A DNA stretch of 64,000 nucleotides from Clostridia bacterium (GTDB lineage: Bacteria; Bacillota; Clostridia; UMGS1883; UMGS1540). The notes below the pieces were generated by a model. The model did no database searches. It saw only the letters and a list, made by a program, of their open reading frames with translations, and was not told the DNA's origin. Shown one piece after another: positions 1-64,000 of this stretch. The translations under genes and the position numbers were made by a program. The first letter of the stretch is position 1. Each line of letters starts with the position of its first letter. The DNA is taken from positions 17,281-81,280 of the forward strand of contig JAZSDN010000003.1 in NCBI GenBank assembly GCA_045531205.1, in the 5' to 3' direction.

Positions 1-71
1 TAGAATTAACAGATGAATTAAACGACACTCAAAGAGGAGAGGGCGGCTTTGGCTCAACAGGAAAAAAGTAA
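1..71 (+). CDS. dut: dUTP diphosphatase, C-terminal fragment (5' end outside window)
   Basis: Frame +3 reads ELTDELNDTQRGEGGFGSTGKK then stop at 69-71. RGxGGFGSTG is the C-terminal motif of trimeric dUTPases. Confidence 0.6.
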   Translation, partial: ELTDELNDTQRGEGGFGSTGKK

Positions 72-438
72 TATAAAACCTGCCGATATAATTTTACTTG
101 TATTGACTGTAATACTGTCAGGCTTGCTTTTAATGGGTTCACTTTTTCTTAAGGAAAGCGGAAACACAGTTATCATAGAAATAGACGGACAGGAATATTC
201 ACGCTACTCTCTTTCAGATATAAAAGAAGACAAAACAGTAGAAATAAACACAAAATACGGCTCAAATACCATTGTGATTCAAAAAGACGGAGTTTATGTA
301 AAAACGGCAGACTGCCCCGATAAAACAGACGTAAAAAAGGGTAAAATAACAAAAACGGGCGACAGTATAGTTTGTATTCCAAACAGACTTATAATATATA
401 TCGAAGGAGAAAGTGACGTAGATGCTACATCGTATTGA
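49..438 (+). CDS. NusG domain II-containing membrane-anchored protein (DUF1312-like)
   Basis: 129 aa. TTG start preceded by GGAG at about 35-38. N-terminal TM helix, then a beta-rich domain with a CPDKxxVKKGxI...IVCIPN pattern. Usually paired with the Gx transporter gene that follows. Confidence 0.7.
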   Translation: MAQQEKSNIKPADIILLVLTVILSGLLLMGSLFLKESGNTVIIEIDGQEYSRYSLSDIKEDKTVEINTKYGSNTIVIQKDGVYVKTADCPDKTDVKKGKITKTGDSIVCIPNRLIIYIEGESDVDATSY

Positions 439-943
439 AGCAAAGAGGATAGTGTATACGGGCATTTTTGCTGCAGTGGCAATAGTCCTTTCAATAGTTG
501 AAAATATGTTGCCGTCTCCAGGCTTTATGTACGGTGCTAAAATAGGACTTGCAAATGTTGTAACTTTAGCCGCAATATCTGTTTTTTCGGCAAAAGAAGC
601 ATTGTTAATAGTTTTGGCACGTACCTTTGTAACTTCACTTCTTACAGGCACATTTTCAGCATACCCCTTTTCACTTGCAGGAGGCATTTCCGCTTGGATT
701 ATAATGCTTATAGCATATAAAATGTTTTACGGCAAATTAAGCTTTGCAGGGATAAGCCTTTTAGGTGCAATAGCACATAGCACGGCACAGGTTATGGTAG
801 CATCCGTACTGATAGGCACAAACAAAATGTTTGCATATCTTATGATTTTAATACTTATTTCATCTTTTACAGGCTTTTTTACAGGAGTATGTGCAAACCT
901 TTTAGTTCCAAGACTAAAAAAATTAAAGGAGATTAAATCTTGA
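422..943 (+). CDS. Gx transporter family protein (heptaprenyl diphosphate synthase component I-like membrane protein)
   Basis: 173 aa, multi-TM. Overlaps the upstream gene by 17 nt. Sequence character matches the family that accompanies NusG_II proteins. Confidence 0.65.
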   Translation: MLHRIEAKRIVYTGIFAAVAIVLSIVENMLPSPGFMYGAKIGLANVVTLAAISVFSAKEALLIVLARTFVTSLLTGTFSAYPFSLAGGISAWIIMLIAYKMFYGKLSFAGISLLGAIAHSTAQVMVASVLIGTNKMFAYLMILILISSFTGFFTGVCANLLVPRLKKLKEIKS

Positions 944-1527
944 ATAAATTTATTCTGGCTTCAGCTTCCCCAAGAAGAAAAGAACTTCTTTTGAGAGCTG
1001 GCTTTGATTTTGAAATAAAAATAGCAGATATCGACGAAACCTTTCCTGAATTTTTGTCACCGTATATGGCAGTACAACAAACAGCCATAAAAAAAGCCGC
1101 TGCAGTAGTAGAAAAAGGGATGAGAAACAGCCTTGTAATAGGTGCAGATACAGTAGTTGTGTTTGACAATCAGATTTTAGGAAAACCAAAGGATGAAGAA
1201 GACGCACATAAAATGCTTTCAATGCTTTCAGGGCAAACACACGAGGTTATGACAGGAGTTTCTGTTATAAGAGTAAAAGACGGATATACAGCTTCTTTTT
1301 GCGAAATAACAAAAGTAACCTTCCGTAAAATTTTGCCCGACGAAATAAATGAATATATAAAAACAGGCATTCCTATGGATAAAGCAGGTGCTTATGCCGT
1401 TCAGCAAGACCCATTTTCCTTTGTAAAAAAGGTTGAAGGGGATTACGAAAATGTTGTAGGACTTCCCATAGGACCTTTAAAAAATTTTCTTGCAGACGAA
1501 TTTGAATTGGAGATGCAGTATGAATAA
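940..1527 (+). CDS. maf: Maf-like nucleoside triphosphate pyrophosphatase / septum formation protein
   Basis: ILASASPRRKELL, GADTVV, GKP and DKAGAYAVQ motifs. Sits upstream of mreCD as in many Firmicutes. Confidence 0.9.
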   Translation: MNKFILASASPRRKELLLRAGFDFEIKIADIDETFPEFLSPYMAVQQTAIKKAAAVVEKGMRNSLVIGADTVVVFDNQILGKPKDEEDAHKMLSMLSGQTHEVMTGVSVIRVKDGYTASFCEITKVTFRKILPDEINEYIKTGIPMDKAGAYAVQQDPFSFVKKVEGDYENVVGLPIGPLKNFLADEFELEMQYE

Positions 1528-2344
1528 TTTTTTCAGAAGTAAATTTTTTATAGTATTGATAATAATAACTCTGCTTATTTTTGCACTTATGATACTTTCA
1601 ACCATATCAAGAGATAAAGAAAACTTTGCAGAGGATGGAGTGGGTATAGTAGTTACCCCCGTACAAAGATTTTTTTACAGTATAGGCACGTCAACACAAA
1701 ACTTTTTTGAACGTTTTCGCAGTATAGCCGATTACAGACAGGAAAACGAAACCTTAAAATCACGCGTTAAAGAGCTTGAAGAAGACTCACGCAAGCTTTA
1801 CACCCTTCAAAACGAAAACGAACGTTTGAAAAGTCTTTTGCAGCTTCAGGAAGACAAAGCGGAACTAAAAACAGTTGCAGCCAAGGTTTCTGCAAAAGAT
1901 GCAGGAAACTGGTACTATGATTTTACAATAAACAGAGGCACCAGTAGCGGAATAAAGAAAAAACAACCCGTAATAAACCCCGACGGACTTGTAGGATATG
2001 TAAGTGAAGTCGGCACAACATGGGCAAAGGTAATAACAATTATTGACGAAGCCTCATCGGTAGGAGCAATAATAAACCGTACAGGAGACCGTGCAATAGT
2101 TGAAGGAAATCTTGAACTTTCCGAAGATGGCACCTGTAAGCTTGCTTATATCTCAAAGGGAGCTTCCATGACAGTAGGAGACTATGTAGAAACATCAGGA
2201 CTTGGAGGAATATATCCTGCAGGACTTCTTATAGGCAGAGTAAAAAACTTTACTGCCGACGAGCAGGGACTTTATCATAATGCTGTAGTTGAAACAGCAG
2301 TTAATTTTGAAAAAATAGACGAAGTATTGGTAATAATTGATTAA
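1520..2344 (+). CDS. mreC: Rod shape-determining protein MreC
   Basis: Start moved to the ATG at 1520 (GGAG at 1509-1512). N-terminal TM, a coiled-coil (LKSRVKELEEDSRKLYTLQNENERLK), then a beta-barrel domain (GLVGYVSEV, GGIYPAGLLIG). Confidence 0.85.
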   Translation: MNNFFRSKFFIVLIIITLLIFALMILSTISRDKENFAEDGVGIVVTPVQRFFYSIGTSTQNFFERFRSIADYRQENETLKSRVKELEEDSRKLYTLQNENERLKSLLQLQEDKAELKTVAAKVSAKDAGNWYYDFTINRGTSSGIKKKQPVINPDGLVGYVSEVGTTWAKVITIIDEASSVGAIINRTGDRAIVEGNLELSEDGTCKLAYISKGASMTVGDYVETSGLGGIYPAGLLIGRVKNFTADEQGLYHNAVVETAVNFEKIDEVLVIID

Positions 2345-2353
2345 AGAGGTATT

Positions 2354-2854
2354 ATGAAGTATACAGTAAGAGCAGCAGCAATAATATTTGCCTTTATACT
2401 TGAATGTACATGGGGTTCGTTCCTTAACATTCAGGGAATATCGCCGTGCCTTGCTTTCGCTCTTGTTATAATGATAGCATTAGAGTCAGAACCTTTGGAA
2501 TCAGGTCTTTTAGGACTTCTGGCAGGTGTTCTTACAGATGTTTTGTGGGGAAGAGTTTTTGGTTTTAACGCTCTTTTGTTTATGTATGCAGCAATACTTA
2601 TTTCATTTATATCGGGCGAATTTTATAAAAAATCAGAATTTGTAACAGTGTGGACAACTTTTCTTATGACTGTTTTAGTGCAATTTATTTCTTATATTTT
2701 CACATATACAGTATGGGGAACAGGAAATCTTCCTTATGCATTATTCAGATATGTAATTCCCGTAGCGGCATATACATCGGTAGTTCAGCTTTTGCTTTAC
2801 AAACCGTTTGAAGTACTTATTGCCTTTGGGGTTGAAAGGAGGGGCAGACAGTGA
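2354..2854 (+). CDS. mreD: Rod shape-determining protein MreD
   Basis: 166-aa polytopic membrane protein immediately after mreC and 4-nt overlapped by the PBP2 gene. Confidence 0.7.
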   Translation: MKYTVRAAAIIFAFILECTWGSFLNIQGISPCLAFALVIMIALESEPLESGLLGLLAGVLTDVLWGRVFGFNALLFMYAAILISFISGEFYKKSEFVTVWTTFLMTVLVQFISYIFTYTVWGTGNLPYALFRYVIPVAAYTSVVQLLLYKPFEVLIAFGVERRGRQ

Positions 2855-4881
2855 ATATAAGATACCGCATAATTTATTTTCTTGTAGCCTTTTTCTGCCT
2901 TGCAACCTTCAGCAGACTTATTCATCTCCAAATAATAAAAGGAGATGAATACAGAGAGCAGAGCGAACAACGCCTTTTCCGCACAACCTCGGTTGAAGCA
3001 CCAAGAGGAGATATAGTAGACCGAAACGGAAAAGAACTTGTAAAAAACAAAACAGGTTATGCAGTAAAGGTGTACCATGTAAACGATATTTCCAGCGAGC
3101 AAATGAACAAAATACTTCTTACGCTCACAACATGGGCAAGAGAAGACGGAAGCCTTACCGCAGAAAGTATACCCTTGTCCGATGAAGAACCCTATGAAAT
3201 ACTTATAAGCGGAGACTCTGAAAAAGCATGGAAAGAAAAATACGGGATAGAAAAAAATGCAGATGCAAATAAAATACTTGAACACTTTCGTAAAGAGTAT
3301 AATATAGCAGATTATTATACAAGCAGACAGGCAAGATTTATAATAGGTGCCCGTTATGAAATGGACGTTTTGGGTTTTTCTGATTCTGTTGAATACACCC
3401 TTGCAGAAAATGCAAGCGATGATATGATTACTAAAGTAAAAGAACAGTCAATGGATTTGCCCGGAGTTGCAATAACAACATCTCCAATAAGAGAGTACCC
3501 CGAAGGATCACTTGCTGCCCACATTCTCGGCAGAGTAGGAAGAATTTATAAAGAAGAATACGAAACCTTGCAGGAACAAGGCTACAGTATGAACGATATT
3601 ATAGGCAAACAAGGCATAGAAAAGGTTTGCGAAGATGATTTAAAAGGTAAAAACGGGTTAAGCCGAGTAGAACAAAGTCTTGACGGCAGAGAGGTAGATG
3701 TAACAGAATACCAGCTTTCAAAAAAAGGTAATAATGTTGTACTCACAATAGATGCCGAAATTCAAAAGGCTGCAGAAACAGCTTTAAAAGAAGCAATAGC
3801 CTATGTTCGCGAGAAAAGTGCCGAGGAAGACGGAGAAGGCTATGATGCATCAAGCGGTGCAGTGGTTGCCCTTGATATAAATAGTGGCGAAATACTTGCT
3901 ATAGCATCTTATCCGTCATTTAATCCTTCAACCTTTGACGAGGATTATTCGACTTTAAGCAAAGACAAGAGACTTCCAATGTTTAACCGTGCAATAGGCG
4001 GTGCGTACGAACCTGGCTCAACCTTTAAAATGGTAACCTCAATAGCCGCACTTGAAGAAAAAATAATCACACCTCAAACAACTATAACAGACGAGGGTAT
4101 ATATGACTTTTACCCCGATTATAAGCCTCGCTGCTGGATATATAGTTCAGGTGCAACACACGGACCGCAAAACGTCACACAAGCACTCGAAAACTCGTGT
4201 AACTATTTCTTCTACGATGTCGGAAGAAGAACAACAATAACCACACTTAATAAATATGCAACCCTGTTCGGGCTTGGAAGCAAAACAGGTATTGAACTTG
4301 AAAATGAAGAAAGCAGCGGTATGCTGGCAGGACCCGAACAAAAAGAGGCACGCGGAGAAGAGTGGATGCCCGGCGATACCCTGCAGGCAGCAATAGGACA
4401 GTCCGATAATATGTTTACACCAATTCAGCTTGCAAATTATGTTGCAATGCTGGCAAACGGCGGAACAAGATATAAACCTCATCTTATAAAGGAAATACGT
4501 TCATCTGAAACAGGTGAAATAATAAAAGTGATCGAACCTGAAATTTTAAGCCGTATAGAACTTAATAAAGAAACAAGAAATGCAGTTATGAACGGTATGA
4601 AAAATGTTGTAGAGTTTGGAACAGCAAGCACAGTTTTCGATGAGTTCGAGGTTGGGGTAGGCGGTAAAACCGGCACTGCCGAAGTGTCTGACGGTTCTGA
4701 TAACGCAATTTTTGTAGGTTACGCACCAAGCAATGCACCTACAGTTGCAGTTTGTGCAGTAATAGAGCATGGCGTACATGGCTCAAATGCAGCAATAGTA
4801 GCAAGAGATGTTTTTAAAGCCTGCTTTAACGGAGAAATTGAAGCAGACGATATAAGCATTAAAAATATTCTCACCCATTGA
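2851..4881 (+). CDS. mrdA: Penicillin-binding protein 2 (elongation transpeptidase)
   Basis: GTG start after AGGAGGGG. N-terminal TM and PBP dimerisation domain. Transpeptidase motifs STFK, SCN (SxN) and KTGT. Confidence 0.85.
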   Translation: MNIRYRIIYFLVAFFCLATFSRLIHLQIIKGDEYREQSEQRLFRTTSVEAPRGDIVDRNGKELVKNKTGYAVKVYHVNDISSEQMNKILLTLTTWAREDGSLTAESIPLSDEEPYEILISGDSEKAWKEKYGIEKNADANKILEHFRKEYNIADYYTSRQARFIIGARYEMDVLGFSDSVEYTLAENASDDMITKVKEQSMDLPGVAITTSPIREYPEGSLAAHILGRVGRIYKEEYETLQEQGYSMNDIIGKQGIEKVCEDDLKGKNGLSRVEQSLDGREVDVTEYQLSKKGNNVVLTIDAEIQKAAETALKEAIAYVREKSAEEDGEGYDASSGAVVALDINSGEILAIASYPSFNPSTFDEDYSTLSKDKRLPMFNRAIGGAYEPGSTFKMVTSIAALEEKIITPQTTITDEGIYDFYPDYKPRCWIYSSGATHGPQNVTQALENSCNYFFYDVGRRTTITTLNKYATLFGLGSKTGIELENEESSGMLAGPEQKEARGEEWMPGDTLQAAIGQSDNMFTPIQLANYVAMLANGGTRYKPHLIKEIRSSETGEIIKVIEPEILSRIELNKETRNAVMNGMKNVVEFGTASTVFDEFEVGVGGKTGTAEVSDGSDNAIFVGYAPSNAPTVAVCAVIEHGVHGSNAAIVARDVFKACFNGEIEADDISIKNILTH

Positions 4882-4947
4882 TTTTATACTTGTATTGTGT
4901 TAAAATTATTATGGTAACAAAAAAATGGAATTTAAAGGAGTTATAAA

Positions 4948-5592
4948 ATGAGAGAACAAATATTAAAAGCAATAGAAGATAAAAAGATAATAACAATCGT
5001 AAGAGGAATAAAAAAAGAAAAACTTGTACCTCTTGCAGAGGCAATGTATAATGGTGGGATACGCCTTCTTGAAGTGACATACGATGCAAAAGGAATTGTA
5101 ACAGACGAAGAAACAGCAGAAAATATTGAGATCCTTGTAAATGAATTTGCCGGCAGAATGTATATAGGCGCAGGAACAGTTATTACAGAAAAACAGGTAG
5201 AACTTACAAAAAAAGCGGGAGGAAGCTTTATAATATCTCCCGATTCCTATGAAAATGTAATCGCAAAAACAAGAGAACTTGAAATGGTATCAATGCCGGG
5301 AGCACTTACTCCTACAGAAATTCAGGCAGCACACCGCTTTGGCGCAGACTTTGTAAAATTGTTCCCAATAACAAATTTTGGTACAGAATATGTAAAAGCA
5401 GTAAAAGCACCTCTTTCCCATATAAAACTTCTTGCAGTTGGCGGAATAAACGAAAACAATATGGCAGAATATTTAAAAGCGGGAGTATCGGGCTTTGGCG
5501 TAGGCTCTAATATAATAAACAAAGAGTTTGTTTTAAATAACGAATTTGAAAAAATAACAGAACTTGCAAAAAAATATACTGAATCATTATAA
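4948..5592 (+). CDS. eda: KDPG / 4-hydroxy-2-oxoglutarate aldolase
   Basis: 214 aa. IITIVRG, LLEVT, GAGTV and the Schiff-base lysine context DFVKLFP. Confidence 0.8.
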   Translation: MREQILKAIEDKKIITIVRGIKKEKLVPLAEAMYNGGIRLLEVTYDAKGIVTDEETAENIEILVNEFAGRMYIGAGTVITEKQVELTKKAGGSFIISPDSYENVIAKTRELEMVSMPGALTPTEIQAAHRFGADFVKLFPITNFGTEYVKAVKAPLSHIKLLAVGGINENNMAEYLKAGVSGFGVGSNIINKEFVLNNEFEKITELAKKYTESL

Positions 5593-5615
5593 TATTAAAA
5601 AGGAGATTTGCAAAA

Positions 5616-6416
5616 ATGGGAAAAGTAATAGTTGTAACATCTGGTAAAGGCGGAGTAGGCAAAACAACAACAACGGCAAATCTCGGCAAAACTCTGTCAA
5701 ATATGGGCAAACGTGTGCTTGTTATAGATGCAGATTTAGGTCTTCGCAATCTTGATGTAGCACTCGGGGTAGAAAACAAAATAGTATATGATTTTGCAGA
5801 TGTTTTAGAAGAAAGATGCAGTCTTTTTCAGGCACTTATACAAATAGACGAAAATCTTTTTATGCTTGCGGCATCGCAAACAGTAGAAAAAGAAGCAATA
5901 GAAGAATCCCAGATGCAAAAGCTTACAAAAGAGCTTTCGGGTGAGTATGACTTTATACTTATAGACTGCCCTGCAGGTATAGAACACGGCTTTAAAAATG
6001 CAGTTATCGGAGCAGATACAGCATTAATAGTAACAACTCCCGATTACGCAGCTCTTCGTGATGCAGACAAGGTTTTGTGCCTTCTTGAAGACAGAGATAT
6101 TGATAAATATGTAATAGTAAACAGAATAAATCCTCACCTTATCAAAAAAGGAGCACAGCTTACAGTTGATGAAATAATAGAGCTTTTAGCGGTTGACTTT
6201 CTTGGAGCAATAGCCGAAAGCGAAGAAATCCAGATAGCTGCAAGCCTTGGAAAAACAGTAACACATGATAAAAAAGGAAAAGCAGGAAAAGAGTATGAAA
6301 ATATTGTAAAAAGACTTATGGGAGAAAAAATTCCTGTACAAAAATTTTCAGGCTCAAAAAATATTTTTGCAAAAAATAAAAGGAAAAAACTTATAAAAAG
6401 AATGAAAGAAAATTAA
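5616..6416 (+). CDS. minD: Septum site-determining ATPase MinD
   Basis: Deviant Walker [35 protein letters not shown], and a basic amphipathic C-terminal tail. Confidence 0.9.
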
Positions 6417-6430
6417 ATGGAGGAAAAAAG

Positions 6431-6838
6431 GTGAATATAGCACTTATAGCGCACGATAAGAAAAAAGAACTTATGGTACAGTTTTGTATAGCATATCGCG
6501 GCATATTTGCAAAGCATAATCTTTGTGCAACAGGAACAACGGGCACACTTATTATGGAAGCAACAGGCCTTGATGTACATAGATTTTTATCGGGGCCGCA
6601 GGGGGGCGACCAACAGATAGGCAGCCGAATTGCATATAACGAAATAGACTTGGTACTCTTTTTCAGAGACCCATTAACAGCACATCCTCACGAACCTGAT
6701 GTTGAAGCACTTTTAAGACTTTGCGACGTACACAATATACCCATAGCAACCAATATGGCAACAGCCGAAGTTCTGATACACGGACTTGAGCGTGGCGATT
6801 TAGCATGGCGTGATATATTAAATCCAAAAAATAAATGA
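6431..6838 (+). CDS. mgsA: Methylglyoxal synthase
   Basis: [29 protein letters not shown] and [12 protein letters not shown] motifs. Confidence 0.9.
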
Positions 6839-6848
6839 GAGAGTAATT

Positions 6849-8105
6849 ATGAGTATACTTATAAAAGATATAAATATCCTTACCCAGGATAAACTTGTAG
6901 AAAAAACAAATATTTATATTGAATATGACAGAATAAGCTATATAGGCGAACGTACAAACTTTACAGCCGACACCGTAATTGAAGGCAGGGGCAGAACAGT
7001 AATGCCGGGCTTTGTAAATGCACATACCCATGCAGCAATGGTTTTAATGCGTGGTTATGCAGACGGTCTGCCGCTTCAAAAATGGCTTTTTGACTGTATT
7101 TTTCCTATAGAAGACAAGCTTTGCGATAAAGATATATACTGGGGAACAAAGCTTGCAATTTTAGAAATGCTTTCAACAGGCACAGTTTTGTTTAATGATA
7201 TGTACTTTTTCTGCGATACATTTTGCGAGGCAGTAAAAGAATCGGGCATTAAAGTTCTCTGTGCAAGAGGACTTACATCCGATAAAATCAGCGGATTTGA
7301 AAATGATGTTAAAATACTCGAAAATATAAAAACCTATGAAAGATTTAACGGCACCGAAAATAACCGAATACACATAACCTTCGGTCCCCACGCAATATAC
7401 ACCTGCACACCTGAATATATAGCAGAATGTGCAAAAATAGCAAGACAGTACAATGTAAAGCTTCATATACATTTGTCTGAAACCGAAACCGAAAATAGTG
7501 ATGCATTTATAAAGTATGGAAAAACTCCTACAGAGTTTATGCGTGATTTAGGTGTGTTTGACACAGGCTGTATCGCAGCACATTGCGTGCATCTTACCGA
7601 AAATGATATGGAAATATTAAAGCAGTATAAGGTTGATGTTGTGTATAATCCCGAAAGTAACCTTAAACTTTCAAGCGGAATAGCACCAATGAAAACTCTT
7701 TACGAAAAAGGAATTAACCTTTGTATTGGTACCGACGGTGCATCCTCAAACAACAACCTCAATATGATTGAAGAAATGCATACGGCAGCACTCTTGTCGG
7801 GAATCCCCACAAAAGACATATTCAAAATGGCAACACAAAACGGAGCACGTGCCCTCGGCTTTTACGATACAGGCGATGTAAAAGAAGGAATGAAGGCAGA
7901 TATCATAATAGTTGATACAGAAAAACCTCATTACTATCCAAAACACGATATGTATGCAAATATGGTATATTCGGCACAGGGTGCGGATGTTGACTATACA
8001 ATAGTTGATGGAAAAGTTTTGTATAAAGAAGGGGAGTATTTAACCCTTGATGCAGAAAAAATAAAGTATGAAGTAATGCAGGCAAAAGAAAGGCTTTTTG
8101 GATGA
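6849..8105 (+). CDS. mtaD: Amidohydrolase, 5-methylthioadenosine/S-adenosylhomocysteine deaminase type
   Basis: PGFVNAHTH metal-binding motif, HLSET and GTDGASSNN motifs of the ATZ/TRZ-MtaD deaminases. Confidence 0.7.
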   Translation: MSILIKDINILTQDKLVEKTNIYIEYDRISYIGERTNFTADTVIEGRGRTVMPGFVNAHTHAAMVLMRGYADGLPLQKWLFDCIFPIEDKLCDKDIYWGTKLAILEMLSTGTVLFNDMYFFCDTFCEAVKESGIKVLCARGLTSDKISGFENDVKILENIKTYERFNGTENNRIHITFGPHAIYTCTPEYIAECAKIARQYNVKLHIHLSETETENSDAFIKYGKTPTEFMRDLGVFDTGCIAAHCVHLTENDMEILKQYKVDVVYNPESNLKLSSGIAPMKTLYEKGINLCIGTDGASSNNNLNMIEEMHTAALLSGIPTKDIFKMATQNGARALGFYDTGDVKEGMKADIIIVDTEKPHYYPKHDMYANMVYSAQGADVDYTIVDGKVLYKEGEYLTLDAEKIKYEVMQAKERLFG

Positions 8106-8509
8106 GAATTTTAGGAATAGATTACGGTGACAGCCGTATAGGAATAGCGGTAAGTGATTTAATGGGAATGACCGCCCAGCCCGTGTGTGTTATAAGCGAA
8201 AAAGAACGGCAAAAACAGCTTACCGAGGTAGATAAGCTTATAAAAGAATATAAAGCCGAAAAAGTAGTTATGGGTATGCCCAAAAATATGAACGGCTCAA
8301 TTGGCGAGAGAGCCGAAAAAACAAGAAAATTCGGGCAGGAACTTGCAGAGTTTTCGGGAATACAGGTTATAGAATGGGACGAAAGACTTTCATCAGCCTA
8401 TGCCCATCGCACTCTTGAAGAAGGAAATGTCAGCGGCAAAAAAAGAAAAGGACTTGTCGATAAACTTGCAGCTGCTTTTATATTACAAGGATATCTTGAT
8501 GCTATTTAA
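8102..8509 (+). CDS. ruvX: Holliday junction resolvase-like / pre-16S rRNA nuclease RuvX (YqgF)
   Basis: ILGIDYGDSRIGIAVSD N-terminus, GMPKNMNGSIG, DERLSS. Confidence 0.9.
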   Translation: MRILGIDYGDSRIGIAVSDLMGMTAQPVCVISEKERQKQLTEVDKLIKEYKAEKVVMGMPKNMNGSIGERAEKTRKFGQELAEFSGIQVIEWDERLSSAYAHRTLEEGNVSGKKRKGLVDKLAAAFILQGYLDAI

Positions 8510-8524
8510 AAAAGGAGAATAATC

Positions 8525-8821
8525 ATGGAAGAAAACAACAACATTGTAACACTGGTTGACGAAGACGGAAATCAGGTAGAAATGGAAATAATCGATATAA
8601 TCGAAGATGACGGCAAACGTTACGCAGCAGGCGTTTATGTAAACGAAGAAGATGCCGAATCCGAAGAAGATATGGTATATATTATGCGTATAGTACCTGC
8701 AAATGATGAAGAGGATATGCTTGAGCCTATCGAAGACGAAGCAGAACTCAATAAAATATATTCAATTCTTCAGACAAGACTTGAAGAAGAATTCGAGTTT
8801 ACAGAAGAAGACGACGAATAA
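8525..8821 (+). CDS. DUF1292 family acidic protein
   Basis: 98 aa, very acidic. Conserved position after ruvX in Firmicutes. Confidence 0.75.
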   Translation: MEENNNIVTLVDEDGNQVEMEIIDIIEDDGKRYAAGVYVNEEDAESEEDMVYIMRIVPANDEEDMLEPIEDEAELNKIYSILQTRLEEEFEFTEEDDE

Positions 8822-8855
8822 ACCAAAGTAAAAATCATATACTAAAAAGGTAGAA

Positions 8856-9052
8856 ACATCCCTGCGGTGTACGCCATCCTCAAAAATTTTACCAACACTT
8901 ATAATGTAAGGGAGACAAAACCCGGTTGCGGCGTGTATGCCCCCCGAACCGCTTTTGCGGTCGGTATGAGGGAAACCCAGGAACAACCTGTAAGTCACCC
9001 ACCTGCGAAGCAGGTTAAATTTAAGAGGTTAAAAACGGCATTGCGGGGTAAA
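8856..9052 (+). ncRNA. ssrS: Candidate 6S RNA (SsrS-like structured sRNA)
   Basis: GC-enriched non-coding island. A 10-bp closing helix pairs 8860-8869 with 9039-9048; it includes G-U pairs that exist only on the + strand. A second helix pairs 8878-8889 with 9017-9028 around a 2x2 internal loop. There is a large central loop, and an apical hairpin pairs 8944-8952 with 8957-8964. The 5' bubble segment UUUUACCAACAC and the 3' bubble segment CCUGUAAGUC resemble what I recall of Bacillus 6S-1. Confidence 0.55.
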
Positions 9053-9061
9053 TAGATTTTT

Positions 9062-9090
9062 AGGCGGCCTATAAGGTCGCCTGTTATCTT
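9062..9090 (+). terminator. Hairpin after the 6S-like RNA (weak U tract)
   Basis: 8-bp stem pairing 9062-9069 with 9075-9082, followed by GTTATCTT. Confidence 0.35.
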
Positions 9091-9109
9091 ATATATTTTG
9101 AGGTTACAA

Positions 9110-10327
9110 ATGACATATAAACACACGCTCTACGCGTCCTACATAGCATATATGGTACAAGCCATAACAATAAATTTTGCACCCTTAGTATTTTACCGAT
9201 TTCAAACAGAATTTGAAGTATCCCTTCAAAAAATAACGCTTATAGTATCTCTTAACTTTTTTATACAGCTTTTAACCGACCTTACAGCGGGAAAAATCAT
9301 AAAAAAAGCGGGATACAGATTTGCGGCAATAACATCACAGCTTATGTGTTCTTTAGGTCTTATTCTTTTAGGAACATTACCTTACACACTTGAAAATCCC
9401 TACACAGGCATATTAATAGCAAACTGTATAATGGCAATAGGAGCAGGACTTTTAGAAGTAATAGTAAGCCCTATAATTGAAGCATTGCCACTCGGGCAAA
9501 AAGCTTCAAGAATGAATGTTTTACATTCCTTTTATTGTTGGGGACAAATGCTTTCAGTACTTTTGTCTACCTTGTTTTTCAAGTTTGTCGGTATAAACTG
9601 CTGGCGTTATTCTGCACTTATCTGGGCAATAGTTCCAGCATCAAACTTTATTCTCTTTTTAAGAGCACCGCTTTGCACCCTGCCCGCAGACGAAAAAGGC
9701 TTACCCCTTTTAAAAACAGTAACCCTCGGCAAACTTATATTGCTTATGCTTTGTATGATGAGTGCAGGTGCGGCAGAAATTTCAATTGCACAATGGGTTT
9801 CGTTTTTTGCCGAGGCAGGACTTGGCATATCAAAAGAACTTGGTGATATTATAGGTGTTTGTACCTTTGCCGCGTTTATGGGAATATCAAGAATATTCTA
9901 CAGCGTGTTTGATAAAAAAATAAACCTCGAAAAACTACTCCTTTATTCTGGAATAGGAAGTGTTGTATTTTACCTTCTCACAGTTTTTTCGCCCTGGCCA
10001 ATTCTTTCGCTTATATCCTGTGCACTTATAGGTGCATCAATAGGCTCAATGTGGCCGGGAATAATAAGCCTTTCAGTAAAAACCTTTCCAATGGCAGGGG
10101 CAGCACTTTTTGGGCTTATAGCCTTTTCGGGAGATTTTGGTTGTACCGCGGGTCCCGGTATAGTGGGACTTGTATCAGATAAAATGATAACCTTGGGCTT
10201 CACCACAGAGTATGCGTTAAAAACAGGTATATTCGGAGCAACAGTTTTCCCTGTAATATTTTTAATAAGTATATGTTTAATTAACATAAAAAACCGAAAA
10301 AAGGTGAATAAATGTTTGGATATGTAA
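9110..10327 (+). CDS. MFS transporter
   Basis: About 12 TM segments. Start placed at the ATG at 9110 rather than the TTG at 9098. Confidence 0.75.
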   Translation: MTYKHTLYASYIAYMVQAITINFAPLVFYRFQTEFEVSLQKITLIVSLNFFIQLLTDLTAGKIIKKAGYRFAAITSQLMCSLGLILLGTLPYTLENPYTGILIANCIMAIGAGLLEVIVSPIIEALPLGQKASRMNVLHSFYCWGQMLSVLLSTLFFKFVGINCWRYSALIWAIVPASNFILFLRAPLCTLPADEKGLPLLKTVTLGKLILLMLCMMSAGAAEISIAQWVSFFAEAGLGISKELGDIIGVCTFAAFMGISRIFYSVFDKKINLEKLLLYSGIGSVVFYLLTVFSPWPILSLISCALIGASIGSMWPGIISLSVKTFPMAGAALFGLIAFSGDFGCTAGPGIVGLVSDKMITLGFTTEYALKTGIFGATVFPVIFLISICLINIKNRKKVNKCLDM

Positions 10328-11121
10328 CAACAAACTTAAAAACTTTGTCGCAAACCGATAAAGAAAGATATCGTGCATATTATTGCGGTTTATGTCACGC
10401 ACTAAAAGAAGATTATGGGCGCTTAGGGCAAATGGCATTAAATTACGATGTAACCTTTCTTTATATTTTTCTTTCGGTTTATTATAAGCAAAGCGAGAAC
10501 TTTTTAAAAACAAAATGTGTTCTTCACCCCATAAAAGAACATAGCTTTGCAGAAAACTCTTTTGCAGGGTATTGTGCAGCAGTGAATATAATGCTTTTTT
10601 ACTTAAAGTTTTTGGATAACTGGAACGACGATAAAAATTTGCTATCCCTTGCCGAAAGTAAAATGTATAAAAAAAGCTTTAACAAGGCTTGTAAAATGTA
10701 CCCCGATAAAGCAAATGCAATTAAAGAATCACTTGATGAGCTTGCAAAAATCGAAAAGGATAATATATTAAATCCCGATATAGCAGCAAAGACCTTCGGC
10801 AATTTAATGGGCAGCCTTTTTGCTGCTGTGAATGATGGCAATAAAAATAAGCTTTACTCATTTGGCTTTGCACTTGGTAAATTCATTTATATAATGGATG
10901 CCTGCGTAGATTTAAAGCACGATATAAAACACCAAAGCTATAATCCGATGATATTTACACAATCAAAGGATTTTGAACCAATATTAAAAATGCTTATGAC
11001 AGATTGCATAAAAGCCCTGACAGATTTAAATATTTCCGATACCCTTATACAAAACATACTTTGCGAGGGCATCTGGACAAGATTTTACATGAAATTTTTC
11101 AAGGAGAAAAAAGATGAATAA
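10312..11121 (+). CDS. DUF5685 family protein
   Basis: N-terminus MFGYV...[12 protein letters not shown]...LNYDVTFL is characteristic of the family. Overlaps neighbouring genes at both ends. Confidence 0.65.
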
Positions 11122-11788
11122 AGACCCCTATGAGATTTTAGGAGTATCAAAAAACGCAAGCGAAGAAGAAATAACAAAAGCTTACCGAAAGCTTGCAAAA
11201 AAATATCACCCCGATTTAAATCCAAATAACCCTGCAGCGGCAGAAAAAATGAGCGAGATTAACGCAGCCTACGATGCAATTAAAAGCGGCAAAGCAAACT
11301 ATTCCGGCTCATCGTATAATACCTATTCAGGAAATAACACCTATGGCGGTTCATCCTGGGGACCATTCGGGTACGACCCGTTTGGCGGCTCTTATAACGG
11401 TAACTCTTATGGTGGCAACACAAGCTCACGCTTTGCACCCGTTATAAATTATATACGAGCAGGCCATTTTGCAGAAGCTATAAATGTTTTAAATTCAATG
11501 TCAGACAGAAGTGCCGAGTGGTACTATTACAGTGCAATTGCAAATTACGGAATAGGGAATAAAGTAACAGCACTAAACCACGCAAAAGTTGCCTGCAGTA
11601 TGGAACCTGGTAATTTCCAGTACCAAAACCTCTTAAATCAAATACAAAATGGAGGCAGTGCATATTCAGGCTCTTATTCAACCTTTACACCCTGCAGCTT
11701 TTCTTACGGAAGCAGGAATCCGTTTTTGTCCTATCTTATGCAGCTTTTCTTGTGCTGGTGCTGTTGCGGCAGAGGTTGTATTTGTTAA
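11114..11788 (+). CDS. J-domain protein with G/S/Y/N-rich linker, TPR-like region and cysteine-rich hydrophobic C-terminus
   Basis: J domain DPYEILGV...KKYHPDLNP (HPD motif). C-terminal tail [14 protein letters not shown]. Confidence 0.85.
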
Positions 11789-11803
11789 TAAAAGGAGATA
11801 AAA

Positions 11804-12211
11804 ATGAACAATTTAAGATATAAACTTTTAAGATTTATGTATGGCAGAAACGGTGTTGATGCACTGTCAAAATTTTTAACCTATATATACTTTGCACTCT
11901 GGCTTGTAAATCTTTTTGTAAGAAGCAGTATACTTTCATCTGTAAGCTTGTTGCTTTTTGTTTATATATTTTTCAGAATATTCTCAAAAAATCTCTATAA
12001 ACGCCAAAGCGAAAATATGAAATATATAAGTATTAAAAGCAAATTTATGTCACGCTTTAATTTAAGAAAACGCAAATTTGCAGAAAGAAAAACACATATC
12101 TATCGCAAATGCCCTTCCTGCAAAGCAGTTATAAGACTTCCCCGCAAAAAGGGCAAACATATCTGTACCTGCCCCAAGTGCAGAAAAGACTTTAAAGTCC
12201 GCGTATTATAA
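11804..12211 (+). CDS. Membrane protein with C-terminal zinc ribbon
   Basis: Two TM helices, then CPSCK...CTCPKCR (CxxC...CxxC). AGGAGA RBS 6 nt upstream. Confidence 0.6.
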   Translation: MNNLRYKLLRFMYGRNGVDALSKFLTYIYFALWLVNLFVRSSILSSVSLLLFVYIFFRIFSKNLYKRQSENMKYISIKSKFMSRFNLRKRKFAERKTHIYRKCPSCKAVIRLPRKKGKHICTCPKCRKDFKVRVL

Positions 12212-12215
12212 AACT

Positions 12216-12248
12216 AAAAAAACAGGTTCCTTTCGAACCTGTTTTTTT
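12216..12248 (+). terminator. Rho-independent terminator
   Basis: ACAGGTTC / GAACCTGT stem with an A-run before and a T-run after. Confidence 0.8.
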
Positions 12249-12334
12249 AGTTTGACGCCCCATTTTGTAACTTTTTTTGGCTTTTTGTCATAAACTGACA
12301 GTAGAAATATGCAAAATTTACGGAGAAGGTAAAA

Positions 12335-12562
12335 ATGGTTAAAACGCTTAACGATATAAAACCGGGCGAAGAAGCTCTGGTAAAAGAACTTTTATCAAAG
12401 GGGAGTATACGCCGAAGATTGCTCGATATAGGTTTAATCGAAAATACAAAAGTAAAATGTCTTGGAAGAAGTCCTTTAGGCGACCCTTCTGCATATCTTA
12501 TAAGAGGAGCAGTTATAGCAATACGTTCAGAAGACTCTGAAAATATTATTATAAAAAATTAG
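12335..12562 (+). CDS. feoA: Ferrous iron transport protein A
   Basis: 75-aa SH3-like FeoA directly upstream of feoB. Confidence 0.85.
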   Translation: MVKTLNDIKPGEEALVKELLSKGSIRRRLLDIGLIENTKVKCLGRSPLGDPSAYLIRGAVIAIRSEDSENIIIKN

Positions 12563-12570
12563 GAGGGATT

Positions 12571-14700
12571 ATGGGACTTACAAATAAATCGGTAGGATTT
12601 GGGGCAGTGTCTTCAAGTCTTGATATACGAAAACAAACAAAAAACGATATCGTAGTAGCACTTGCAGGCAACCCAAACGTTGGTAAAAGCACTATTTTTA
12701 ATGCTTTGACAGGACTGAATCAGCATACAGGCAACTGGCCCGGAAAAACCGTTACAAACGCACAAGGTTATACAAAAGGAAAAAAACATAACTTTGTTTT
12801 GGTGGATATTCCGGGCACATATTCTCTTATGGCACATTCGGGAGAAGAAGAAATAGCACGCAATTTTATATGCTTTGCAAAACCTGATTTGGTTGTGGTA
12901 GTGTGCGATGCCACCTGCCTTGAAAGAAATTTAAATCTTGTTTTGCAAACTATGGAAATATCTTCAAATGTAATAGTTTGCTTAAATCTTATGGACGAGG
13001 CAAAAAGAAAAAATATAAAAATAAATACAAAACTCATTTCAAAAAGACTGGGCGTTCCAATTATAGAAACAGTTGCCCATAAAAAGAAAACCCTTTCTTC
13101 TTTAGTGGCACAAATGGAAAAAAACAGCCTGCCAAAAGAACAAAGCTTTCTTAAAATTGAATATGACTTAAAAATAGAAGAAGCGGTAAGCTTTATCGAA
13201 GAAGAGCTTTTAGATGTTGATACAAAGGGAATAAATAAAAGATGGCTTGCCTTGAAACTTCTTGATGAAGATGAGTCTTTAAAAAACGAAATTGAAAATT
13301 GTCTTGGTAAAGATTTTCTTCAAGATATTACACCAAAAATAAATAAGGCAAGAGAGGAGCTTACAAAAAAAGGAATAGACAGCGAAAAATTAAAGGACCT
13401 TACAGTTTCAGCTTTAGTAAAAAAAGCATCGGATATTTGCGATGGTGCAGTTACATACGAAAAAGAAAAACAAAATAATTTTGACCGAAAAATGGATAAA
13501 CTCTTAACAAGTAAATATACAGCATATCCTTTTATGCTTATACTTTTGGGCTTTATTTTCTGGCTTACAATACAAGGAGCAAACTATCCTTCAAAATGGC
13601 TTTCAGCCTTGTTCTTTTTCATTGAAGAAAAGCTTTTTCTTCTCTTTGAGCTTTTAAAAGCCCCACCGTACATTACCGATATGCTTGTAAACGGAGTGTA
13701 TAAAGTCCTTTCATGGGTAGTATCAGTAATGTTACCGCCAATGGCGATATTTTTTCCGCTCTTTACTTTACTTGAAGATGCGGGATATCTTCCAAGGGTT
13801 GCATATAATCTTGATAAACCCTTTAAAAAATGCTGTGCCTGCGGCAAACAGGCACTAACAATGTGTATGGGATTTGGTTGTAACGCAGCAGGAGTAGTGG
13901 GTGCCAGAATAATAGACTCATCCCGAGAACGTCTGCTTGCGATTTTAACAAACAATTTTGTACCCTGTAACGGCAGATTTCCAACCCTCATATCAATAAT
14001 TACAATGTTTTTTGTGTGGCAAAAAGGATTTTCAGGCTCAATTTTATCAGCACTTATGCTTATGCTTGTAATTGTGCTTGGGGTAGGGGTTACTTTTATT
14101 GCAACGACAGTCTTGTCAAAAACTCTTTTAAAGGGAGTGCCGTCATCATTCACACTCGAGCTTCCGCCTTATCGAAAACCGCGTATAGGAGAGGTTATTG
14201 TACATTCTATTTTTGACAGAACACTTTTTGTTTTGGGGAGAGCCGTTATAGTAGCTGCCCCCGCAGGTCTTATTATATGGCTTATGGCAAATGCAAAAAT
14301 AGACGGAGTAAGTCTTTTGAATATATGTTCCAATTTTTTAGACCCTTTTGCCCGCCTTTTGGGACTTGACGGAATAATATTATTTGCATTTATTTTGGGA
14401 TTCCCCGCAAACGAAATAGTACTGCCCATAATTTTAATGGCATATACTTCGGCAGGCACACTTATCGAAATGGACTCTCTTTCAGCAATGCGTGATATTT
14501 TAATACAAAACGGCTGGACGCAGATTACAGCACTAAACACAATGCTCTTTTCTTTAATGCACTTTCCTTGCTCTACAACCCTTATAACAATAAAAAAAGA
14601 AACAGGGAGTATATGGTGGACTCTGCTTGCTTTTTTACTTCCCACAGTTACAGGAATAATTTTCTGTATGACAATAAATTTTATTGCAAAAATTTTCTAA
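12571..14700 (+). CDS. feoB: Ferrous iron transporter B
   Basis: N-terminal G domain (GNPNVGKSTIFNALTG, DIPGTYSL) plus a polytopic permease domain. Confidence 0.95.
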   Translation: MGLTNKSVGFGAVSSSLDIRKQTKNDIVVALAGNPNVGKSTIFNALTGLNQHTGNWPGKTVTNAQGYTKGKKHNFVLVDIPGTYSLMAHSGEEEIARNFICFAKPDLVVVVCDATCLERNLNLVLQTMEISSNVIVCLNLMDEAKRKNIKINTKLISKRLGVPIIETVAHKKKTLSSLVAQMEKNSLPKEQSFLKIEYDLKIEEAVSFIEEELLDVDTKGINKRWLALKLLDEDESLKNEIENCLGKDFLQDITPKINKAREELTKKGIDSEKLKDLTVSALVKKASDICDGAVTYEKEKQNNFDRKMDKLLTSKYTAYPFMLILLGFIFWLTIQGANYPSKWLSALFFFIEEKLFLLFELLKAPPYITDMLVNGVYKVLSWVVSVMLPPMAIFFPLFTLLEDAGYLPRVAYNLDKPFKKCCACGKQALTMCMGFGCNAAGVVGARIIDSSRERLLAILTNNFVPCNGRFPTLISIITMFFVWQKGFSGSILSALMLMLVIVLGVGVTFIATTVLSKTLLKGVPSSFTLELPPYRKPRIGEVIVHSIFDRTLFVLGRAVIVAAPAGLIIWLMANAKIDGVSLLNICSNFLDPFARLLGLDGIILFAFILGFPANEIVLPIILMAYTSAGTLIEMDSLSAMRDILIQNGWTQITALNTMLFSLMHFPCSTTLITIKKETGSIWWTLLAFLLPTVTGIIFCMTINFIAKIF

Positions 14701-14760
14701 ATAATGTATAATTTAAGGGACAGTGAATACTGTCCCTGTTTTTATAAGGAGGATATTAAA

Positions 14761-16923
14761 ATGGCACTTGATAAAATATCAGCAATACTTTTAGAAGAAT
14801 TTAAATTAAAGGAATTTCAGGTGGTAAACACCTTAAAGCTTATAGATGAAGGAAATACAATACCCTTTATAGCACGTTACCGAAAAGAAGCAACAGGCGA
14901 GCTTTCTGACGAAACATTAAGAAACTTAAACGACAGATTACAGTATCTTCGCAATCTTGAAGAAAAAAGAGAAGAAATAATCCGTCATATTGATGAACAG
15001 GGCAAGCTTACAGACGAGCTTTTGCAAAGTATACAAAATGCAAAAACACCCACAGAGCTTGCAGATATCTACCGTCCCTATCAGCCAAAACGCCGTACCC
15101 GTGCAACCATTGCAAAAGAAAAGGGGCTTGAACCTTTGGCGGAGCTTTTGCTTATGCAAAACGAAAATATAAACCCAAAAGCAGAAGCAGAAAAGTTTAT
15201 AAACGAAAATGTAGAAAATGCAGACGATGCACTAAGTGGTGCAATGGATATAATAGCAGAATTTATTTCGGATAACCCCGATTACAGAAAAAAGATACGT
15301 TCTATTACATATATGCAGGGAATATTATCCTTAAAAAAAGCAAAAGATGAAGATAGCGTCTACAGTATGTACTACGATTTTTCAGAAGCTGTAAATAAAA
15401 TAGCAAACCACAGAGTACTTGCAGTAAACCGCGGAGAAAAAGAAGGCTTCTTAAAATGTAATATAGATATTACCGAAAATTTGTGCGAAGATTATCTTGT
15501 GTCGCAAACAGTAAAAACCCCCATTACAGCATCGGGAGAATATGTGGCACTTTCGGCAAAAGATTCATATAAAAGACTTATATCACCTTCAATAGAAACA
15601 GAAATAAGAAACCTTTTGACAGAAAGAGCAGAAGAATCGGCAATAAAAGTCTTCTCAAAAAATCTTTCGGGACTTTTGCTCTGCGCTCCCGTACGCGGAA
15701 AAACAGTGTTAGGACTTGACCCGGGGTATCGCACAGGCTGTAAAGTTGCAGTAGTAGACGAAACGGGCAAGGTTTTAGATACAAACGTAATATATTGTAC
15801 ACTTCCTAATCACGATAAAGAAAAGGCAAAACTCATATTAAAATCAATGGTAGAAAAAAATCGTGTAGATTTAGTGTCAATAGGTAACGGCACAGCATCA
15901 GGCGAAACCGAAATGGTAGTGGCAGAGCTTATAGCAGAGCATTGCCCAAATTTAAAATATCTTATAGTAAGCGAAGCGGGAGCATCTGTATATTCAGCAT
16001 CAAAGCTTGCAAGCAAGGAATTTCCTGAATATGACGTATCACTCCGAAGTGCGGTTTCTATAGCAAGAAGACTTCAGGACCCACTTGCCGAGCTTGTTAA
16101 AATAGAACCAAAGGCTATAGGGGTAGGGCAGTACCAGCACGATATGAACCAGAAAAAACTTGGCGAAGCACTTGGCGGAGTAGTAGAAGACTGTGTAAAC
16201 AGCGTAGGTATTGATTTAAATACAGCATCGCCTTCACTTCTTTCTTATGTTGCAGGAATAAACTCTTCAATAGCAGAAAACATAACAGCATACAGAGAAG
16301 AAAACGGAAAGTTCAAAAACCGTAAAGAACTTTTAAAGGTTCCCCGCCTTGGCGAAAAGGCATTCTTGCAGTGTGCGGGCTTTATGAGAATTAACGACGG
16401 TAACAATGTTTTTGACAATACCTTTGTTCATCCCGAAAGCTATGAAGTTGCAGAAAATCTTATAACAAAGCTTGGTTATGAGTTAAAGGATGTTGAGGAA
16501 GGTAAAATAGAAGACATACAAAGCCGCCTTGCACAGCATAATATAGAAGAGCTTGCAACAGAACTTAAAACAGGCGTACCTACATTGCGTGATATATGTA
16601 CAAGCCTTTTAAAGAAGGGAAGAGACCCGCGTGAAGAATTACCCGCACCCGATTTTAAATCCAGAGTTTTAAGCATAAGTGATTTAAAACCAGGAATGAT
16701 AATGAAGGGAACTGTCCGCAACGTAATAGACTTTGGTGCCTTTGTTGACATAGGCGTTCATCAGGACGGGCTCGTTCACATTTCACAAATCTGTGACAAG
16801 TATATAAAGCATCCGCTTGAAGTCTTAAAAGTAGGCGACAGAGTAAATGTAAAAATACTTGAAATTGATGAAAATAAAAAAAGAATTTCACTTACAATGA
16901 GAGAACTTGACAATCGAAAATAA
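14761..16923 (+). CDS. tex: Tex-like transcription accessory protein (S1 RNA-binding)
   Basis: Start at the ATG at 14761 after AGGAGGA. Tex N-terminal region, YqgF-like and HhH regions, and a C-terminal S1 domain (GTVRNVIDFGAFVDIG). Confidence 0.9.
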   Translation: MALDKISAILLEEFKLKEFQVVNTLKLIDEGNTIPFIARYRKEATGELSDETLRNLNDRLQYLRNLEEKREEIIRHIDEQGKLTDELLQSIQNAKTPTELADIYRPYQPKRRTRATIAKEKGLEPLAELLLMQNENINPKAEAEKFINENVENADDALSGAMDIIAEFISDNPDYRKKIRSITYMQGILSLKKAKDEDSVYSMYYDFSEAVNKIANHRVLAVNRGEKEGFLKCNIDITENLCEDYLVSQTVKTPITASGEYVALSAKDSYKRLISPSIETEIRNLLTERAEESAIKVFSKNLSGLLLCAPVRGKTVLGLDPGYRTGCKVAVVDETGKVLDTNVIYCTLPNHDKEKAKLILKSMVEKNRVDLVSIGNGTASGETEMVVAELIAEHCPNLKYLIVSEAGASVYSASKLASKEFPEYDVSLRSAVSIARRLQDPLAELVKIEPKAIGVGQYQHDMNQKKLGEALGGVVEDCVNSVGIDLNTASPSLLSYVAGINSSIAENITAYREENGKFKNRKELLKVPRLGEKAFLQCAGFMRINDGNNVFDNTFVHPESYEVAENLITKLGYELKDVEEGKIEDIQSRLAQHNIEELATELKTGVPTLRDICTSLLKKGRDPREELPAPDFKSRVLSISDLKPGMIMKGTVRNVIDFGAFVDIGVHQDGLVHISQICDKYIKHPLEVLKVGDRVNVKILEIDENKKRISLTMRELDNRK

Positions 16924-16961
16924 AATTTCAAACAAAAAATGTAAATTTTTTGCGAAAACTA

Positions 16962-16990
16962 TTGTAATTTATAACAAAAAATGTTAAAAT
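16962..16990 (+). promoter_or_regulatory. Candidate sigma-A promoter of the V-ATPase operon
   Basis: TTGTAA, 17-nt spacer, TAAAAT. Confidence 0.35.
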
Positions 16991-17042
16991 TGCGTTTGAA
17001 GAGTATTATTTAATAAAAAACAGTCATAAAGCGGTGATTTAT

Positions 17043-17351
17043 ATGAAAGAAATTATGGAAAAAATCAAAAAGACCGAATATGAGGCGTCACAAATGTTAA
17101 AAACTGCAAAAGAAGAGTGCGAGCAAAAACTTGCTTTTGCAAAAAAAGATGCCGAAAAAAAGGCAGAACAAATAATTTTTGAAGCAAAAAGCTTTGCAGA
17201 ACAAGCTAAAAAGGATTCACAAAGTATGGCTGAAACTTTTATAAAAGAGGCTGAAAACAAGGCTATGGCAGAGGCTTCGGAAATATCTCTGCGTGCAAAC
17301 GCAAATAAAGATTCGGCTATATCGGCAGTATTAAAAAAGCTTGCTGAATAA
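17043..17351 (+). CDS. V-type ATPase peripheral-stalk subunit (G/H type; first gene of ntp-like operon)
   Basis: About 100-aa all-helical K/E/A-rich protein in the position of the first gene of the Enterococcus hirae ntp operon. Start ambiguous (GTG 17034 or ATG 17043). Confidence 0.55.
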   Translation: MKEIMEKIKKTEYEASQMLKTAKEECEQKLAFAKKDAEKKAEQIIFEAKSFAEQAKKDSQSMAETFIKEAENKAMAEASEISLRANANKDSAISAVLKKLAE

Positions 17352-17375
17352 AAGATTAAAAAAGTAGGTAGTATT

Positions 17376-19873
<2,498 letters not shown>

Positions 19874-19884
19874 GAGGTAGTGTA

Positions 19885-20472
19885 ATGGGAATTGAAAAAA
19901 TAACCGACGAAATAATAAAAGAGGCGCGCACACAGGCAGAAGAACTTCAAAAAGAATACGATTCAAAAATAAAAGAAATAACCGATAGAATTCTTTTTGA
20001 TGCACAAAAAGAAAAAGAAACCATTGTTTCAAAAATAGATAAAGATAAAGCTTCTGCAGAAACTATGGCAAAATCTTCGGCAGATTTAAAAGCACGCAGA
20101 ATAATTCTTGAAGCAAAACAAAAGGTTATATCTGATATCAAAGAAGGAATAACCGATGCAATCTTAAAAATGCCAAAAGAAGAATATTTTGACTTTTTGC
20201 TCTCTCTTTTAAAGAAAAAAATAACGGGAGCAGAAGGAACGCTTTGCTTTAACACGGCTGACTTAAAAAATATGCCGGCAGATTTTTTAGAAAAGGTTAA
20301 CCAAATTGCATCCCCTTTAGGCGGAAAAATAACCCTTTCAAAAGAAACAGCCGATATAGACGGTGGATTTTTGCTTTCTTATGGAGATGTAGTTGAAAAT
20401 ACATCACTTAAAGCACTTATAAACGAAAACAGCGATACAATATCGGATATTATAAGCAAAACAGTTTTCTGA
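19885..20472 (+). CDS. ntpE: V-type ATPase subunit E
   Basis: 195 aa with a long N-terminal helix and a globular C-terminus; operon position. Confidence 0.8.
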   Translation: MGIEKITDEIIKEARTQAEELQKEYDSKIKEITDRILFDAQKEKETIVSKIDKDKASAETMAKSSADLKARRIILEAKQKVISDIKEGITDAILKMPKEEYFDFLLSLLKKKITGAEGTLCFNTADLKNMPADFLEKVNQIASPLGGKITLSKETADIDGGFLLSYGDVVENTSLKALINENSDTISDIISKTVF

Positions 20473-20497
20473 TTTTCGGAAAGGAAGGTTAGGGCGT

Positions 20498-21448
20498 ATG
20501 GAAAATTATGCTTACGCTGTAGCCCGCATAAGGGCACTCGAAATAAATCTTATAACCAATGCCGATATCGACAGACTTATGGCTTGTGGCGATACCGAAA
20601 GTTCATTGCGCCTTCTTTCTGAAAAAGGCTGGGATACCGAAAATTATGAACTTATGTTTTCAAAGGAAAGAGAAAAAACATGGAAAACGGTAAACGAGCT
20701 TATTGATGTTTCATTACTTTCGGTTTTTTCGTTTGAAAAAGATTTTCATAATTTAAAAGCAGCAATAAAAAGTCTTATAACAAACGATATACCAGACGGA
20801 ATTTTTTATCTAGACGCATCTTTTGATAAAGATACACTTTTAAGTGCGGTAACCGAAAAAGCGTTTGAAAAACTTCCAAAGTATATGCAGTCTCCTGCAC
20901 AGGAAGCGTATGAAACGCTGATGCACACAAGCGACGGACAGCTTTGCGATATGATACTCGATAAAGCAACCCTTCTTGCAATAAAAGAAGCGGCAGAAAA
21001 TTCAAAAGAAGAAATACTTAAAGATTATGCAAAATCTTATATCGAAACCGCAAACATAAAAATAGCGGTACGCTGTGCAAAAACAAATAAAAGTGAAGAA
21101 TTTACTTTTAATGCTCTGGCACCGTGCGACAGTATAAATATTCGCGATTTGTCAAGGGCAGCAGCCGGTGGGGCAGAAGAATTAGCAGAATATCTTTCAG
21201 AAAGCGGATTTTCAAAAGCTGTAGAGAAGCTTAAAAAATCGGTAAACGCTTTTGAGTGTTGGTGTGATAATAACATAATAGATGCAATTCTCCCTCAAAA
21301 ATACAATCCGTTTTCAGCAGGACCTGTAATTGCATATTATCTCGCACGCGAAAACGAAATAAAAACGGTTAAAATTATTTTAACCTGTAAACAAAACGGC
21401 TTTTCTGACGAAAGTATCAGGGAAAGGGTAAGGAAAATGTATGAGTAA
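20498..21448 (+). CDS. ntpC: V-type ATPase subunit C (d-type)
   Basis: N-terminus YAYAVARIRALE is typical; operon position. Confidence 0.8.
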   Translation: MENYAYAVARIRALEINLITNADIDRLMACGDTESSLRLLSEKGWDTENYELMFSKEREKTWKTVNELIDVSLLSVFSFEKDFHNLKAAIKSLITNDIPDGIFYLDASFDKDTLLSAVTEKAFEKLPKYMQSPAQEAYETLMHTSDGQLCDMILDKATLLAIKEAAENSKEEILKDYAKSYIETANIKIAVRCAKTNKSEEFTFNALAPCDSINIRDLSRAAAGGAEELAEYLSESGFSKAVEKLKKSVNAFECWCDNNIIDAILPQKYNPFSAGPVIAYYLARENEIKTVKIILTCKQNGFSDESIRERVRKMYE

Positions 21449-21761
21449 AGTAGCAGTAATGGGCGATTATGACAGTATATACGGCTTTGCGGCAATCGGA
21501 CTCGAGATATTTCCCGAAACTCAGCCCGAAAAAGCAGCAGAAAAGCTTAAAAATCTGGCAGAAGCCGGATATATGGTCATTTATATAACAGAAAATTTAG
21601 CCTCAAAAATCAGCGAAGAAATAGCTGAATATAAAACCCGTATATTGCCGTCAATAATTTTGATTCCCGGAGTAGTGGGAAATACGGGCGAAGGTATAAT
21701 AAACGTAAAAAAATCGGTTGAACAGGCAGTAGGTTCTGACATATTGTTCTCTGATAAATAA
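21441..21761 (+). CDS. V-type ATPase subunit F
   Basis: 106 aa. [18 protein letters not shown] is typical of subunit F. Confidence 0.8.
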
Positions 21762-21772
21762 GAGGTGTTATT

Positions 21773-23539
21773 ATGAGTATAGGAAGAATTAAAAAAATTG
21801 CAGGACCATTGGTAATAGCAGAAGGTATGAAAGACGCCAATATGTTTGACGTTGTAAGAGTAAGCGAAAAACGTCTTATAGGCGAAGTTATAGAAATGCA
21901 CGGGGACGAGGCATCCATTCAGGTATATGAGGAAACATCGGGCTTAAAACCCGGTGAACCTGTTGAATCAACAGAAATTCCGCTTTGTGCAGAACTCGGC
22001 CCCGGTCTTATAGAAAGTATATACGATGGTATCCAAAGACCCCTTGTAGCCATTATGGAAAAATGCGGGAATAACCTTGAGCGAGGAGTTGAAGTTCCTT
22101 CTCTTAACCGTGAAAAGGTATGGACATTTAATGCAACCGCTTCTGTAGGTGACAATGTTTTAGGCGGAGATATTTTGGGAACAGTACAGGAAACCCCCGT
22201 TGTTCTTCACAAAATAATGGTGCCAAACGGTATAAAAGGTGTTATAACACAAATTACATCAGGCGACTTTAAAGTTTCCGATGTTGTGGCAAAAATCAAA
22301 ACAGATAAAGGCGAAGAAGAAGTTACACTTATGCAAAAATGGCCTGTACGAAGAGGCCGCCCCTATAAAGAAAAACTGCAGCCTTCAATGCCGCTTGTAA
22401 CAGGAACAAGAGTTATAGATATGTTTTTCCCAATAGCAAAAGGCGGTGTAGCAACAGTACCCGGACCTTTCGGCAGCGGAAAAACAGTAGTACAGCATCA
22501 GCTTGCAAAATGGGCAGATGCAGATATAGTTGTGTATATAGGCTGCGGAGAACGTGGAAACGAAATGACCGACGTTTTAAACGAATTCCCCGAACTTATC
22601 GACCCCAAAACAGGTCGTTCGCTTATGGAACGTACAGTGTTGATAGCAAACACCTCGGATATGCCTGTTGCGGCAAGAGAAGCATCAATATACACAGGTA
22701 TCACAATAGCAGAATATTTCCGTGATATGGGTTATTCGGTAGCACTTATGGCAGACTCAACCTCACGTTGGGCAGAAGCACTTCGTGAAATGTCAGGAAG
22801 ACTTCAGGAAATGCCCGGTGAAGAAGGCTACCCTGCATACCTCGGAAGCCGTCTTGCACAGTTCTACGAAAGAGCGGGATATGTTATCTCAAACGGAACA
22901 GAGGGAAGAGAAGGTGCACTTTCAGTAATCGGTGCCGTATCACCTCCCGGTGGTGATATTTCAGAACCCGTAGCACAGGCAACACTCCGTATAGTAAAAG
23001 TATTCTGGGGACTTGACTCGGCACTTGCATACAAACGTCACTTCCCGGCAATAAACTGGCTTAACAGCTATTCGCTTTATCAGGAAGATACAGGCAAATG
23101 GTTTAACAAAAATATATCTGACGAGTGGACAGAAGCACGTGCCGCTATGATGCGTCTTTTGCAGGAAGAAAGCGAGCTTGACGAAATAGTAAAAATGGTA
23201 GGTATAGATGCCTTGTCATCGCAGGACAGAATAAAAATGGAAGCTGCACGCAGTATCCGTGAAGACTTCTTGCATCAGAACTCGTTCCACGAAACAGATA
23301 CTTATACAACCCCTGATAAACAGATTTTAATGGCAAAGCTTATTTTGGCATATTATCAAAAAGCAATGCAGGGACTTGAAAATAAAGCAGATATGAGAGA
23401 GATTATAAATCTCCCTGTAAGAGAACAAATAGGCCGTTTTAAATATGTAAAAGAAGAAAACTGCAAAGCAGAATACGAAAAAGTTTATAACGAGCTTGAA
23501 AATCAGATTAACACACTTATAAGTAAGGAGGAAGACTGA
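21773..23539 (+). CDS. ntpA: V-type ATPase catalytic subunit A
   Basis: Walker [10 protein letters not shown]; 588 aa. Confidence 0.95.
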
Positions 23540-24912
23540 TGCCAAAAGAATATAAAACAATTCAGGAAGTAGCAGGTCCTCTTATGCTTGTTTCGGGCGT
23601 TGAAGGGGTATCCTATGACGAACTTGGCGAAATAGAACTTGCATCAGGCGAAACACGTCGTTGTAAAGTATTAGAAGTAAACGGAAACAATGTACTTGTA
23701 CAGCTTTTCGAAAATGCCGTTGGTATAAACCTTTCCGACAGTAAGGTGCGTTTTATGGGCAGAAGTATGCAACTTGGCGTATCAGAAGATATGCTTGGCA
23801 GAGTATTCAACGGTCTTGGTATGCCTATAGATAACGGCCCCGAAATTTTGCCGGCAGAACGCCGCGATATAAACGGCTTGCCTATGAACCCCGCAGCACG
23901 TAACTATCCTAACGAATTTATACAAACAGGCGTTTCAGCAATCGACGGACTTAATACCCTCGTAAGAGGACAGAAGTTACCTATATTTTCAGCTTCAGGC
24001 TTGCCTCACGCACAGCTTGCAGCGCAGATAGCAAGACAGGCAAAGGTAAGAGGAACTGATGACCAGTTTGCCGTTGTATTTGCAGCAATGGGTATTACCT
24101 TTGAAGAAGCAAACTTCTTTATCGAAAGCTTTAAAGAAACAGGCGCAATAGACAGAACAACCCTTTTCATAAACCTTGCAAACGACCCTGCAGTTGAGCG
24201 TATAGCAACCCCCCGTATGGCACTTACAGCAGCAGAATATCTTGCATTTGAAAAGGATATGCACGTTCTTGTAATATTAACCGATATAACAAACTATGCA
24301 GACGCACTTCGTGAAGTATCTGCCGCACGAAAAGAGGTTCCGGGTCGCCGTGGTTACCCGGGATATATGTATACAGACCTTGCAACTTTATACGAAAGAG
24401 CAGGCCGTCAGCGCGGCAAAAAGGGAAGTATCACAATGATGCCCATCCTCACTATGCCCGAAGATGATAAAACACATCCAATTCCTGACTTAACAGGCTA
24501 TATAACAGAAGGACAGATAATCCTAAGCCGTGAGCTTTACCGTAAAGGCGTAGAGCCTCCCATTGATGTTCTTCCTTCACTTTCAAGACTTAAGGATAAA
24601 GGTATAGGCGAAGGTAAAACAAGAGCCGACCATTCAAACGTTTTAAATCAGCTTTTCTCGGCGTATGCAAGAGGTAAAGAAGCAAAAGAACTTATGACAA
24701 TCTTAGGTGAAGCAGCACTTTCCGAAATTGACTTAAAATATGCACACTTCTCCGAAGAATTCGAACAGGAATATTTGTCACAAGGCTATAAAGCAGACAG
24801 AAGCATAGAAGAAACCTTAAAGGTAGGCTGGAGACTTTTGTCACTTCTCCCAAGAAGCGAATTAAAACGTATAGACGATAAGTTCCTTGATGAGTATTAC
24901 GGTAAGGAGTGA
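23539..24912 (+). CDS. ntpB: V-type ATPase subunit B
   Basis: 457 aa, typical B-subunit sequence. Its ATG overlaps the ntpA stop. Confidence 0.95.
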
Positions 24913-24917
24913 TATAA

Positions 24918-25580
24918 ATGGCTTCTGTACAGGTAAATCCCACCAGAATGGAGCTTACCCGCCTTAAAAAGAAGCTTAAAACAGCCGTTGGCGGACATAA
25001 ACTCCTAAAAGATAAGCTTGACGAACTTATGCGTCGCTTTTTAGAGCTTGTGCGATATAATATGGAGCTTCGTTTAAAGGTTGAAGAGGGAATAAAAGGC
25101 TCAAATCAAAAATTCGTTGTAGCAAAGGCAACAATGCCAAAGGAAGCTTTAAAAACTGCATTTATGGCACCAAAACAAAAGGTAGAGCTTGAGTTTAAAC
25201 CGCAGAATGTAATGAGCGTAGAAATACCGTCTTTTGAAGCAAAAACAAAAACCGCCGATAAAAACGATATTTATTCATACGGCTTTGCCTTTACTTCAGC
25301 AGACCTTGATACGGCAGTAAAATCACTCTCCGATGTTTTTGAAGAAATGTTAAAGCTCGCCCAGTGCGAAAAAGCGTGTCAGCTTATGGCAGGCGAAATC
25401 GAAAAAACAAGAAGAAGAGTAAACGCCTTAGAACACGTTGTAATTCCCGATACAAAAGAAAAAATAAAATATATAACAATGAAGCTTGACGAAAATGAGC
25501 GTTCCACACAGGTCCGACTTATGAAGGTTAAGGATATGATGATACGCGAACAAATCGAAAAACAAAAACAGACAAATTAA
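24918..25580 (+). CDS. ntpD: V-type ATPase subunit D
   Basis: N-terminus VNPTRMELTRLKKKL; coiled-coil central stalk. Confidence 0.9.
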   Translation: MASVQVNPTRMELTRLKKKLKTAVGGHKLLKDKLDELMRRFLELVRYNMELRLKVEEGIKGSNQKFVVAKATMPKEALKTAFMAPKQKVELEFKPQNVMSVEIPSFEAKTKTADKNDIYSYGFAFTSADLDTAVKSLSDVFEEMLKLAQCEKACQLMAGEIEKTRRRVNALEHVVIPDTKEKIKYITMKLDENERSTQVRLMKVKDMMIREQIEKQKQTN

Positions 25581-25584
25581 CAAA

Positions 25585-25620
25585 AAGGAGATGCAAAAAA
25601 ATTTTTGCATCTCCTTTTCT
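25585..25620 (+). terminator. Rho-independent terminator of the V-ATPase operon
   Basis: GGAGATGCAAAAA / TTTTTGCATCTCC stem followed by TTTT. Confidence 0.8.
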
Positions 25621-25621
25621 G

Positions 25622-25650
25622 TTGACTTTTAACTTCGCTTGTGTTACAAT
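25622..25650 (+). promoter_or_regulatory. Candidate sigma-A promoter
   Basis: TTGACT, 17-nt spacer, TACAAT. Confidence 0.5.
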
Positions 25651-25685
25651 TTGAATGGTTAGTTTTTGCAGGAGGATAAATTAAA

Positions 25686-26987
25686 ATGTATGACGTTTTT
25701 TCATTACCTGACTTTAAGTTTTCAAAAAATTTCCTTTGGGGTGTGGCAACTGCAGGTCACCAGATAGAAGGAAATAATATTCATAGCGGGCACTGGAAAA
25801 GAGAACTGGAGAGACCAAAGGATCCTACAGGAATTTATGTGCCGTCAGGTATGGCATGTAACCATTATAATATGGTGGATGAAGACATTTCAATTATTGA
25901 AAAGCTTTCTGTCAAGATTTATCGTATGAGTGTGGAATGGTCACGTATAGAACCAAAAGAGGGAGAATTTTGTCAAGAGGCAATTGATCATTATCTGTAT
26001 GAACTCGAAAACCTTAAAAAGCGTGGTATCAAGGTGTGCCTTACACTGGTACATTTCGTTCTGCCGCTTTGGTTTGAAGAAAAAGGTGGGATGAACACAC
26101 CTGATAACCTTCCGTATTTCGAAAAATATCTCAAAAAGGTAATACCTATTTTCTCTCCTTATGTTGATATGTGGACTGTTCTTAACGAATTTAACTGCGG
26201 TACATCCATAGAAGCCTGCAAAAATAAGATGAGCGTTATACGTTATCATGCGCTCGGTTACCACTTTATAAAGGCATATTCTAAAGCACCTGTTTCCACA
26301 GCACATGCACTTATCCTTTTTGAACCATATCGAAAGTACGATAAGTTCGATAACGCTGCTGCAAGTCTTAAAGACTGCTATGTAAACGAATTTTTCTTTA
26401 ACGCTATTCGAACGGGCGAGGTTGTTTTTCCCTTCCTCGAAGGATATTTTGACAAAGAAATTAAAAACACCTGTGATTTCTGGGCAATTAATATCTATAC
26501 AAGAAGTATGGTTGATGCAAGAAAAGATGATGCAAAAACCATTCCGTATCACCATAAAGATATGAAGATGCTTCCAATGGAAGGATTTTATCATAGAGAA
26601 ATGTATCCTGAAACTATTATTCACCAATTAAGCCGTCTTAAGGATTTACCTGTGCACATTACAGAAAACGGTTGTAGTTGCTATGATGATGATTTTCGTA
26701 TTGTGTATCTCGCACTTTATTTAAATGCTATACACGAAGCAATTGAAAGCGGCATTGACATACAAAGTTATATGCATTGGTCATTACTCGACAATTATGA
26801 GTGGGGCACTTTTGCACCGCGATTCGGGCTTGTGGATGTTAACTTTAAAACCTTTGAGAGAAAAATTAAAAAAAGTGGCTACTTTTTCTGTGATATAATA
26901 AAGAATAATGGTTTTTCGCAGGATATTTTAAGAAAATATCTGGATAAACTTCCGCTTCTTCAAAAGTATACACTCCGCGAAGATTAA
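25686..26987 (+). CDS. Glycoside hydrolase family 1 (beta-glucosidase-like)
   Basis: FLWGVATAGHQIEGN N-terminus, acid/base LNEF (NEP-like) and nucleophile ITENG. Confidence 0.85.
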   Translation: MYDVFSLPDFKFSKNFLWGVATAGHQIEGNNIHSGHWKRELERPKDPTGIYVPSGMACNHYNMVDEDISIIEKLSVKIYRMSVEWSRIEPKEGEFCQEAIDHYLYELENLKKRGIKVCLTLVHFVLPLWFEEKGGMNTPDNLPYFEKYLKKVIPIFSPYVDMWTVLNEFNCGTSIEACKNKMSVIRYHALGYHFIKAYSKAPVSTAHALILFEPYRKYDKFDNAAASLKDCYVNEFFFNAIRTGEVVFPFLEGYFDKEIKNTCDFWAINIYTRSMVDARKDDAKTIPYHHKDMKMLPMEGFYHREMYPETIIHQLSRLKDLPVHITENGCSCYDDDFRIVYLALYLNAIHEAIESGIDIQSYMHWSLLDNYEWGTFAPRFGLVDVNFKTFERKIKKSGYFFCDIIKNNGFSQDILRKYLDKLPLLQKYTLRED

Positions 26988-27024
26988 CATAAAAAATCAA
27001 ATCAGAAAAAACGAGGTAAAAACC

Positions 27025-28182
27025 ATGAAAAACGCAGAAAAAAATAATTTTTATAACATACCTCTGTGCGACACACATTTTCATTTAATTTATCCCGAAA
27101 CAATAGAAGATACCACAGATATTTTCCGTAATATTATAAACTATTACGATTATAAAAGAGTAACCCTTTGCTGTATGGCAAAAAGCTCACACCGCGTAGC
27201 AGACCCTGCAAACAATTTAAAAGGTCTTTACCTCAAATCGCTTTTAAATAACGAGTACAACGAAGACAAAATTTTTGTATACGGCAGTCCATTTCATTTT
27301 TATGACGAACGTGATACACAAGACGGTTACCTTGCACAGGTAAAAGAACTTTACGATATGGGCGTTGACGGATATAAAATGCTCGACGGCAAACCCAATT
27401 TAAGAAAAATGCTTGGTAAAAAACTTTGTGACCCCGTGTTCAATAAAATGTACGCATTTATGGAAGAAAAGGGACTTCCTTTAAAATACCATCTTGGCGA
27501 CCCCATAACAAACTGGGGAGAAAAGTCAACTATGGACGAGTATACTATAAATCAGGGATGGTGGTATGGCGACGGAACTTTCCCGACTTTGGCAGAATTC
27601 CGTGACGAAATTGACGGAATTCTCACAAAATTCCCTAAGTTAAAGCTTTGCCTTGCACATTTTTATTTTTATTCTGACGATTTAGAGGGAGCAACCGCAT
27701 TTTTCGAAAGGTGGGAAAATGTTTCATTCGACCTTACACCCGGTGGAGAAATGTTTGTAAACTTTAATAAACGTCCAGAAGAATGGAAAGAATTTTTCAA
27801 AAAATATAAAAACAGAATTTTCTTCGGCACCGATACCTATAACATTCCCATTTCTGGCGACTTGGAAACTTGCGCATGGGGAAGGTCAAACCTTGTAAGA
27901 AGAATGCTCGAAAAAGACCCTTCCGAAAGCTTTGAAGCAAGAAACCTCGGGACATTAAACCCCATGGGACTTGATATAGAAGATGTAAAGGATATTTATT
28001 ATAATAACCATAAAAATCTTCATCCTTCGGCAAGAAAATTAAATAATAAACTTATTGCCGAAAAAGCGTTGCAAACTATAGAAAAACTTAAAAATAATGA
28101 ATTTATACTCGAAAGCGACGAAGAAGTAAAACTCGAAATCAAAAATCTCGAAAGTGTGTATAATTATTTTAAAAACATATAA
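27025..28182 (+). CDS. Metal-dependent amidohydrolase-fold (TIM barrel) protein
   Basis: CDTHFHL N-terminal metal motif, LAHFYF, and FGTD near the C-terminal part of the barrel. Confidence 0.55.
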   Translation: MKNAEKNNFYNIPLCDTHFHLIYPETIEDTTDIFRNIINYYDYKRVTLCCMAKSSHRVADPANNLKGLYLKSLLNNEYNEDKIFVYGSPFHFYDERDTQDGYLAQVKELYDMGVDGYKMLDGKPNLRKMLGKKLCDPVFNKMYAFMEEKGLPLKYHLGDPITNWGEKSTMDEYTINQGWWYGDGTFPTLAEFRDEIDGILTKFPKLKLCLAHFYFYSDDLEGATAFFERWENVSFDLTPGGEMFVNFNKRPEEWKEFFKKYKNRIFFGTDTYNIPISGDLETCAWGRSNLVRRMLEKDPSESFEARNLGTLNPMGLDIEDVKDIYYNNHKNLHPSARKLNNKLIAEKALQTIEKLKNNEFILESDEEVKLEIKNLESVYNYFKNI

Positions 28183-28200
28183 AAGAAAGGAAATAAAAAG

Positions 28201-29349
28201 ATGAAAAAATTATTGGCATTGATTTTAGTATTGGCATTAAGTGTATTTATGCTTTCGGGTTGTATGGCAATAAAAGAAGAAATCGTTATAAATGCAGACG
28301 GAAGTACAGCAATAACAGCATTTGCAGGCTACACAGAAGAAGGACTTGAAATGATAATGTCCGCAATGGGGGCAGAGGATACAGCCGCTTCAGTTGAACA
28401 GTTTAAAGCAGAAGCACAAGCTATCGAATATAACGGAATAAAATATTACGGTAAAACCGAACAAAAAAACTATGCTACAGTTGAAGAATATAATCAAGCA
28501 ATCGAAGAAGAAACTACAGACTCTTACGAAAAACTTGAAAAGCATGCTGACGGAAGCTTTACCTATACAATTACTTTAACAGGGGATGAACTGAAAGATG
28601 AGCTTGAAGGTGCAGGCTACGATGATGCACAGACAGAAGAAATTATAAAAGAAATGTATGCAGCTTATGAAATCACTTTCCCCCAAGATGTAAAGCAGAT
28701 AGCAGGAACAAGCGATGGCATAACAATTTCAGGAAACAAAATTATAATTGACGTTGTTAAAATAGTCAAGTCAATTAAAGATGCCACAACCTTTATATTT
28801 ACAACATCCAAAGCATCAGGCTTTACAGATGTATTGCCCGAAGCATGGTACTACGCAGCAGTAACAAAAATGGCACAAGGCGGGCTTGTTAACGGTGTAG
28901 GGAATAATCTTTTTATGCCCGAGGTTACATTAACATACGCACAGTTCTGTCAGATTATGGCACGTGCAAAAGGTATTGGCACAGGTGAAATAAATAATTA
29001 CTGGGCGGGCAAAGCGGTAGAAGGATGTGTAAACGCAGGCTATATAATAAGCCGCGGAGAAATTACCCCCGAAAATTATGATGTTGCAATTCCAAGGGAA
29101 GCAGCAGTTGCAGCAATGTATCTTGCTAAAAAAGACATCATAACAGTAACTAACACCTTAACAATTGCAGATATTCCTGACGGCGATAAAATATCACCCG
29201 AATATAAAGAGGCAGTTTTAGCGGCATATAATACAGGAATTACACAGGGCGTCGACGAAAACCGTACCTTTAATCCCGATAAAACATTAAGAAGGGCAGA
29301 AGTATGTCAGTTATTCTTTAACCTTGACTGGACAACTGCAGCACAATAA
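28201..29349 (+). CDS. Lipoprotein with C-terminal SLH-like repeats
   Basis: Signal peptide with lipobox LSGC. The C-terminal half has SLH-like repeats (FTDVLPEAWYYAAVTKMAQGGLVNG..., ...TLRRAEVCQLFFNL). Confidence 0.65.
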   Translation: MKKLLALILVLALSVFMLSGCMAIKEEIVINADGSTAITAFAGYTEEGLEMIMSAMGAEDTAASVEQFKAEAQAIEYNGIKYYGKTEQKNYATVEEYNQAIEEETTDSYEKLEKHADGSFTYTITLTGDELKDELEGAGYDDAQTEEIIKEMYAAYEITFPQDVKQIAGTSDGITISGNKIIIDVVKIVKSIKDATTFIFTTSKASGFTDVLPEAWYYAAVTKMAQGGLVNGVGNNLFMPEVTLTYAQFCQIMARAKGIGTGEINNYWAGKAVEGCVNAGYIISRGEITPENYDVAIPREAAVAAMYLAKKDIITVTNTLTIADIPDGDKISPEYKEAVLAAYNTGITQGVDENRTFNPDKTLRRAEVCQLFFNLDWTTAAQ

Positions 29350-29351
29350 TT

Positions 29352-30389
29352 ATGCAAGAAAAACGAAATGTAAGTATAGACCTTATAAAAACAATAGCCA
29401 TAATAGGAGTTATAGCAATACACGCAGGCTCGTCTTTGTTAAGTATAAATAAAATAGGCTCATTTGAATGGACAAGCGGACTTTTCTGGGCGTCGTTTTT
29501 CAGAGCAAGCGTGCCTCTGTTTTTAATGACAAGCGGAGCACTGATGCTTGATACATCAAAAAATATTACCTTAAAAAAGCTTTGGTTTCATAATATTGCA
29601 AGAATAGTAGTTGCCATGCTTTTTTGGGGGCTTGCCTATAAAATATATCATTTAATAGACGGACAACAGTTTACCATATCAAACCTTTGGTATGCTCTAA
29701 AACGCCTTCTGCTTTTTGATCAGGAGTTTCATTTTTATTATATACATATAATTTTAATTGTGTATGCAGTGTTGCCAATAACCCGACTATTTATCGAAAA
29801 GGCAGATAAAAAGCTTTTGGAGTATGCTCTTGCAGTATGGTTTTTACTTGCCATTTTATTTCCTACAGTAAAAGATTTTTATCCCTTTAACCTTTTATCG
29901 GGCTTAACAAACCAATGGCTTATAAATATGACATGGGCATCAGTAGGCTACGGAATTTTGGGATATTACCTTAAAAAATATCCTTTGTCAATACGTGCAT
30001 CATTAATATGCCTTATAGCGGGATTTGCCGTAGTTTTCGGCTTTACATTTTATATGTCACAAAAATATGGAATGCTGTACGAGCTGTTTTTCCAGGGTAT
30101 GAGCGTAGGTGTTTGCCTTTATGCTGCAGGAATTTTTTCTGTCGCTTTGTTTGCAGGTGAAAAGTTAGTGGGAAAACTTTCAAAAATAATTGTGTATATA
30201 TCAAAAGCATCCTTTTGTATATATCTTTCCCACATGTTTGTTTTGTATCGGTTTGCAAAACTTTCGCTTACCCCACAAACCCTTGCAATTATTACAGTAC
30301 CTTTAATATCTGTTTTGGCACTTTTAATATGCACTGGTATATACGCAGTAATATCCAAAATACCAATTCTTAAAAAATGGATTATTTAA
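29352..30389 (+). CDS. Acyltransferase family 3 membrane protein
   Basis: 345 aa, about 10 TM. The N-terminal IDLIKTIAIIGVIAIH motif is typical of acyltransferase_3. Confidence 0.7.
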   Translation: MQEKRNVSIDLIKTIAIIGVIAIHAGSSLLSINKIGSFEWTSGLFWASFFRASVPLFLMTSGALMLDTSKNITLKKLWFHNIARIVVAMLFWGLAYKIYHLIDGQQFTISNLWYALKRLLLFDQEFHFYYIHIILIVYAVLPITRLFIEKADKKLLEYALAVWFLLAILFPTVKDFYPFNLLSGLTNQWLINMTWASVGYGILGYYLKKYPLSIRASLICLIAGFAVVFGFTFYMSQKYGMLYELFFQGMSVGVCLYAAGIFSVALFAGEKLVGKLSKIIVYISKASFCIYLSHMFVLYRFAKLSLTPQTLAIITVPLISVLALLICTGIYAVISKIPILKKWII

Positions 30390-30393
30390 ATTA

Positions 30394-30425
30394 AGCACCG
30401 CAAAGTTTTACTTTGCGGTGCTTTT
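30394..30425. terminator. Hairpin terminator between convergent genes
   Basis: 12-bp perfect stem pairing 30394-30405 with 30411-30422. The loop contains the stop codon of the minus-strand AraC gene. Confidence 0.6.
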
Positions 30426-31211
30426 ATGTATATTTGGTTTTCTGATATCACTTGGATTATATCCAAAAGTCTTTTTAAATACACGATTAAAATTTCTTAT
30501 ACTGCCAAAACCCGTTTTAAAAGCCACCTCACTTGCAGGAATATTATTTTGTTCAAGCAGCTGTTTTGCAGCAAAAACTCTTAAAGAATTAACTATTTCC
30601 GAAAATCCGGGTTTGCCATCACTGTTTAAAACTCTGCTTAAGTGAGAAACTGTAACCCCGATATTAAAAGCAGTTTTCTCTAAAGTTATATCTTCCATAT
30701 AATTCTCCGAAATATATGAAATAGCTTTTCTGTATACGTCATATTCAAAGGCTGACTTTTCAAAAGATTCGCATTTGTTAACAAAAAGAGAAACGGTTGC
30801 ATAAAGCAAAGCTTTTTTTAAAAGGTTATCTTCGAAGTTTGACTTTATTATATCAAATATAATTTCGCGATGGCTTTGTTCAAACTTCGTAAAATTAGGT
30901 TTAAAAGCTTTGCCACGCAAAATTTGTCTGTATTCCGATATATATTCAGGCGGACAAGCAATAATAAAAATATCTACATCCTCTCCTGATATTTCCTCGT
31001 GTATTTCGTACGGCATAATAATTGCCACATCTCCGCTTTTTAAAATATGTTTTTGATTTTCTACAGTAATATCAATACTTCCCTTTAAAACAAAAACAAA
31101 CTCTATATGGCTGTGAACGTGAGAAAGAAAAGAAACATTGTTATAATTATTACAATGAAAAAAATCGGAAAAACCTCTTTCGGGTCTAATTTGGTACTTC
31201 ATAGCCGTCAC
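30408..31211 (-). CDS. AraC family transcriptional regulator (cupin + HTH)
   Basis: N-terminal cupin (HSHIEFVFVLKG) and C-terminal AraC HTH (VSHLSRVL..., GFGSIRNFNRVFKKTFGYNPS). Confidence 0.85.
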   Translation of the reverse strand: MTAMKYQIRPERGFSDFFHCNNYNNVSFLSHVHSHIEFVFVLKGSIDITVENQKHILKSGDVAIIMPYEIHEEISGEDVDIFIIACPPEYISEYRQILRGKAFKPNFTKFEQSHREIIFDIIKSNFEDNLLKKALLYATVSLFVNKCESFEKSAFEYDVYRKAISYISENYMEDITLEKTAFNIGVTVSHLSRVLNSDGKPGFSEIVNSLRVFAAKQLLEQNNIPASEVAFKTGFGSIRNFNRVFKKTFGYNPSDIRKPNIHKSTAK

Positions 31212-31300
31212 CTTAAAATATCAAAATTTGTCTAATATTATATATTATATTTCTTGCTATGTCAAGACGCAAGCTATTATAATAAGTTAAGGTGATAAAT

Positions 31301-32164
31301 ATGGGATATTTGCTTACGCTTCTTGTTGCAGTAATGAGCAGTAGTTCAACGGTTTTAAGAAAAAATTATATTAACAGAACTTTGAATGTAAAGTCATCAA
31401 TAAATATATTTATGTTGGTGGCACATCCAATAGCAGCAGTATATTTTTTTATTCTTTCAAAAGGCAATGTTACAATAGATTCAAATTCTTTCTTCTTTGC
31501 CTTTTTATACGGCATAATTTGCATGAGCTCTGTCCTCGTAAATTTGCATGCCTTAACACGAGCAAATTTAGTTTATATAGGTGTACTGGGAGGGGCAGGT
31601 TCTACAATAATCCCTTTCTTGTTTGATCTTTTAAGAGGAAACGCTTTTACTGTTTTTCAGGTTATAGCAGTTGCTATAAGGCTTAAGGCAGTATTACTGC
31701 CTATGTTTCAGGAAAAAAAGAAAACAAAAGGTTTCATTTTATACATTTTTATATTTATAATTTCGGGACTTGGCAGTATAATAAACAAACTCTATGGGGA
31801 ACATAGCACCTCAGTAAGTGATAGCAGCTATTGCTTCTGGACGAATATAATAATTATACCAATAATCACAATAGCAATACTTAAAAAAGAAGGCTTATCA
31901 CAACTTTTAGGTGATATAAAAAAAATAAAACCCAAAAACTATATAAATATATTTGCAGAAATAGCAATCAATAACGCAAGCTCTCTGATTGCTTTGCAGA
32001 TATTAAGAATGATAAGCATTACTCATTATTCAGTACTTTTATCTTCTGTAGGAAGCATTTTTACAGTATTGATTTCACTTTATATATTTAAAGAAACTGT
32101 TACAAAAAGGCATTTAATAAGTGCCGCACTATCACTTGTGGCCATTATATTGTGGGTACTTTAG
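31301..32164 (+). CDS. DMT/EamA-like 10-TM permease
   Basis: Two roughly 5-TM halves. ATG at 31301 after AAGGTGA. Divergent from the AraC gene. Confidence 0.5.
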   Translation: MGYLLTLLVAVMSSSSTVLRKNYINRTLNVKSSINIFMLVAHPIAAVYFFILSKGNVTIDSNSFFFAFLYGIICMSSVLVNLHALTRANLVYIGVLGGAGSTIIPFLFDLLRGNAFTVFQVIAVAIRLKAVLLPMFQEKKKTKGFILYIFIFIISGLGSIINKLYGEHSTSVSDSSYCFWTNIIIIPIITIAILKKEGLSQLLGDIKKIKPKNYINIFAEIAINNASSLIALQILRMISITHYSVLLSSVGSIFTVLISLYIFKETVTKRHLISAALSLVAIILWVL

Positions 32165-32176
32165 GAGGAGAAAAAT

Positions 32177-34813
32177 ATGAGCATTTACAAAGAGGGAAAC
32201 AACATTATTTTCGAAGACAGTTTTTCAAAAATAACTCTTTCCAAAAAAGATGCAAAAGTGAAGAGTATTATCGATAAAACTGTGCAAAAAGAAATCAGGG
32301 GAGCTGAAACTCACTTTTTTTATCTTGTAGCAGAAGATGAAAAAACATTTCTGCTTCCATCTGAATTAAGTTTAGAAGAAAATATTGTAACTGTAAGAAC
32401 AAAAACAGGTAACTTCAAAATTGAAGTTTGCGATAAGGAACAGTATTTTACATTTGAACTTAAAACAGCTTTGCCTGCATGCTATAAAGCAGTAATAGCA
32501 CACGCAAAATACGATTATGATTTTAACAATAAACAAAACTGCGCAGCTGCAGGTATAGCTATGACTTACTGGGCAAACCCATGCCTTTATCCTGATGCAG
32601 CTAATATGGAAACAAAAGCAGAAGTCATTCAACATTTAAAGGATAAAGATGCAAAATATGCACTCATCATAGCACCCATTGCTATGCATAAAGAAATTAT
32701 AAAAGAAGTATCCCTTACAATAGACAAAAATTATGGCATTGTTTCTAGAGTTGGCGGTGCGTGGGGAGAAGATTGCAAAGATAATTACAGAAATAAAATA
32801 AGTGTACATGAATTGCCTTACGAAAAAATGCTGGAACAACTTGAATTTTATAAAACTTTGAATATAGGAATAGTAGATTTTAATCAGGGATGCAATTTTT
32901 GTCAGGGAGATTTCGAGCCTGTTTTTTATAAAAATAATACAGAATTCAAAGAAAAAGCTGTAGCTGCTTTAGAAAAAGAAAATATAATAGCAAGCTTACA
33001 CACCTATTCTGCATATATAGATTATAATTGCAACAGCATCCTTTCAAATCCAAAATGGCAAAAACAATTAGCAACACTTGAAACCTTTACTCTTTCTGCC
33101 GATATTGACGAAAATGCGCAAGCTTTACCAGTTATGGAACCTACTGATAATGTTATAGACGATGTCTCCGGACTTAAAGGCTTTTTTACAAGAAGCACAC
33201 CGTTTTTACTTGTAGGTGAAGAGCTTATAAAATTTAAAAATTCAGAAAACGGGTTTGAATCAATACAACGCGGTGCTTGCGGAACAAAAGCATCTGCCCA
33301 TAAAAAAGGCGAAAAGGTTTACCATCTTGACGGATATTACAGGGGTATTTTGCCGGCTCTTTGTTCAAATCTTTTCTTTGAAATTGCACGCAATACAGCA
33401 AAAGCATTTAACGAAGGCGGATATGGTGCAATATATCTTGATGCATTAGATGGGCTTTACCATCATATAAAAAGAGAAGAAGGATGGTTTTATTTTGCAG
33501 CATTTGTATGCGAAATATTAAAGCATTGTAATAAAGACCCGCTAATAGAGTATTCAACAATAGAACCAAGTATATGGCCTGCAAGAGGTAATGCCAAGGC
33601 ATTTGATTTCCCGACCAGAGGATATAAAACCTTTCAAAAAATCCACAAAAATGATAATGAAAGATTTAAAAAGATATACTATGCGACCACTTCAGGATGG
33701 TACAATATATATCCTTATACAGAAACTCTCTACGGTAACGAAACAATAAGATATCATCATACCGATGATATAGAAAATCTTGGATTTTTATCCTTGCAGA
33801 CTAACAGTAGTATGGTATACTGCAATAACTCCGAAGAATACAAAACAATTCCCGCGTTAAAACGTAATATTGCAATATATTCAAAATACGATAAACTTCG
33901 TCAAAACAACTATTTTTCAAAAGATTTTCTTAAAAAATTTCAAAACGGAGAATATGAATATCACGTTGAAAAGATGGGCGAAAACGATTATGCCGTTGTT
34001 GAATGGGACTACCAGAAGAAAAAACTTTATAACCTTCGTGACGAAAAAAGAAATATAAAAACCTTTAAAAATCCTTTTTCAAATCAAACACCTTTTATTC
34101 GTATAGAAGCATTTATGTCAGCCGATGACGGATATGAAAAAGTGTTTATGAACTTTGATAAAAGCAAAGACCTTACACAGCAGCCTCTTACAAAAATTTT
34201 CGAAACGCCCTTTGACCTTACAGATTTAATGGTAAAAAAGGTTTCTGTTTTAGGCAATGGCAAAAAGGGAGGAGCAATCAGTATTTCAATGGGTGATAAA
34301 AGTGCCCGAAGTCTTGCAAAATACTATATTGATACAGATTTTGAAGGTTGGCGTGATTTTGTACTTATCGAAACAGATAACGGAGAGCGTCCTGATCTTG
34401 AGCTTGATAGTATCGAAAAAAACGTTTTTTATATTCTCTTACGCGAAAGATTTAAATACAACAAAGTAAAAGAAGGATATATCGAAACAGAAGGCGATGT
34501 AAGCGGAGTAAAAATATCTGATATTACGCTTACAAAACGTAGCTTTGAAGTTTTAAAAAACCCAACTGTTACTGTAGAAAATACAAAAATTATTTTTGAA
34601 TGTGATTTAAAAAGCACTGACTTTATCGAGTTTGACGGAAAAACAGCAAAAATGATTGACAAAAAAGGTAACGAAACCGAGATACCTTTTAAAGGCAAAC
34701 TCGTTGTGCCGGAAGGTGAATTTATGGCAAAATTAACAGCAGATGCTCAAAATCAAAATCCATTAAGAGCACAGTTAACATTTGGTTTTAAAGGAAAATG
34801 TATAAAAGAATAA
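32177..34813 (+). CDS. 878-aa cytoplasmic protein of unknown function (possible glycoside-hydrolase-like multi-domain enzyme)
   Basis: Long uninterrupted ORF with AGGAGGAG RBS and no signal peptide. I recognise no family. The central region has barrel-like strand/aspartate patterns (GIVDFNQG, GAIYLDALDG). Confidence 0.8.
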   Translation: MSIYKEGNNIIFEDSFSKITLSKKDAKVKSIIDKTVQKEIRGAETHFFYLVAEDEKTFLLPSELSLEENIVTVRTKTGNFKIEVCDKEQYFTFELKTALPACYKAVIAHAKYDYDFNNKQNCAAAGIAMTYWANPCLYPDAANMETKAEVIQHLKDKDAKYALIIAPIAMHKEIIKEVSLTIDKNYGIVSRVGGAWGEDCKDNYRNKISVHELPYEKMLEQLEFYKTLNIGIVDFNQGCNFCQGDFEPVFYKNNTEFKEKAVAALEKENIIASLHTYSAYIDYNCNSILSNPKWQKQLATLETFTLSADIDENAQALPVMEPTDNVIDDVSGLKGFFTRSTPFLLVGEELIKFKNSENGFESIQRGACGTKASAHKKGEKVYHLDGYYRGILPALCSNLFFEIARNTAKAFNEGGYGAIYLDALDGLYHHIKREEGWFYFAAFVCEILKHCNKDPLIEYSTIEPSIWPARGNAKAFDFPTRGYKTFQKIHKNDNERFKKIYYATTSGWYNIYPYTETLYGNETIRYHHTDDIENLGFLSLQTNSSMVYCNNSEEYKTIPALKRNIAIYSKYDKLRQNNYFSKDFLKKFQNGEYEYHVEKMGENDYAVVEWDYQKKKLYNLRDEKRNIKTFKNPFSNQTPFIRIEAFMSADDGYEKVFMNFDKSKDLTQQPLTKIFETPFDLTDLMVKKVSVLGNGKKGGAISISMGDKSARSLAKYYIDTDFEGWRDFVLIETDNGERPDLELDSIEKNVFYILLRERFKYNKVKEGYIETEGDVSGVKISDITLTKRSFEVLKNPTVTVENTKIIFECDLKSTDFIEFDGKTAKMIDKKGNETEIPFKGKLVVPEGEFMAKLTADAQNQNPLRAQLTFGFKGKCIKE

Positions 34814-34867
34814 ACAAAAAGAGGATGTAAAAAAATCCGGACAGCAAAAAAATATTGTAGGGAACGC

Positions 34868-34899
34868 CCTGTGTGGCGTTCCTTATTTTTGTGAAATAT
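34868..34899 (+). terminator. Rho-independent terminator
   Basis: GGAACGCC / GGCGTTCC stem followed by TTATTTTT. Confidence 0.75.
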
Positions 34900-34955
34900 T
34901 TCTAAAAATTTCAAAAAAACTCTTTTCAAAACAAAACTGTTATGCTAAAATGATG

Positions 34956-34979
34956 AAGAGTTTAGAATTTTTAACTCTT
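34956..34979. promoter_or_regulatory. Inverted repeat (candidate operator) just downstream of the rubrerythrin -10 box
   Basis: AAGAGTT-N10-AACTCTT, centred on TTAGAATTTTTAA, directly after the TAAAAT at 34946-34951. Confidence 0.3.
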
Positions 34980-35014
34980 TTACAGGTAAAATAATATAAA
35001 AGGAGTGTTTTAAA

Positions 35015-35557
35015 ATGAAAGATAATAAGTACAAAGGAACACAGACAGAAAAAAATCTTGCAGCAGCTTTTGCGGGCGAATCACAGGCGAGAAATAAATA
35101 CACATATTTTGCTTCAAAAGCAAAAAAAGAAGGCTTTGAACAGATTGCAGCCCTCTTCTTAAAAACAGCCGATAACGAAAAAGAACATGCAAAAATCTGG
35201 CTTAAAGAATTAAACGGAATAAGCGATACAGCAGAAAATCTTGTTGATGCCGCAAACGGCGAAAATTATGAATGGACAGATATGTACGCAGGCTTTGCAG
35301 AAACAGCCGAAAAGGAAGGCTTTATAGAGCTTGCTGCAAAATTCCGTATGGTAGCAGCTATCGAAAAAGAACATGAAGAACGCTATCGTGCACTTTTAAA
35401 GAATGTTGAAACTGCACAGGTATTCGAAAAAAGCGAAGTTAAAGTGTGGGAATGCCGTAACTGCGGTCATATTATGGTTGGAACAAAAGCACCTGAAAAA
35501 TGCCCTGTTTGCGACCATCCTCAGAGCTACTTTGAATTAAATTGCAAAAATTATTAA
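35015..35557 (+). CDS. rbr: Rubrerythrin
   Basis: Ferritin-like diiron domain (ExxH repeats) plus a C-terminal rubredoxin-like CRNCGH...CPVCDHP. Confidence 0.9.
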
Positions 35558-35560
35558 AAA

Positions 35561-35594
35561 CAATTTGGTCAGGCTTTTTAAGCCTGACCAAATT
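35561..35594. other. 14-bp perfect hairpin without a 3' U tract on the + strand
   Basis: AATTTGGTCAGGCT / AGCCTGACCAAATT. A-run on the 5' side only. Confidence 0.5.
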
Positions 35595-35616
35595 ACTATG
35601 CTATAAGGAGAAAAAT

Positions 35617-37473
35617 ATGAACAGTTATCTCAATGCTTTTATAGGAGAAATAAATGCTGAGTTTTCGAAAAAGCATAATCAGGCTCTTACAAAAAGGGAA
35701 ATGCCGCAAACAACACCCGCCATTGCCGAAGCGGTTGATTATATATGCGAGCTTTTGCAGAGTGTGGGCTTTAAGCCAGAACGTATTGACTTTCCATCCG
35801 ACGGAAAAACCTCATATCAGGATAAAATAATGCCTATATGCTGGGATGTAAAGAGAGCTAAACTCACAGTAATGTCCGAGTGGGAAGGGGAAAGAGTAAT
35901 TGCTGATTACGAAAAAGAACCCTTTTCAATAATAAGATATTCAACCGAAACACCAAAAGAAGGTCTTACAGCACCCCTCGTTACATGGGATGATATGATA
36001 GCAGGGAAAAGCGTAAAAGATGCCTTTGTATTGCTTCCGCAAGGAATGTTTCCAACAGATAAAGCCCTCGTTCCCATTTTAAATAATGGCGGAATAGGAA
36101 TAGTCAGCGGAACCATAAGTTCAAGCGTTGAAAGACCTGATTCACTGCATTGGGGAAATAACTGTACAGAAACAAATTCCTGGCATGTAAATGCCGACGA
36201 AAGACCTTTTTTGGCATACAGTATAACACCAAGAACTCTTGAAAAGCTTGAGAATGCATATAAAAAAGGAGAAATCATATTAAAAGCAGAAAGTGACGGA
36301 CACCGCTTCGAAGGAACAATGCCCGCAGTAACAACACTTTTAAAAGGAGAAAGCGAAAAAGAATTCTGGGTGCTTGCCCATACAGCAGAGCCTCTTGAAG
36401 ACGACAATTCGGCGGGCGTTATTTGTTGTATACAGTCTTTAATGGCAATAAAAAAAGCTTTGGCAGAAGGAAAAATACCTTCTCTTAAATATTCAATACG
36501 CTTGCTTTTTGCACCCGAAATGTATGGCTTTGCAGCCTTTGCAGAACATTTTGGAGGACAACTTCATAACCGTTGTATAGGTGCTTTGAACGTTGACGGA
36601 ATCCCCGTAAACGAGGAAACTGATACAATGAAAATTATGTTTGCACCTGCAGCCGTTCCTTTTTACGGAAATATACTTTTTGAAGGAATGTGGGACGAAT
36701 ACAGAAGAACAGTTAAAAAAACACCTTTCTTCACCTCCTGGAGTGACCATTGGGGAGATGACTGCATTCTGTCCGATTCATCTGTAGGGCTTCCGACTCT
36801 TATGCCCGAATACGACAATAAATATTCCTGGCATAATTCAGAACAATGCGTAGACGGTTGTATAGATTACGATAAATTTGCAAGAGTCTGTGCAGTTTAT
36901 ACAGCATACATAGCCTCTGTTGCAGCTTATGACGGCAAAATACTCGAAAAATTCTTGCCAATGGCAGTAAGTTATGCATCGGCAAGAATAGCGGAACTTG
37001 CTCAAAAAGCACCCGAAAGAAAAGGAATTGACGCAAAAGCAAGAATAAATCACAGAAAAATTTTAGAACAAAATAACATCAAATCCTTTAAAGATGCAGG
37101 TGTCAGCGAAGAAGCAATAAACAAAGCCTGCAGTATGCTTGATGCTTTCGTAAACGGAATAACACCTGTTCCCACAGAAGAAAAAACAGAACCTACACCC
37201 GTATTTGATTCAATGGAAAACATAATCCCCAAAAGGACTTCCATAGGTGTTCCGCACGATTTTGCAAGAGTACCATTAGAGCGAAGATGGCATCCTATTA
37301 ACGAGAATATTTTGAACAGAGTATTCTCTTCAATGGACGGAAAAAGAAACCTCAAAGATTTGATTATCGAAGCAGAATGGGAAGCCCGCACAGCATTTAG
37401 TGAAGCCCAGCTTACAGACCTTATCGAAACTTTAAAGTTTATGGATGAATTTAAATATATAAAGCTTAACTGA
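35617..37473 (+). CDS. M28/aminopeptidase-fold-like protein (DUF4910-like), function unknown
   Basis: Start moved to the ATG at 35617 (AAGGAGA RBS) because the longer ORF would include the hairpin. The AHTAEPLEDDNSAGV...LLFAPEMYG pattern recalls aminopeptidase-like DUF4910/DUF2172 proteins. Confidence 0.45.
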   Translation: MNSYLNAFIGEINAEFSKKHNQALTKREMPQTTPAIAEAVDYICELLQSVGFKPERIDFPSDGKTSYQDKIMPICWDVKRAKLTVMSEWEGERVIADYEKEPFSIIRYSTETPKEGLTAPLVTWDDMIAGKSVKDAFVLLPQGMFPTDKALVPILNNGGIGIVSGTISSSVERPDSLHWGNNCTETNSWHVNADERPFLAYSITPRTLEKLENAYKKGEIILKAESDGHRFEGTMPAVTTLLKGESEKEFWVLAHTAEPLEDDNSAGVICCIQSLMAIKKALAEGKIPSLKYSIRLLFAPEMYGFAAFAEHFGGQLHNRCIGALNVDGIPVNEETDTMKIMFAPAAVPFYGNILFEGMWDEYRRTVKKTPFFTSWSDHWGDDCILSDSSVGLPTLMPEYDNKYSWHNSEQCVDGCIDYDKFARVCAVYTAYIASVAAYDGKILEKFLPMAVSYASARIAELAQKAPERKGIDAKARINHRKILEQNNIKSFKDAGVSEEAINKACSMLDAFVNGITPVPTEEKTEPTPVFDSMENIIPKRTSIGVPHDFARVPLERRWHPINENILNRVFSSMDGKRNLKDLIIEAEWEARTAFSEAQLTDLIETLKFMDEFKYIKLN

Positions 37474-37477
37474 AAAA

Positions 37478-37520
37478 AGCCGAATAAGTTGCATTAAAGA
37501 CTTATTCGGCTTGACTTTTT
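37478..37520 (+). terminator. Rho-independent terminator
   Basis: AGCCGAATAAG / CTTATTCGGCT stem followed by TGACTTTTT. Confidence 0.7.
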
Positions 37521-37540
37521 GTTTTATTATGTGTTATAAT
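37511..37540 (+). promoter_or_regulatory. Candidate sigma-A promoter of the SLH/kinase/PqqD/peptidase/ABC operon
   Basis: TTGACT, 18-nt spacer, TATAAT. Confidence 0.55.
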
Positions 37541-37580
37541 CATAATATATTTATTTTTATAAGAAAAAGAGGTATTTTTT

Positions 37581-38228
37581 ATGAAGAAAATAATTTCGTT
37601 AATACTTTCAGTACTTATGCTTTCGACAATTACAACAGGCGCCCTTGCAGCAGACTTTACCGATATTTCAGGACATTGGGCAGAAGGTGTAATAAAAACA
37701 TGGAGCGACCGTGGAGTTATCCAGGGGTATAACGGCCTTTTCAGACCTAACGATAATATCACAAGAGGCGAAATGGCAGTAATAGTAAACCGTATAGTAA
37801 CTATCGAAGGTAAATCCGAAAACACATTTACAGATTTACCTGCTGACGCATTTTATACAGAAGCCGTGTTAAAGCTTAACTTTGCAGGCATTATGCTTGG
37901 TTATAATAACCTTGCACGTCCTACAGACAATATAACAAGAGAAGAAGCTTTTGTTATATTTAACCGCATATTTGAGTTCGAAAAAACCACAGAAACAGCA
38001 TTCCCTGATGCTGCATCAATTTCAGAATGGGCACTTGACAGCGTGTATGCTCTTGCCGAAAACAAAGTAGTAAACGGACGTGATGACGGATGCATATATC
38101 CTAAAAACAATATTACCAGAGCAGAAGTTATGCAGCTTTTAGAAAATGCATATAAAGCAGTAGGCCAGCTTACAGAAAGCGAAGGAACAATAGGCGGAGA
38201 CGATATCGAAACAGGCGGAATCTGGTAA
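37581..38228 (+). CDS. Secreted protein made of three SLH repeats plus a short acidic Gly-rich C-terminal tail
   Basis: Sec signal peptide (…TGALA/ADF). Three SLH repeats (FTDISGHWAEG..., FTDLPADAFY..., FPDAASISEWA...). Tail GQLTESEGTIGGDDIETGGIW. Confidence 0.8.
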   Translation: MKKIISLILSVLMLSTITTGALAADFTDISGHWAEGVIKTWSDRGVIQGYNGLFRPNDNITRGEMAVIVNRIVTIEGKSENTFTDLPADAFYTEAVLKLNFAGIMLGYNNLARPTDNITREEAFVIFNRIFEFEKTTETAFPDAASISEWALDSVYALAENKVVNGRDDGCIYPKNNITRAEVMQLLENAYKAVGQLTESEGTIGGDDIETGGIW

Positions 38229-38238
38229 GGAGAATAAA

Positions 38239-38949
38239 ATGGGCAGCTTTCAAATCAGGTGTGCAAACCTCACGGTACAATTAAATACCGAATATGAGTA
38301 TGCCAAAAAAGCATGCTCTAAGTATATTGTTTCAGGCTTAAAACCTGACTTTGAGCTTACCCCTTCCAAAAAAGTGATTCAACAAACGGCAGATTTCCTT
38401 AAAACAGAATCGGTAGAATATATAGAATTTATGTCACTTTTCCGTATCTTTGCAAGAGAGGTTTTAAAACATAATGCAATAGTTCTGCATTCTGTAGCCT
38501 TGGCACTTGATGATGAAGGATATGTTTTTTCGGCACCTTCAGGAGTTGGAAAAACCACGCACGCAGCATTATGGAAAAAAGCTTTTGGTGAAAGATGCTC
38601 CATAATAAACGGAGATAAACCACTTATAACCTTTTCGGATAACAAATTTTATATAAGCGGAACACCATGGTGCGGAAAAGAAAGACTTTCAGAAAACCGC
38701 AGTGTACCATTAAAAAGCGTTTGTTTTATCGAAAGGGCAGAAAAAAATTCTATTTCTAAAATTGAAACAGGCGAGGTTATTAAAAGATTATTTAATCAGC
38801 TTGCAATTCCTATGGCAGGAGAGCCAACAATGCCGCTATTTTTATCATTTGCCGATAAAATGGTAAAAAACCTGCCTTTTTATCTTTTAAAATGTAATAA
38901 GGAAGAGGAAGCGGCACATATAGCATACAAAGGTTTAAGCGAGGAGTAA
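38239..38949 (+). CDS. HPr kinase C-terminal-domain-like P-loop protein (putative peptide/protein kinase)
   Basis: P-loop APSGVGKTTHAALW (nt 38539-38559) followed by IINGDKP. This resembles the HprK-like proteins that accompany PqqD in peptide-modification cassettes. Confidence 0.55.
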   Translation: MGSFQIRCANLTVQLNTEYEYAKKACSKYIVSGLKPDFELTPSKKVIQQTADFLKTESVEYIEFMSLFRIFAREVLKHNAIVLHSVALALDDEGYVFSAPSGVGKTTHAALWKKAFGERCSIINGDKPLITFSDNKFYISGTPWCGKERLSENRSVPLKSVCFIERAEKNSISKIETGEVIKRLFNQLAIPMAGEPTMPLFLSFADKMVKNLPFYLLKCNKEEEAAHIAYKGLSEE

Positions 38950-38952
38950 TTT

Positions 38953-39216
38953 ATGAAACTGAAACAGGATTTAACTATACATGATATGGGTGACGAATTT
39001 GTAGTTATTTCGTCAAACCCCGAAAGTTTCAGCGGTATGATGAAACTTAATAAAACAGGAGCATTTATTTTTGAAAAATTACAGGAAAACCTTTCAAAGG
39101 AAGAAATAGTAAAAAAACTTCAGGAAAAATATGAAGTAGAAGAAAAAACAGCAGCTTCTGATTTAGAAGATATTTTAAAAATTTTTGAACAGTCAGGCTT
39201 GATGTGTAATGAATAA
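38953..39216 (+). CDS. PqqD family protein (RiPP recognition element-like)
   Basis: 87 aa. Pattern ...EFVVIS...MMKLNKTGAFIFEKL...SKEEIVKKLQEKYEV...AASDLEDIL fits the PqqD winged-helix family. Confidence 0.7.
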   Translation: MKLKQDLTIHDMGDEFVVISSNPESFSGMMKLNKTGAFIFEKLQENLSKEEIVKKLQEKYEVEEKTAASDLEDILKIFEQSGLMCNE

Positions 39217-39640
39217 TGACCCTATGAAAACCATGCTCTTGATAAAAAAAGAGCTTGAAATATCCCCTGGCGGAATAAGTATGAGTCCCTTTTTAAAAGA
39301 AGGGCGGGACAAAGTAATAATAAAAGAATCGCAAGATTTAAAGCTTTATGATATAGCACTTTATAAAGTACATAATGAGTATATTCTTCACAGAATAATA
39401 GGCTTTGAAGGGAATACGTTAGTAATAAGCGGAGATAACGCACGCCTTATCGAGAAAAAAGAAAAAGAAGAAATAATAGGTGTTGTTACAGAAATCATAC
39501 GCCGAAAAAGAAAAATAAATCCACACTCGCTTTTGTGTGAATTATATTGTTTTTTATGGTATAAAACAGGGATAAAGAAAATAAAAATATTTGCACGCAG
39601 AGTAAAAAGAAAACTAGGCAGAATTTTTGCCGAAAGGTAA
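39209..39640 (+). CDS. S26/S24-type serine peptidase, Ser/His (SipW/ER-like) variant
   Basis: GISMSPFL (Ser nucleophile), YDIALYK, ILHRIIG (His where bacterial SPase I has Lys) and SGDNA. No N-terminal TM. Basic amphipathic C-terminus. Confidence 0.55.
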   Translation: MNNDPMKTMLLIKKELEISPGGISMSPFLKEGRDKVIIKESQDLKLYDIALYKVHNEYILHRIIGFEGNTLVISGDNARLIEKKEKEEIIGVVTEIIRRKRKINPHSLLCELYCFLWYKTGIKKIKIFARRVKRKLGRIFAER

Positions 39641-39677
39641 GTGAAAAACACTGAATAACAAAAAAACATTACTTTGG

Positions 39678-41327
39678 ATGTTAAAAAAATCAAAAAGTCA
39701 GCAAGGATTAATATTTGTGCTGGCTCTTTTAAATATTATTGTTTCCGCATCGTATGTATTACCGGCACTGCTGTCAAAAGAGCTTATAAATATAGCAGTA
39801 GGTGCAAAAAGCTTTGAATCGGTGCAGGGTGATATAATAAAATACGGGCTTTTTTTGCTTTGTGTTATAGTTACACAGATAATACTTGCAATATTAGCAT
39901 CTCACCTTTCTGCAATGATATCAGGCAGACTTGAAATGGAACTTCGTAAAAGTTTTTTTGATAATATAACGCAAAAAAATTTCTCGGATATTACAAAAAA
40001 ACATTCGGGAGAAATTTTAAACCGTTTCACAAGCGATATTGATATAGTTGTACAAGGGATAACAGGCTTTTTGCCAAGAACACTGTCTATGGCAACAAAA
40101 ATAATAGCAGGTCTTTTGGTTATTGCTTCGTTCAGCAAAAAGTTTGCACTTTTAATTATAGCAGTCGGTCTTGCAATGCTTTTAATAGCTGCATTTTTCA
40201 AAACCTTTTACAAAAAGCTTCATAAAAAGGTTCAAAGTGCATCGGGAACAATGCGTGGATTTGTGCAGGAATGTACCGAAAATCTTATAGTTGTAAAATC
40301 CTTTTCAAATCGAAAACTGCTTCTTGTAAAGCTTATGGAATATATGCGTAAAATTTATAAACTCAAGATGTTTCGTAATTTTGTAAGCAACTTTGCAGGC
40401 GGCGGAGTAACCTTTATTTTCACACTCGGTTATTATGGAACATTGTGTTATTGTTGCTTCCTTCTTGCCGACGGAAAAATGGATTACGGTACACTTATGG
40501 CATTTTTGCAGATTATTTCGCAAATACGCTCACCCTTTGTAAATGCATCGGGACTTGTTACCCAGTTTTACAGTGCCCAAGCCTCGGCCGAACGTCTTAT
40601 GGAGTTTGAGTACCTTGCAGATGAAGAAACCGACGATAACTTTGAAACAGAAAAAGTTTATAACGCTATGCAAAGCATAAAAGCCGAAAATCTTTCCTTT
40701 AAATACGGAAAAAATAATGTTATAGAAAATTCCAACTTCGAGATAAAAAAAGGCACTATGACAGCAATAACAGGTCTTTCAGGCACAGGTAAAAGTACAC
40801 TCTTCAAACTGCTTTTAGGGCTTTATAAAACAAGTGGAGGAAATCTTTGTTTTAAATTAGAAAACGGAGATGTGGATATTTCTTCAAAAACAAGACAAAT
40901 GTTTGCCTATGTTCCTCAAGGAAATCTTTTGATATCAGGAACAGTTGCAGAAAACATAAAATTTGCAAAAGAAAACATCAGCGATGAAGAAATGTATTCA
41001 GCGGCAAAAACTGCGTGCATATATGACTTTATAAAAACTCTGCCCGATGGATTTAATACATATATAAGCGAAAGGGGAGCAGGCCTTTCCGAAGGGCAGA
41101 TACAAAGAATTTCGGTAGCACGTGCACTTTGCAGTAACGCACCAATTCTTTTGCTTGATGAATGTACATCCGCACTTGACAGCGAAACTGAAGAACAAAT
41201 GCTTCAGAATATAGCATCACTCAAAACAAAAACAGTGCTCTTTATTTCACATAAAAATGCAGCATTGTCAGTGTGTGACTCGCATATAGATATAAGCAAC
41301 AAAACCTTTAAAAAGATTACAAATTAA
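39678..41327 (+). CDS. ABC exporter, fused permease/ATPase (no C39 peptidase domain)
   Basis: Six TM segments, then Walker A GLSGTGKST, signature LSEGQ and Walker B ILLLDE. Confidence 0.9.
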   Translation: MLKKSKSQQGLIFVLALLNIIVSASYVLPALLSKELINIAVGAKSFESVQGDIIKYGLFLLCVIVTQIILAILASHLSAMISGRLEMELRKSFFDNITQKNFSDITKKHSGEILNRFTSDIDIVVQGITGFLPRTLSMATKIIAGLLVIASFSKKFALLIIAVGLAMLLIAAFFKTFYKKLHKKVQSASGTMRGFVQECTENLIVVKSFSNRKLLLVKLMEYMRKIYKLKMFRNFVSNFAGGGVTFIFTLGYYGTLCYCCFLLADGKMDYGTLMAFLQIISQIRSPFVNASGLVTQFYSAQASAERLMEFEYLADEETDDNFETEKVYNAMQSIKAENLSFKYGKNNVIENSNFEIKKGTMTAITGLSGTGKSTLFKLLLGLYKTSGGNLCFKLENGDVDISSKTRQMFAYVPQGNLLISGTVAENIKFAKENISDEEMYSAAKTACIYDFIKTLPDGFNTYISERGAGLSEGQIQRISVARALCSNAPILLLDECTSALDSETEEQMLQNIASLKTKTVLFISHKNAALSVCDSHIDISNKTFKKITN

Positions 41328-41346
41328 TAATATACAGGAGGATAAA

Positions 41347-41937
41347 ATGATCAGAAAAATACTTGACGGTATATGTGCCGGAATACTTATTGCAATAGGT
41401 GGCTCTGTTTACCTTTCTTGCGACGTAAAATATGTAGGAGCAATTCTTTTTTCAGTAGCCCTTTTAACAATATGCTTTAAAGGATATTCCCTTTATACGG
41501 GCAAAATAGGCTTTATGTATTACGCCCACGGAAAAGAAGAATGGTCAGTTCTTCTTTTAGGACTTTTAGGCAACCTTATTGCAACAACAGTTTTTGGTAT
41601 ACTTATAGCATACGCAGTTCCTGCATTAAAAGAAACGGCTTATACAATTTGCGAAGCCAAGCTTGCACAAATGCCCCTTCAGGCGTTTATTCGTGCAATA
41701 ATGTGCGGTATTCTTATGTACCTTGCAGTAAACATTTATAAAGACGGTAAAAATATAACAGGCATACTTTTCTGTATCCCGGTATTTATATTAAGCGGAT
41801 TTGAACATTCAGTTGCAAATATGTTTTATTTCGCAGCATCGGGAATAACAAGCTTTTCGGCATTTATTTATATATGCATAGTAATTCTCGGCAATACAGT
41901 AGGAGCCTTGCTTTTCCCATTTATAGAAAAAAAGTAA
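41347..41937 (+). CDS. Formate/nitrite transporter (FNT) family protein, short form
   Basis: 196-aa polytopic protein. FEHSVANM is the FNT signature. Confidence 0.7.
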   Translation: MIRKILDGICAGILIAIGGSVYLSCDVKYVGAILFSVALLTICFKGYSLYTGKIGFMYYAHGKEEWSVLLLGLLGNLIATTVFGILIAYAVPALKETAYTICEAKLAQMPLQAFIRAIMCGILMYLAVNIYKDGKNITGILFCIPVFILSGFEHSVANMFYFAASGITSFSAFIYICIVILGNTVGALLFPFIEKK

Positions 41938-42136
41938 TATTAAAAAATATGGTTTCGCCACAGCCAGATAAGGAAATATTGTCCTGAAAATCACCTTTTT
42001 ATTGAATTTCTGCGTTAAAAAATGTGCATATCCGTCAGGATTATGTACATTTTTAGCCTTGAACTTCATACAAAAATTTTGATTTCAGGATGCGTTGCAG
42101 TTTTGAATATCAGATTTTTATATTTAGACAAAGAAT

Positions 42137-42174
42137 AAAAAGCCCGTAATACCGACGTATTTCGGGCTTTTTTG
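42137..42174. terminator. Bidirectional rho-independent terminator
   Basis: AAAAAGCCCG...CGGGCTTTTTT with an internal AATAC/GTATT extension. Confidence 0.75.
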
Positions 42175-42272
42175 ATGTAGTATAAATTAAAAATATGGCT
42201 TCAAAACCAAAACTGCCTTACCTGGTTGTGGCGTTTTACACCGCATTTTTTGTATAACAAAACCTCTTTGTT

Positions 42273-43325
42273 TTATATTTCTTCTTTATATCTGAATTTA
42301 TCCCAAGGAATGTCTACCTTTACCTTTTTGGTAAGAATATCATTTATATGTATTAAAAGAGGGAAATTATTTAAATCAAGCACATTTTTTTCTGCATTTT
42401 TAATAATGGCTCTTCCAACTCTTTCTGCTACAACCAAAGATTCCAAGGTTACACCGTTTAACTCTTCTTTTGCCTTGTCAATATCAAGACCTCTGCCTAA
42501 AAGTATACCTATAAGCCTTGTTCTGCCACCATACACAGTAACATATAAATCGCCAATTCCTACTTTTAAGTTGTTAAGAGATAAAACTCCCTGAAACTCT
42601 AAAAGCTTATACATTTCATCAAGAGCCTGACCAAATACAGCGGCCTGTGAATTAAAATGCAAAGGACTATCTAAACCAAATTCTTTTTGGTTTAATCCTA
42701 TAGTAAGAGCAACACCTAAAGCATAACCGTTTTTTAAAGCAACAGCACTCTCAATGCCTGTAACATCTGTTGTTATGCTTATGTGATAATAATCTGTTTC
42801 CATTATTTTGCGAAGCTTTTCTAAAACTTCAATATCTTTTCCGCAAAAAGAAACATGTGTCTGGTCGTGTGCAACAAGCTCATAGCTCGTACAAGGTCCT
42901 CCAACTGCGTTTAAAGAAATATTTTTTCCTAATTCCTTCGCCTTTTCGTTCCATATATCAGGGTATGTAATAAGCTTTCCGTCGGGCGTATCAATTAACC
43001 CTTTTGTAACAGTTAAAACAGGAATGTTTTCAGGAATAATCGGAAGAATTACATCCGAAAACCAGTCAACACCAAAACTGCTTATACCGCCAATTATCAT
43101 ATCGGCACCGTCTATTGCTTTTTTAACATCTTCTATCTGATAAAATTTAATTCCCAAAGGAAAATCCTTTTCAAATTTCAGATGTCTGTTATTTTCTATG
43201 CAGTTATCAATTATTTTTCTGTCAAGAGGAGTACCGCAAACCCTTACTTCGTTTCCGTTTTCTCTTGCAGGGAAGGCAAGGGCTGACCCCATCATTCCGG
43301 CACCTATAATTGTTACAGTAGCCAT
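42273..43325 (-). CDS. NAD(P)H-dependent glycerol-3-phosphate dehydrogenase family protein (divergent)
   Basis: Rossmann N-terminus TIIGAGMMGSALA, VTKGLI, GGPCTSYEL and ALKNGYALG. Confidence 0.65.
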   Translation of the reverse strand: MATVTIIGAGMMGSALAFPARENGNEVRVCGTPLDRKIIDNCIENNRHLKFEKDFPLGIKFYQIEDVKKAIDGADMIIGGISSFGVDWFSDVILPIIPENIPVLTVTKGLIDTPDGKLITYPDIWNEKAKELGKNISLNAVGGPCTSYELVAHDQTHVSFCGKDIEVLEKLRKIMETDYYHISITTDVTGIESAVALKNGYALGVALTIGLNQKEFGLDSPLHFNSQAAVFGQALDEMYKLLEFQGVLSLNNLKVGIGDLYVTVYGGRTRLIGILLGRGLDIDKAKEELNGVTLESLVVAERVGRAIIKNAEKNVLDLNNFPLLIHINDILTKKVKVDIPWDKFRYKEEI

Positions 43326-43326
43326 T

Positions 43327-44607
43327 TTAAAACTCCTTAAAATCTTTTACAAATTTTTTAAATTCTCCCAAAAGGTATAAAGACCCAAATATGCAAACAA
43401 CATCAGGCTTTATCTGTAAAGCATTAGTTAAAGCGTCTTCAATACTTTCGGCGGATATAACATCACTTCTGTGCTTTTTAACTTCAAAAGCAAGCTCATC
43501 TGCTGATAGTGTACGGGGAGAGGGGACAGAAACTGTTATAAACCTTTCAGGAATATCTGCAATCATTTCAACTGCTTCTTTGTATTCCTTGTCCTTTAAC
43601 ATTCCCATTATAAAGCTTATTTTCTTGCCTTCAAAAAGAGTAGTAACACTATCATAAAAGGCTTTCATTCCCGATATGTTGTGAGCGCCGTCAGTAATAA
43701 TAAGCGGTTTTTCAGAAATTTTTTCCATTCTTCCGGGATGCTTTAACGCCGAAAAACCTTCATAAACTGCATTTTCAGGAATATCTATGCCACTTTTTCT
43801 TAAAACATCAACACAACAAAGTGCAGTTGCCGCATTCTTTGCCATGTGACGGCCGATTAAAGGCATACAAAGCCTTTCATAACCTTCATAAGAAAAATAA
43901 GTTCCGTTTAAAGATATATCAAAAATTTCAGGCATTTTTGCAATATGAATATCTGAATTCATTTTTTCACAGTATGCTTTTATAACCTCAAAAACTTCGC
44001 TTTCCTGCTCTGGATAAACAACACAAGGACATCCTTTTTTTATAATTCCGCATTTTTCTTTTGCAATTTCAGCCAAAGTATTTCCTAAAACCGACATGTG
44101 GTCAAAGCTTATAGATGTTATAACAGAACATAGGGGAGAGTCAATAATGTTTGTAGCATCAAGCCTTCCGCCAAGTCCTACCTCTAAAATTACATAATCG
44201 CAGCCTATATTTTTAAAATATAAAAAAGCTGCAGCAGTAATAACTTCAAACTCTGTGGGATGAGAAAACCCGTCTTTCACCATATCGTCGCAAACAACAC
44301 TTATTTTTTCAATAAGTCTTGTTAAATCGCTTTCGGGAATAGCTTGTCCGTTTACAGAAATACGTTCACAAAAATGGTCTACAAAAGGAGAAATATAAGC
44401 ACCTGTCTTGTAACCGCTTGCACGCAAAATTGAGGCAAGGAGAGTAGTAATACTCCCCTTGCCGTTAGTACCGGCAACATGCACAAATTTTAAACTTTGT
44501 TGCGGATTTCCTATTCTTTTTGTAAGCTCACTTATAGTATCAAGTCCGGGCTTTGAGCCGAATTTTGATAATGAGTGAATAAAATCTAATGCATTGTTGT
44601 AGTTCAT
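43327..44607 (-). CDS. folC: Folylpolyglutamate synthase / dihydrofolate synthase
   Basis: Mur-ligase P-loop AGTNGKGS. Typical position downstream of valS. Confidence 0.85.
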   Translation of the reverse strand: MNYNNALDFIHSLSKFGSKPGLDTISELTKRIGNPQQSLKFVHVAGTNGKGSITTLLASILRASGYKTGAYISPFVDHFCERISVNGQAIPESDLTRLIEKISVVCDDMVKDGFSHPTEFEVITAAAFLYFKNIGCDYVILEVGLGGRLDATNIIDSPLCSVITSISFDHMSVLGNTLAEIAKEKCGIIKKGCPCVVYPEQESEVFEVIKAYCEKMNSDIHIAKMPEIFDISLNGTYFSYEGYERLCMPLIGRHMAKNAATALCCVDVLRKSGIDIPENAVYEGFSALKHPGRMEKISEKPLIITDGAHNISGMKAFYDSVTTLFEGKKISFIMGMLKDKEYKEAVEMIADIPERFITVSVPSPRTLSADELAFEVKKHRSDVISAESIEDALTNALQIKPDVVCIFGSLYLLGEFKKFVKDFKEF

Positions 44608-44609
44608 AA

Positions 44610-47219
44610 TTATTTCATCTTTTCAATGCTTGCAAGTACAACCTCAAGCATTTCTTTGTATTTTTCGCCCTTCGCACGTTCTTCTTCAACAACCTTTGCA
44701 GGAGCCTTTGCAACAAAGCCCTGATTAGAAAGCTTGTTTTCAACACGGCGGATTTCATCTTCAAGATGTTCTTTTTCTTTTGTAAGTCTTGCAAGTTCCT
44801 TATCTTTATCAATAAGGTCAGCTAAAGGAAGCAATATTTCAGCACCCGAAACAACAATATTTACGGCATTGTCACATTCAGCATCCTTCTCGGCTTTTAC
44901 AATAACCTCACTTGCACTTGCAAGCTTTTTAAAGAAGGCTTCGCCTGCTTCAAAAAGTTCCTTGTTCTGAGTAATAGCAATAAGCTTACCCTGCTTTGAA
45001 GGGGGAATATTCATTTCAGCTCTTCTGTTTCTTATACCGCGGATAGCTTCGCATATAATTTCCATCTTAGCTTCTTCGTCTTCAAAGCAAAGATTTTCAT
45101 TATATTCAGGCCAGGAGGCTGTAACAATGGTTTCCTCGCTAACAGGTAACGAACAGAAAATTTCTTCTGTAATAAAAGGCATAAATGGATGCAAAAGCTT
45201 TAATATACCGCTTAATACATAAGCAAGAGTATTTTGTGCATCAATATCCTTGTCATCACCGTAAAGACGGGGCTTAACAAGTTCAATATACCAGTCGCAG
45301 AAAACATCCCATGTAAAGTCGTAAAGCTTAGCAAGACCAATACCAATATCAAACTTTTCAAGATTATCTGTAACTTCAGCAACAAGCTTATTAAACTTCG
45401 ATAAAATCCACTTGTCTTCGATAGCAGGATTTTCGGGCAAGCAAACCTTGTCAATGTTAAGATTCATCATAACAAATCTTGCAGCATTCCAGAGCTTGTT
45501 TGCAAAGTTACGGCTTGCTTCAACTCTTTCCATATAAAAACGCATATCGTTTCCGGGAGAGTTACCTGTTGCAAGAGTAAATCTTAAAGCGTCAGCACCG
45601 TATGTTCCGATAATCTCAAGCGGGTCAATACCATTGCCGAGTGATTTCGACATTTTTCTGCCCTGACTGTCCCTAACAAGACCGTGGATGAATACGTGCT
45701 TAAAGGGAGCCTCCTTCATGTGTTCCATACCCGAGAAAATCATTCTCGCAACCCAGAAGAAAATAATATCATAACCCGTTACAAGCACGCTTGTGGGGTA
45801 GAAGTAGTCAAGCTCTTCTGTTTTTTCGGGCCATCCCAAAGTGGAGAAAGGCCAGAGTGCAGAACTGAACCATGTGTCAAGCACATCCTCTTCCTGTCTT
45901 AAAGGAGCACCGCATTCGCAAGTGTCAAGATTTTCACGGCTTATATACATCTTTCCGCATTTATCACAGTAAAAAGCAGGGATTCTGTGGCCCCACCAGA
46001 GCTGTCTTGAAATACACCAATCGTGTACATTTTCCATCCAGTTTAAGTATGTTTTGCTGAATCTGTCAGGAACAAACTGAACTGTGGAATCTTCAACAAC
46101 CCTGATAGCTTCTTTTGCCAAAGGCTGCATTTTAACAAACCACTGGTCGCTTGTCATGGGTTCAACAGTAGTACCGCAACGGTAGCAGGCACCAACGTTG
46201 TGTGAGTGAGGCTCAACCTTTACAAGGAATCCTTCCTTCTCTAAATCTTCAACTAAAAGCTTTCTTGCTTCATATCTGTCCATACCTTCGTATTTTCCGG
46301 TATGAGCATTCATTTTAGCATCATCGGTTAAAACCTTTATCTGCTCAAGGTTATGTCTTAAACCAACTTCAAAGTCGTTGGGGTCGTGTGCAGGAGTAAT
46401 CTTAACAGCACCTGTACCAAATTCCATATCAACATAATCGTCTGCAACTATGGGGATACGTCTGTCAGTTAAAGGCAGAATAAGATTTTTGCCTACCTTG
46501 TCCTTGTATCTTTCGTCAGCAGGATTTACCGCAACAGCAGTATCACCAAACATGGTTTCAGGTCTTGTTGTAGCAACAGTAATGTAACCGCTTCCGTCTT
46601 CGTAGGGGTATCTTATGTGCCAGAAAAATCCTTCCTGTTCGGAATATTCAACTTCTGCATCAGAAAGAGCAGTAGTACAGCAGGGACACCAGTTAATTAT
46701 TTTGTTACCCTTGTAAATAAGACCTTTTTCGTATAACGAAACAAAAACTTCTCTAACAGCCTTTGAACAACCTTCGTCCATAGTAAAGCGTTCTTTTGAC
46801 CAGTCGCACGAAGAACCTAACTTTTTAAGCTGATTTATAATTCTGTTTCCGTAATTATTTTTCCATTCCCAAACCTTTTCAAGGAACTTTTCGCGGCCTA
46901 AATCATGTCTTGTTATTCCGTCTTTCCTAAGCTCTGCTTCAACCTTAATCTGTGTAGCAATACCTGCATGGTCTGTTCCTGGAACCCAAAGAGCATTATA
47001 CCCTTGCATTCTCTTAAATCTTATAAGAACATCCTGCAAAGTTTCATCCAAAGCATGTCCCATATGAAGCTGTCCTGTTACATTGGGAGGGGGAATAACA
47101 ATAGAAAAAGGTACTTTGTTTTTATCGGGGTTAGCTTCAAAGTACTTATTGTCTATCCATTTTTTATATAACCTGTCCTCAACCGCAGAGGGATTATAGG
47201 TTTTTTCCATTTCCTTCAA
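44610..47219 (-). CDS. valS: Valine--tRNA ligase
   Basis: HMGH (LHMGHALD), KMSKS, and a C-terminal coiled coil. Confidence 0.95.
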
Positions 47220-47266
47220 ACTAATTCATTCCTTTCAAAGAAAAACTCTTATGCATATATAAATAT

Positions 47267-47295
47267 ATAATACTACATATTTTCCTAATTGTCAA
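47267..47295 (-). promoter_or_regulatory. Candidate sigma-A promoter of valS
   Basis: Minus strand reads TTGACA, 17-nt spacer, TATTAT. Confidence 0.55.
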
Positions 47296-47299
47296 CTTA

Positions 47300-47337
47300 A
47301 AACAGCGCCCGAAAAACAAAATTTTTCGGGCGCTTTA
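47300..47337 (-). terminator. Rho-independent terminator of the WG-repeat protein gene
   Basis: AGCGCCCGAAAAA / TTTTTCGGGCGCT stem with a T-run on the minus strand. Confidence 0.8.
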
Positions 47338-47344
47338 ATAATTT

Positions 47345-49324
47345 TTATTCAAAATAGGGAGTAGCCAAAGGCTCAATGTTTATAAGCTTCTCTTCGCCTG
47401 TTTCAAGATTCACTTCATAATGGTAGGTTCCTGCCTCGTGTAACACAAACTCCTCACCGTCTGCAACCCTGTCCACAGCCTTTGAAGGGAATGAAACCTC
47501 ATATCTCAAAACCTTTTGGTCTTCCGAAAGCTGAAATCCGTCAGGTACTTTACTCCTGAATAAACTTTCTCTTGGAGCATCCTTGTATAAAGCGTGCTCG
47601 TTTCCTTCGTTGTCAATAAAACAAAGCCTTGGATTTCCGCCGTGAGGAGTAGCTTGCAGCATCAGCAGTACAGTGCCGTAAGGAGTCTGTATCATTTCCT
47701 GAATAGAAGAAACCTTGCTTTCAGCATATTCCTTTATCTTTTTATCATGCGGATTTTCCTCATCAAATTCCCATATAATAACCTGTCTTGATTGCCTGTT
47801 CCAAAAAACGTAGCAATCTAAAGCCTCCGCAACAGCTCTCACAGGAACTAAAGTTCTGCTGTTTTCAATCTTTGCAGGTGCATCAATCGAAATAACCTCA
47901 TTATTTTTATATAAAACATTTTCGCCTATTGTAATAGTAATTACAGTATCATCTTTTGTAGCCGTAACTGTTTTAGCGGTGTCATCCCATAAAACTTTGG
48001 CACCAAGACTTTCAAAAATAGCACGCATGGGCAAAAATGTTCTGTCATTTTCAATTTCTGCCAAAACATCACTTACAAGCTCTTTATCTTTTATAAAAAC
48101 CTTCGGGTAAATAAGCGGATTTGGGATGTACCCCCACGACTTTGTGTCAAACTCTCTTATGCCCAAAAATCCGTCGCCGTAGTAATAGGCATCATTACCG
48201 TGAACCGTGCATATCTGCTTTCCTCCGTAATCGTAAAAATACACGTGTTCCGAATCGTATGCATATATAAGCCCGTCGCCATAAACGTGAATATATTCAA
48301 ATTTTGTGTTTAGAACACTATTTCCGTTTGCATCAATCAAACCTTTTAAAATATGATAGGGACCGACAACCATATTTGTCTGAATAAAGGGATAAACATT
48401 GTAACCGCCTCCCGCACCCCTTAAAGTCACACCTTCGGGAGCTGTGTATATTATCTGGTTTTGAGCATTTTTAATAATTTTTTGGTCTACAATAAATGCC
48501 TCACCGCCCGCAAGCTCTTTCATAGAGTAATCAAAAGGTATAATTATGTTTTGATTCATATCCATAACAGCCCACATACCGCTTGCATCTGTTACCACCA
48601 TATAGCCGTCTAATAAATATTGAACAGAATAGTTGTAATTGTAAGTGTAAATATCATTTCCGTTTTTATCAATAACATCATAATCGGTTTTTGCATACCC
48701 GTCTTTAAAATTGTGTGCAGCCCAGTATGTGTCGGGAGCCTTTAAAATTTCGCCATTTTCAAGCAAATATCCATACTTGCCTCCCGTGTAAGTTCCGTAT
48801 TGACTAAGCTGTCCGCCTGAACATATCATGGCAACACCGTCATGAAACCCATAAGCATATTCAAACTGCAAGGGAATCTGCTCTTCACCTTTTGAATTTA
48901 AGTATCCAAATTTATGCTCACGGCTTACAGGGATTAAATCACTTTTGCCGTCACCACCTGGGTCATTACGGTAAAGCCTGCGTGGATTTTGCTTAATCTG
49001 TTCAAGAAAAAATGCATCATATACAAACTCTGTAAGCTGATTTCCGTACCTGTCAAAATAAGCATATTTCTCATTTTTACCTAAAATCTGAATAAGTCCG
49101 TTAGAGCATAAAAACTTTACCCTCTCATCAAAAGGAATAAGAACATTACCATAAATATCTATAACTGCCGACATATCGTCTTTGTGTACCACGGTTACAC
49201 CTCTGCAAAAGTGGTCACCAAAGTCGTAATTATCATTTATTGTTGCTTTGTATACATAAGCATTGGCAGTTACCGAAAAAAAGGTAAACATAGCAATAAA
49301 TAATGCAAAAATACGTTTTTTCAT
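47345..49324 (-). CDS. Secreted WG-repeat protein with two copper-amine-oxidase N-terminal-like (stalk) domains
   Basis: Signal peptide. Repeated KFGY/WGY...G motifs. IENDRTFLPMRAIFESLGAKVLWD and IENSRTLVPVRAVAEALDCYVFWN. Confidence 0.75.
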   Translation of the reverse strand: MKKRIFALFIAMFTFFSVTANAYVYKATINDNYDFGDHFCRGVTVVHKDDMSAVIDIYGNVLIPFDERVKFLCSNGLIQILGKNEKYAYFDRYGNQLTEFVYDAFFLEQIKQNPRRLYRNDPGGDGKSDLIPVSREHKFGYLNSKGEEQIPLQFEYAYGFHDGVAMICSGGQLSQYGTYTGGKYGYLLENGEILKAPDTYWAAHNFKDGYAKTDYDVIDKNGNDIYTYNYNYSVQYLLDGYMVVTDASGMWAVMDMNQNIIIPFDYSMKELAGGEAFIVDQKIIKNAQNQIIYTAPEGVTLRGAGGGYNVYPFIQTNMVVGPYHILKGLIDANGNSVLNTKFEYIHVYGDGLIYAYDSEHVYFYDYGGKQICTVHGNDAYYYGDGFLGIREFDTKSWGYIPNPLIYPKVFIKDKELVSDVLAEIENDRTFLPMRAIFESLGAKVLWDDTAKTVTATKDDTVITITIGENVLYKNNEVISIDAPAKIENSRTLVPVRAVAEALDCYVFWNRQSRQVIIWEFDEENPHDKKIKEYAESKVSSIQEMIQTPYGTVLLMLQATPHGGNPRLCFIDNEGNEHALYKDAPRESLFRSKVPDGFQLSEDQKVLRYEVSFPSKAVDRVADGEEFVLHEAGTYHYEVNLETGEEKLINIEPLATPYFE

Positions 49325-49404
49325 AATAAACTACTCCTTTCAATTTAATTATATATATGTTAGCTGGAAAAATCAAGATATTACAACAATTTGTCAAAGT
49401 AATG

Positions 49405-49433
49405 TTGCAAAGAAGAAATGTTTATGTTACAAT
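49405..49433 (+). promoter_or_regulatory. Candidate sigma-A promoter
   Basis: TTGCAA, 17-nt spacer, TACAAT. Confidence 0.45.
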
Positions 49434-49493
49434 AAAAAAGCAGTTTAATGTATAGTCATTTTTGCCTCGTGTTTACCCCCGGAGGATTAAAAA

Positions 49494-50381
49494 ATGAAAA
49501 ACAAATTACTTGCATTTATAATAATTTTGTTTACTTTATCAACGGCAGTAATTGTACAGGCAGCCGATACCGTTATACAAAACAGAATAGATGCTTTATA
49601 TAACCTCGTCGGAAATATGTACTTTAATACAGAGCAGAGCATAGCCTGCGGTAAAAAATCAGCAGGGCATAGTTGCGGTAGTTGCTATACTCCCAATATA
49701 GTTGAATCAGAATGGTTTAAAAAACTTTTCGGCACATGCACTACCTCGCAGTTTGCAAATCAGTACGGAAATGGTGTAACTTATACAAGAAACGGTTGGT
49801 CGTGCCTTGGTTTTGCAAACTTTGCCGAATGGTATATTTTTAAAACAGCCAATACCGACACAGTATCCACAAATAATATGGGAACATACTCTTTTAATTA
49901 CAGCAATGCACAAATATATGCAAAAAAGGGCGATATATTAAGGCTTGGTAATAGACATTCAGTAATATTTATAAGTGCAAACGAAAATGGAATATATGTT
50001 TTGGATTCAAACTACCAAGGCACTTATAATTGCCTTGTAACAAAACATAACATCCCTTATACAAGTTACACTGAATTTACAATTTCGAGAGCGATTAACA
50101 GAGCAAACCTCGCTCCTGTAACAACTACCGTACCATATACATTCTCGTCTCTTACAAAAAATGCCGAAGAATACACTGTTAAGACAGAATTATATAACTT
50201 TTCACAACCCTGCGAAGTTATTGCAGTAGGGTATGAAAACGGAAGAATGGCAGCCTTCCAAATCAAAACTTATAATCAAAACACAGTAACCTTTACCCTG
50301 AACGGAGATTTTGACCAAATCAAAGTAATGGTATGGAACGAAAGAAGAGTCCCGTTATGTAAAAGTGAACGGGTAATATAA
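49494..50381 (+). CDS. Secreted protein, possible papain-fold (CHAP/NlpC-P60-like) cysteine hydrolase
   Basis: Signal peptide. GWSCLGFANFAEW (candidate Cys), GDILRLGNRHSVIF (candidate His), LDSN. Function assigned from the motif pattern only. Confidence 0.35.
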   Translation: MKNKLLAFIIILFTLSTAVIVQAADTVIQNRIDALYNLVGNMYFNTEQSIACGKKSAGHSCGSCYTPNIVESEWFKKLFGTCTTSQFANQYGNGVTYTRNGWSCLGFANFAEWYIFKTANTDTVSTNNMGTYSFNYSNAQIYAKKGDILRLGNRHSVIFISANENGIYVLDSNYQGTYNCLVTKHNIPYTSYTEFTISRAINRANLAPVTTTVPYTFSSLTKNAEEYTVKTELYNFSQPCEVIAVGYENGRMAAFQIKTYNQNTVTFTLNGDFDQIKVMVWNERRVPLCKSERVI

Positions 50382-50402
50382 ACTAAAGATAGAGAGAAAA
50401 AT

Positions 50403-51029
50403 ATGAACCTAAAAGATAAAGCACTTGAAATAATAGAGATATTAAAAACCACATACTCCGAGGCAGATTGTACATTAAACTATAAAAATCCATTCGAACT
50501 TTTAGTGGCAACCCAGCTTGCTGCACAGTGTACCGATGCAAGGGTAAACCTTATAACACCGGGGCTATTTAAAAAGTTTCCTAATATTGATGCTTTTGCA
50601 GATGCCGACATTAAAGAACTTGAAGAGGCGGTAAGACCTACAGGTTTTTATCATAACAAAGCAAAAAACCTTAAAAATTGTGCACAAAAATTAAGAGAAA
50701 CTTTTAATTATCAAGTACCCGATACTATGGAACAGCTTTTAACCCTGCCAGGGACAGGAAGAAAAACAGCAAACTTAATTTTAGGCGATGTTTTTGGTAA
50801 ACCTGCAATAGTGGTCGATACTCACGCCGGCAGAATCTGCAGAAGATTGGGCCTTACAAAAAACACAGACCCCGCAAAGGTGGAACAGGATTTGTTAAAA
50901 ATAATTCCTCCGCACGAAGGTTCTGATTTTTGCCACCGCCTTGTAATGCACGGGAGGGAAGTGTGCAGTGCAAGAAAACCCTATTGTGATAAATGTACAC
51001 TATCTGATATATGCAGTAAAATAATATAA
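50403..51029 (+). CDS. nth: Endonuclease III
   Basis: HhH-GPD (LPGTGRKTANLIL, VDTH) and a C-terminal 4Fe-4S Cys cluster (CSARKPYCDKCTLSDIC). Confidence 0.9.
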   Translation: MNLKDKALEIIEILKTTYSEADCTLNYKNPFELLVATQLAAQCTDARVNLITPGLFKKFPNIDAFADADIKELEEAVRPTGFYHNKAKNLKNCAQKLRETFNYQVPDTMEQLLTLPGTGRKTANLILGDVFGKPAIVVDTHAGRICRRLGLTKNTDPAKVEQDLLKIIPPHEGSDFCHRLVMHGREVCSARKPYCDKCTLSDICSKII

Positions 51030-51060
51030 AAAGTCAGCGGCTGTGCCGCTGACTTTTTTA
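51028..51060. terminator. Bidirectional rho-independent terminator
   Basis: AAAAGTCAGCGG / CCGCTGACTTTT. Confidence 0.8.
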
Positions 51061-51063
51061 ATC

Positions 51064-52401
51064 TCAGCCTTCGCTGAAGAAGTTTTGTGTGTGATAATAT
51101 GTGTAGGTACTGTTGGGATTACATGCAATACCAACACCAAGATAATCATAATCGCTTAACATATTTTCTCTGTGACCGCTTGAATTTACCAATCCGTAAA
51201 AAGAATGAAAACCTAAAAATTTTCCACCGCCTCCGGAAATATTTTCGCCAGACTTCCTCAAATTGATACCCTGCGCTGACATTCTTTGAGAGCTTGAAAG
51301 GCCATTTCGATTTGTATGTGAAAAATAATCGTTTTCTGCCATATCTTCGCTGTGAAGCTTTGCTGATTTTGCTGCCTTTTCACTCCATTTAAAAGGTTTT
51401 AAATTATGCATAACCCTGAAAGCATTGGTAAAATGAAAGTTCATTTTGCCCTCATCTAAAAGCTGTTCATCCGAGAATGATGTTATGTCATACCGCACAG
51501 GGTTATAATTGTCATTAAATAGCTTTATACTGTGTATTTTATTATTGTCGTTTGAATCGGCATAAATTCCGTAAATTGTTTCATCTCCTATTATGTCGCC
51601 ACATTTATAATCAAGATATGAAAAAGCTTTTCCTGTTGATGCAATAGCAACTATTCTGTCGGCATCCACACCTATTGCATAAAAGTTTTTGTAAGTATCT
51701 GTACCATAAACATTCCACTTGAAATTGCCAGTTGATTCAAGAGTTTCGTCGGGAGAATCCAAAGACTCTGTGCTCATACCCAAAAACAATTTTTGATTAT
51801 TTATATATATGATATTTTTTTCCAGATATGAAATTGTATTATAAACAAAACGTGCAACATCACCACGATTTGCAGCTTTACTACCATCACCATACATAAT
51901 GTCATAGTATGCTGTTAAATCAATAATGTTCGTGTTACGCGCTACCTCCACATAGCCTTTTGGCCAGCCACCTTTCTGTGCGGCATCATATTCCATTCCC
52001 GCCATGCACACAAGCATTTTTATTATTTCGTAATAGGTTACTTTGTCATCAGGAGCAAACATGCCATTGCCCATGCCATTTATAATTTTATTTTCTGTTG
52101 CAGCCATAATATAACCGCAACCCCAAAAATCATTTTCAACGTCGTAATATACACTTTCAGCAGAAGATTTTGGAATTTCTGCAGCACGGGTAATTACAGC
52201 AGCAGCTTCTGCTCTTGTTATTTTACCTTCGGGTCTGAAGGTAGAATCATCGTATCCGTTAATAATACCTTTTTTACTTAAATTCATTATAGCATCATAG
52301 TACGGACTTTCCTTTGATACATCAGAAAAGCCTTCAGCACATACCGGAAACGAGATAGTAATACATAAAACCATTAGTAAACAAATAACTTTTTTAAACA
52401 T
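51064..52401 (-). CDS. Secreted SLH-domain protein with C-terminal CAP (SCP/PR1-like) domain
   Basis: Signal peptide. SLH repeats (FSDVSKESPYYDAIMNLSKKGIINGY...). C-terminal CAP motifs (HSEDMAENDYFSH, GENI, GHRENML). Confidence 0.8.
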   Translation of the reverse strand: MFKKVICLLMVLCITISFPVCAEGFSDVSKESPYYDAIMNLSKKGIINGYDDSTFRPEGKITRAEAAAVITRAAEIPKSSAESVYYDVENDFWGCGYIMAATENKIINGMGNGMFAPDDKVTYYEIIKMLVCMAGMEYDAAQKGGWPKGYVEVARNTNIIDLTAYYDIMYGDGSKAANRGDVARFVYNTISYLEKNIIYINNQKLFLGMSTESLDSPDETLESTGNFKWNVYGTDTYKNFYAIGVDADRIVAIASTGKAFSYLDYKCGDIIGDETIYGIYADSNDNNKIHSIKLFNDNYNPVRYDITSFSDEQLLDEGKMNFHFTNAFRVMHNLKPFKWSEKAAKSAKLHSEDMAENDYFSHTNRNGLSSSQRMSAQGINLRKSGENISGGGGKFLGFHSFYGLVNSSGHRENMLSDYDYLGVGIACNPNSTYTYYHTQNFFSEG

Positions 52402-52431
52402 ATTAGAACTCCTTGATTTATATTTATAAAC

Positions 52432-52460
52432 ATTATAACATCAAAGACCATTAGTTTCAA
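52432..52460 (-). promoter_or_regulatory. Candidate sigma-A promoter
   Basis: Minus strand reads TTGAAA, 17-nt spacer, TATAAT. Confidence 0.5.
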
Positions 52461-52491
52461 CCGATTTATTAAAAGAAAGAAAAATAAATTG

Positions 52492-52522
52492 AAAACGGCA
52501 CAGAAAAATCTGTGCCGTTTTT
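52492..52522. terminator. Rho-independent terminator ending the gatD/small-ORF transcript
   Basis: ACGGCACA / TGTGCCGT stem flanked by an A-run and a T-run. Confidence 0.7.
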
Positions 52523-52667
52523 AATCCTCCCTGATAGTTTCTCCGTCCCAAAAACGGTCGGGGTCATCCTTTGAAATTTTGTGTAAAATTTCGGGTTCCT
52601 GATAGTCATACCTGTTTTTTATCTCGGTTTCCTTAAAATTTTTCTTTTGCGAAGCTTGGTTTTTCAT
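52521..52667 (-). CDS. Small hydrophilic protein, 48 aa (not in the supplied ORF track)
   Basis: My translation: MKNQASQKKNFKETEIKNRYDYQEPEILHKISKDDPDRFWDGETIRED. GGAGG lies 7 nt upstream of the ATG. A terminator follows immediately. Confidence 0.4.
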   Translation of the reverse strand: MKNQASQKKNFKETEIKNRYDYQEPEILHKISKDDPDRFWDGETIRED

Positions 52668-52723
52668 AAAAACACCTCCGTAAAATATATTTTGGAATCC
52701 AATATTAGTATAACTCTTTTTTA

Positions 52724-53440
52724 CTATTTATTCAGCCTTTTCAAAATAATTCGCTTTGCAGCTCTTTCAAACTCGTCATCAAGTGGGTCAAAGACGGGTA
52801 CATTTTCATATTTTTTATCAATGGCAGTACGAATCATTTCGTCAGCGACAGAAGGATTTTTAGCTAAAAAAGGCCCATGCATATATGTGCATAAAAGATT
52901 CTTGTAACGTGCACCTTCTGTTTTGTCTTCTCCATTATTACCAAAACCTTTTATAACCGAAGACAGGGGAGAAATACCTTTTAAAAATGTTCTGCCAAAA
53001 TGATTTTCAAAACCTACACATATTTCGTTATCAATTTTAACCGAAATGTCACCTGTAAAGGGTTTTCCTGCTTCTTCTGTATAAACAGGGATAATTTTGC
53101 ATCCGTCAACCTGATGTCCGCTTTCTGTAAAGAAATATTCGCCAAGGCATTGAAAACCAGTTCCAATAGCTAACATAACGCCTTCATCTTCAATATATTC
53201 CTTTAAATATTTTATATTCTTCTTCAAATCGTCAAGAGCAGTTAAAACCTTTTCGCCTTTAGCACCGCCCAATATTATAATATCATATTTTGAAGGACTG
53301 AAATAATCACCGGGGTTAAACGAGGTAATATTAGTTTTTATACCTCTTGATTCAGCTCTGAATTTAAGTATAGCAGCATTTCCTGAATCTGCGTGCATAT
53401 TAAGAAGAGAAGGATAAAATACACAAATATTAAGTTCCAT
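52724..53440 (-). CDS. gatD: GatD-like CobQ-type glutamine amidotransferase (lipid II isoglutaminyl synthase partner of MurT)
   Basis: Overall collinear with GatD (GFENHFGRT, YKNLLCTYMHGPFLAKNP). Located directly downstream of murT. Confidence 0.75.
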   Translation of the reverse strand: MELNICVFYPSLLNMHADSGNAAILKFRAESRGIKTNITSFNPGDYFSPSKYDIIILGGAKGEKVLTALDDLKKNIKYLKEYIEDEGVMLAIGTGFQCLGEYFFTESGHQVDGCKIIPVYTEEAGKPFTGDISVKIDNEICVGFENHFGRTFLKGISPLSSVIKGFGNNGEDKTEGARYKNLLCTYMHGPFLAKNPSVADEMIRTAIDKKYENVPVFDPLDDEFERAAKRIILKRLNK

Positions 53441-53454
53441 AAATACTGCCTCCT

Positions 53455-54732
53455 TTAATATTTTTTCCTACGTAAAAATTTACGGAAGTTTTGCATTCCC
53501 GAATATGTAGTAAAAAGATATATCCTGTCGTGACAATGCATTTTAATATCGTAAAGCAAAGCTTCATAATCTGCACACATAAAGAAAGCAGATGTATTAA
53601 GCCCCGCTGTTTTAAGTCTGACTGCCATATCATAACGGCGGTTTCCTGCAATAAGAATGTTATTGTAATTCATTTCTTTTGCAGCCTCATAGCGTACATT
53701 ATAAATCCACGAAACATCAATTCCGTCTTTTTCGTCGTCGTTTAAAATAAATGCAAGGTTTGAAGGCTCTCTGTCAGGGATAACAGAATGTATCGATTCG
53801 TTTGCCCCTGCAGCATTTTTAACAGGCATCATAACAACTTCAACACCGTCAACTATAATAGTTTGGGTGCCGTCAATGCTTCTTTCAAGACCTGATAATG
53901 CTTCTTCAATGCTGTGCTTTGAAACACCAAGCTTTTTTGCACACGCAGCAGCACAAAGAGCGTTGTAAATATTATATATACCTGAAAGGGGGAGAGAAAC
54001 CTGCATACCGTCATTAAAACAAATTCTCGAAAAATTGTGAGTAATTTCAAATATCTTGCTTATGTAAACATCAAGAGTGGGACGTTTTATACCGCAAACA
54101 GAACAAGCGTAAGAAAAATCTTCGCCCGATACAATTTCTGCCTGACACATAGGACAGCAAAGATTTTCGCTTTTAGAAAATCCTGAAGGGATTTCCTTTA
54201 TACCATAATATATCTTTTCATAAGAGGGTAAAAAGTCCCAAAAAACAGTAGTATCACCGTTTAAAATAAGGGTTGAATTTTCAGAATGTCTGTAAGCTTC
54301 GGCAAGAAGCTCTTTTGTTTTGTCAGGATTTTCATAAGTATCAGTGATATCAGAATATAAATTTGTAACAGCAATAATTTCGGGCGAAACATTTTCAAGC
54401 AAACTTTTTAAAGCTTCCGAATCTGCCGAAAAAACAGCTATACTGCATTTGTAGTTTTCTGCTAAAAAAGCTGTTACAGTTTCCTTTGTGTTTAAGGAAG
54501 CTTTTGCAACACAAGCCTTTACACCGTCGCAGTATAAAATGCTTTTAAGAATTTCAGAGGTAGTGCTTTTCCCGTTAGTACCTTCAATTAAAACAATCTT
54601 AAATTTTTCGCAAAGAAGGTTAAAAGCCGAAGGGTAAAGAACAAGCAAAACCTTTCCAATTTCATCAAAGCCTACACCCAATAACCGTGCAATTTTAATA
54701 AATAACGAAAAAATCATAAATAAAATATTCAT
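53455..54732 (-). CDS. murT: MurT, Mur-ligase family lipid II isoglutaminyl synthase subunit
   Basis: P-loop GTNGKSTT, Cys4 ribbon CPMCQ...CSVCG, and a C-terminal DUF1727-like region. Confidence 0.85.
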   Translation of the reverse strand: MNILFMIFSLFIKIARLLGVGFDEIGKVLLVLYPSAFNLLCEKFKIVLIEGTNGKSTTSEILKSILYCDGVKACVAKASLNTKETVTAFLAENYKCSIAVFSADSEALKSLLENVSPEIIAVTNLYSDITDTYENPDKTKELLAEAYRHSENSTLILNGDTTVFWDFLPSYEKIYYGIKEIPSGFSKSENLCCPMCQAEIVSGEDFSYACSVCGIKRPTLDVYISKIFEITHNFSRICFNDGMQVSLPLSGIYNIYNALCAAACAKKLGVSKHSIEEALSGLERSIDGTQTIIVDGVEVVMMPVKNAAGANESIHSVIPDREPSNLAFILNDDEKDGIDVSWIYNVRYEAAKEMNYNNILIAGNRRYDMAVRLKTAGLNTSAFFMCADYEALLYDIKMHCHDRIYLFTTYSGMQNFRKFLRRKKY

Positions 54733-55526
54733 TAGTCAAGCTCCTTGTGAGAGAGTTCTACAAGCTCGGATGCTGAAATTTCTGCATCCATATCAGAACA
54801 TTTTTTAATATACATTAAATATTCAATATTTCCCTTAGGTCCCTTTACGGGAGAAAAATCAGCACCTAAAACCGAAAAACCGTTTTCTTTTGCAAAAGAA
54901 AATACACGTTCAATAACTTCTATATGAACAAGCGGGTCTCTTACAACCCCATTTTTCCCAACCTTTTCTCTGCCTGCCTCAAATTGCGGTTTTATAAGAC
55001 AAACGGCTTCGCCATTGTCCTTTAAAAGATTTTTTAAAACAGGCAAAACCAGAGAAAGAGAAATAAAAGAAACATCAATAGAAGCAAAGTCCAAAGCCTC
55101 GTCAATGTTTTCTGGCGTCACAAATCTTATGTTTGTACGCTCCATATTAACAACTCTTTCATCTATGCGTAAGCTCCATGCAAGCTGCCCATAACCCACA
55201 TCAACTGCATAAACTTTCTTTGCACCGTTCTGGAGCATACAGTCAGTAAATCCGCCTGTTGAAGCACCAATGTCCATACAAATACATCCGTCAAGTGTAA
55301 TGGGGAATTGTGCCATAGCCTTTTCAAGCTTTAACCCACCACGGCTTACATAGTTAAGAGTGCTTCCGCGAACCTCAATAACATCGTCTTCCGATACCTG
55401 CATACCTGCCTTGTCAGCCTTCTGGTCATTTACATATACAATGCCTGACATTATAATAGCACTGGCTTTGTCTCTGCCGCTTACCAAACCGTGCTCGGTC
55501 AAATATTTATCAAGCCTTATCTTCAT
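54732..55526 (-). CDS. tlyA: TlyA family rRNA 2'-O-methyltransferase
   Basis: Start at MKIRLDKYL (GGAGG RBS). S4 domain plus FtsJ-like SAM MTase (DIGASTGGFTD). Confidence 0.85.
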   Translation of the reverse strand: MKIRLDKYLTEHGLVSGRDKASAIIMSGIVYVNDQKADKAGMQVSEDDVIEVRGSTLNYVSRGGLKLEKAMAQFPITLDGCICMDIGASTGGFTDCMLQNGAKKVYAVDVGYGQLAWSLRIDERVVNMERTNIRFVTPENIDEALDFASIDVSFISLSLVLPVLKNLLKDNGEAVCLIKPQFEAGREKVGKNGVVRDPLVHIEVIERVFSFAKENGFSVLGADFSPVKGPKGNIEYLMYIKKCSDMDAEISASELVELSHKELD

Positions 55527-57324
55527 TTTGTAACCTCCGTAGGATATCTTCTGCAATACTTTCACCATCAAGCCTGTAAGCTTTTGTAAGCTCATTTATT
55601 GAACCTTGCGGTATAAATTCATCAGGGAATGCTTTTATAATATCAGCCCCAAGCTTTTCTCCTAAAGAACCAAATTCCATATTATCTTCAACAGTTACAA
55701 GCATTCCTGTCTTTTTAACAGATTTTAAAATACTGTCTTTATCAAAAGGCTTAACAGTAGACATATTTATAACTTCAGCTGATACACCTTTATCGTCTAA
55801 AATGTCAGAAGCTAAAAGTGCCTCATAAACCATCCTTCCGTAAGAAACAATGGTAACATCATTTCCTTCTTTTAAAATTTCAGCCTTTGCAAAATTGAAA
55901 TGAGTATCAATATGGGGAAGAGGCCCTTTAGGATAACGAATAGCCACGGGTCCTTCAATACTGTTCACAGCAAATTTCAGCATCAAATCAAGCTCTTCGT
56001 TACAAGAGGGCGACAGAATAGTCATATTTGGTATGTGTGATAAAAACGAAATATCAAATACACCCTGATGGGTTTCGCCGTCATTACCCGCAATCCCCGC
56101 ATGGTCTATTGCAAAAATAACATGATAATTTGCTAGTGCAATATCCTCAATCAAAGAATCATACGCTCTTTGTAAAAAGGTCGAGTATATCGAAACAACA
56201 GGAACAAATCCTTCGTGTGCAAGCCCTGCCGCCATAGTAACAGCGTGTTCTTCTGCAATACCTGCATCCGAAAATCTTTCAGGGAACTTTTTAATAAATT
56301 CGGAAAGTCCGCACGAAACAGGCATAGCGGGAGAAATTGAATATATTTTTTTATTTTCATCTGCAAGCTTTGTTAAAGTTTCACCAAACTGGGCAGTCAT
56401 AGTCTTTCCGCTATCAGTTTTTCCAGAAGAAGAAACCGCATGGAAATTAGAAGGCTCTGCCTCAGCTTTTTCGTAACCCTTACCTTTTTTTGTGCAAATG
56501 TGTACAATGCAAGGTTTTTCATATTTTTTGGCCTGCGAAAAAGCAGTACATAAAGCCTCTAAATCGTGCCCGTCAAAAGGACCAAGATATTTGCAACCAA
56601 GCTTTTCAAAATAAATTCCGGGCACAAAAATAAACTTCATAAGCTTCGAAAGCTTGCTTGTAACCTTATACAAAAAAGAACCTATTAAAGGTATCTTCGA
56701 AAAAACTTTTTTAGTGCGTCCTTTGGCATCAAAGTAAATAGGATTAGTTCTTATTCTATTTAAATATCTTGAAAATGCACCTGTAGATTTTTGTATTGAC
56801 ATCTGGTTATCGTTTAAAACAATAATAACCTTTTTCCCACAATGTGAGAGATGATTCAACGCTTCCTGATTTATTCCGTTTGCAAAAGAAGAATCACCAA
56901 TAACAGGAATAATTTCAAAATTCTCTTCGTTTATATCTTTGGCAAGAGCAAGCCCTAAAGCAAGCGAAAGGGAAGTGCCCGCATGCCCCGCATTAAAAGT
57001 ATCATATTCACTTTCTGATATTTTGGGAAAACCGCTTAATCCGCCCTTTTGACGTAATGAATCAAACCCGTCACGTCTTCCGCAAATAATTTTATGTACA
57101 TAGCTTTGATGGCCAACATCCCATATAATTTTGTCGTAAGGGGCATTAAAAGAGTAATGCAAAGCTAAAGTAAGCTCCACAACCCCGAGATTAGAAGCCA
57201 AATGCCCGCCGGACTTGTTTACTTTTTCAATAAGAAAACTTCTTATTTCACCGGCAAGAACTTCAAGCTCATCAAAATTCAGTTTTTTTAAATCATCAGG
57301 AGAACTGATATTATTAAGAAGCAT
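55510..57324 (-). CDS. dxs: 1-deoxy-D-xylulose-5-phosphate synthase
   Basis: TPP motif GDSSFANG...NDN. GHxG/HQSY region. Typical length. Confidence 0.95.
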   Translation of the reverse strand: MLLNNISSPDDLKKLNFDELEVLAGEIRSFLIEKVNKSGGHLASNLGVVELTLALHYSFNAPYDKIIWDVGHQSYVHKIICGRRDGFDSLRQKGGLSGFPKISESEYDTFNAGHAGTSLSLALGLALAKDINEENFEIIPVIGDSSFANGINQEALNHLSHCGKKVIIVLNDNQMSIQKSTGAFSRYLNRIRTNPIYFDAKGRTKKVFSKIPLIGSFLYKVTSKLSKLMKFIFVPGIYFEKLGCKYLGPFDGHDLEALCTAFSQAKKYEKPCIVHICTKKGKGYEKAEAEPSNFHAVSSSGKTDSGKTMTAQFGETLTKLADENKKIYSISPAMPVSCGLSEFIKKFPERFSDAGIAEEHAVTMAAGLAHEGFVPVVSIYSTFLQRAYDSLIEDIALANYHVIFAIDHAGIAGNDGETHQGVFDISFLSHIPNMTILSPSCNEELDLMLKFAVNSIEGPVAIRYPKGPLPHIDTHFNFAKAEILKEGNDVTIVSYGRMVYEALLASDILDDKGVSAEVINMSTVKPFDKDSILKSVKKTGMLVTVEDNMEFGSLGEKLGADIIKAFPDEFIPQGSINELTKAYRLDGESIAEDILRRLQNEDKA

Positions 57325-57908
57325 TATTTATCCCTCTTTGAAAAAAACGCTAAAATACGTCCAATGAAAAAAACAATGGAATTACAGTTTTTAAAAGCAA
57401 AGGTTTTGGCAGTTGCCTTACCACCAATGGTTAAAGAGGCAGTGATGGCGGTAATTATTAAGGTAGTTATAAGCGAGTCCCACGAAAATTTTAAAGTGAG
57501 CGAAGCAACAATAACAGCACCCGCAGCACCACTTACAATACCGCAGATGTCACCGATTACGTCGTTACAAAAGCTCGAAACCTTTTCGGCATTACGCAAA
57601 AGCCATACCGATTGACGTGCCCCTGCAATTTTACTTGAGGCCATAGCATGGAAAGGTGACTCAACCGAAGAAGCAACAGCAATCCCCAAAACGTCAAAGA
57701 AAATACCTATGCATATAATAAAAAATAAAACCAAAAAGGCAATACCTATAGGTAAATCCGACAACAAAATATTAGAAACAAAAGTAATTAAAATCGAAAG
57801 AAAAAACGCAATAAAAGTAACAAACAAAACCCAGGGCAAGCTGAAGTTTTTACCCTGAATATGAGAAGTTTTTACTTTAATTTTGCGTTTTTGATTATCC
57901 TTATTCAT
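57324..57908 (-). CDS. oapA: OapA-like four-TM membrane protein (OLE-associated protein A)
   Basis: 194 aa with a basic N-terminus and 4 TM helices. Located immediately downstream of the OLE-like RNA, with its stop overlapping the dxs start. This is the reported OLE-oapA-dxs-tlyA synteny. Confidence 0.65.
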   Translation of the reverse strand: MNKDNQKRKIKVKTSHIQGKNFSLPWVLFVTFIAFFLSILITFVSNILLSDLPIGIAFLVLFFIICIGIFFDVLGIAVASSVESPFHAMASSKIAGARQSVWLLRNAEKVSSFCNDVIGDICGIVSGAAGAVIVASLTLKFSWDSLITTLIITAITASLTIGGKATAKTFAFKNCNSIVFFIGRILAFFSKRDK

Positions 57909-57937
57909 AATAATATCCTAAAGCATATAAAAAAGTA

Positions 57938-58526
57938 GGTGGTAGAACACGAAGTTAAGTTTGCGGCATAGGTCCGTGTTGGATTTCCCGCATCAGTACC
58001 ACGCGTCGCCGTCGTGGCGGTTCCCCTTTAAACCAAAGCTGAGCCGTGGCTCAAACCGGATTACCACTAAGTCCACACTGCAATCCTTCGTATCCTTCCC
58101 TAGAAAAAGGGACAGCCTAGGAGATTTCCTCAACAGTCACGCCAAATCTTTAGCCTCTTTTGCAGACATAATTTCATCAAGCGATAGCAAAACTTGTGTT
58201 GGCCGACACAAAGAATTGCCCAAGCAAGAATCCCTTATGGCCACTCAAGGCAGGCTACTCTGCCCACAGCACCAAAAGGCACCGCAAAGCAGGTTTAATC
58301 CCAAGCCGTACACCAGCCTTTATAAAGCAAAATGCACGAAAATGGGTCTCCACGGAAAGAGGGTTAAAGTCGTATGCCGTTACAACCCACCCGCAAACCT
58401 TAACTCCCAGCACCAGCCCCTGACTGGCATCAAAAGCCGGCACAAGGAACTTCATCGATGTGCCCGTCGGCGGATTTTTAGGCCCGCCCTGGGATTCGGC
58501 AGAATTGACTAGGATACTGCACCACC
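57938..58526 (-). ncRNA. ole: OLE (ornate, large, extremophilic) RNA candidate
   Basis: A stretch of about 590 nt that is visibly far more GC-rich than its flanks. Only low-complexity R/P/S-rich ORFs cross it. The terminal GGTGGT (58526-58521) and ACCACC (57943-57938) can form a closing helix. A near-consensus promoter sits 7 nt upstream. The synteny with oapA-dxs-tlyA matches that described for OLE. Confidence 0.75.
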
Positions 58527-58532
58527 GTAAAT

Positions 58533-58561
58533 ATTATAACATAGTAAAATAGATTTGTAAA
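58533..58561 (-). promoter_or_regulatory. Candidate sigma-A promoter of the OLE RNA operon
   Basis: Minus strand reads TTTACA, 17-nt spacer, TATAAT. Confidence 0.5.
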
Positions 58562-58573
58562 GTGTAAAAAAGG

Positions 58574-59299
58574 TTAACCTTCGTAATATAAAGGCAATCT
58601 TCTTTTGTGAGCGGTACGATTGTGTGCTGAAGATATTTTTTCAGCAGAAATCGAATTTACTTCATTTCCTTCTATAAAATCCTCAATTTCAGAATAAAGA
58701 ACACCCATTTCAGCTTCATCGGTCTGCCCTTCAAAAAGGCCTGCCGACGGAGCTTTTTTAATAATATTTTCGGGAGCACCCAAAAATTCCAAAAACTCGT
58801 ATACTTCACTTACAGTAAGGTCGGCTATAGGATTAAAATCACAAGCACCGTCGCCCCACTTAGTAAAGTATCCCATAAAAATCTCACATTTATTCCCGGT
58901 TCCCGCAACAACGGCATTGCGTGTTTGCGCAATAGCATAAAGCGTAGTCATGCGAAGACGCGGATTTATATTCATAGAAGAGGGAAGGGATAACTCAATT
59001 GGAGAAATTGCATCAACTATAGTATTTTTAACTCCGCTTAAATCAACGGTTATGTTTTCTATTCCGAATTTTTCGCAGGTAGCAACAGCATCCTGCATAT
59101 CTTCCCCAAAATTGCGTTTTGAGTTGCAGGGCATCATAACCGATAACACATTATCACAGGCTTTTTTACATAAAATGCCAACTAAAGTGCAATCCTTACC
59201 ACCGCTGTTTCCAAATACAATTCCGTCAGCATGTGAATTTTTAAGAACCTCTTTTATAAAAGAAACTCTTTTTTCAAGTTCTAAAGCATAATTTCTCAT
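58574..59299 (-). CDS. nadE: NH3-dependent NAD+ synthetase
   Basis: Start at MRNYALELE. PP-loop GNSGGKDCT. Confidence 0.85.
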   Translation of the reverse strand: MRNYALELEKRVSFIKEVLKNSHADGIVFGNSGGKDCTLVGILCKKACDNVLSVMMPCNSKRNFGEDMQDAVATCEKFGIENITVDLSGVKNTIVDAISPIELSLPSSMNINPRLRMTTLYAIAQTRNAVVAGTGNKCEIFMGYFTKWGDGACDFNPIADLTVSEVYEFLEFLGAPENIIKKAPSAGLFEGQTDEAEMGVLYSEIEDFIEGNEVNSISAEKISSAHNRTAHKRRLPLYYEG

Positions 59300-59400
59300 A
59301 TATAAACCTCGTAAAATGTTTTTTAAAATTATATTACTATTTATATAATATGTCAAATGTTTTTATATAAAAATTATTTGACATAATTTAATAAATGATA

Positions 59401-59429
59401 TTGACTTTGGAAATATTTTAGAGTATACT
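59401..59429 (+). promoter_or_regulatory. Candidate sigma-A promoter of the decarboxylase operon
   Basis: TTGACT, 17-nt spacer, TATACT. Confidence 0.45.
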
Positions 59430-59465
59430 GTATGCTGGAAATATTTTGAGGAAAGGAAGAACAGT

Positions 59466-59762
59466 ATGAACACAATTTCACTTGAAGCTGCAAACGAGAT
59501 AAGCGAATTAACTGTTTTCGGTTTTGGGTTTGGGCTTGTTTTTGTAGGTCTTGTGTGTCTTATAGCAATATGCTATATCATGGGTTCAGTTTGCAAAGCA
59601 CTTGTAAAAGAAGAACCCAAAAAGGTACAGACACCTGCTAAAACACCGGCAACAACAATTCCAAATAAGCAGGAACTTGCAGCAGCAATTTCTGCAGTAA
59701 TAGCAGAAGAACTTGGTACCGATATAAAGGGTATCAGAATACATTCAATTAAAAAAGTGTGA
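59466..59762 (+). CDS. oadG: Na+-translocating decarboxylase gamma subunit (OadG family)
   Basis: 98 aa with a single N-terminal TM (FGFGFGLVFVGLVCL) and a Pro/Ala/Lys-rich linker. Confidence 0.7.
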   Translation: MNTISLEAANEISELTVFGFGFGLVFVGLVCLIAICYIMGSVCKALVKEEPKKVQTPAKTPATTIPNKQELAAAISAVIAEELGTDIKGIRIHSIKKV

Positions 59763-59781
59763 GAGGAAAGGAAAGAGAAGA

Positions 59782-60144
59782 ATGAAAAAGTATAAAGTAA
59801 ATGTAAATGGAACAGCATATGAAATAGAAATTGAAGAATTAACAGGCGCAGCACAGGCTCCCGTAGCAGCTCCCGCACCTGCAAAAGAAGAAGCACCCGC
59901 ACCTGCACCCGCAGCAGCTCCCGCAGGCGAAGGACAGCAGGTAACAGCTCCAATGCCCGGCACAATTTTAGCAGTAAATGTGCAGGCTGGCGATACAATT
60001 AAAAAAGGCCAGGTTCTTATGGTTTTGGAAGCTATGAAAATGGAAAACGAAATTATGGCAGGCTGCGACGGTACAGTTGAATCAGTTTGCGTTACAAAAG
60101 GCACATCAGTAGTATCAGGAACAGTACTTTGCACAATAGCTTAA
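59782..60144 (+). CDS. Biotin carboxyl carrier protein (stand-alone biotinyl domain)
   Basis: Ala/Pro linker, then a biotinyl domain with EAMKMENEI. Confidence 0.85.
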
Positions 60145-60163
60145 ACTTAAAGGAGTAATAAAA

Positions 60164-61354
60164 ATGTCAACAATATTAAATTTTCTTGGTGACACAGGCT
60201 TTGCTCTTTTGGCAGAAAACTATCTTTGCCTTATAATGATAGCTATTTCTCTTGTACTTATGTACCTTGCCATTGTAAAAAAATTCGAGCCATTGCTCTT
60301 GTTACCAATAGCATTCGGTATGCTTTTAACAAACTTACCCGGTGCAGGATTATATCATCCTGAAATATTTGGCGGCGGAACTGTTAACTGGGCAGCCTTT
60401 CCTCACGGTCTGGTTAACGGGACAGAAGTTACAGCAGGGCTTTTAGACTATCTTTACCTCGGTGTAAAGCTCGGTATATATCCTTGCCTTATCTTTATAG
60501 GCGTTGGTGCTATGACAGACTTTGGTCCCCTCATTGCAAACCCCAAAAGCTTGCTTTTAGGTGCTGCAGCACAGGCAGGTATCTTTATAGCATTCTTTGG
60601 CGCAGTAGCACTCGGCTTCAATCCCTTTGAAGCTTCTTCAATTGGTATCATCGGCGGCGCAGATGGTCCTACGGCTATATATGTAACATCTCGTCTTGCT
60701 CCCGACCTTTTAGGTCCCATAGCAGTAGCTGCATATTCATATATGGCACTCGTTCCCGTTATTCAGCCTCCTATTATGAAGGCTCTTACAACCAAAAAGG
60801 AACGTTCTATTGTAATGAAACAGTTAAGACCTGTTTCAAAAACAGAAAAAATTGTATTCCCCATAGTTGTTACAATATTTGTAGCACTTTTAGTTCCTTC
60901 AGCAGCTCCCTTAATAGGCTCACTTATGCTTGGTAACCTTCTTACAGAAAGCGGAGTTTGCGAAAGACTTTCAAAAACTGTACAGAACGAGCTTATGAAT
61001 ATCGTAACAGTATTCTTAGGCATTTCTGTTGGAGCAACAGCAACAGCTGAAATTTTCCTTCAGTGGAAAACTCTCGGTATAATAGTAATGGGTGTAATTG
61101 CATTTGCAGGCGGTACAGCCGGCGGTGTATTACTTGCTAAGTTTATGAACCTCTTTACAAAGAATAAAATCAACCCCCTCATCGGTTCGGCAGGCGTTTC
61201 TGCTGTACCTATGGCTGCAAGAGTATCACAGACTGTTGGACAGAAAGAAAATCCCTCAAACTTCTTACTTATGCATGCAATGGGCCCCAACGTTTCCGGC
61301 GTTATAGGTTCTGCCATAGCAGCGGGTGCGCTCCTTACATTATTCTTGAAGTAA
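60164..61354 (+). CDS. oadB: Na+-translocating decarboxylase beta subunit
   Basis: 396-aa polytopic protein typical of the OadB/GcdB/MmdB family ([21 protein letters not shown]). Confidence 0.9.
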
Positions 61355-61371
61355 GGGAGAAAGGATAAATT

Positions 61372-62769
61372 ATGGCTAATAAATTATATATTACAGATAC
61401 AATTTTACGTGACGCTCATCAGTCGCAGGCGGCTACAAGAATGAAAACAGAAGACATGCTTCCTGTTTGCGAAATTCTTGACAATATGGGCTATTGGTCA
61501 CTTGAATGCTGGGGCGGTGCAACATTCGATTCTTGTATGAGATTTTTGAATGAAGACCCCTGGGAACGCCTTCGTACATTAAAAAAGGCAATGCCTAAAA
61601 CAAAATTACAGATGCTTTTGCGTGGACAGAACCTTTTGGGATACAAACACTACGCAGATGATGTTGTTGAAGCTTTCTGTAAAAAATCCATCGAAAATGG
61701 TATTGATGTTGTAAGAGTATTCGATGCATTAAATGATACACGAAACATAGCCGCAGCAATGAAGTACATTAAAGAATACGGTGGAACATGTGAAGCGGCA
61801 ATCAGCTACACAGTAAGTCCTGTGCACGACGAAGATTATTTTGTTCGTCTTGCAGAAAAACTCGAAAAAATGGGTGCAGATGTAATTTGTATAAAGGATA
61901 TGGCAAACCTTTTACTTCCTTACGATGCATATTCTCTCGTAAAGAAATTAAAAGAAAACATAAGCCTTCCTATACATCTTCATACACATAACACAACAGG
62001 TACAGGTGATATGACATACCTTATGGCAGTACAGGCAGGTGTTGATATTGTTGACTGTGCGCTTTCACCCCTCGCAAATGGCACATCACAGCCTTCAACA
62101 GAAGCTTTGGTTGCCTCATTGCAGGGTACCGACAGAGATACAGGTCTTGACCTTGCAAAACTTTCAGAAGCAGCAGCACATTTCCGTACAGTTGCCGCAA
62201 AGTTAAAAGAACAGGGCAGTCTTGATCCCAAGGTATTAAGTGTTGACACAAATACACTTTTATACCAGGTTCCCGGCGGTATGCTTTCAAACCTTATTTC
62301 ACAGCTTAAACAGGCAAATGCTGAAGATAAGTATTATGAAGTATTGGCAGAAGTACCCAGAGTTCGAGAAGATTTCGGATATCCTCCGCTTGTAACACCT
62401 ACAAGCCAGATAGTAGGTTCACAGGCAGTACTCAATGTTTTATCGGGAGAAAGATATAAGATATTCACAAAAGAATCAAAAGGTCTTTTAAAGGGTGAAT
62501 ATGGCGAACTTCCCGGCACAGTAAACGAAGAAGTACGTAAAAAGGCAATAGGCGACGATGAAATAGTAACAGTTAGACCTGCTGACCTTTTACAGCCCGA
62601 ACTCGAAAAATATCGCGAAGAAACAAAAGACATGGCAAAGAGCGAAGAAGACGTTTTAAGCTATGCACTTTTCCCACAGGTTGCACAAAAATTCTTTGAA
62701 ACAAGAGATAAAAAAGAAGCACCTGCAGACGAAAACGCAGTTCGCGAGCTTTATGTAGAACTTATGTAA
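61372..62769 (+). CDS. oadA: Oxaloacetate decarboxylase alpha subunit (carboxyltransferase domain; no fused biotin domain)
   Basis: TDTILRDAHQS and HxH (HLHTHNTTG) of the HMGL-like 5S carboxyltransferase. Confidence 0.85.
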   Translation: MANKLYITDTILRDAHQSQAATRMKTEDMLPVCEILDNMGYWSLECWGGATFDSCMRFLNEDPWERLRTLKKAMPKTKLQMLLRGQNLLGYKHYADDVVEAFCKKSIENGIDVVRVFDALNDTRNIAAAMKYIKEYGGTCEAAISYTVSPVHDEDYFVRLAEKLEKMGADVICIKDMANLLLPYDAYSLVKKLKENISLPIHLHTHNTTGTGDMTYLMAVQAGVDIVDCALSPLANGTSQPSTEALVASLQGTDRDTGLDLAKLSEAAAHFRTVAAKLKEQGSLDPKVLSVDTNTLLYQVPGGMLSNLISQLKQANAEDKYYEVLAEVPRVREDFGYPPLVTPTSQIVGSQAVLNVLSGERYKIFTKESKGLLKGEYGELPGTVNEEVRKKAIGDDEIVTVRPADLLQPELEKYREETKDMAKSEEDVLSYALFPQVAQKFFETRDKKEAPADENAVRELYVELM

Positions 62770-62782
62770 GAACTAAATAATA

Positions 62783-62865
62783 AAACGGGGAGCTCATTTT
62801 ATGGGCTGAGAGGGATTTTAATCCGACCCGCATACCTGATTTGGATAATGCCAACGTAGGAATTT
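62783..62865 (+). promoter_or_regulatory. TPP (THI-box) riboswitch
   Basis: ACGGGGAGC...GGGCTGAGAGGG...ACCCGCATACCTGATTTGGATAATGCCAACGTAGGAA matches the CUGAGA and ACCUGAU..GGAUAAUGCC..AGGAA cores. Confidence 0.85.
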
Positions 62866-62905
62866 AAGCAGTACACCCCTATATGTTGGTGTACTGCTTT
62901 TTTTC
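62866..62905 (+). terminator. Riboswitch expression-platform terminator
   Basis: AAGCAGTACACC / GGTGTACTGCTT stem followed by a run of six Ts (TTTTTT). Confidence 0.8.
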
Positions 62906-62942
62906 TTCTGAAGGCAAAATAGCTTCAGAAAGGAAATTTATA

Positions 62943-63497
62943 ATGAATAAAACAATAACTCAAAAAATAGTAACAACAGCAATAATGTTTGCACTTGCCT
63001 CAGTGCTTTCGCTTATCACAATATTCCGTGCCCCTTATGGTGGAAGTATAACCTTGGTATCAATGTTACCGCTTATAATTATATCAGTAAAATATAAAAC
63101 ATTATGGGGCGTTATGTCTGCTTGTGTTTACGGAGTATTACAAATGTTTATTACAGGCATCCCCGCACCTCCCGTGCAGGATTTTATTTCTTATCTTCTG
63201 GTTGTACTTTTAGATTATATCCTGGCTTTCGGTGTTTTAGGACTTGCAGAAACCTTTGAAAAATTTTATGGTAAGCAAAAAAGATTTTCCCTTGCCCTTT
63301 CAACTGCAACAGTAATATTTTTAAGATTTATATGCCACTTTTTGTCTGGCATAATTATATGGGGAGTTTACGCACCCGAAGGCACAAGTCCCGCGCTTTA
63401 TTCACTTTTGTACAACGGAAGCTATATGCTTTTCGAGCTTATTATTACAACAGTTATTGTTGCAAATATAACACCTCGTATTTTAGGCATAAAATAA
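62943..63497 (+). CDS. thiT: ECF transporter S component for thiamine (ThiT)
   Basis: Start at the ATG at 62943, downstream of the terminator. 184-aa 6-TM protein behind a TPP riboswitch. Confidence 0.8.
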   Translation: MNKTITQKIVTTAIMFALASVLSLITIFRAPYGGSITLVSMLPLIIISVKYKTLWGVMSACVYGVLQMFITGIPAPPVQDFISYLLVVLLDYILAFGVLGLAETFEKFYGKQKRFSLALSTATVIFLRFICHFLSGIIIWGVYAPEGTSPALYSLLYNGSYMLFELIITTVIVANITPRILGIK

Positions 63498-63534
63498 GAC
63501 AAACCCTCATACCTTTTAAAAGAGGTGAGAGGGC

Positions 63535-63789
63535 TTGAAAGATGTTTTAATATATATATCTTCTCTTATAATACTTATAGGCATTATGTATTTAATGCGA
63601 AAACCTTTTAAATTGCTTGCAAAAGCTTCTTTACGCACTCTTATAGGCTGTGGAGTTCTTTTAGTGCTTAATACCTTTGGTACAACAAGCGGCATTTACA
63701 TAGCAGTAAACTTTATTACGGCTTTTGTTTGCGGTCTGCTCGGCATACCGGGTTTGTGTGTGCTTATTGCCTTGGAACATTTTGTATAA
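63535..63789 (+). CDS. bofA: BofA family pro-sigma-K processing inhibitor
   Basis: 84 aa, 2-3 TM. C-terminal FVCGLLGIPGLCVLIAL is typical. TTG start after GAGGTGAGAGG. Confidence 0.65.
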   Translation: MKDVLIYISSLIILIGIMYLMRKPFKLLAKASLRTLIGCGVLLVLNTFGTTSGIYIAVNFITAFVCGLLGIPGLCVLIALEHFV

Positions 63790-64000
63790 TGGAAAGTGCG
63801 GTTTTTATTCCGTCAACAGCACTCGACATTATACCGCCTGCATACCCACTGCCTTCTCCGACAGGATAAATACCAAAAATACTGGCTTCTCCCATTTCGT
63901 TGCGGTGTATCCGTACAGGGGAGGAGCTTCTTGTTTCAGGAGCAGTAAGTATTGCCTCGTCATTGTCAAAACCGCTTATTTGCTTAGAAAGTACGGGCAA
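63764..64000 (-). CDS. FAD-dependent oxidoreductase (COG2509-like), C-terminal fragment
   Basis: GIYPVGEGSGYAGGIMSSAVDG motif. The 5' part lies outside the window. Confidence 0.6.
   Translation of the reverse strand: MPVLSKQISGFDNDEAILTAPETRSSSPVRIHRNEMGEASIFGIYPVGEGSGYAGGIMSSAVDGIKTALSIIQNVPRQ

Follow-up and report, generated by a model that had tools for sequence, protein, structure and literature searches.

A clostridial operon with LPP-type peptide-maturation genes and a wall-binding protein whose C-terminal motif accompanies them

Introduction

The Linear Polyphosphorylated Peptide (LPP) clusters of Bacilli, which have the gene order lppA-K-B-S-D-N, encode an HprK-like kinase, a discrete RRE, a SipW-like SpI leader peptidase and an MsbA-like exporter, together with an NTP_transf_5 protein, and the family is defined by SSN cluster 1 (Popov et al., Nat Commun 2026, PMC13381572). 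LppK polyphosphorylates Ser3 of the core, while LppS (S29/H68/D93), of which SipW is a named homologue, cleaves after T-1 only with LppB, needs the RRE-bound leader and is active in a membrane-free translation system alongside the cytoplasmic RRE (PMC13381572). The model families are TIGR04249/TIGR04352 for the kinase, TIGR02228 for SpI and TIGR02203/4 for the exporter, and Supplementary Data 1 of the same study also lists clostridial SpI+RRE pairs in SSN clusters 4, 9 and 20, with the precursor given as 'ND' (PMC13381572).

Here we analysed a five-gene operon in a 64-kb stretch of clostridial DNA (the window). An initial annotation had called it an undescribed module, which does not hold, because the combination of kinase, RRE, SipW-like peptidase and MsbA-like exporter is already published as the LPP family (PMC13381572). 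Its sequence places the operon in a clostridial branch of LPP-type peptide-maturation machinery, outside the LPP family as delimited in that study, and we regard homology of the window machinery to LPP as very probable. The new element is a previously unnoticed motif at the C-terminus of the SLH protein encoded by the first gene. On balance we favour an explanation in which LPP-type machinery of Clostridia has a dedicated tail-bearing partner, possibly as a second client.

Results

Organisation of the locus

ORF and signal scans reproduced the annotated layout of a terminator, a near-consensus promoter and five tightly spaced plus-strand genes (Table 1). The TTGACT-18-TATAAT site is the top-scoring promoter match within 35–44 kb, while promoter-like sites as a class show no excess over shuffled sequence (29 versus 28.6). 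Successive genes are separated by 10 nt, 3 nt, an 8-nt overlap and 37 nt, and no terminator was predicted inside the five-gene operon, which makes the proposed co-transcription plausible. The limit of five genes is less certain, and the transcript may run further, because the FNT-like gene starts 19 nt past the ABC stop codon, has its own AGGAGG ribosome-binding site and is not separated from the operon by a terminator. It is possibly co-transcribed as a sixth plus-strand gene but is probably a passenger, and its position is not conserved, with PFL and PFL activase genes found there in an 84%-identical relative (L001).

Table 1. Positions of the operon genes and associated features in the window
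Feature	Position	Strand	Details
Intrinsic-terminator-like hairpin	37477..37512	+	14-pair stem, 8-nt loop, T-rich tail; ends upstream 643-aa gene
Sigma-70-type promoter TTGACT-18-TATAAT, TG extension	37511..37540	+	11/12 consensus matches; predicted
SLH wall-binding protein, 215 aa	37581..38228	+	PF00395, signal peptide, tail
SLH C-terminal motif TIGGDDIETGGIW-COOH, residues 203-215	38187..38225	+	Alignment, tail HMM
LppK-like P-loop kinase, HprK/PEPCK fold, 236 aa	38239..38949	+	PF27840 'ScmC'
Discrete RRE, PqqD family, LppB-like, 87 aa	38953..39216	+	PF05402
LppS-like cytoplasmic S26 peptidase, SipW/archaeal type, 143 aa	39209..39640	+	Motifs, fold, HMM
Half-size ABC exporter, LppD/MsbA-like, 549 aa	39678..41327	+	ABC_membrane + ABC_tran
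FNT-family channel-like gene, 196 aa	41347..41937	+	PF01226 E 2e-28

Enzymes of the cassette

The four products downstream of the SLH protein had been assigned from their signatures as an HprK-like protein, a PqqD-type RRE, a Ser/His S26 peptidase and a half-size ABC exporter without a C39 domain, and each assignment was borne out by domain, fold or profile searches. An AF2 model of the kinase (pLDDT 95.2) matched PEPCK and HprK/P in Foldseek (E 1e-6 to 1e-4), and in the family alignment the P-loop SGVGKTT (residues 101–107) is accompanied by invariant H84, NGDKP (124–128) and GTPWxGKE (141–148). We found 357 homologues, for which database annotation gives PF27840 'ScmC'; a search with a local copy of the Pfam profiles gave no match, and the best NCBIfam match, TIGR04249, scored E 2.8e-6, below the cut-off of the model.

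The RRE matched PF05402 with an E-value of 2e-14; lasso B1 models also matched (1e-8 to 1e-9) but did not reach their cut-offs, and TbiB1, TfuB1 and 9x90 were its matches in the PDB. It contains N33, D70 and I74, and across the family N33 is found in 66, D70 in 63 and F74 in 59 of 68 members. In LppB, the YxxP leader is bound through N33 and D70 (PMC13381572); the family HMM scores LppB at 27–45 bits.

The invariant residues of the peptidase are S24 (SMxP), H61-R62 (LHRIIG) and G75-D76-N77, which makes Ser24, His61 and Asp76 the candidate catalytic residues. Its sequence matched signal peptidase I (4nv4) at E 9.5e-4 and its fold matched S24/S26 proteins (SpsB, LexA, SipA). The family HMM scores LppS at 49–58 bits over its full length and SSN cluster 9 of the LPP study at 165 bits; likewise, the window protein shares 36% identity with SSN cluster 9 and only 25–29% with LppS. 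The peptidases of relatives match TIGR02228, with archaeal signal peptidase I and SipW models as the best NCBIfam matches. The peptidase has two basic C-terminal helices, sequence and model both show no N-terminal hydrophobic anchor, and because a membrane anchor or signal sequence is missing from the N-terminus, the catalytic domain should be cytoplasmic. The exporter consists of ABC_membrane and ABC_tran domains, with TIGR02203 (MsbA) matched at 236 bits, and the domain search found no C39 domain.

Distribution and selection

The branch comprises at least 578 loci in species-representative genomes, and all 80 loci fetched came from Clostridia or from unclassified gut or rumen MAGs. The kinase, RRE and peptidase genes are conserved neighbours: in 36 of the 67 genome loci that extend far enough downstream, both partners adjoin the kinase gene, in 15 the kinase gene stands alone, and the trio is kept across different genomic contexts. 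Natural fusions join the kinase to the RRE (P0116), the RRE to S26, and S26 to either ABC (P0303, P0375) or NTP_transf_5. Only 10 of 80 genome loci have an exporter no more than 5 kb from the kinase. A few relatives carry a SPASM radical SAM gene beside Cys-rich precursors.

L001 keeps the same five genes as the window, and comparison of the two gave dN/dS values of 0.07–0.19 for all five (SLH gene 0.15, kinase gene 0.07) at dS 0.6–1.4, by which measure the cassette is under purifying selection. This argues against the idea that an LPP-like or lasso-like cluster is decaying here after losing its precursor and tailoring genes, as do the five intact ORFs, the conserved candidate catalytic residues and the lack of lasso genes beside any annotated SLH-type locus. 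The window does lack a precursor and NTP_transf_5, and one relative (L095) is a clearly decayed example, with its kinase cut to 115 aa and no peptidase, but for the window we consider decay highly improbable.

A C-terminal motif tied to the cassette

The SLH protein has a Sec-type signal peptide (residues 1–23, ...GALA↓ADF, read from the sequence) and three SLH repeats (E 1e-35), and ends in a motif that its homologues share as IGGxD[I/L]E[T/A]GGIW-COOH over the last 12–13 residues. In the alignment this tail is kept in the nearest SLH homologues and missing from distant ones, and it is itself conserved whereas the linker before it is variable, often acidic and Gly/Ser-rich, and differs in length. 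Kinase, RRE and S26 genes follow directly downstream in this order at all nine W-tail SLH loci examined, and a scan of 11,939 ORF C-termini with a tail HMM returned 15 matches at E<1e-4, every one of them directly upstream of a kinase gene. A weaker form of the tail occurs at the same place before the kinase gene on an unrelated, small, secreted non-SLH protein (c13), whose tails rank next with an HMM trained on SLH tails alone, at E-values (0.28–3.3) that are individually not significant. As the tail is found only beside the cassette, the SLH protein would be a dedicated partner of the system, and a functional link between the two is likely. Such a secreted partner is not universal among kinase loci; by our own reading, only about 13 of the 80 unbiased loci encode, upstream of the kinase, a secreted protein whose tail ends in an aromatic residue.

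Most trio loci have housekeeping genes upstream, for example lysA or glyQS, with no secreted protein adjoining, and the trio occurs in hundreds of species without SLH. Both observations would suit an SLH gene that is a passenger kept by synteny, with a trans-encoded peptide as the sole target of the cassette. We think this improbable, since the motif stays strictly associated with the cassette whichever of at least eight flanking contexts surrounds it and whichever of two unrelated scaffolds carries it, and the tail is conserved although the linker before it varies freely.

It is even harder to see the 143-aa protein as a SipW-like enzyme dedicated to cleaving the Sec signal peptide off the SLH protein. 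Its Ser/His S26B-type motifs and the NCBIfam matches of its relatives fit such a role, and the aromatic-tailed proteins encoded upstream of the kinase start with Sec-type or lipoprotein-type signal peptides. Against this, it has no N-terminal anchor or signal sequence, its homologue LppS works membrane-free with a cytoplasmic RRE (PMC13381572), in other organisms the peptidase is fused to the RRE or NTP_transf_5, and most trio loci have no secreted neighbour for it to serve.

Precursor peptides and the client of the machinery

A small precursor gene had been reported absent from the operon, and none fits in the intergenic gaps; furthermore, scans of the whole window with a regex for LPP leaders and with an HMM trained on the leaders of relatives found none. 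The stated absence of a lasso cyclase, a B2 protease or a peptide-maturing radical SAM enzyme was likewise confirmed for the operon and ±6 kb. In 20 related loci, small precursors of 45–62 aa were found, with the leader consensus Y-x-x-P-x-A-E-V-x-x-F-D-L-x-E-V-x-M. A small client of the window cassette would thus be encoded elsewhere in the genome or have been lost. These leader peptides, together with N33 and D70 of the window RRE, count for a peptide substrate, while the strict tie of the C-terminal motif to the cassette counts for the SLH protein as a substrate.

With no Ser, Thr or Tyr conserved in its alignment, the tail is not an obvious kinase substrate. The SLH tail also lacks a YxxP motif, and the leader HMM against SLH tails and the tail HMM against precursor C-termini gave no match either way. 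By eye, and over four residues, D-I-E-T↓G-G-I-W resembles the putative cleavage sites [D/E]-[V/I]-x-[T/M]↓ in the small precursors of relatives. We tentatively prefer to read the tail as a second, protein-sized client.

Were the SLH protein the only substrate, a cassette re-purposed from small peptides would trim or modify its C-terminus in the cytoplasm, leaving an exported tetrapeptide GGIW or a new ...DIET C-terminus. The window and three other loci (L001, L091, L094) have a W-tail SLH gene and no small precursor in cis, the tail occupies the usual place of the precursor gene directly 5' of the kinase gene, and the window and L001 retain an ABC exporter able to carry a small product. In addition, the W terminus is lost where the cassette is lost (L092) or decayed (L095), the tail variant ending in K in both. 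However, the YxxP-binding N33 and D70 are kept in the RRE, the closest loci with more sequence (L089, L090, L093, L002) carry a small precursor plus a tail protein, the tail offers no conserved phosphorylatable residue and the precursor search spans only 64 kb of the genome. We regard this possibility as unlikely.

SLH domains anchor proteins to wall polymer, which would suit an extracellular partner, such as a wall-anchored receptor, scaffold or docking site for an exported phosphopeptide, with the tail as a binding epitope. The variable, often acidic and Gly/Ser-rich linker is in keeping with this, as is the finding that relatives encode, beside the precursor gene, a third secreted protein whose C-terminal domain is shared. 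Several relatives' loci also sit in capsule loci, like LPP loci (PMC13381572). Such a role leaves the strict C-terminal placement of the motif and its likeness to cleavage sites unexplained, and the exporter is missing from most tail-bearing loci; we find it doubtful.

Proposed mechanism

By homology with LppK/B/S/D, all steps would take place in the cytoplasm. The PqqD protein would bind the leader segment of a client, usually a 45–62 aa peptide with a Y-x-x-P-x-A-E-V leader, and present it to the HprK/PEPCK-fold kinase, which would phosphorylate a hydroxyl residue close to where the client is cut. It would also hand the client to the Ser/His S26 peptidase for leader removal, and the product would leave the cell through the ABC exporter. 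The partner gene before the kinase gene would provide a Sec-exported, wall-anchored protein, the tail of which, if it is the second client that we tentatively propose, would be recognised before Sec export.

Discussion

Comparison with known systems

The window shares with LPP clusters the enzyme set and the gene order kinase, RRE, peptidase, exporter; its RRE keeps the leader-binding N33 and D70, and the precursors of relatives carry a Y-x-x-P leader. Several relatives lie in capsule loci, as LPP loci do (PMC13381572), and some have NTP_transf_5. The window differs in that its peptidase is closest to the uncharacterised SSN cluster 9, outside SSN cluster 1, and in the lack of both lppN (NTP_transf_5) and an LppA-type leader (YxxPxVLxHQxIxFETxxS), in place of which relatives have the leader consensus given above. 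The hosts are Clostridia rather than Bacilli, and the clostridial branch places a tail-bearing secreted protein between precursor and kinase, an arrangement not reported in PMC13381572.

Lasso clusters of the paeninodin/pseudomycoidin type in Bacillota likewise combine an HprK-like kinase, which acts on an RRE-presented precursor, with PqqD (B1), an ABC exporter and often NTP_transf_5. However, no Asn-synthetase-like cyclase or transglutaminase-like B2 is encoded in the operon, its flanks or annotated SLH-type relatives, and a serine S26 enzyme takes the place of the cysteine protease as leader peptidase. SynChlorMet (ScmC, TIGR04249) and HPr-rel-A (TIGR04352/TIGR04353), which are predicted only, also place a P-loop HprK-related protein beside a PqqD-family protein, but the window scores far under the equivalog cut-offs (26.9 versus 125, 15.9 versus 200 and, for the RRE, 15.8 versus 35) and the operon has none of the ScmE/ScmF radical SAM genes of SynChlorMet.

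In the tapA-sipW-tasA operon of Bacillus subtilis, SipW is a dedicated ER-type signal peptidase that processes TasA and TapA. As there, an S26B Ser/His peptidase gene lies in the window beside the gene for a secreted protein that the peptidase could serve; unlike SipW, the window peptidase has no membrane anchor. It is always accompanied by an RRE and a kinase, and LppS, its characterised homologue, cleaves a leader that is bound by the RRE in the cytoplasm.

Organisation and maintenance of the operon

Reanalysis reproduced the operon with the coordinates and features assigned in the initial annotation, and these were correct (see table). The five ORFs are spaced by 10 nt, 3 nt, −8 nt and 37 nt, with no terminator predicted between them, and good Shine-Dalgarno sequences precede genes 1-3. 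Upstream of these lies a near-consensus promoter, promoter-like sites as a class occurring at chance frequency. The FNT-like gene that follows may be a sixth co-transcribed member, as judged from its placement, and is not kept in the 84%-identical relative (L001). There, genes for pyruvate formate-lyase and its activase take its place, and formate metabolism genes thus flank the cassette in both genomes. Base composition shows no sign of recent transfer. When compared with the same relative, all five genes gave dN/dS values of 0.07-0.19, which indicates that the cassette has been maintained, and it is unlikely to be a decaying remnant.

Features of the window and of related loci
Feature	Location	Strand	Details
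SLH-domain ORF	28201-29349	+	
Large upstream gene	32177-34813		878 aa, Pfam-negative
Large upstream gene	35542-37473		643 aa, just a weak DUF4910 match
Intrinsic-terminator-like hairpin with T tail	37477-37512	+	14 pairs; overlaps promoter
Promoter TTGACT-18-TATAAT	37511-37540	+	11/12 consensus matches, TG extension; best in 35-44 kb
Gene 1, SLH protein	37581-38228	+	215 aa; Sec-type signal peptide, three SLH repeats (E 1e-35), short tail
Gene 2, P-loop kinase	38239-38949	+	236 aa; PF27840 'ScmC' by database annotation; no true match in local Pfam copy
Gene 3, RRE	38953-39216	+	87 aa; PqqD family (E 2e-14); nearest structures are lasso B1 proteins
Gene 4, small S26 peptidase	39209-39640	+	143 aa; Ser/His (ER/archaeal/SipW) type, S24/S26 fold
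Gene 5, MsbA-like half-transporter	39678-41327	+	549 aa; ABC_membrane and ABC_tran, no C39 domain
FNT-family channel-like gene	41347-41937	+	196 aa; begins 19 nt past ABC stop, terminator-free gap
SLH-domain ORF	51064-52401	-	
SLH homologue with K-ending tail	L095 1340-3120		
SLH homologue with K-ending tail	L092 969-1622		
Kinase-PqqD fusion, P0116	L006 277-1278		
Radical SAM sub-branch genes	L007 7439-7600, 7710-9116		
Large secreted protein beside precursor gene	L089 546-2282		
Large secreted protein beside precursor gene	L090 3117-4832		
Large secreted protein beside precursor gene	L093 3079-4827		
Large secreted protein beside precursor gene	L036 46-2442		
Large secreted protein beside precursor gene	L058 5102-9439		
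Large secreted protein beside precursor gene	L002 10848-12305		

Properties of the encoded proteins

The predicted model of the kinase (pLDDT 95) matches the fold of PEP carboxykinase and HprK/P, in agreement with the HprK-like identity first proposed, and the invariant residues include H84, SGxGK[T/S]TH, NGDKP and GTPWxGKE. TIGR04249 is its best NCBIfam match, but with 26.9 bits it stays far below the cut-off (125). The sole local Pfam match, PPV_E1_C, was rejected as spurious, and the family was settled by the fold search together with the PF27840 label. The PqqD assignment of gene 3 likewise held, and this RRE retains N33 and D70, while position 74 is Ile where 59 of 68 family members have Phe. 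Gene 5 scores 236 bits with TIGR02203, which is under the cut-off.

In the peptidase S24, H61-R62 and G75-D76-N77 are invariant, with His replacing the Lys of bacterial SPase I. Its sequence matches signal peptidase I and its catalytic type is that of SipW, which could suggest a SipW-like signal peptidase; however, SipW-type enzymes are membrane-anchored S26B proteins with an extracytoplasmic catalytic domain, whereas neither sequence nor model of the window protein gives any N-terminal hydrophobic segment or anchor, and we regard that reading as unlikely. The single hydrophobic stretch is a 12-residue helix in the C-terminal region; a basic helix comes after it, and the C-terminal end itself is formed of two basic helices.

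A C-terminal tail on proteins encoded before the kinase gene

Homologues closest to the SLH protein (41-55% identity, 212-314 aa) differ in linker length, the linkers often being acidic and Gly/Ser-rich, and nearly all of these proteins finish in ...[A/I]IGGxD[I/L]E[A/V/T]GGIW or ...ID[D/K]NI[I/V]xAG[E/K]IxW. Tails of this kind are absent from more distant SLH proteins, and neither of the two other SLH-domain ORFs within the window has a W-ending tail. At all nine W-tail SLH loci inspected (the window, L001, the L002 group, L089, L090, L091, L093, L094 and L097) the kinase, RRE and peptidase genes lie directly downstream in that order, and the flanking contexts are of eight or more distinct kinds. 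Likewise, a tail HMM run against the C-termini of 11,939 ORFs from 93 loci gave 15 matches at E < 1e-4, every one encoded directly upstream of a kinase gene, with the next-best match at E 0.03 and the remainder noise. That the SLH gene is only a passenger beside this machinery is unlikely.

SLH homologues at L095 and L092 carry tails ending in K (...WAGEIK or ...WLGKIK) and not in ...GGIW; L092 has no cassette, and that of L095 is decayed, with the kinase cut to 115 aa and the peptidase missing. JGI metagenomes were searched with degenerate DNA encoding D[I/L]E[x]GGIW and a stop codon. Of the 11 matches, a single one (L097) proved to be a real gene; the rest were discarded, being either not ORF ends or reading through as W-W.

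A similar tail (...TIGKNDVYASPLW, ...GVGGNDQYAGGIW) is found on an unrelated secreted protein of 110-147 aa, encoded in the same position before the kinase gene. With an HMM trained on SLH tails only, these non-SLH tails rank straight after the SLH tails among the 11,939 ORFs, at E-values of 0.28-3.3 that are individually non-significant, and the presence of the tail on two unrelated scaffolds is therefore suggestive rather than proven. At L032, L057 and L080 (81-106 aa), L037 (96 aa) and L075 (125 aa), the place of the SLH gene immediately before the kinase gene is taken by genes for small lipoprotein-type proteins, whose bodies are acidic and of low complexity and whose ends contain aromatic residues (...NDILGPDWTLPQQ, ...GGTDPYVEDIF). 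As these proteins are not matched by the tail HMM, their ends may represent further tail classes.

Small precursors in related loci

Small peptides (45-62 aa) are encoded at 20 related loci, for example at L090 4853-4996, and their conserved leader reads Y-x-[K/R]-[P/A]-x-A-E-V-x-x-F-D-L-x-E-V-[Y/R/Q]-M. Our first regular expressions, modelled on the leaders of the Linear Polyphosphorylated Peptide (LPP) clusters of Bacilli, were too strict for these clostridial leaders, which were recovered using a looser expression and an HMM. One type of core is acidic and Gly-rich, with 'SKSDG' in the SLH-type loci, and a second has ...FDNSDV[I/V]TTSG followed by a Cys-rich core and adjoins a SPASM radical SAM enzyme, while a third, weaker class occurs at loci bearing NTP_transf_5. 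The operon was said to hold no small precursor gene, and the leader HMM indeed found none across the 64 kb of the window, nor at L001, L091 or L094 (best E 2.5, noise). By eye, the C-terminus of one precursor (L036, ...GDQY) resembled a tail (...NDQYAGGIW), but neither HMM supports this likeness and it is possibly an effect of composition.

Radical SAM/SPASM enzymes of 450-530 aa accompany the trio of kinase, RRE and peptidase genes at L007, L008, L013, L051 and L056, with precursors of 50-60 aa that have the leader ...AEV[I/V]LFDNSDV[I/V]TTSG and Cys-rich cores. The pairing of SPASM enzyme and Cys-rich cores beside the trio suggests a thioether-type RiPP that uses an S26 leader peptidase. At several loci, large and partly Gly-rich secreted proteins (485-1524 aa) adjoin the small precursor genes and have a common C-terminal domain of ~130-250 aa with no Pfam match; the system may include them as one more component. 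No counterpart was found in the window, and its 643-aa and 878-aa upstream proteins show no homology to them.

Distribution and conserved core

For the 143-aa peptidase, homology searching with a k-mer filter recovered 6 proteins only and we used an exhaustive profile search instead, which placed 3,132 clusters (50% identity) in the family at E <= 1e-10. When each species was represented by a single genome, scanning found kinase relatives at 578 loci or more, and all 80 loci fetched came from Clostridia or unclassified gut and rumen MAGs. Using length-filtered profiles and HMM-seeded gene sets, we detected the RRE at 43, the peptidase at 45, both at 36 and neither at 15 of the 67 loci with enough downstream DNA, which bears out the trio as conserved neighbours. 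Across all 80 fetched loci, an exporter was found <=5 kb away in 10, NTP_transf_5 in six and a SPASM radical SAM enzyme in four. That the components belong to one system is shown by natural fusions: kinase-RRE, RRE-peptidase, peptidase-ABC and peptidase-NTP_transf_5. Besides the kinase-PqqD fusion (table), the small S26 peptidase was observed fused to PqqD, NTP_transf_5, ABC exporter or sugar-transfer ATP-grasp domains (P0250, P0258, P0300, P0395, P0303, P0375, P0364), the S26-ABC form being the serine-protease counterpart of C39-ABC bacteriocin exporters.

Proposed role of the tail

By analogy with LPP clusters, the RRE would bind the leader strand, the kinase would phosphorylate a hydroxyl residue close to the cleavage site, the S26 enzyme would cleave RRE-presented substrate only, and the ABC protein would carry the product out. 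Since signal peptides and membrane anchors are absent from its proteins, the trio should act in the cytoplasm. We favour the SLH tail as a client of the cassette before Sec export, because its gene holds the position of a precursor gene, the motif is required at the C-terminus, and it contains a cleavage-site-like D-[I/L/V]-x-[T/A]↓[G/S] (arrow, cleavage), similar to the candidate cleavage sites in the small precursors, [D/E]-[V/I]-x-[T/M]↓, and to the F-E-T↓ found in LppA, the LPP precursor. Against this, the tail is missing the YxxP motif, has no conserved Ser, Thr or Tyr, and has no HMM-level likeness to the leaders. A serious rival is that the tail is instead an extracellular docking site for an exported peptide.

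The tail could be a new kind of C-terminal processing or sorting tag, with the RRE-guided kinase and S26 peptidase acting on full-length, Sec-destined wall proteins before export, a proposal that we make tentatively and hold to be possible rather than probable. The enzymes would then either remove a tetrapeptide of the GGIW type, which might be exported as a signal, or leave the wall-anchored protein with a modified C-terminus. Were this true, RiPP-style maturation would no longer be confined to small peptides but would take in surface proteins too, and this across a large group of gut Clostridia. The tag gives a concrete, testable handle on the purpose of LPP-like peptides; SLH anchoring and the capsule loci direct attention to the cell surface, and a tail peptide with three small soluble proteins makes a simple assay system. 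As a direct experimental handle on the function of LPP-like systems, the tag makes the finding of moderate to fairly high interest.

Comparison with known systems

The operon differs from paeninodin-type lasso clusters: as was noted initially, Asn-synthetase-like macrolactam cyclase and transglutaminase-like B2 protease are missing, with no such Pfam domain in the five genes, their neighbours or the annotated SLH-type relatives. It is also unlike SynChlorMet, as the kinase falls under the ScmC equivalog cut-off (26.9 bits versus 125) and the operon has no radical SAM gene by Pfam, hence neither ScmE nor ScmF (radical SAM/SPASM). Similarly, HPr-rel-A models score the kinase at 15.9 bits versus 200 (TIGR04352) and the RRE at 15.8 versus 35 (TIGR04353, PqqD_rel_X). 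A literature search on SynChlorMet/ScmC returned unrelated acronyms only, and one linking S-layer homology domains with RREs returned nothing.

The closest system is that of Popov et al. (Nat Commun 2026; PMC13381572), who searched RiPP clusters for archaeal-type signal peptidases and defined Linear Polyphosphorylated Peptides, first described there in an analysis confined to Bacilli. These lppA-K-B-S-D-N clusters encode a precursor, HprK-like kinase, discrete RRE, SipW-like peptidase, MsbA-like exporter and NTP_transf_5 protein. The precursor leader is YxxPxVLxHQxIxFETxxS (Px9Fx[T/A]), its YxxP motif held by N33, D70 and F74 in the LppB-leader crystal structure; LppK polyphosphorylates core Ser3, and LppS (S29/H68/D93) cuts past T-1 in an RRE-dependent manner (PMC13381572).

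The window has the same K-B-S-D gene order, a predicted HprK-like kinase with sub-cut-off matches to TIGR04249 and TIGR04352, the models that annotate the kinase group of that paper, a discrete RRE with the predicted leader contacts N33 and D70, an S24/S26-fold peptidase with an invariant S24, H61 and D76 set, and an MsbA-like exporter, as LppD. Our peptidase family HMM gives LppS 49-58 bits over its full length and the RRE family HMM gives LppB 27-45 bits. Given this shared gene order, the TIGRFAM models, the HMM homology and N33/D70, the initial interpretation stands in part only: its module is real, but cannot be called undescribed, the K-B-S-D set having been published as LPP (PMC13381572).

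None-the-less, NTP_transf_5 (LppN) is missing, with none found in the 64-kb window using an HMM built from the relatives' proteins, as is the LppA-type leader, for which three regex scans gave no match in the window or 92 related loci; the leader of the relatives' precursors is related to, but distinct from, that of LppA. The peptidase also lies outside SSN cluster 1, where membership means edges at E <= 1e-23 to LppS-like SpIs: in a comparison based on few sequences per cluster (Supplementary Data 1), it shared 25-29% identity (E 1e-5 to 2e-3) with three cluster-1 LppS sequences and matched cluster 9 best (uncultured Ruminococcus, 36% identity, E 3e-21). Clusters 4, 9 and 20 appear in the supplement only, with the precursor entered as 'ND' (PMC13381572). 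By these sequence comparisons, the cassette is a known kind of machinery yet not an LPP member as delimited.

SLH-type loci L002, L091 and L094 lie inside capsule/exopolysaccharide loci, with CpsB_CapC, AAA_31 tyrosine-kinase-like and Wzz genes upstream of the SLH gene, a setting that mirrors LPP clusters in Bacilli. Machinery homologous to that of LPP is very widespread among Clostridia of the gut and rumen (578 loci or more; ~3,100 peptidase clusters at 50% identity), with its own leader type and with acidic linear cores, or Cys-rich cores with a SPASM radical SAM enzyme, as cargo. One branch is hard-wired to wall-anchored or secreted proteins bearing the cassette-specific tag, the cross-scaffold part of this being suggestive. 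What is new relative to LPP in this LPP-like clostridial cassette is its distinct type of leader, together with a C-terminal tag that is specific to the cassette and borne by wall-anchored proteins.

Follow-up and report, generated by a model that had tools for sequence, protein, structure and literature searches.

Evidence for a full-length OLE RNA with a shortened P13 hairpin, upstream of oapA in an uncultured Clostridia lineage

Introduction

In the 64-kb stretch of DNA analysed here (the window), a GC-rich island of about 590 nt lies in AT-rich surroundings, directly upstream of a gene for a 194-aa protein with four transmembrane (TM) helices. The locus raises the question of what the island encodes, and how it relates to the genes that follow it on the same strand. 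A preliminary description, made without database searches, had proposed a structured RNA of the OLE family, with complementary termini and a promoter of its own, and had taken the next gene for oapA. OLE is among the largest conserved bacterial RNAs without a solved biochemical function, so that divergent representatives add comparative data. We find that positions 58526 to 57938 of the minus strand are, with high confidence, a full-length OLE RNA, and that its membrane partner, OapA, is the product of the following gene.

Results

Identification of the RNA

When the whole window is compared with Rfam 15, the OLE family RF01071 (gathering score 50 bits) matches the minus strand from 58541 to 57923 with 449.5 bits (E 1.1e-128). 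The match covers model positions 1-616 of 616 and is untruncated. The comparison of the minus strand with the OLE covariance model, which had been suggested as a check of the preliminary assignment, thus ends in an end-to-end match. The Rfam match outruns the span 57938-58526 because the model takes in flanking positions. The latter span, which had already been proposed for the RNA, runs exactly from one outer strand of helix P1 to the other and corresponds to a length of 589 nt (Table 1). A better match to another large-RNA family would have spoken against OLE, and none was found: a permissive Rfam rescan of positions 57700-58800 returned no rival RNA family below E 0.34.

Transfer of the RF01071 structure onto the window RNA gives 139 canonical pairs out of 154. 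Across an alignment of 49 OLEs, pairing in this structure amounts to 87.0%, and it falls to 41-45% if the 3' partners are shifted by one to three columns; 125 of the 154 pairs show changes on both sides. These values for pairing and covariation were not equalled in any of 500 shuffles. The RNA also folds more stably than expected from its composition, with an MFE z-score of -3.35 and none of 100 dinucleotide shuffles folding as well. OLE RNAs are characterised by blocks of near-invariant nucleotides, which account for about 25% of positions. Of the 194 columns with at least 90% conservation among 46 other OLEs, the window agrees with the family in 186. The eight deviating columns are all shared with the closest relative, locus L081 in MAG GCA_045590155.1, the RNA of which is 94.4% identical (flanking spacers, 52% and 59%).

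The architecture of roughly 25 helices that is typical of the family is found in the window RNA, with all stems P1-P15 present. Helices P7, P8 and P9 span 47, 33 and 99 nt, whereas the medians of 76 other OLEs are 44, 31.5 and 98 nt. With P7-P9 at or above the medians, the window RNA therefore belongs to the full-length OLE class.

The closing helix P1 is absent from the Rfam structure line and was tested separately. It is 95.9% paired across the 49 OLEs, and five of its six pairs change on both sides, with variants such as GGUGGU/ACCACC, GAUGGU/ACCAUC and AUGGC/GCCAU. The MFE fold of the window RNA pairs GGUGGU with ACCACC, in agreement with the earlier suggestion that the complementary termini close the molecule.

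Table 1. Features of the ole-oapA locus and its neighbours (positions in the window)
Feature	Position	Strand	Evidence and remarks
OLE RNA	57938..58526	-	RF01071 match, covariation, conserved columns, MFE fold
P1 5' strand GGUGGU	58521..58526	-	pairs with 57943-57938
P1 3' strand ACCACC, then UACUUUUUU	57938..57943	-	covariation, MFE fold
P4 hairpin, A-rich loop CCUAAAAAUCC	58469..58488	-	identical to consensus; loop A residues invariant in 49 OLEs
L5.1 loop UGCCAG	58424..58429	-	1 nt shorter than usual CGCCCAG, first C changed to U
L6.1 loop AACGGCAU	58374..58381	-	GGCAU invariant; third base C in 11/77 OLEs
Palindromic GGCC, P9 terminal loop (L9.3)	58201..58204	-	window reads UCGGCCAAC, GGCC as in consensus
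Truncated P13 hairpin UGAGC-CACG-GCUCA	58040..58053	-	7-nt deletion relative to RF01071 model
P14.1 hairpin	57998..58018	-	GCGA tetraloop 58009-58006, bulged A two bp before
Sigma-70-type promoter of ole	58533..58561	-	11/12 hexamer matches, TG extension
nadE (NAD+ synthase)	58574..59356	-	same-strand upstream neighbour of ole
oapA	57324..57908	-	194 aa, four TM helices, DVIGD D116-D120, AGGA ribosome-binding site upstream
dxs (1-deoxy-D-xylulose-5-phosphate synthase)	55510..57324	-	TIGR00204, 666 bits
tlyA (rRNA cytidine-2'-O-methyltransferase)	54732..55595	-	TIGR00478, 279 bits; longest ORF
murT (lipid II isoglutaminyl synthase subunit)	53455..54732	-	start shares one base with tlyA stop
gatD (glutamine amidotransferase partner of MurT)	52724..53440	-	last gene of same-strand run

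Dimerisation loops and protein-binding elements

[quoted passage not shown] The GGCC of the P9 loop acts as a symmetric kissing loop in dimer bridge B3 (PMC12286853). All of these elements can be recognised in the window RNA, with L5.1 in a shortened form. The CGCCCAG version of L5.1 is present in 70 of 77 OLEs, and UGCCAG is confined to the window, L081 and two further loci (L042 and L044); the GCC of the loop is kept in the window. Covariation between L5.1 and L6.1 was considered as support for the kissing contact and rejected, since none is seen among the 77 OLEs, where UGCCAG occurs together with both AACGGCAU and AAUGGCAU.

For the k-turn, the strands AUCGAUGAAG and CCGUGGAGAC correspond to the consensus, and the same holds when the strands are written as GGGCACAUCGAUGAAG and CCGUGGAGAC. 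As strands of J4a/5 and J6/7, they read GGGCACAUCGAUGAAGUUCCU and CCGUGGAGACCC, again identical to the consensus. The palindromes CUAG and AUCGAU are present in consensus form as well. OapC binds the k-turn strands in H. halodurans, and OapA footprints have been mapped to CUAG in P2 and AUCGAU in P4a (PMC12286853, PMC12265935, PMC9723947).

Changes at conserved positions include A76, which is C in the window and invariant in 46 more distant OLEs, and the single change A574U. C153U and G177A occur together in the P6 internal loop, and would fit the replacement of a C-G by a U-A pair. L5.1 is short and A76 is replaced, and therefore the dimer geometry or the OapA contacts may differ from those in other OLE particles.

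Loss of the P13 tip

A deletion affects P13, which in the window is capped by a CACG loop and has neither a GNRA tetraloop nor a single-nucleotide bulge. The P13 region comprises 25 nt, compared to 31-33 nt in 72 of 77 complete OLEs. Lengths of 21-26 nt are restricted to five OLEs, those of the window, of L081 and L082, and of two Anaeromonas species (L062 and L070). The truncation is thus not unique to the window lineage, an idea that we rejected because the Anaeromonas species lost the P13 tip independently.

The primary OapB site requires the P13 GNRA tetraloop and the single-nucleotide bulge (PMC7936274). As P13 has neither of them in the window RNA, the primary OapB docking site is absent. 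The site is typical of full-length OLE RNAs, and is not needed for family membership. A weak secondary OapB site has been described in P14.1 of the H. halodurans RNA (PMC7936274), and the window RNA has a P14.1 hairpin with a bulge and a GCGA tetraloop. We considered whether this hairpin was acquired as compensation for the lost P13 tip, and rejected the idea, since OLEs in which P13 is retained commonly have a bulge separated by two base pairs from a GNRA loop.

OapB is an SBB/KOW-like protein of about 100 aa, and OapC is L7Ae/YbxF-like. Within the 64-kb window, there are no candidates for OapB, OapC or bS21, judged by size or family, and hardly any stretch is left uncoded. The small ORFs of the window code for NusG_II, DUF1292, FeoA, PqqD, BofA and other proteins. 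The other uncoded gaps of more than 120 nt measure 123-335 nt, and one of them holds 6S RNA.

Promoter and transcription of ole

The preliminary description had drawn attention to a TTTACA-17-TATAAT promoter located 7 nt upstream of the RNA. It holds up on closer inspection: the -35 box TTTACA (58561-58556, minus strand) is separated by a 17-nt spacer from the -10 box TATAAT (58538-58533), which ends 7 nt before G58526. Transcription is predicted to start near this nucleotide. Both hexamers are kept in L081, in a surrounding spacer that is 52% identical and contains a 22-nt indel. Among 76 OLE loci, 54 have a -10-like hexamer that ends 3-14 nt upstream of P1, compared to 19 of 76 for a control window. 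Therefore, a dedicated promoter from which the transcript begins at P1 seems to be common among OLEs.

A search for terminator-like sites on the minus strand found none in the gaps between nadE and ole and between ole and oapA. As the downstream genes overlap or nearly abut, and as there is no terminator, they are probably transcribed through the RNA. The arrangement suggests that ole, oapA, dxs, tlyA, murT and gatD form a single transcription unit, into which transcription from nadE may read through. A U-run directly after the P1 3' strand could terminate part of the transcripts, so that co-transcription of ole and oapA is what we infer and not what we take as given.

This arrangement raises the possibility that the region is merely a long structured 5' leader that regulates oapA and dxs in cis, and not an RNA that accumulates and acts in trans. 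The overlapping downstream genes, the terminator-free gap between RNA and oapA and the lack of a separate oapA promoter in our search are all in line with this idea, as is the transcription of the H. halodurans cluster into one polycistronic RNA (PMC12265935). However, the window sequence belongs, at full length, to a family in which the model RNAs reach high levels, bind OapA, OapB and OapC, and go to the membrane (PMC12265935). Moreover, conservation extends over all 589 nt and takes in the loops for dimerisation and protein binding, which are distant from the start codon of oapA. The leader and the particle are in fact compatible, because co-transcription does not stop the RNA from acting as a particle. 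That the region is a leader and nothing more is thus very unlikely.

The downstream gene and OapA

The preliminary description had identified the 194-aa, four-TM gene located about 30 nt downstream of the RNA as oapA, which our analysis supports. The gene starts at 57908, 29 nt after P1, and encodes a protein with a K/R-rich N-terminus and a DxxxD motif. Neither the aspartates D116 and D120 nor the CNDVxGD around them vary among 44 aligned homologues, and the two aspartates are conserved to at least 95% in 120 homologues. In an AlphaFold2 model (pLDDT 80.1, pTM 0.71), the helices comprise residues 24-50, 54-81, 107-141 and 145-173, followed by a C-terminal helix. With 194 aa, the protein has no room for CBS or CorC domains.

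The predicted fold is CNNM-like. The Pfam CNNM family PF01595 matches with 20.4 bits, below the cut-off of 28.4, and no NCBIfam match was found for OapA. Such a sub-threshold match is the behaviour reported for OapA (PMC11332333). The best six PDB matches of the model come from MtCorB (7M1T and 7M1U) and CorC (7CFG and 7CFF), with TM-scores of up to 0.51, Foldseek probabilities of 0.63-1.00 and weak E-values of 0.3-1. According to Fernando and Breaker, 7M1U is also the top match of H. halodurans OapA (PMC11332333). A sequence search of the PDB did not identify a solved OapA, and returned only weak, TM-biased SemiSWEET matches.

Homologues of the protein are numerous (6,578 at E <= 1e-10). In 80 of 82 fetched loci, an OLE RNA lies directly upstream of the oapA homologue, as judged by nhmmer with the window RNA as the query. 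The best matches in 185,579 reference genomes are 45-51% identical to the window protein. When all assemblies are included (MAGs and metagenomes), there is one relative with 86% identity, and there are a few with 55-60%. An exact look-up of the window protein in public assemblies gave no record.

Gene neighbourhood and host

The genes downstream of oapA are densely packed. The oapA stop codon and the dxs ATG share one base (TAATG at 57324), as the overlap noted in the preliminary description had implied. It had also named tlyA as the gene after dxs, in accordance with the TIGR00478 match. As the longest ORF, tlyA overlaps dxs; its true start is probably at about 55526, as in L081, which would make a product of 264 aa. 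The gatD gene begins 14 nt past murT.

The upstream neighbours of OLE are usually ispA and xseAB. These genes are absent upstream of ole in the window, and nadE is found instead. The proposed isoprenoid neighbourhood with dxs and tlyA is thus borne out on the downstream side only. Only the window and L081 have a nadE gene upstream of OLE; the two are syntenic over at least 16 kb, and their OapA proteins are 86% identical. Downstream, murT-gatD is syntenic in L081 and L082. In loci L001-L080, neither an upstream nadE nor a downstream murT-gatD was found within 6 kb of OLE.

The best ValS matches are 71-80% identical. All named ones (71-76%) belong to "Clostridia bacterium", and the top match, at 80%, is unnamed. 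The window also codes for BofA, SLH proteins, a V-type ATPase, MreCD/PBP2 and MurT/GatD. The ValS matches and the context of BofA, SLH proteins and MurT-GatD therefore point to an uncultured, probably spore-forming Clostridia host. A Bacillota host, as a rule an anaerobe or extremophile, is expected for the OLE family, and a host in Bacillota fits the window. To our knowledge, Negativicutes are the one Bacillota class that is said to lack OLE. SLH proteins and an operon for a Na+-pumping decarboxylase are suggestive of a Negativicutes host; this was considered and rejected on the basis of the ValS matches, BofA and MurT/GatD.

Base composition and coding potential

The GC-rich island that had been noted in AT-rich surroundings is real: the OLE RNA has a G+C content of 50%, compared to 37.05% for the whole window, with a peak of 53.7% at 58200-58499. 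This difference could be taken to mean that the OLE-oapA block was recently acquired by horizontal transfer, or that it was mis-binned or mis-assembled, all the more so as rare OLE matches in non-Bacillota bins look like transfer or assembly errors (Fernando and Breaker, PMC11332333). However, the high G+C content is confined to the RNA, and oapA, dxs and the flanks show the local composition. In AT-rich genomes, structured RNAs normally have a raised G+C content. The independent MAG L081 is syntenic for at least 16 kb on either side, and the gene context is that of Bacillota, with BofA, SLH proteins, MurT/GatD and best named ValS matches to "Clostridia bacterium". An import or an artefact is thus extremely unlikely.

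As claimed in the preliminary description, the island lacks a credible ORF. The ORFs inside the OLE span are mechanical only (57961-58512 and 58196-58423 on the plus strand, 58255-58455 on the minus strand) and overlap on both strands. We give next to no credence to the idea that the first of these codes for a protein of 183 aa: its translation has tblastn matches at eight other loci, but these fall exactly on the OLE genes and thus reflect nucleotide conservation, substitutions keep base pairs and not codons (125 covarying pairs), and the Rfam E-value for OLE of 1e-128 also speaks against a coding region.

Discussion

The OLE family already counts thousands of known representatives (PMC11332333), and the window RNA is one more representative of this already known family. 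Its departures are modest (loss of the P13 tip in a full-length RNA, a short L5.1 and linkage to murT-gatD), and it does not define a new category. The current picture of OLE is unchanged, and the result is one at the level of annotation, with one testable prediction. Nevertheless, the RNA comes from a sparsely sampled Clostridia lineage, with one relative at 86% OapA identity and the next at 60%, and at this locus, ole-oapA belongs to a single run of genes on the same strand that also includes dxs, tlyA and murT-gatD.

How the particle may work would follow from homology with the OLE of model species (PMC12265935, PMC12286853, PMC7936274, PMC11332333, PMC9723947). As in the H. halodurans and Clostridium OLEs, the RNA would fold and homodimerise via the A-rich L4, the L5.1/L6.1 contact and the palindromic GGCC of P9. 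OapA dimers are expected to bind the RNA at CUAG and AUCGAU, and to keep it at the cell membrane or in a position across it. By analogy, the particle would tune the handling of divalent cations and the tolerance to stress, including alcohol, cold, Mg2+ and poor carbon sources. The RNA may thereby supply the regulatory role that the cytosolic CBS and CorC domains play in the all-protein relative MpfA, the occurrence of which is anticorrelated with that of OLE.

The testable prediction concerns OapB. In the window lineage, the particle is predicted to assemble without OapB at the primary site: either the genome would be devoid of OapB, or OapB would use only the GCGA tetraloop of P14.1. As a tentative suggestion, which we rate as possible but not as probable, the lineage of the window, L081 and L082 may harbour a natural OapB-independent OLE particle, with a full-length domain 1, without the P13 dock and hard-wired into one operon together with murT-gatD, the genes for peptidoglycan amidation. 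If this were true and the genome lacked OapB, the loss of OapB would be separable from the reduction of P7-P9 that is seen in OLE variant 1, and a full-size OLE could do without OapB. The proposal that domain 2 communicates with the cell wall would then gain a hint from the genome, namely the linkage to murT-gatD. The RNA itself illustrates that the OapB docking hairpin can go with no reduction in size elsewhere in the molecule, which helps to tell the core partners of the OLE particle from the others.

On the protein side, the window gene product is most similar to known OapA proteins. Like them, it is about 195 aa long and is encoded directly after ole, its N-terminus is basic, and TM3, one of four TM helices, contains the invariant DxxxD; its predicted fold is CNNM-like, with neither CBS nor CorC domains. 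The CNNM Mg2+ transporters MpfA, CorB and CorC provide the best structural matches (7M1T, 7M1U, 7CFG), in line with the weak Pfam CNNM match. In contrast to these transporters, OapA has a fourth TM helix and the DxxxD motif, and lacks the cytosolic CBS and CorC domains. The absence of the proline that is conserved in CNNM proteins is a further criterion for OapA. OapA scores under the Pfam cut-off, and is a distant relative of the CNNM family and not a member (PMC11332333).

The RNA is most similar to the full-length OLEs of Halalkalibacterium halodurans and Clostridium acetobutylicum. The likeness extends to the length, the match to the full model, stems P1-P15 and the lengths of P7-P9, to the A-rich L4, the P9 GGCC, the k-turn strands AUCGAUGAAG/CCGUGGAGAC and the CUAG and AUCGAU palindromes, and to the gene order, with oapA directly downstream and then dxs and tlyA. 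In contrast to the full-length OLEs, the window RNA has a P13 shortened by 7 nt, in which the loop is CACG and the bulge is missing, UGCCAG instead of CGCCCAG in L5.1, and the changes A76C and C153U with G177A. The neighbourhood differs in having nadE instead of ispA/xseAB upstream, and murT-gatD added downstream.

OLE variant 1, described by Fernando and Breaker in 2024, is common in the TANB77 clade and has shortened P7, P8 and P9 helices; in many cases the end of P13, whose nucleotides make up the OapB site, is missing, and the variant is found in uncultured Clostridia-like gut organisms (PMC11332333). The window OLE is similar to variant 1 in the loss of the P13 tip. Membership in this variant was nevertheless rejected, as P7-P9 are at or above the medians of the family. 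With full-length P7-P9 and a short P13, the window RNA therefore combines the full-length domain 1 of the classical OLE RNAs with the P13 loss that is often seen in variant 1.

Linkage of murT-gatD to the ole operon

The genes murT and gatD, which encode the lipid II isoglutamine synthase, connect to tlyA through an overlap of one base and are therefore tied to the ole-oapA-dxs run. This linkage is common to the window, the closest relative (L081) and one further OapA-encoding locus (L082). In 80 other OLE loci, murT-gatD was not found within 6 kb of OLE. A published proposal relates OLE domain 2 to the cell wall, and the linkage may be relevant to it.

Coordinates of the features in the window
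Feature	Position	Strand	Match
6S RNA	8856-9053	+	RF00013 (Rfam), 76.6 bits (gathering score 46.4)
ORF run, V/A-type ATPase operon-like in size and order	17034-25580	+	
Candidate small peptide-maturation or export cluster	38239-41327	+	
murT and gatD	52724-54732	-	
OLE P6 internal loop, RNA positions 153 and 177	58389 and 58365	-	
Na+-translocating decarboxylase operon, four genes	59466-62769	+	
TPP riboswitch	62776-62879	+	RF00059, 74.6 bits
ThiT/YuaJ-type thiamine transporter ORF	62883-63497	+	PF09515, 138.6 bits
BofA	63535-63789		

Other features of the window

The decarboxylase operon is divergent from nadE, and comprises genes for OAD gamma, an MmdC-like biotin carrier, OAD beta and an OadA-like carboxyltransferase. 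L081 keeps it at the same place. The thiamine transporter ORF lies immediately downstream of the TPP riboswitch. Because the longest ORF begins only 4 nt past the aptamer, the true start is probably an internal ATG (MNKTITQ...); the L081 homologue has 183 aa. The riboswitch and transporter are 5 kb from dxs, which lies in the ole operon and encodes a TPP-dependent enzyme. The presence of BofA points to a spore-forming lineage.

The 6S RNA is located in a 276-nt gap that follows a DUF1292 gene, and the overlapping mechanical ORF on the minus strand (8762-8998) is probably spurious. In the V/A-type ATPase-like run, the first ORF alone was scanned, with a weak match to V-ATPase G, and the others were assessed by eye from their N-terminal sequences. 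A possible small cluster for peptide maturation or export includes a PqqD-like chaperone (PF05402), an ABC exporter whose TM and ATPase domains are fused, and proteins of 236 aa and 143 aa, neither of which had a Pfam match. Ahead of the cluster come genes for an SLH protein and for a protein of 643 aa (35542-37473), the latter also without a match in Pfam.

Variation of the OLE RNA

Two positions of the P6 internal loop, both of them at least 96% conserved among 46 comparison OLEs, are jointly changed in the window and L081, from C to U at position 153 and from G to A at position 177. The joint change would fit replacement of a C-G by a U-A base pair; the Rfam structure line draws no 153-177 pair. 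This part of the RNA is the proposed bS21 site.

The P13 region is shortened to 21 nt in Anaeromonas gelatinilytica (L062) and to 23 nt in A. frigoriresistens (L070), and its GNRA tip, in typical OLE RNAs the primary OapB docking site, has been lost independently in these loci. Both species are cultured, and could be tractable models for an OLE RNA without the OapB site.
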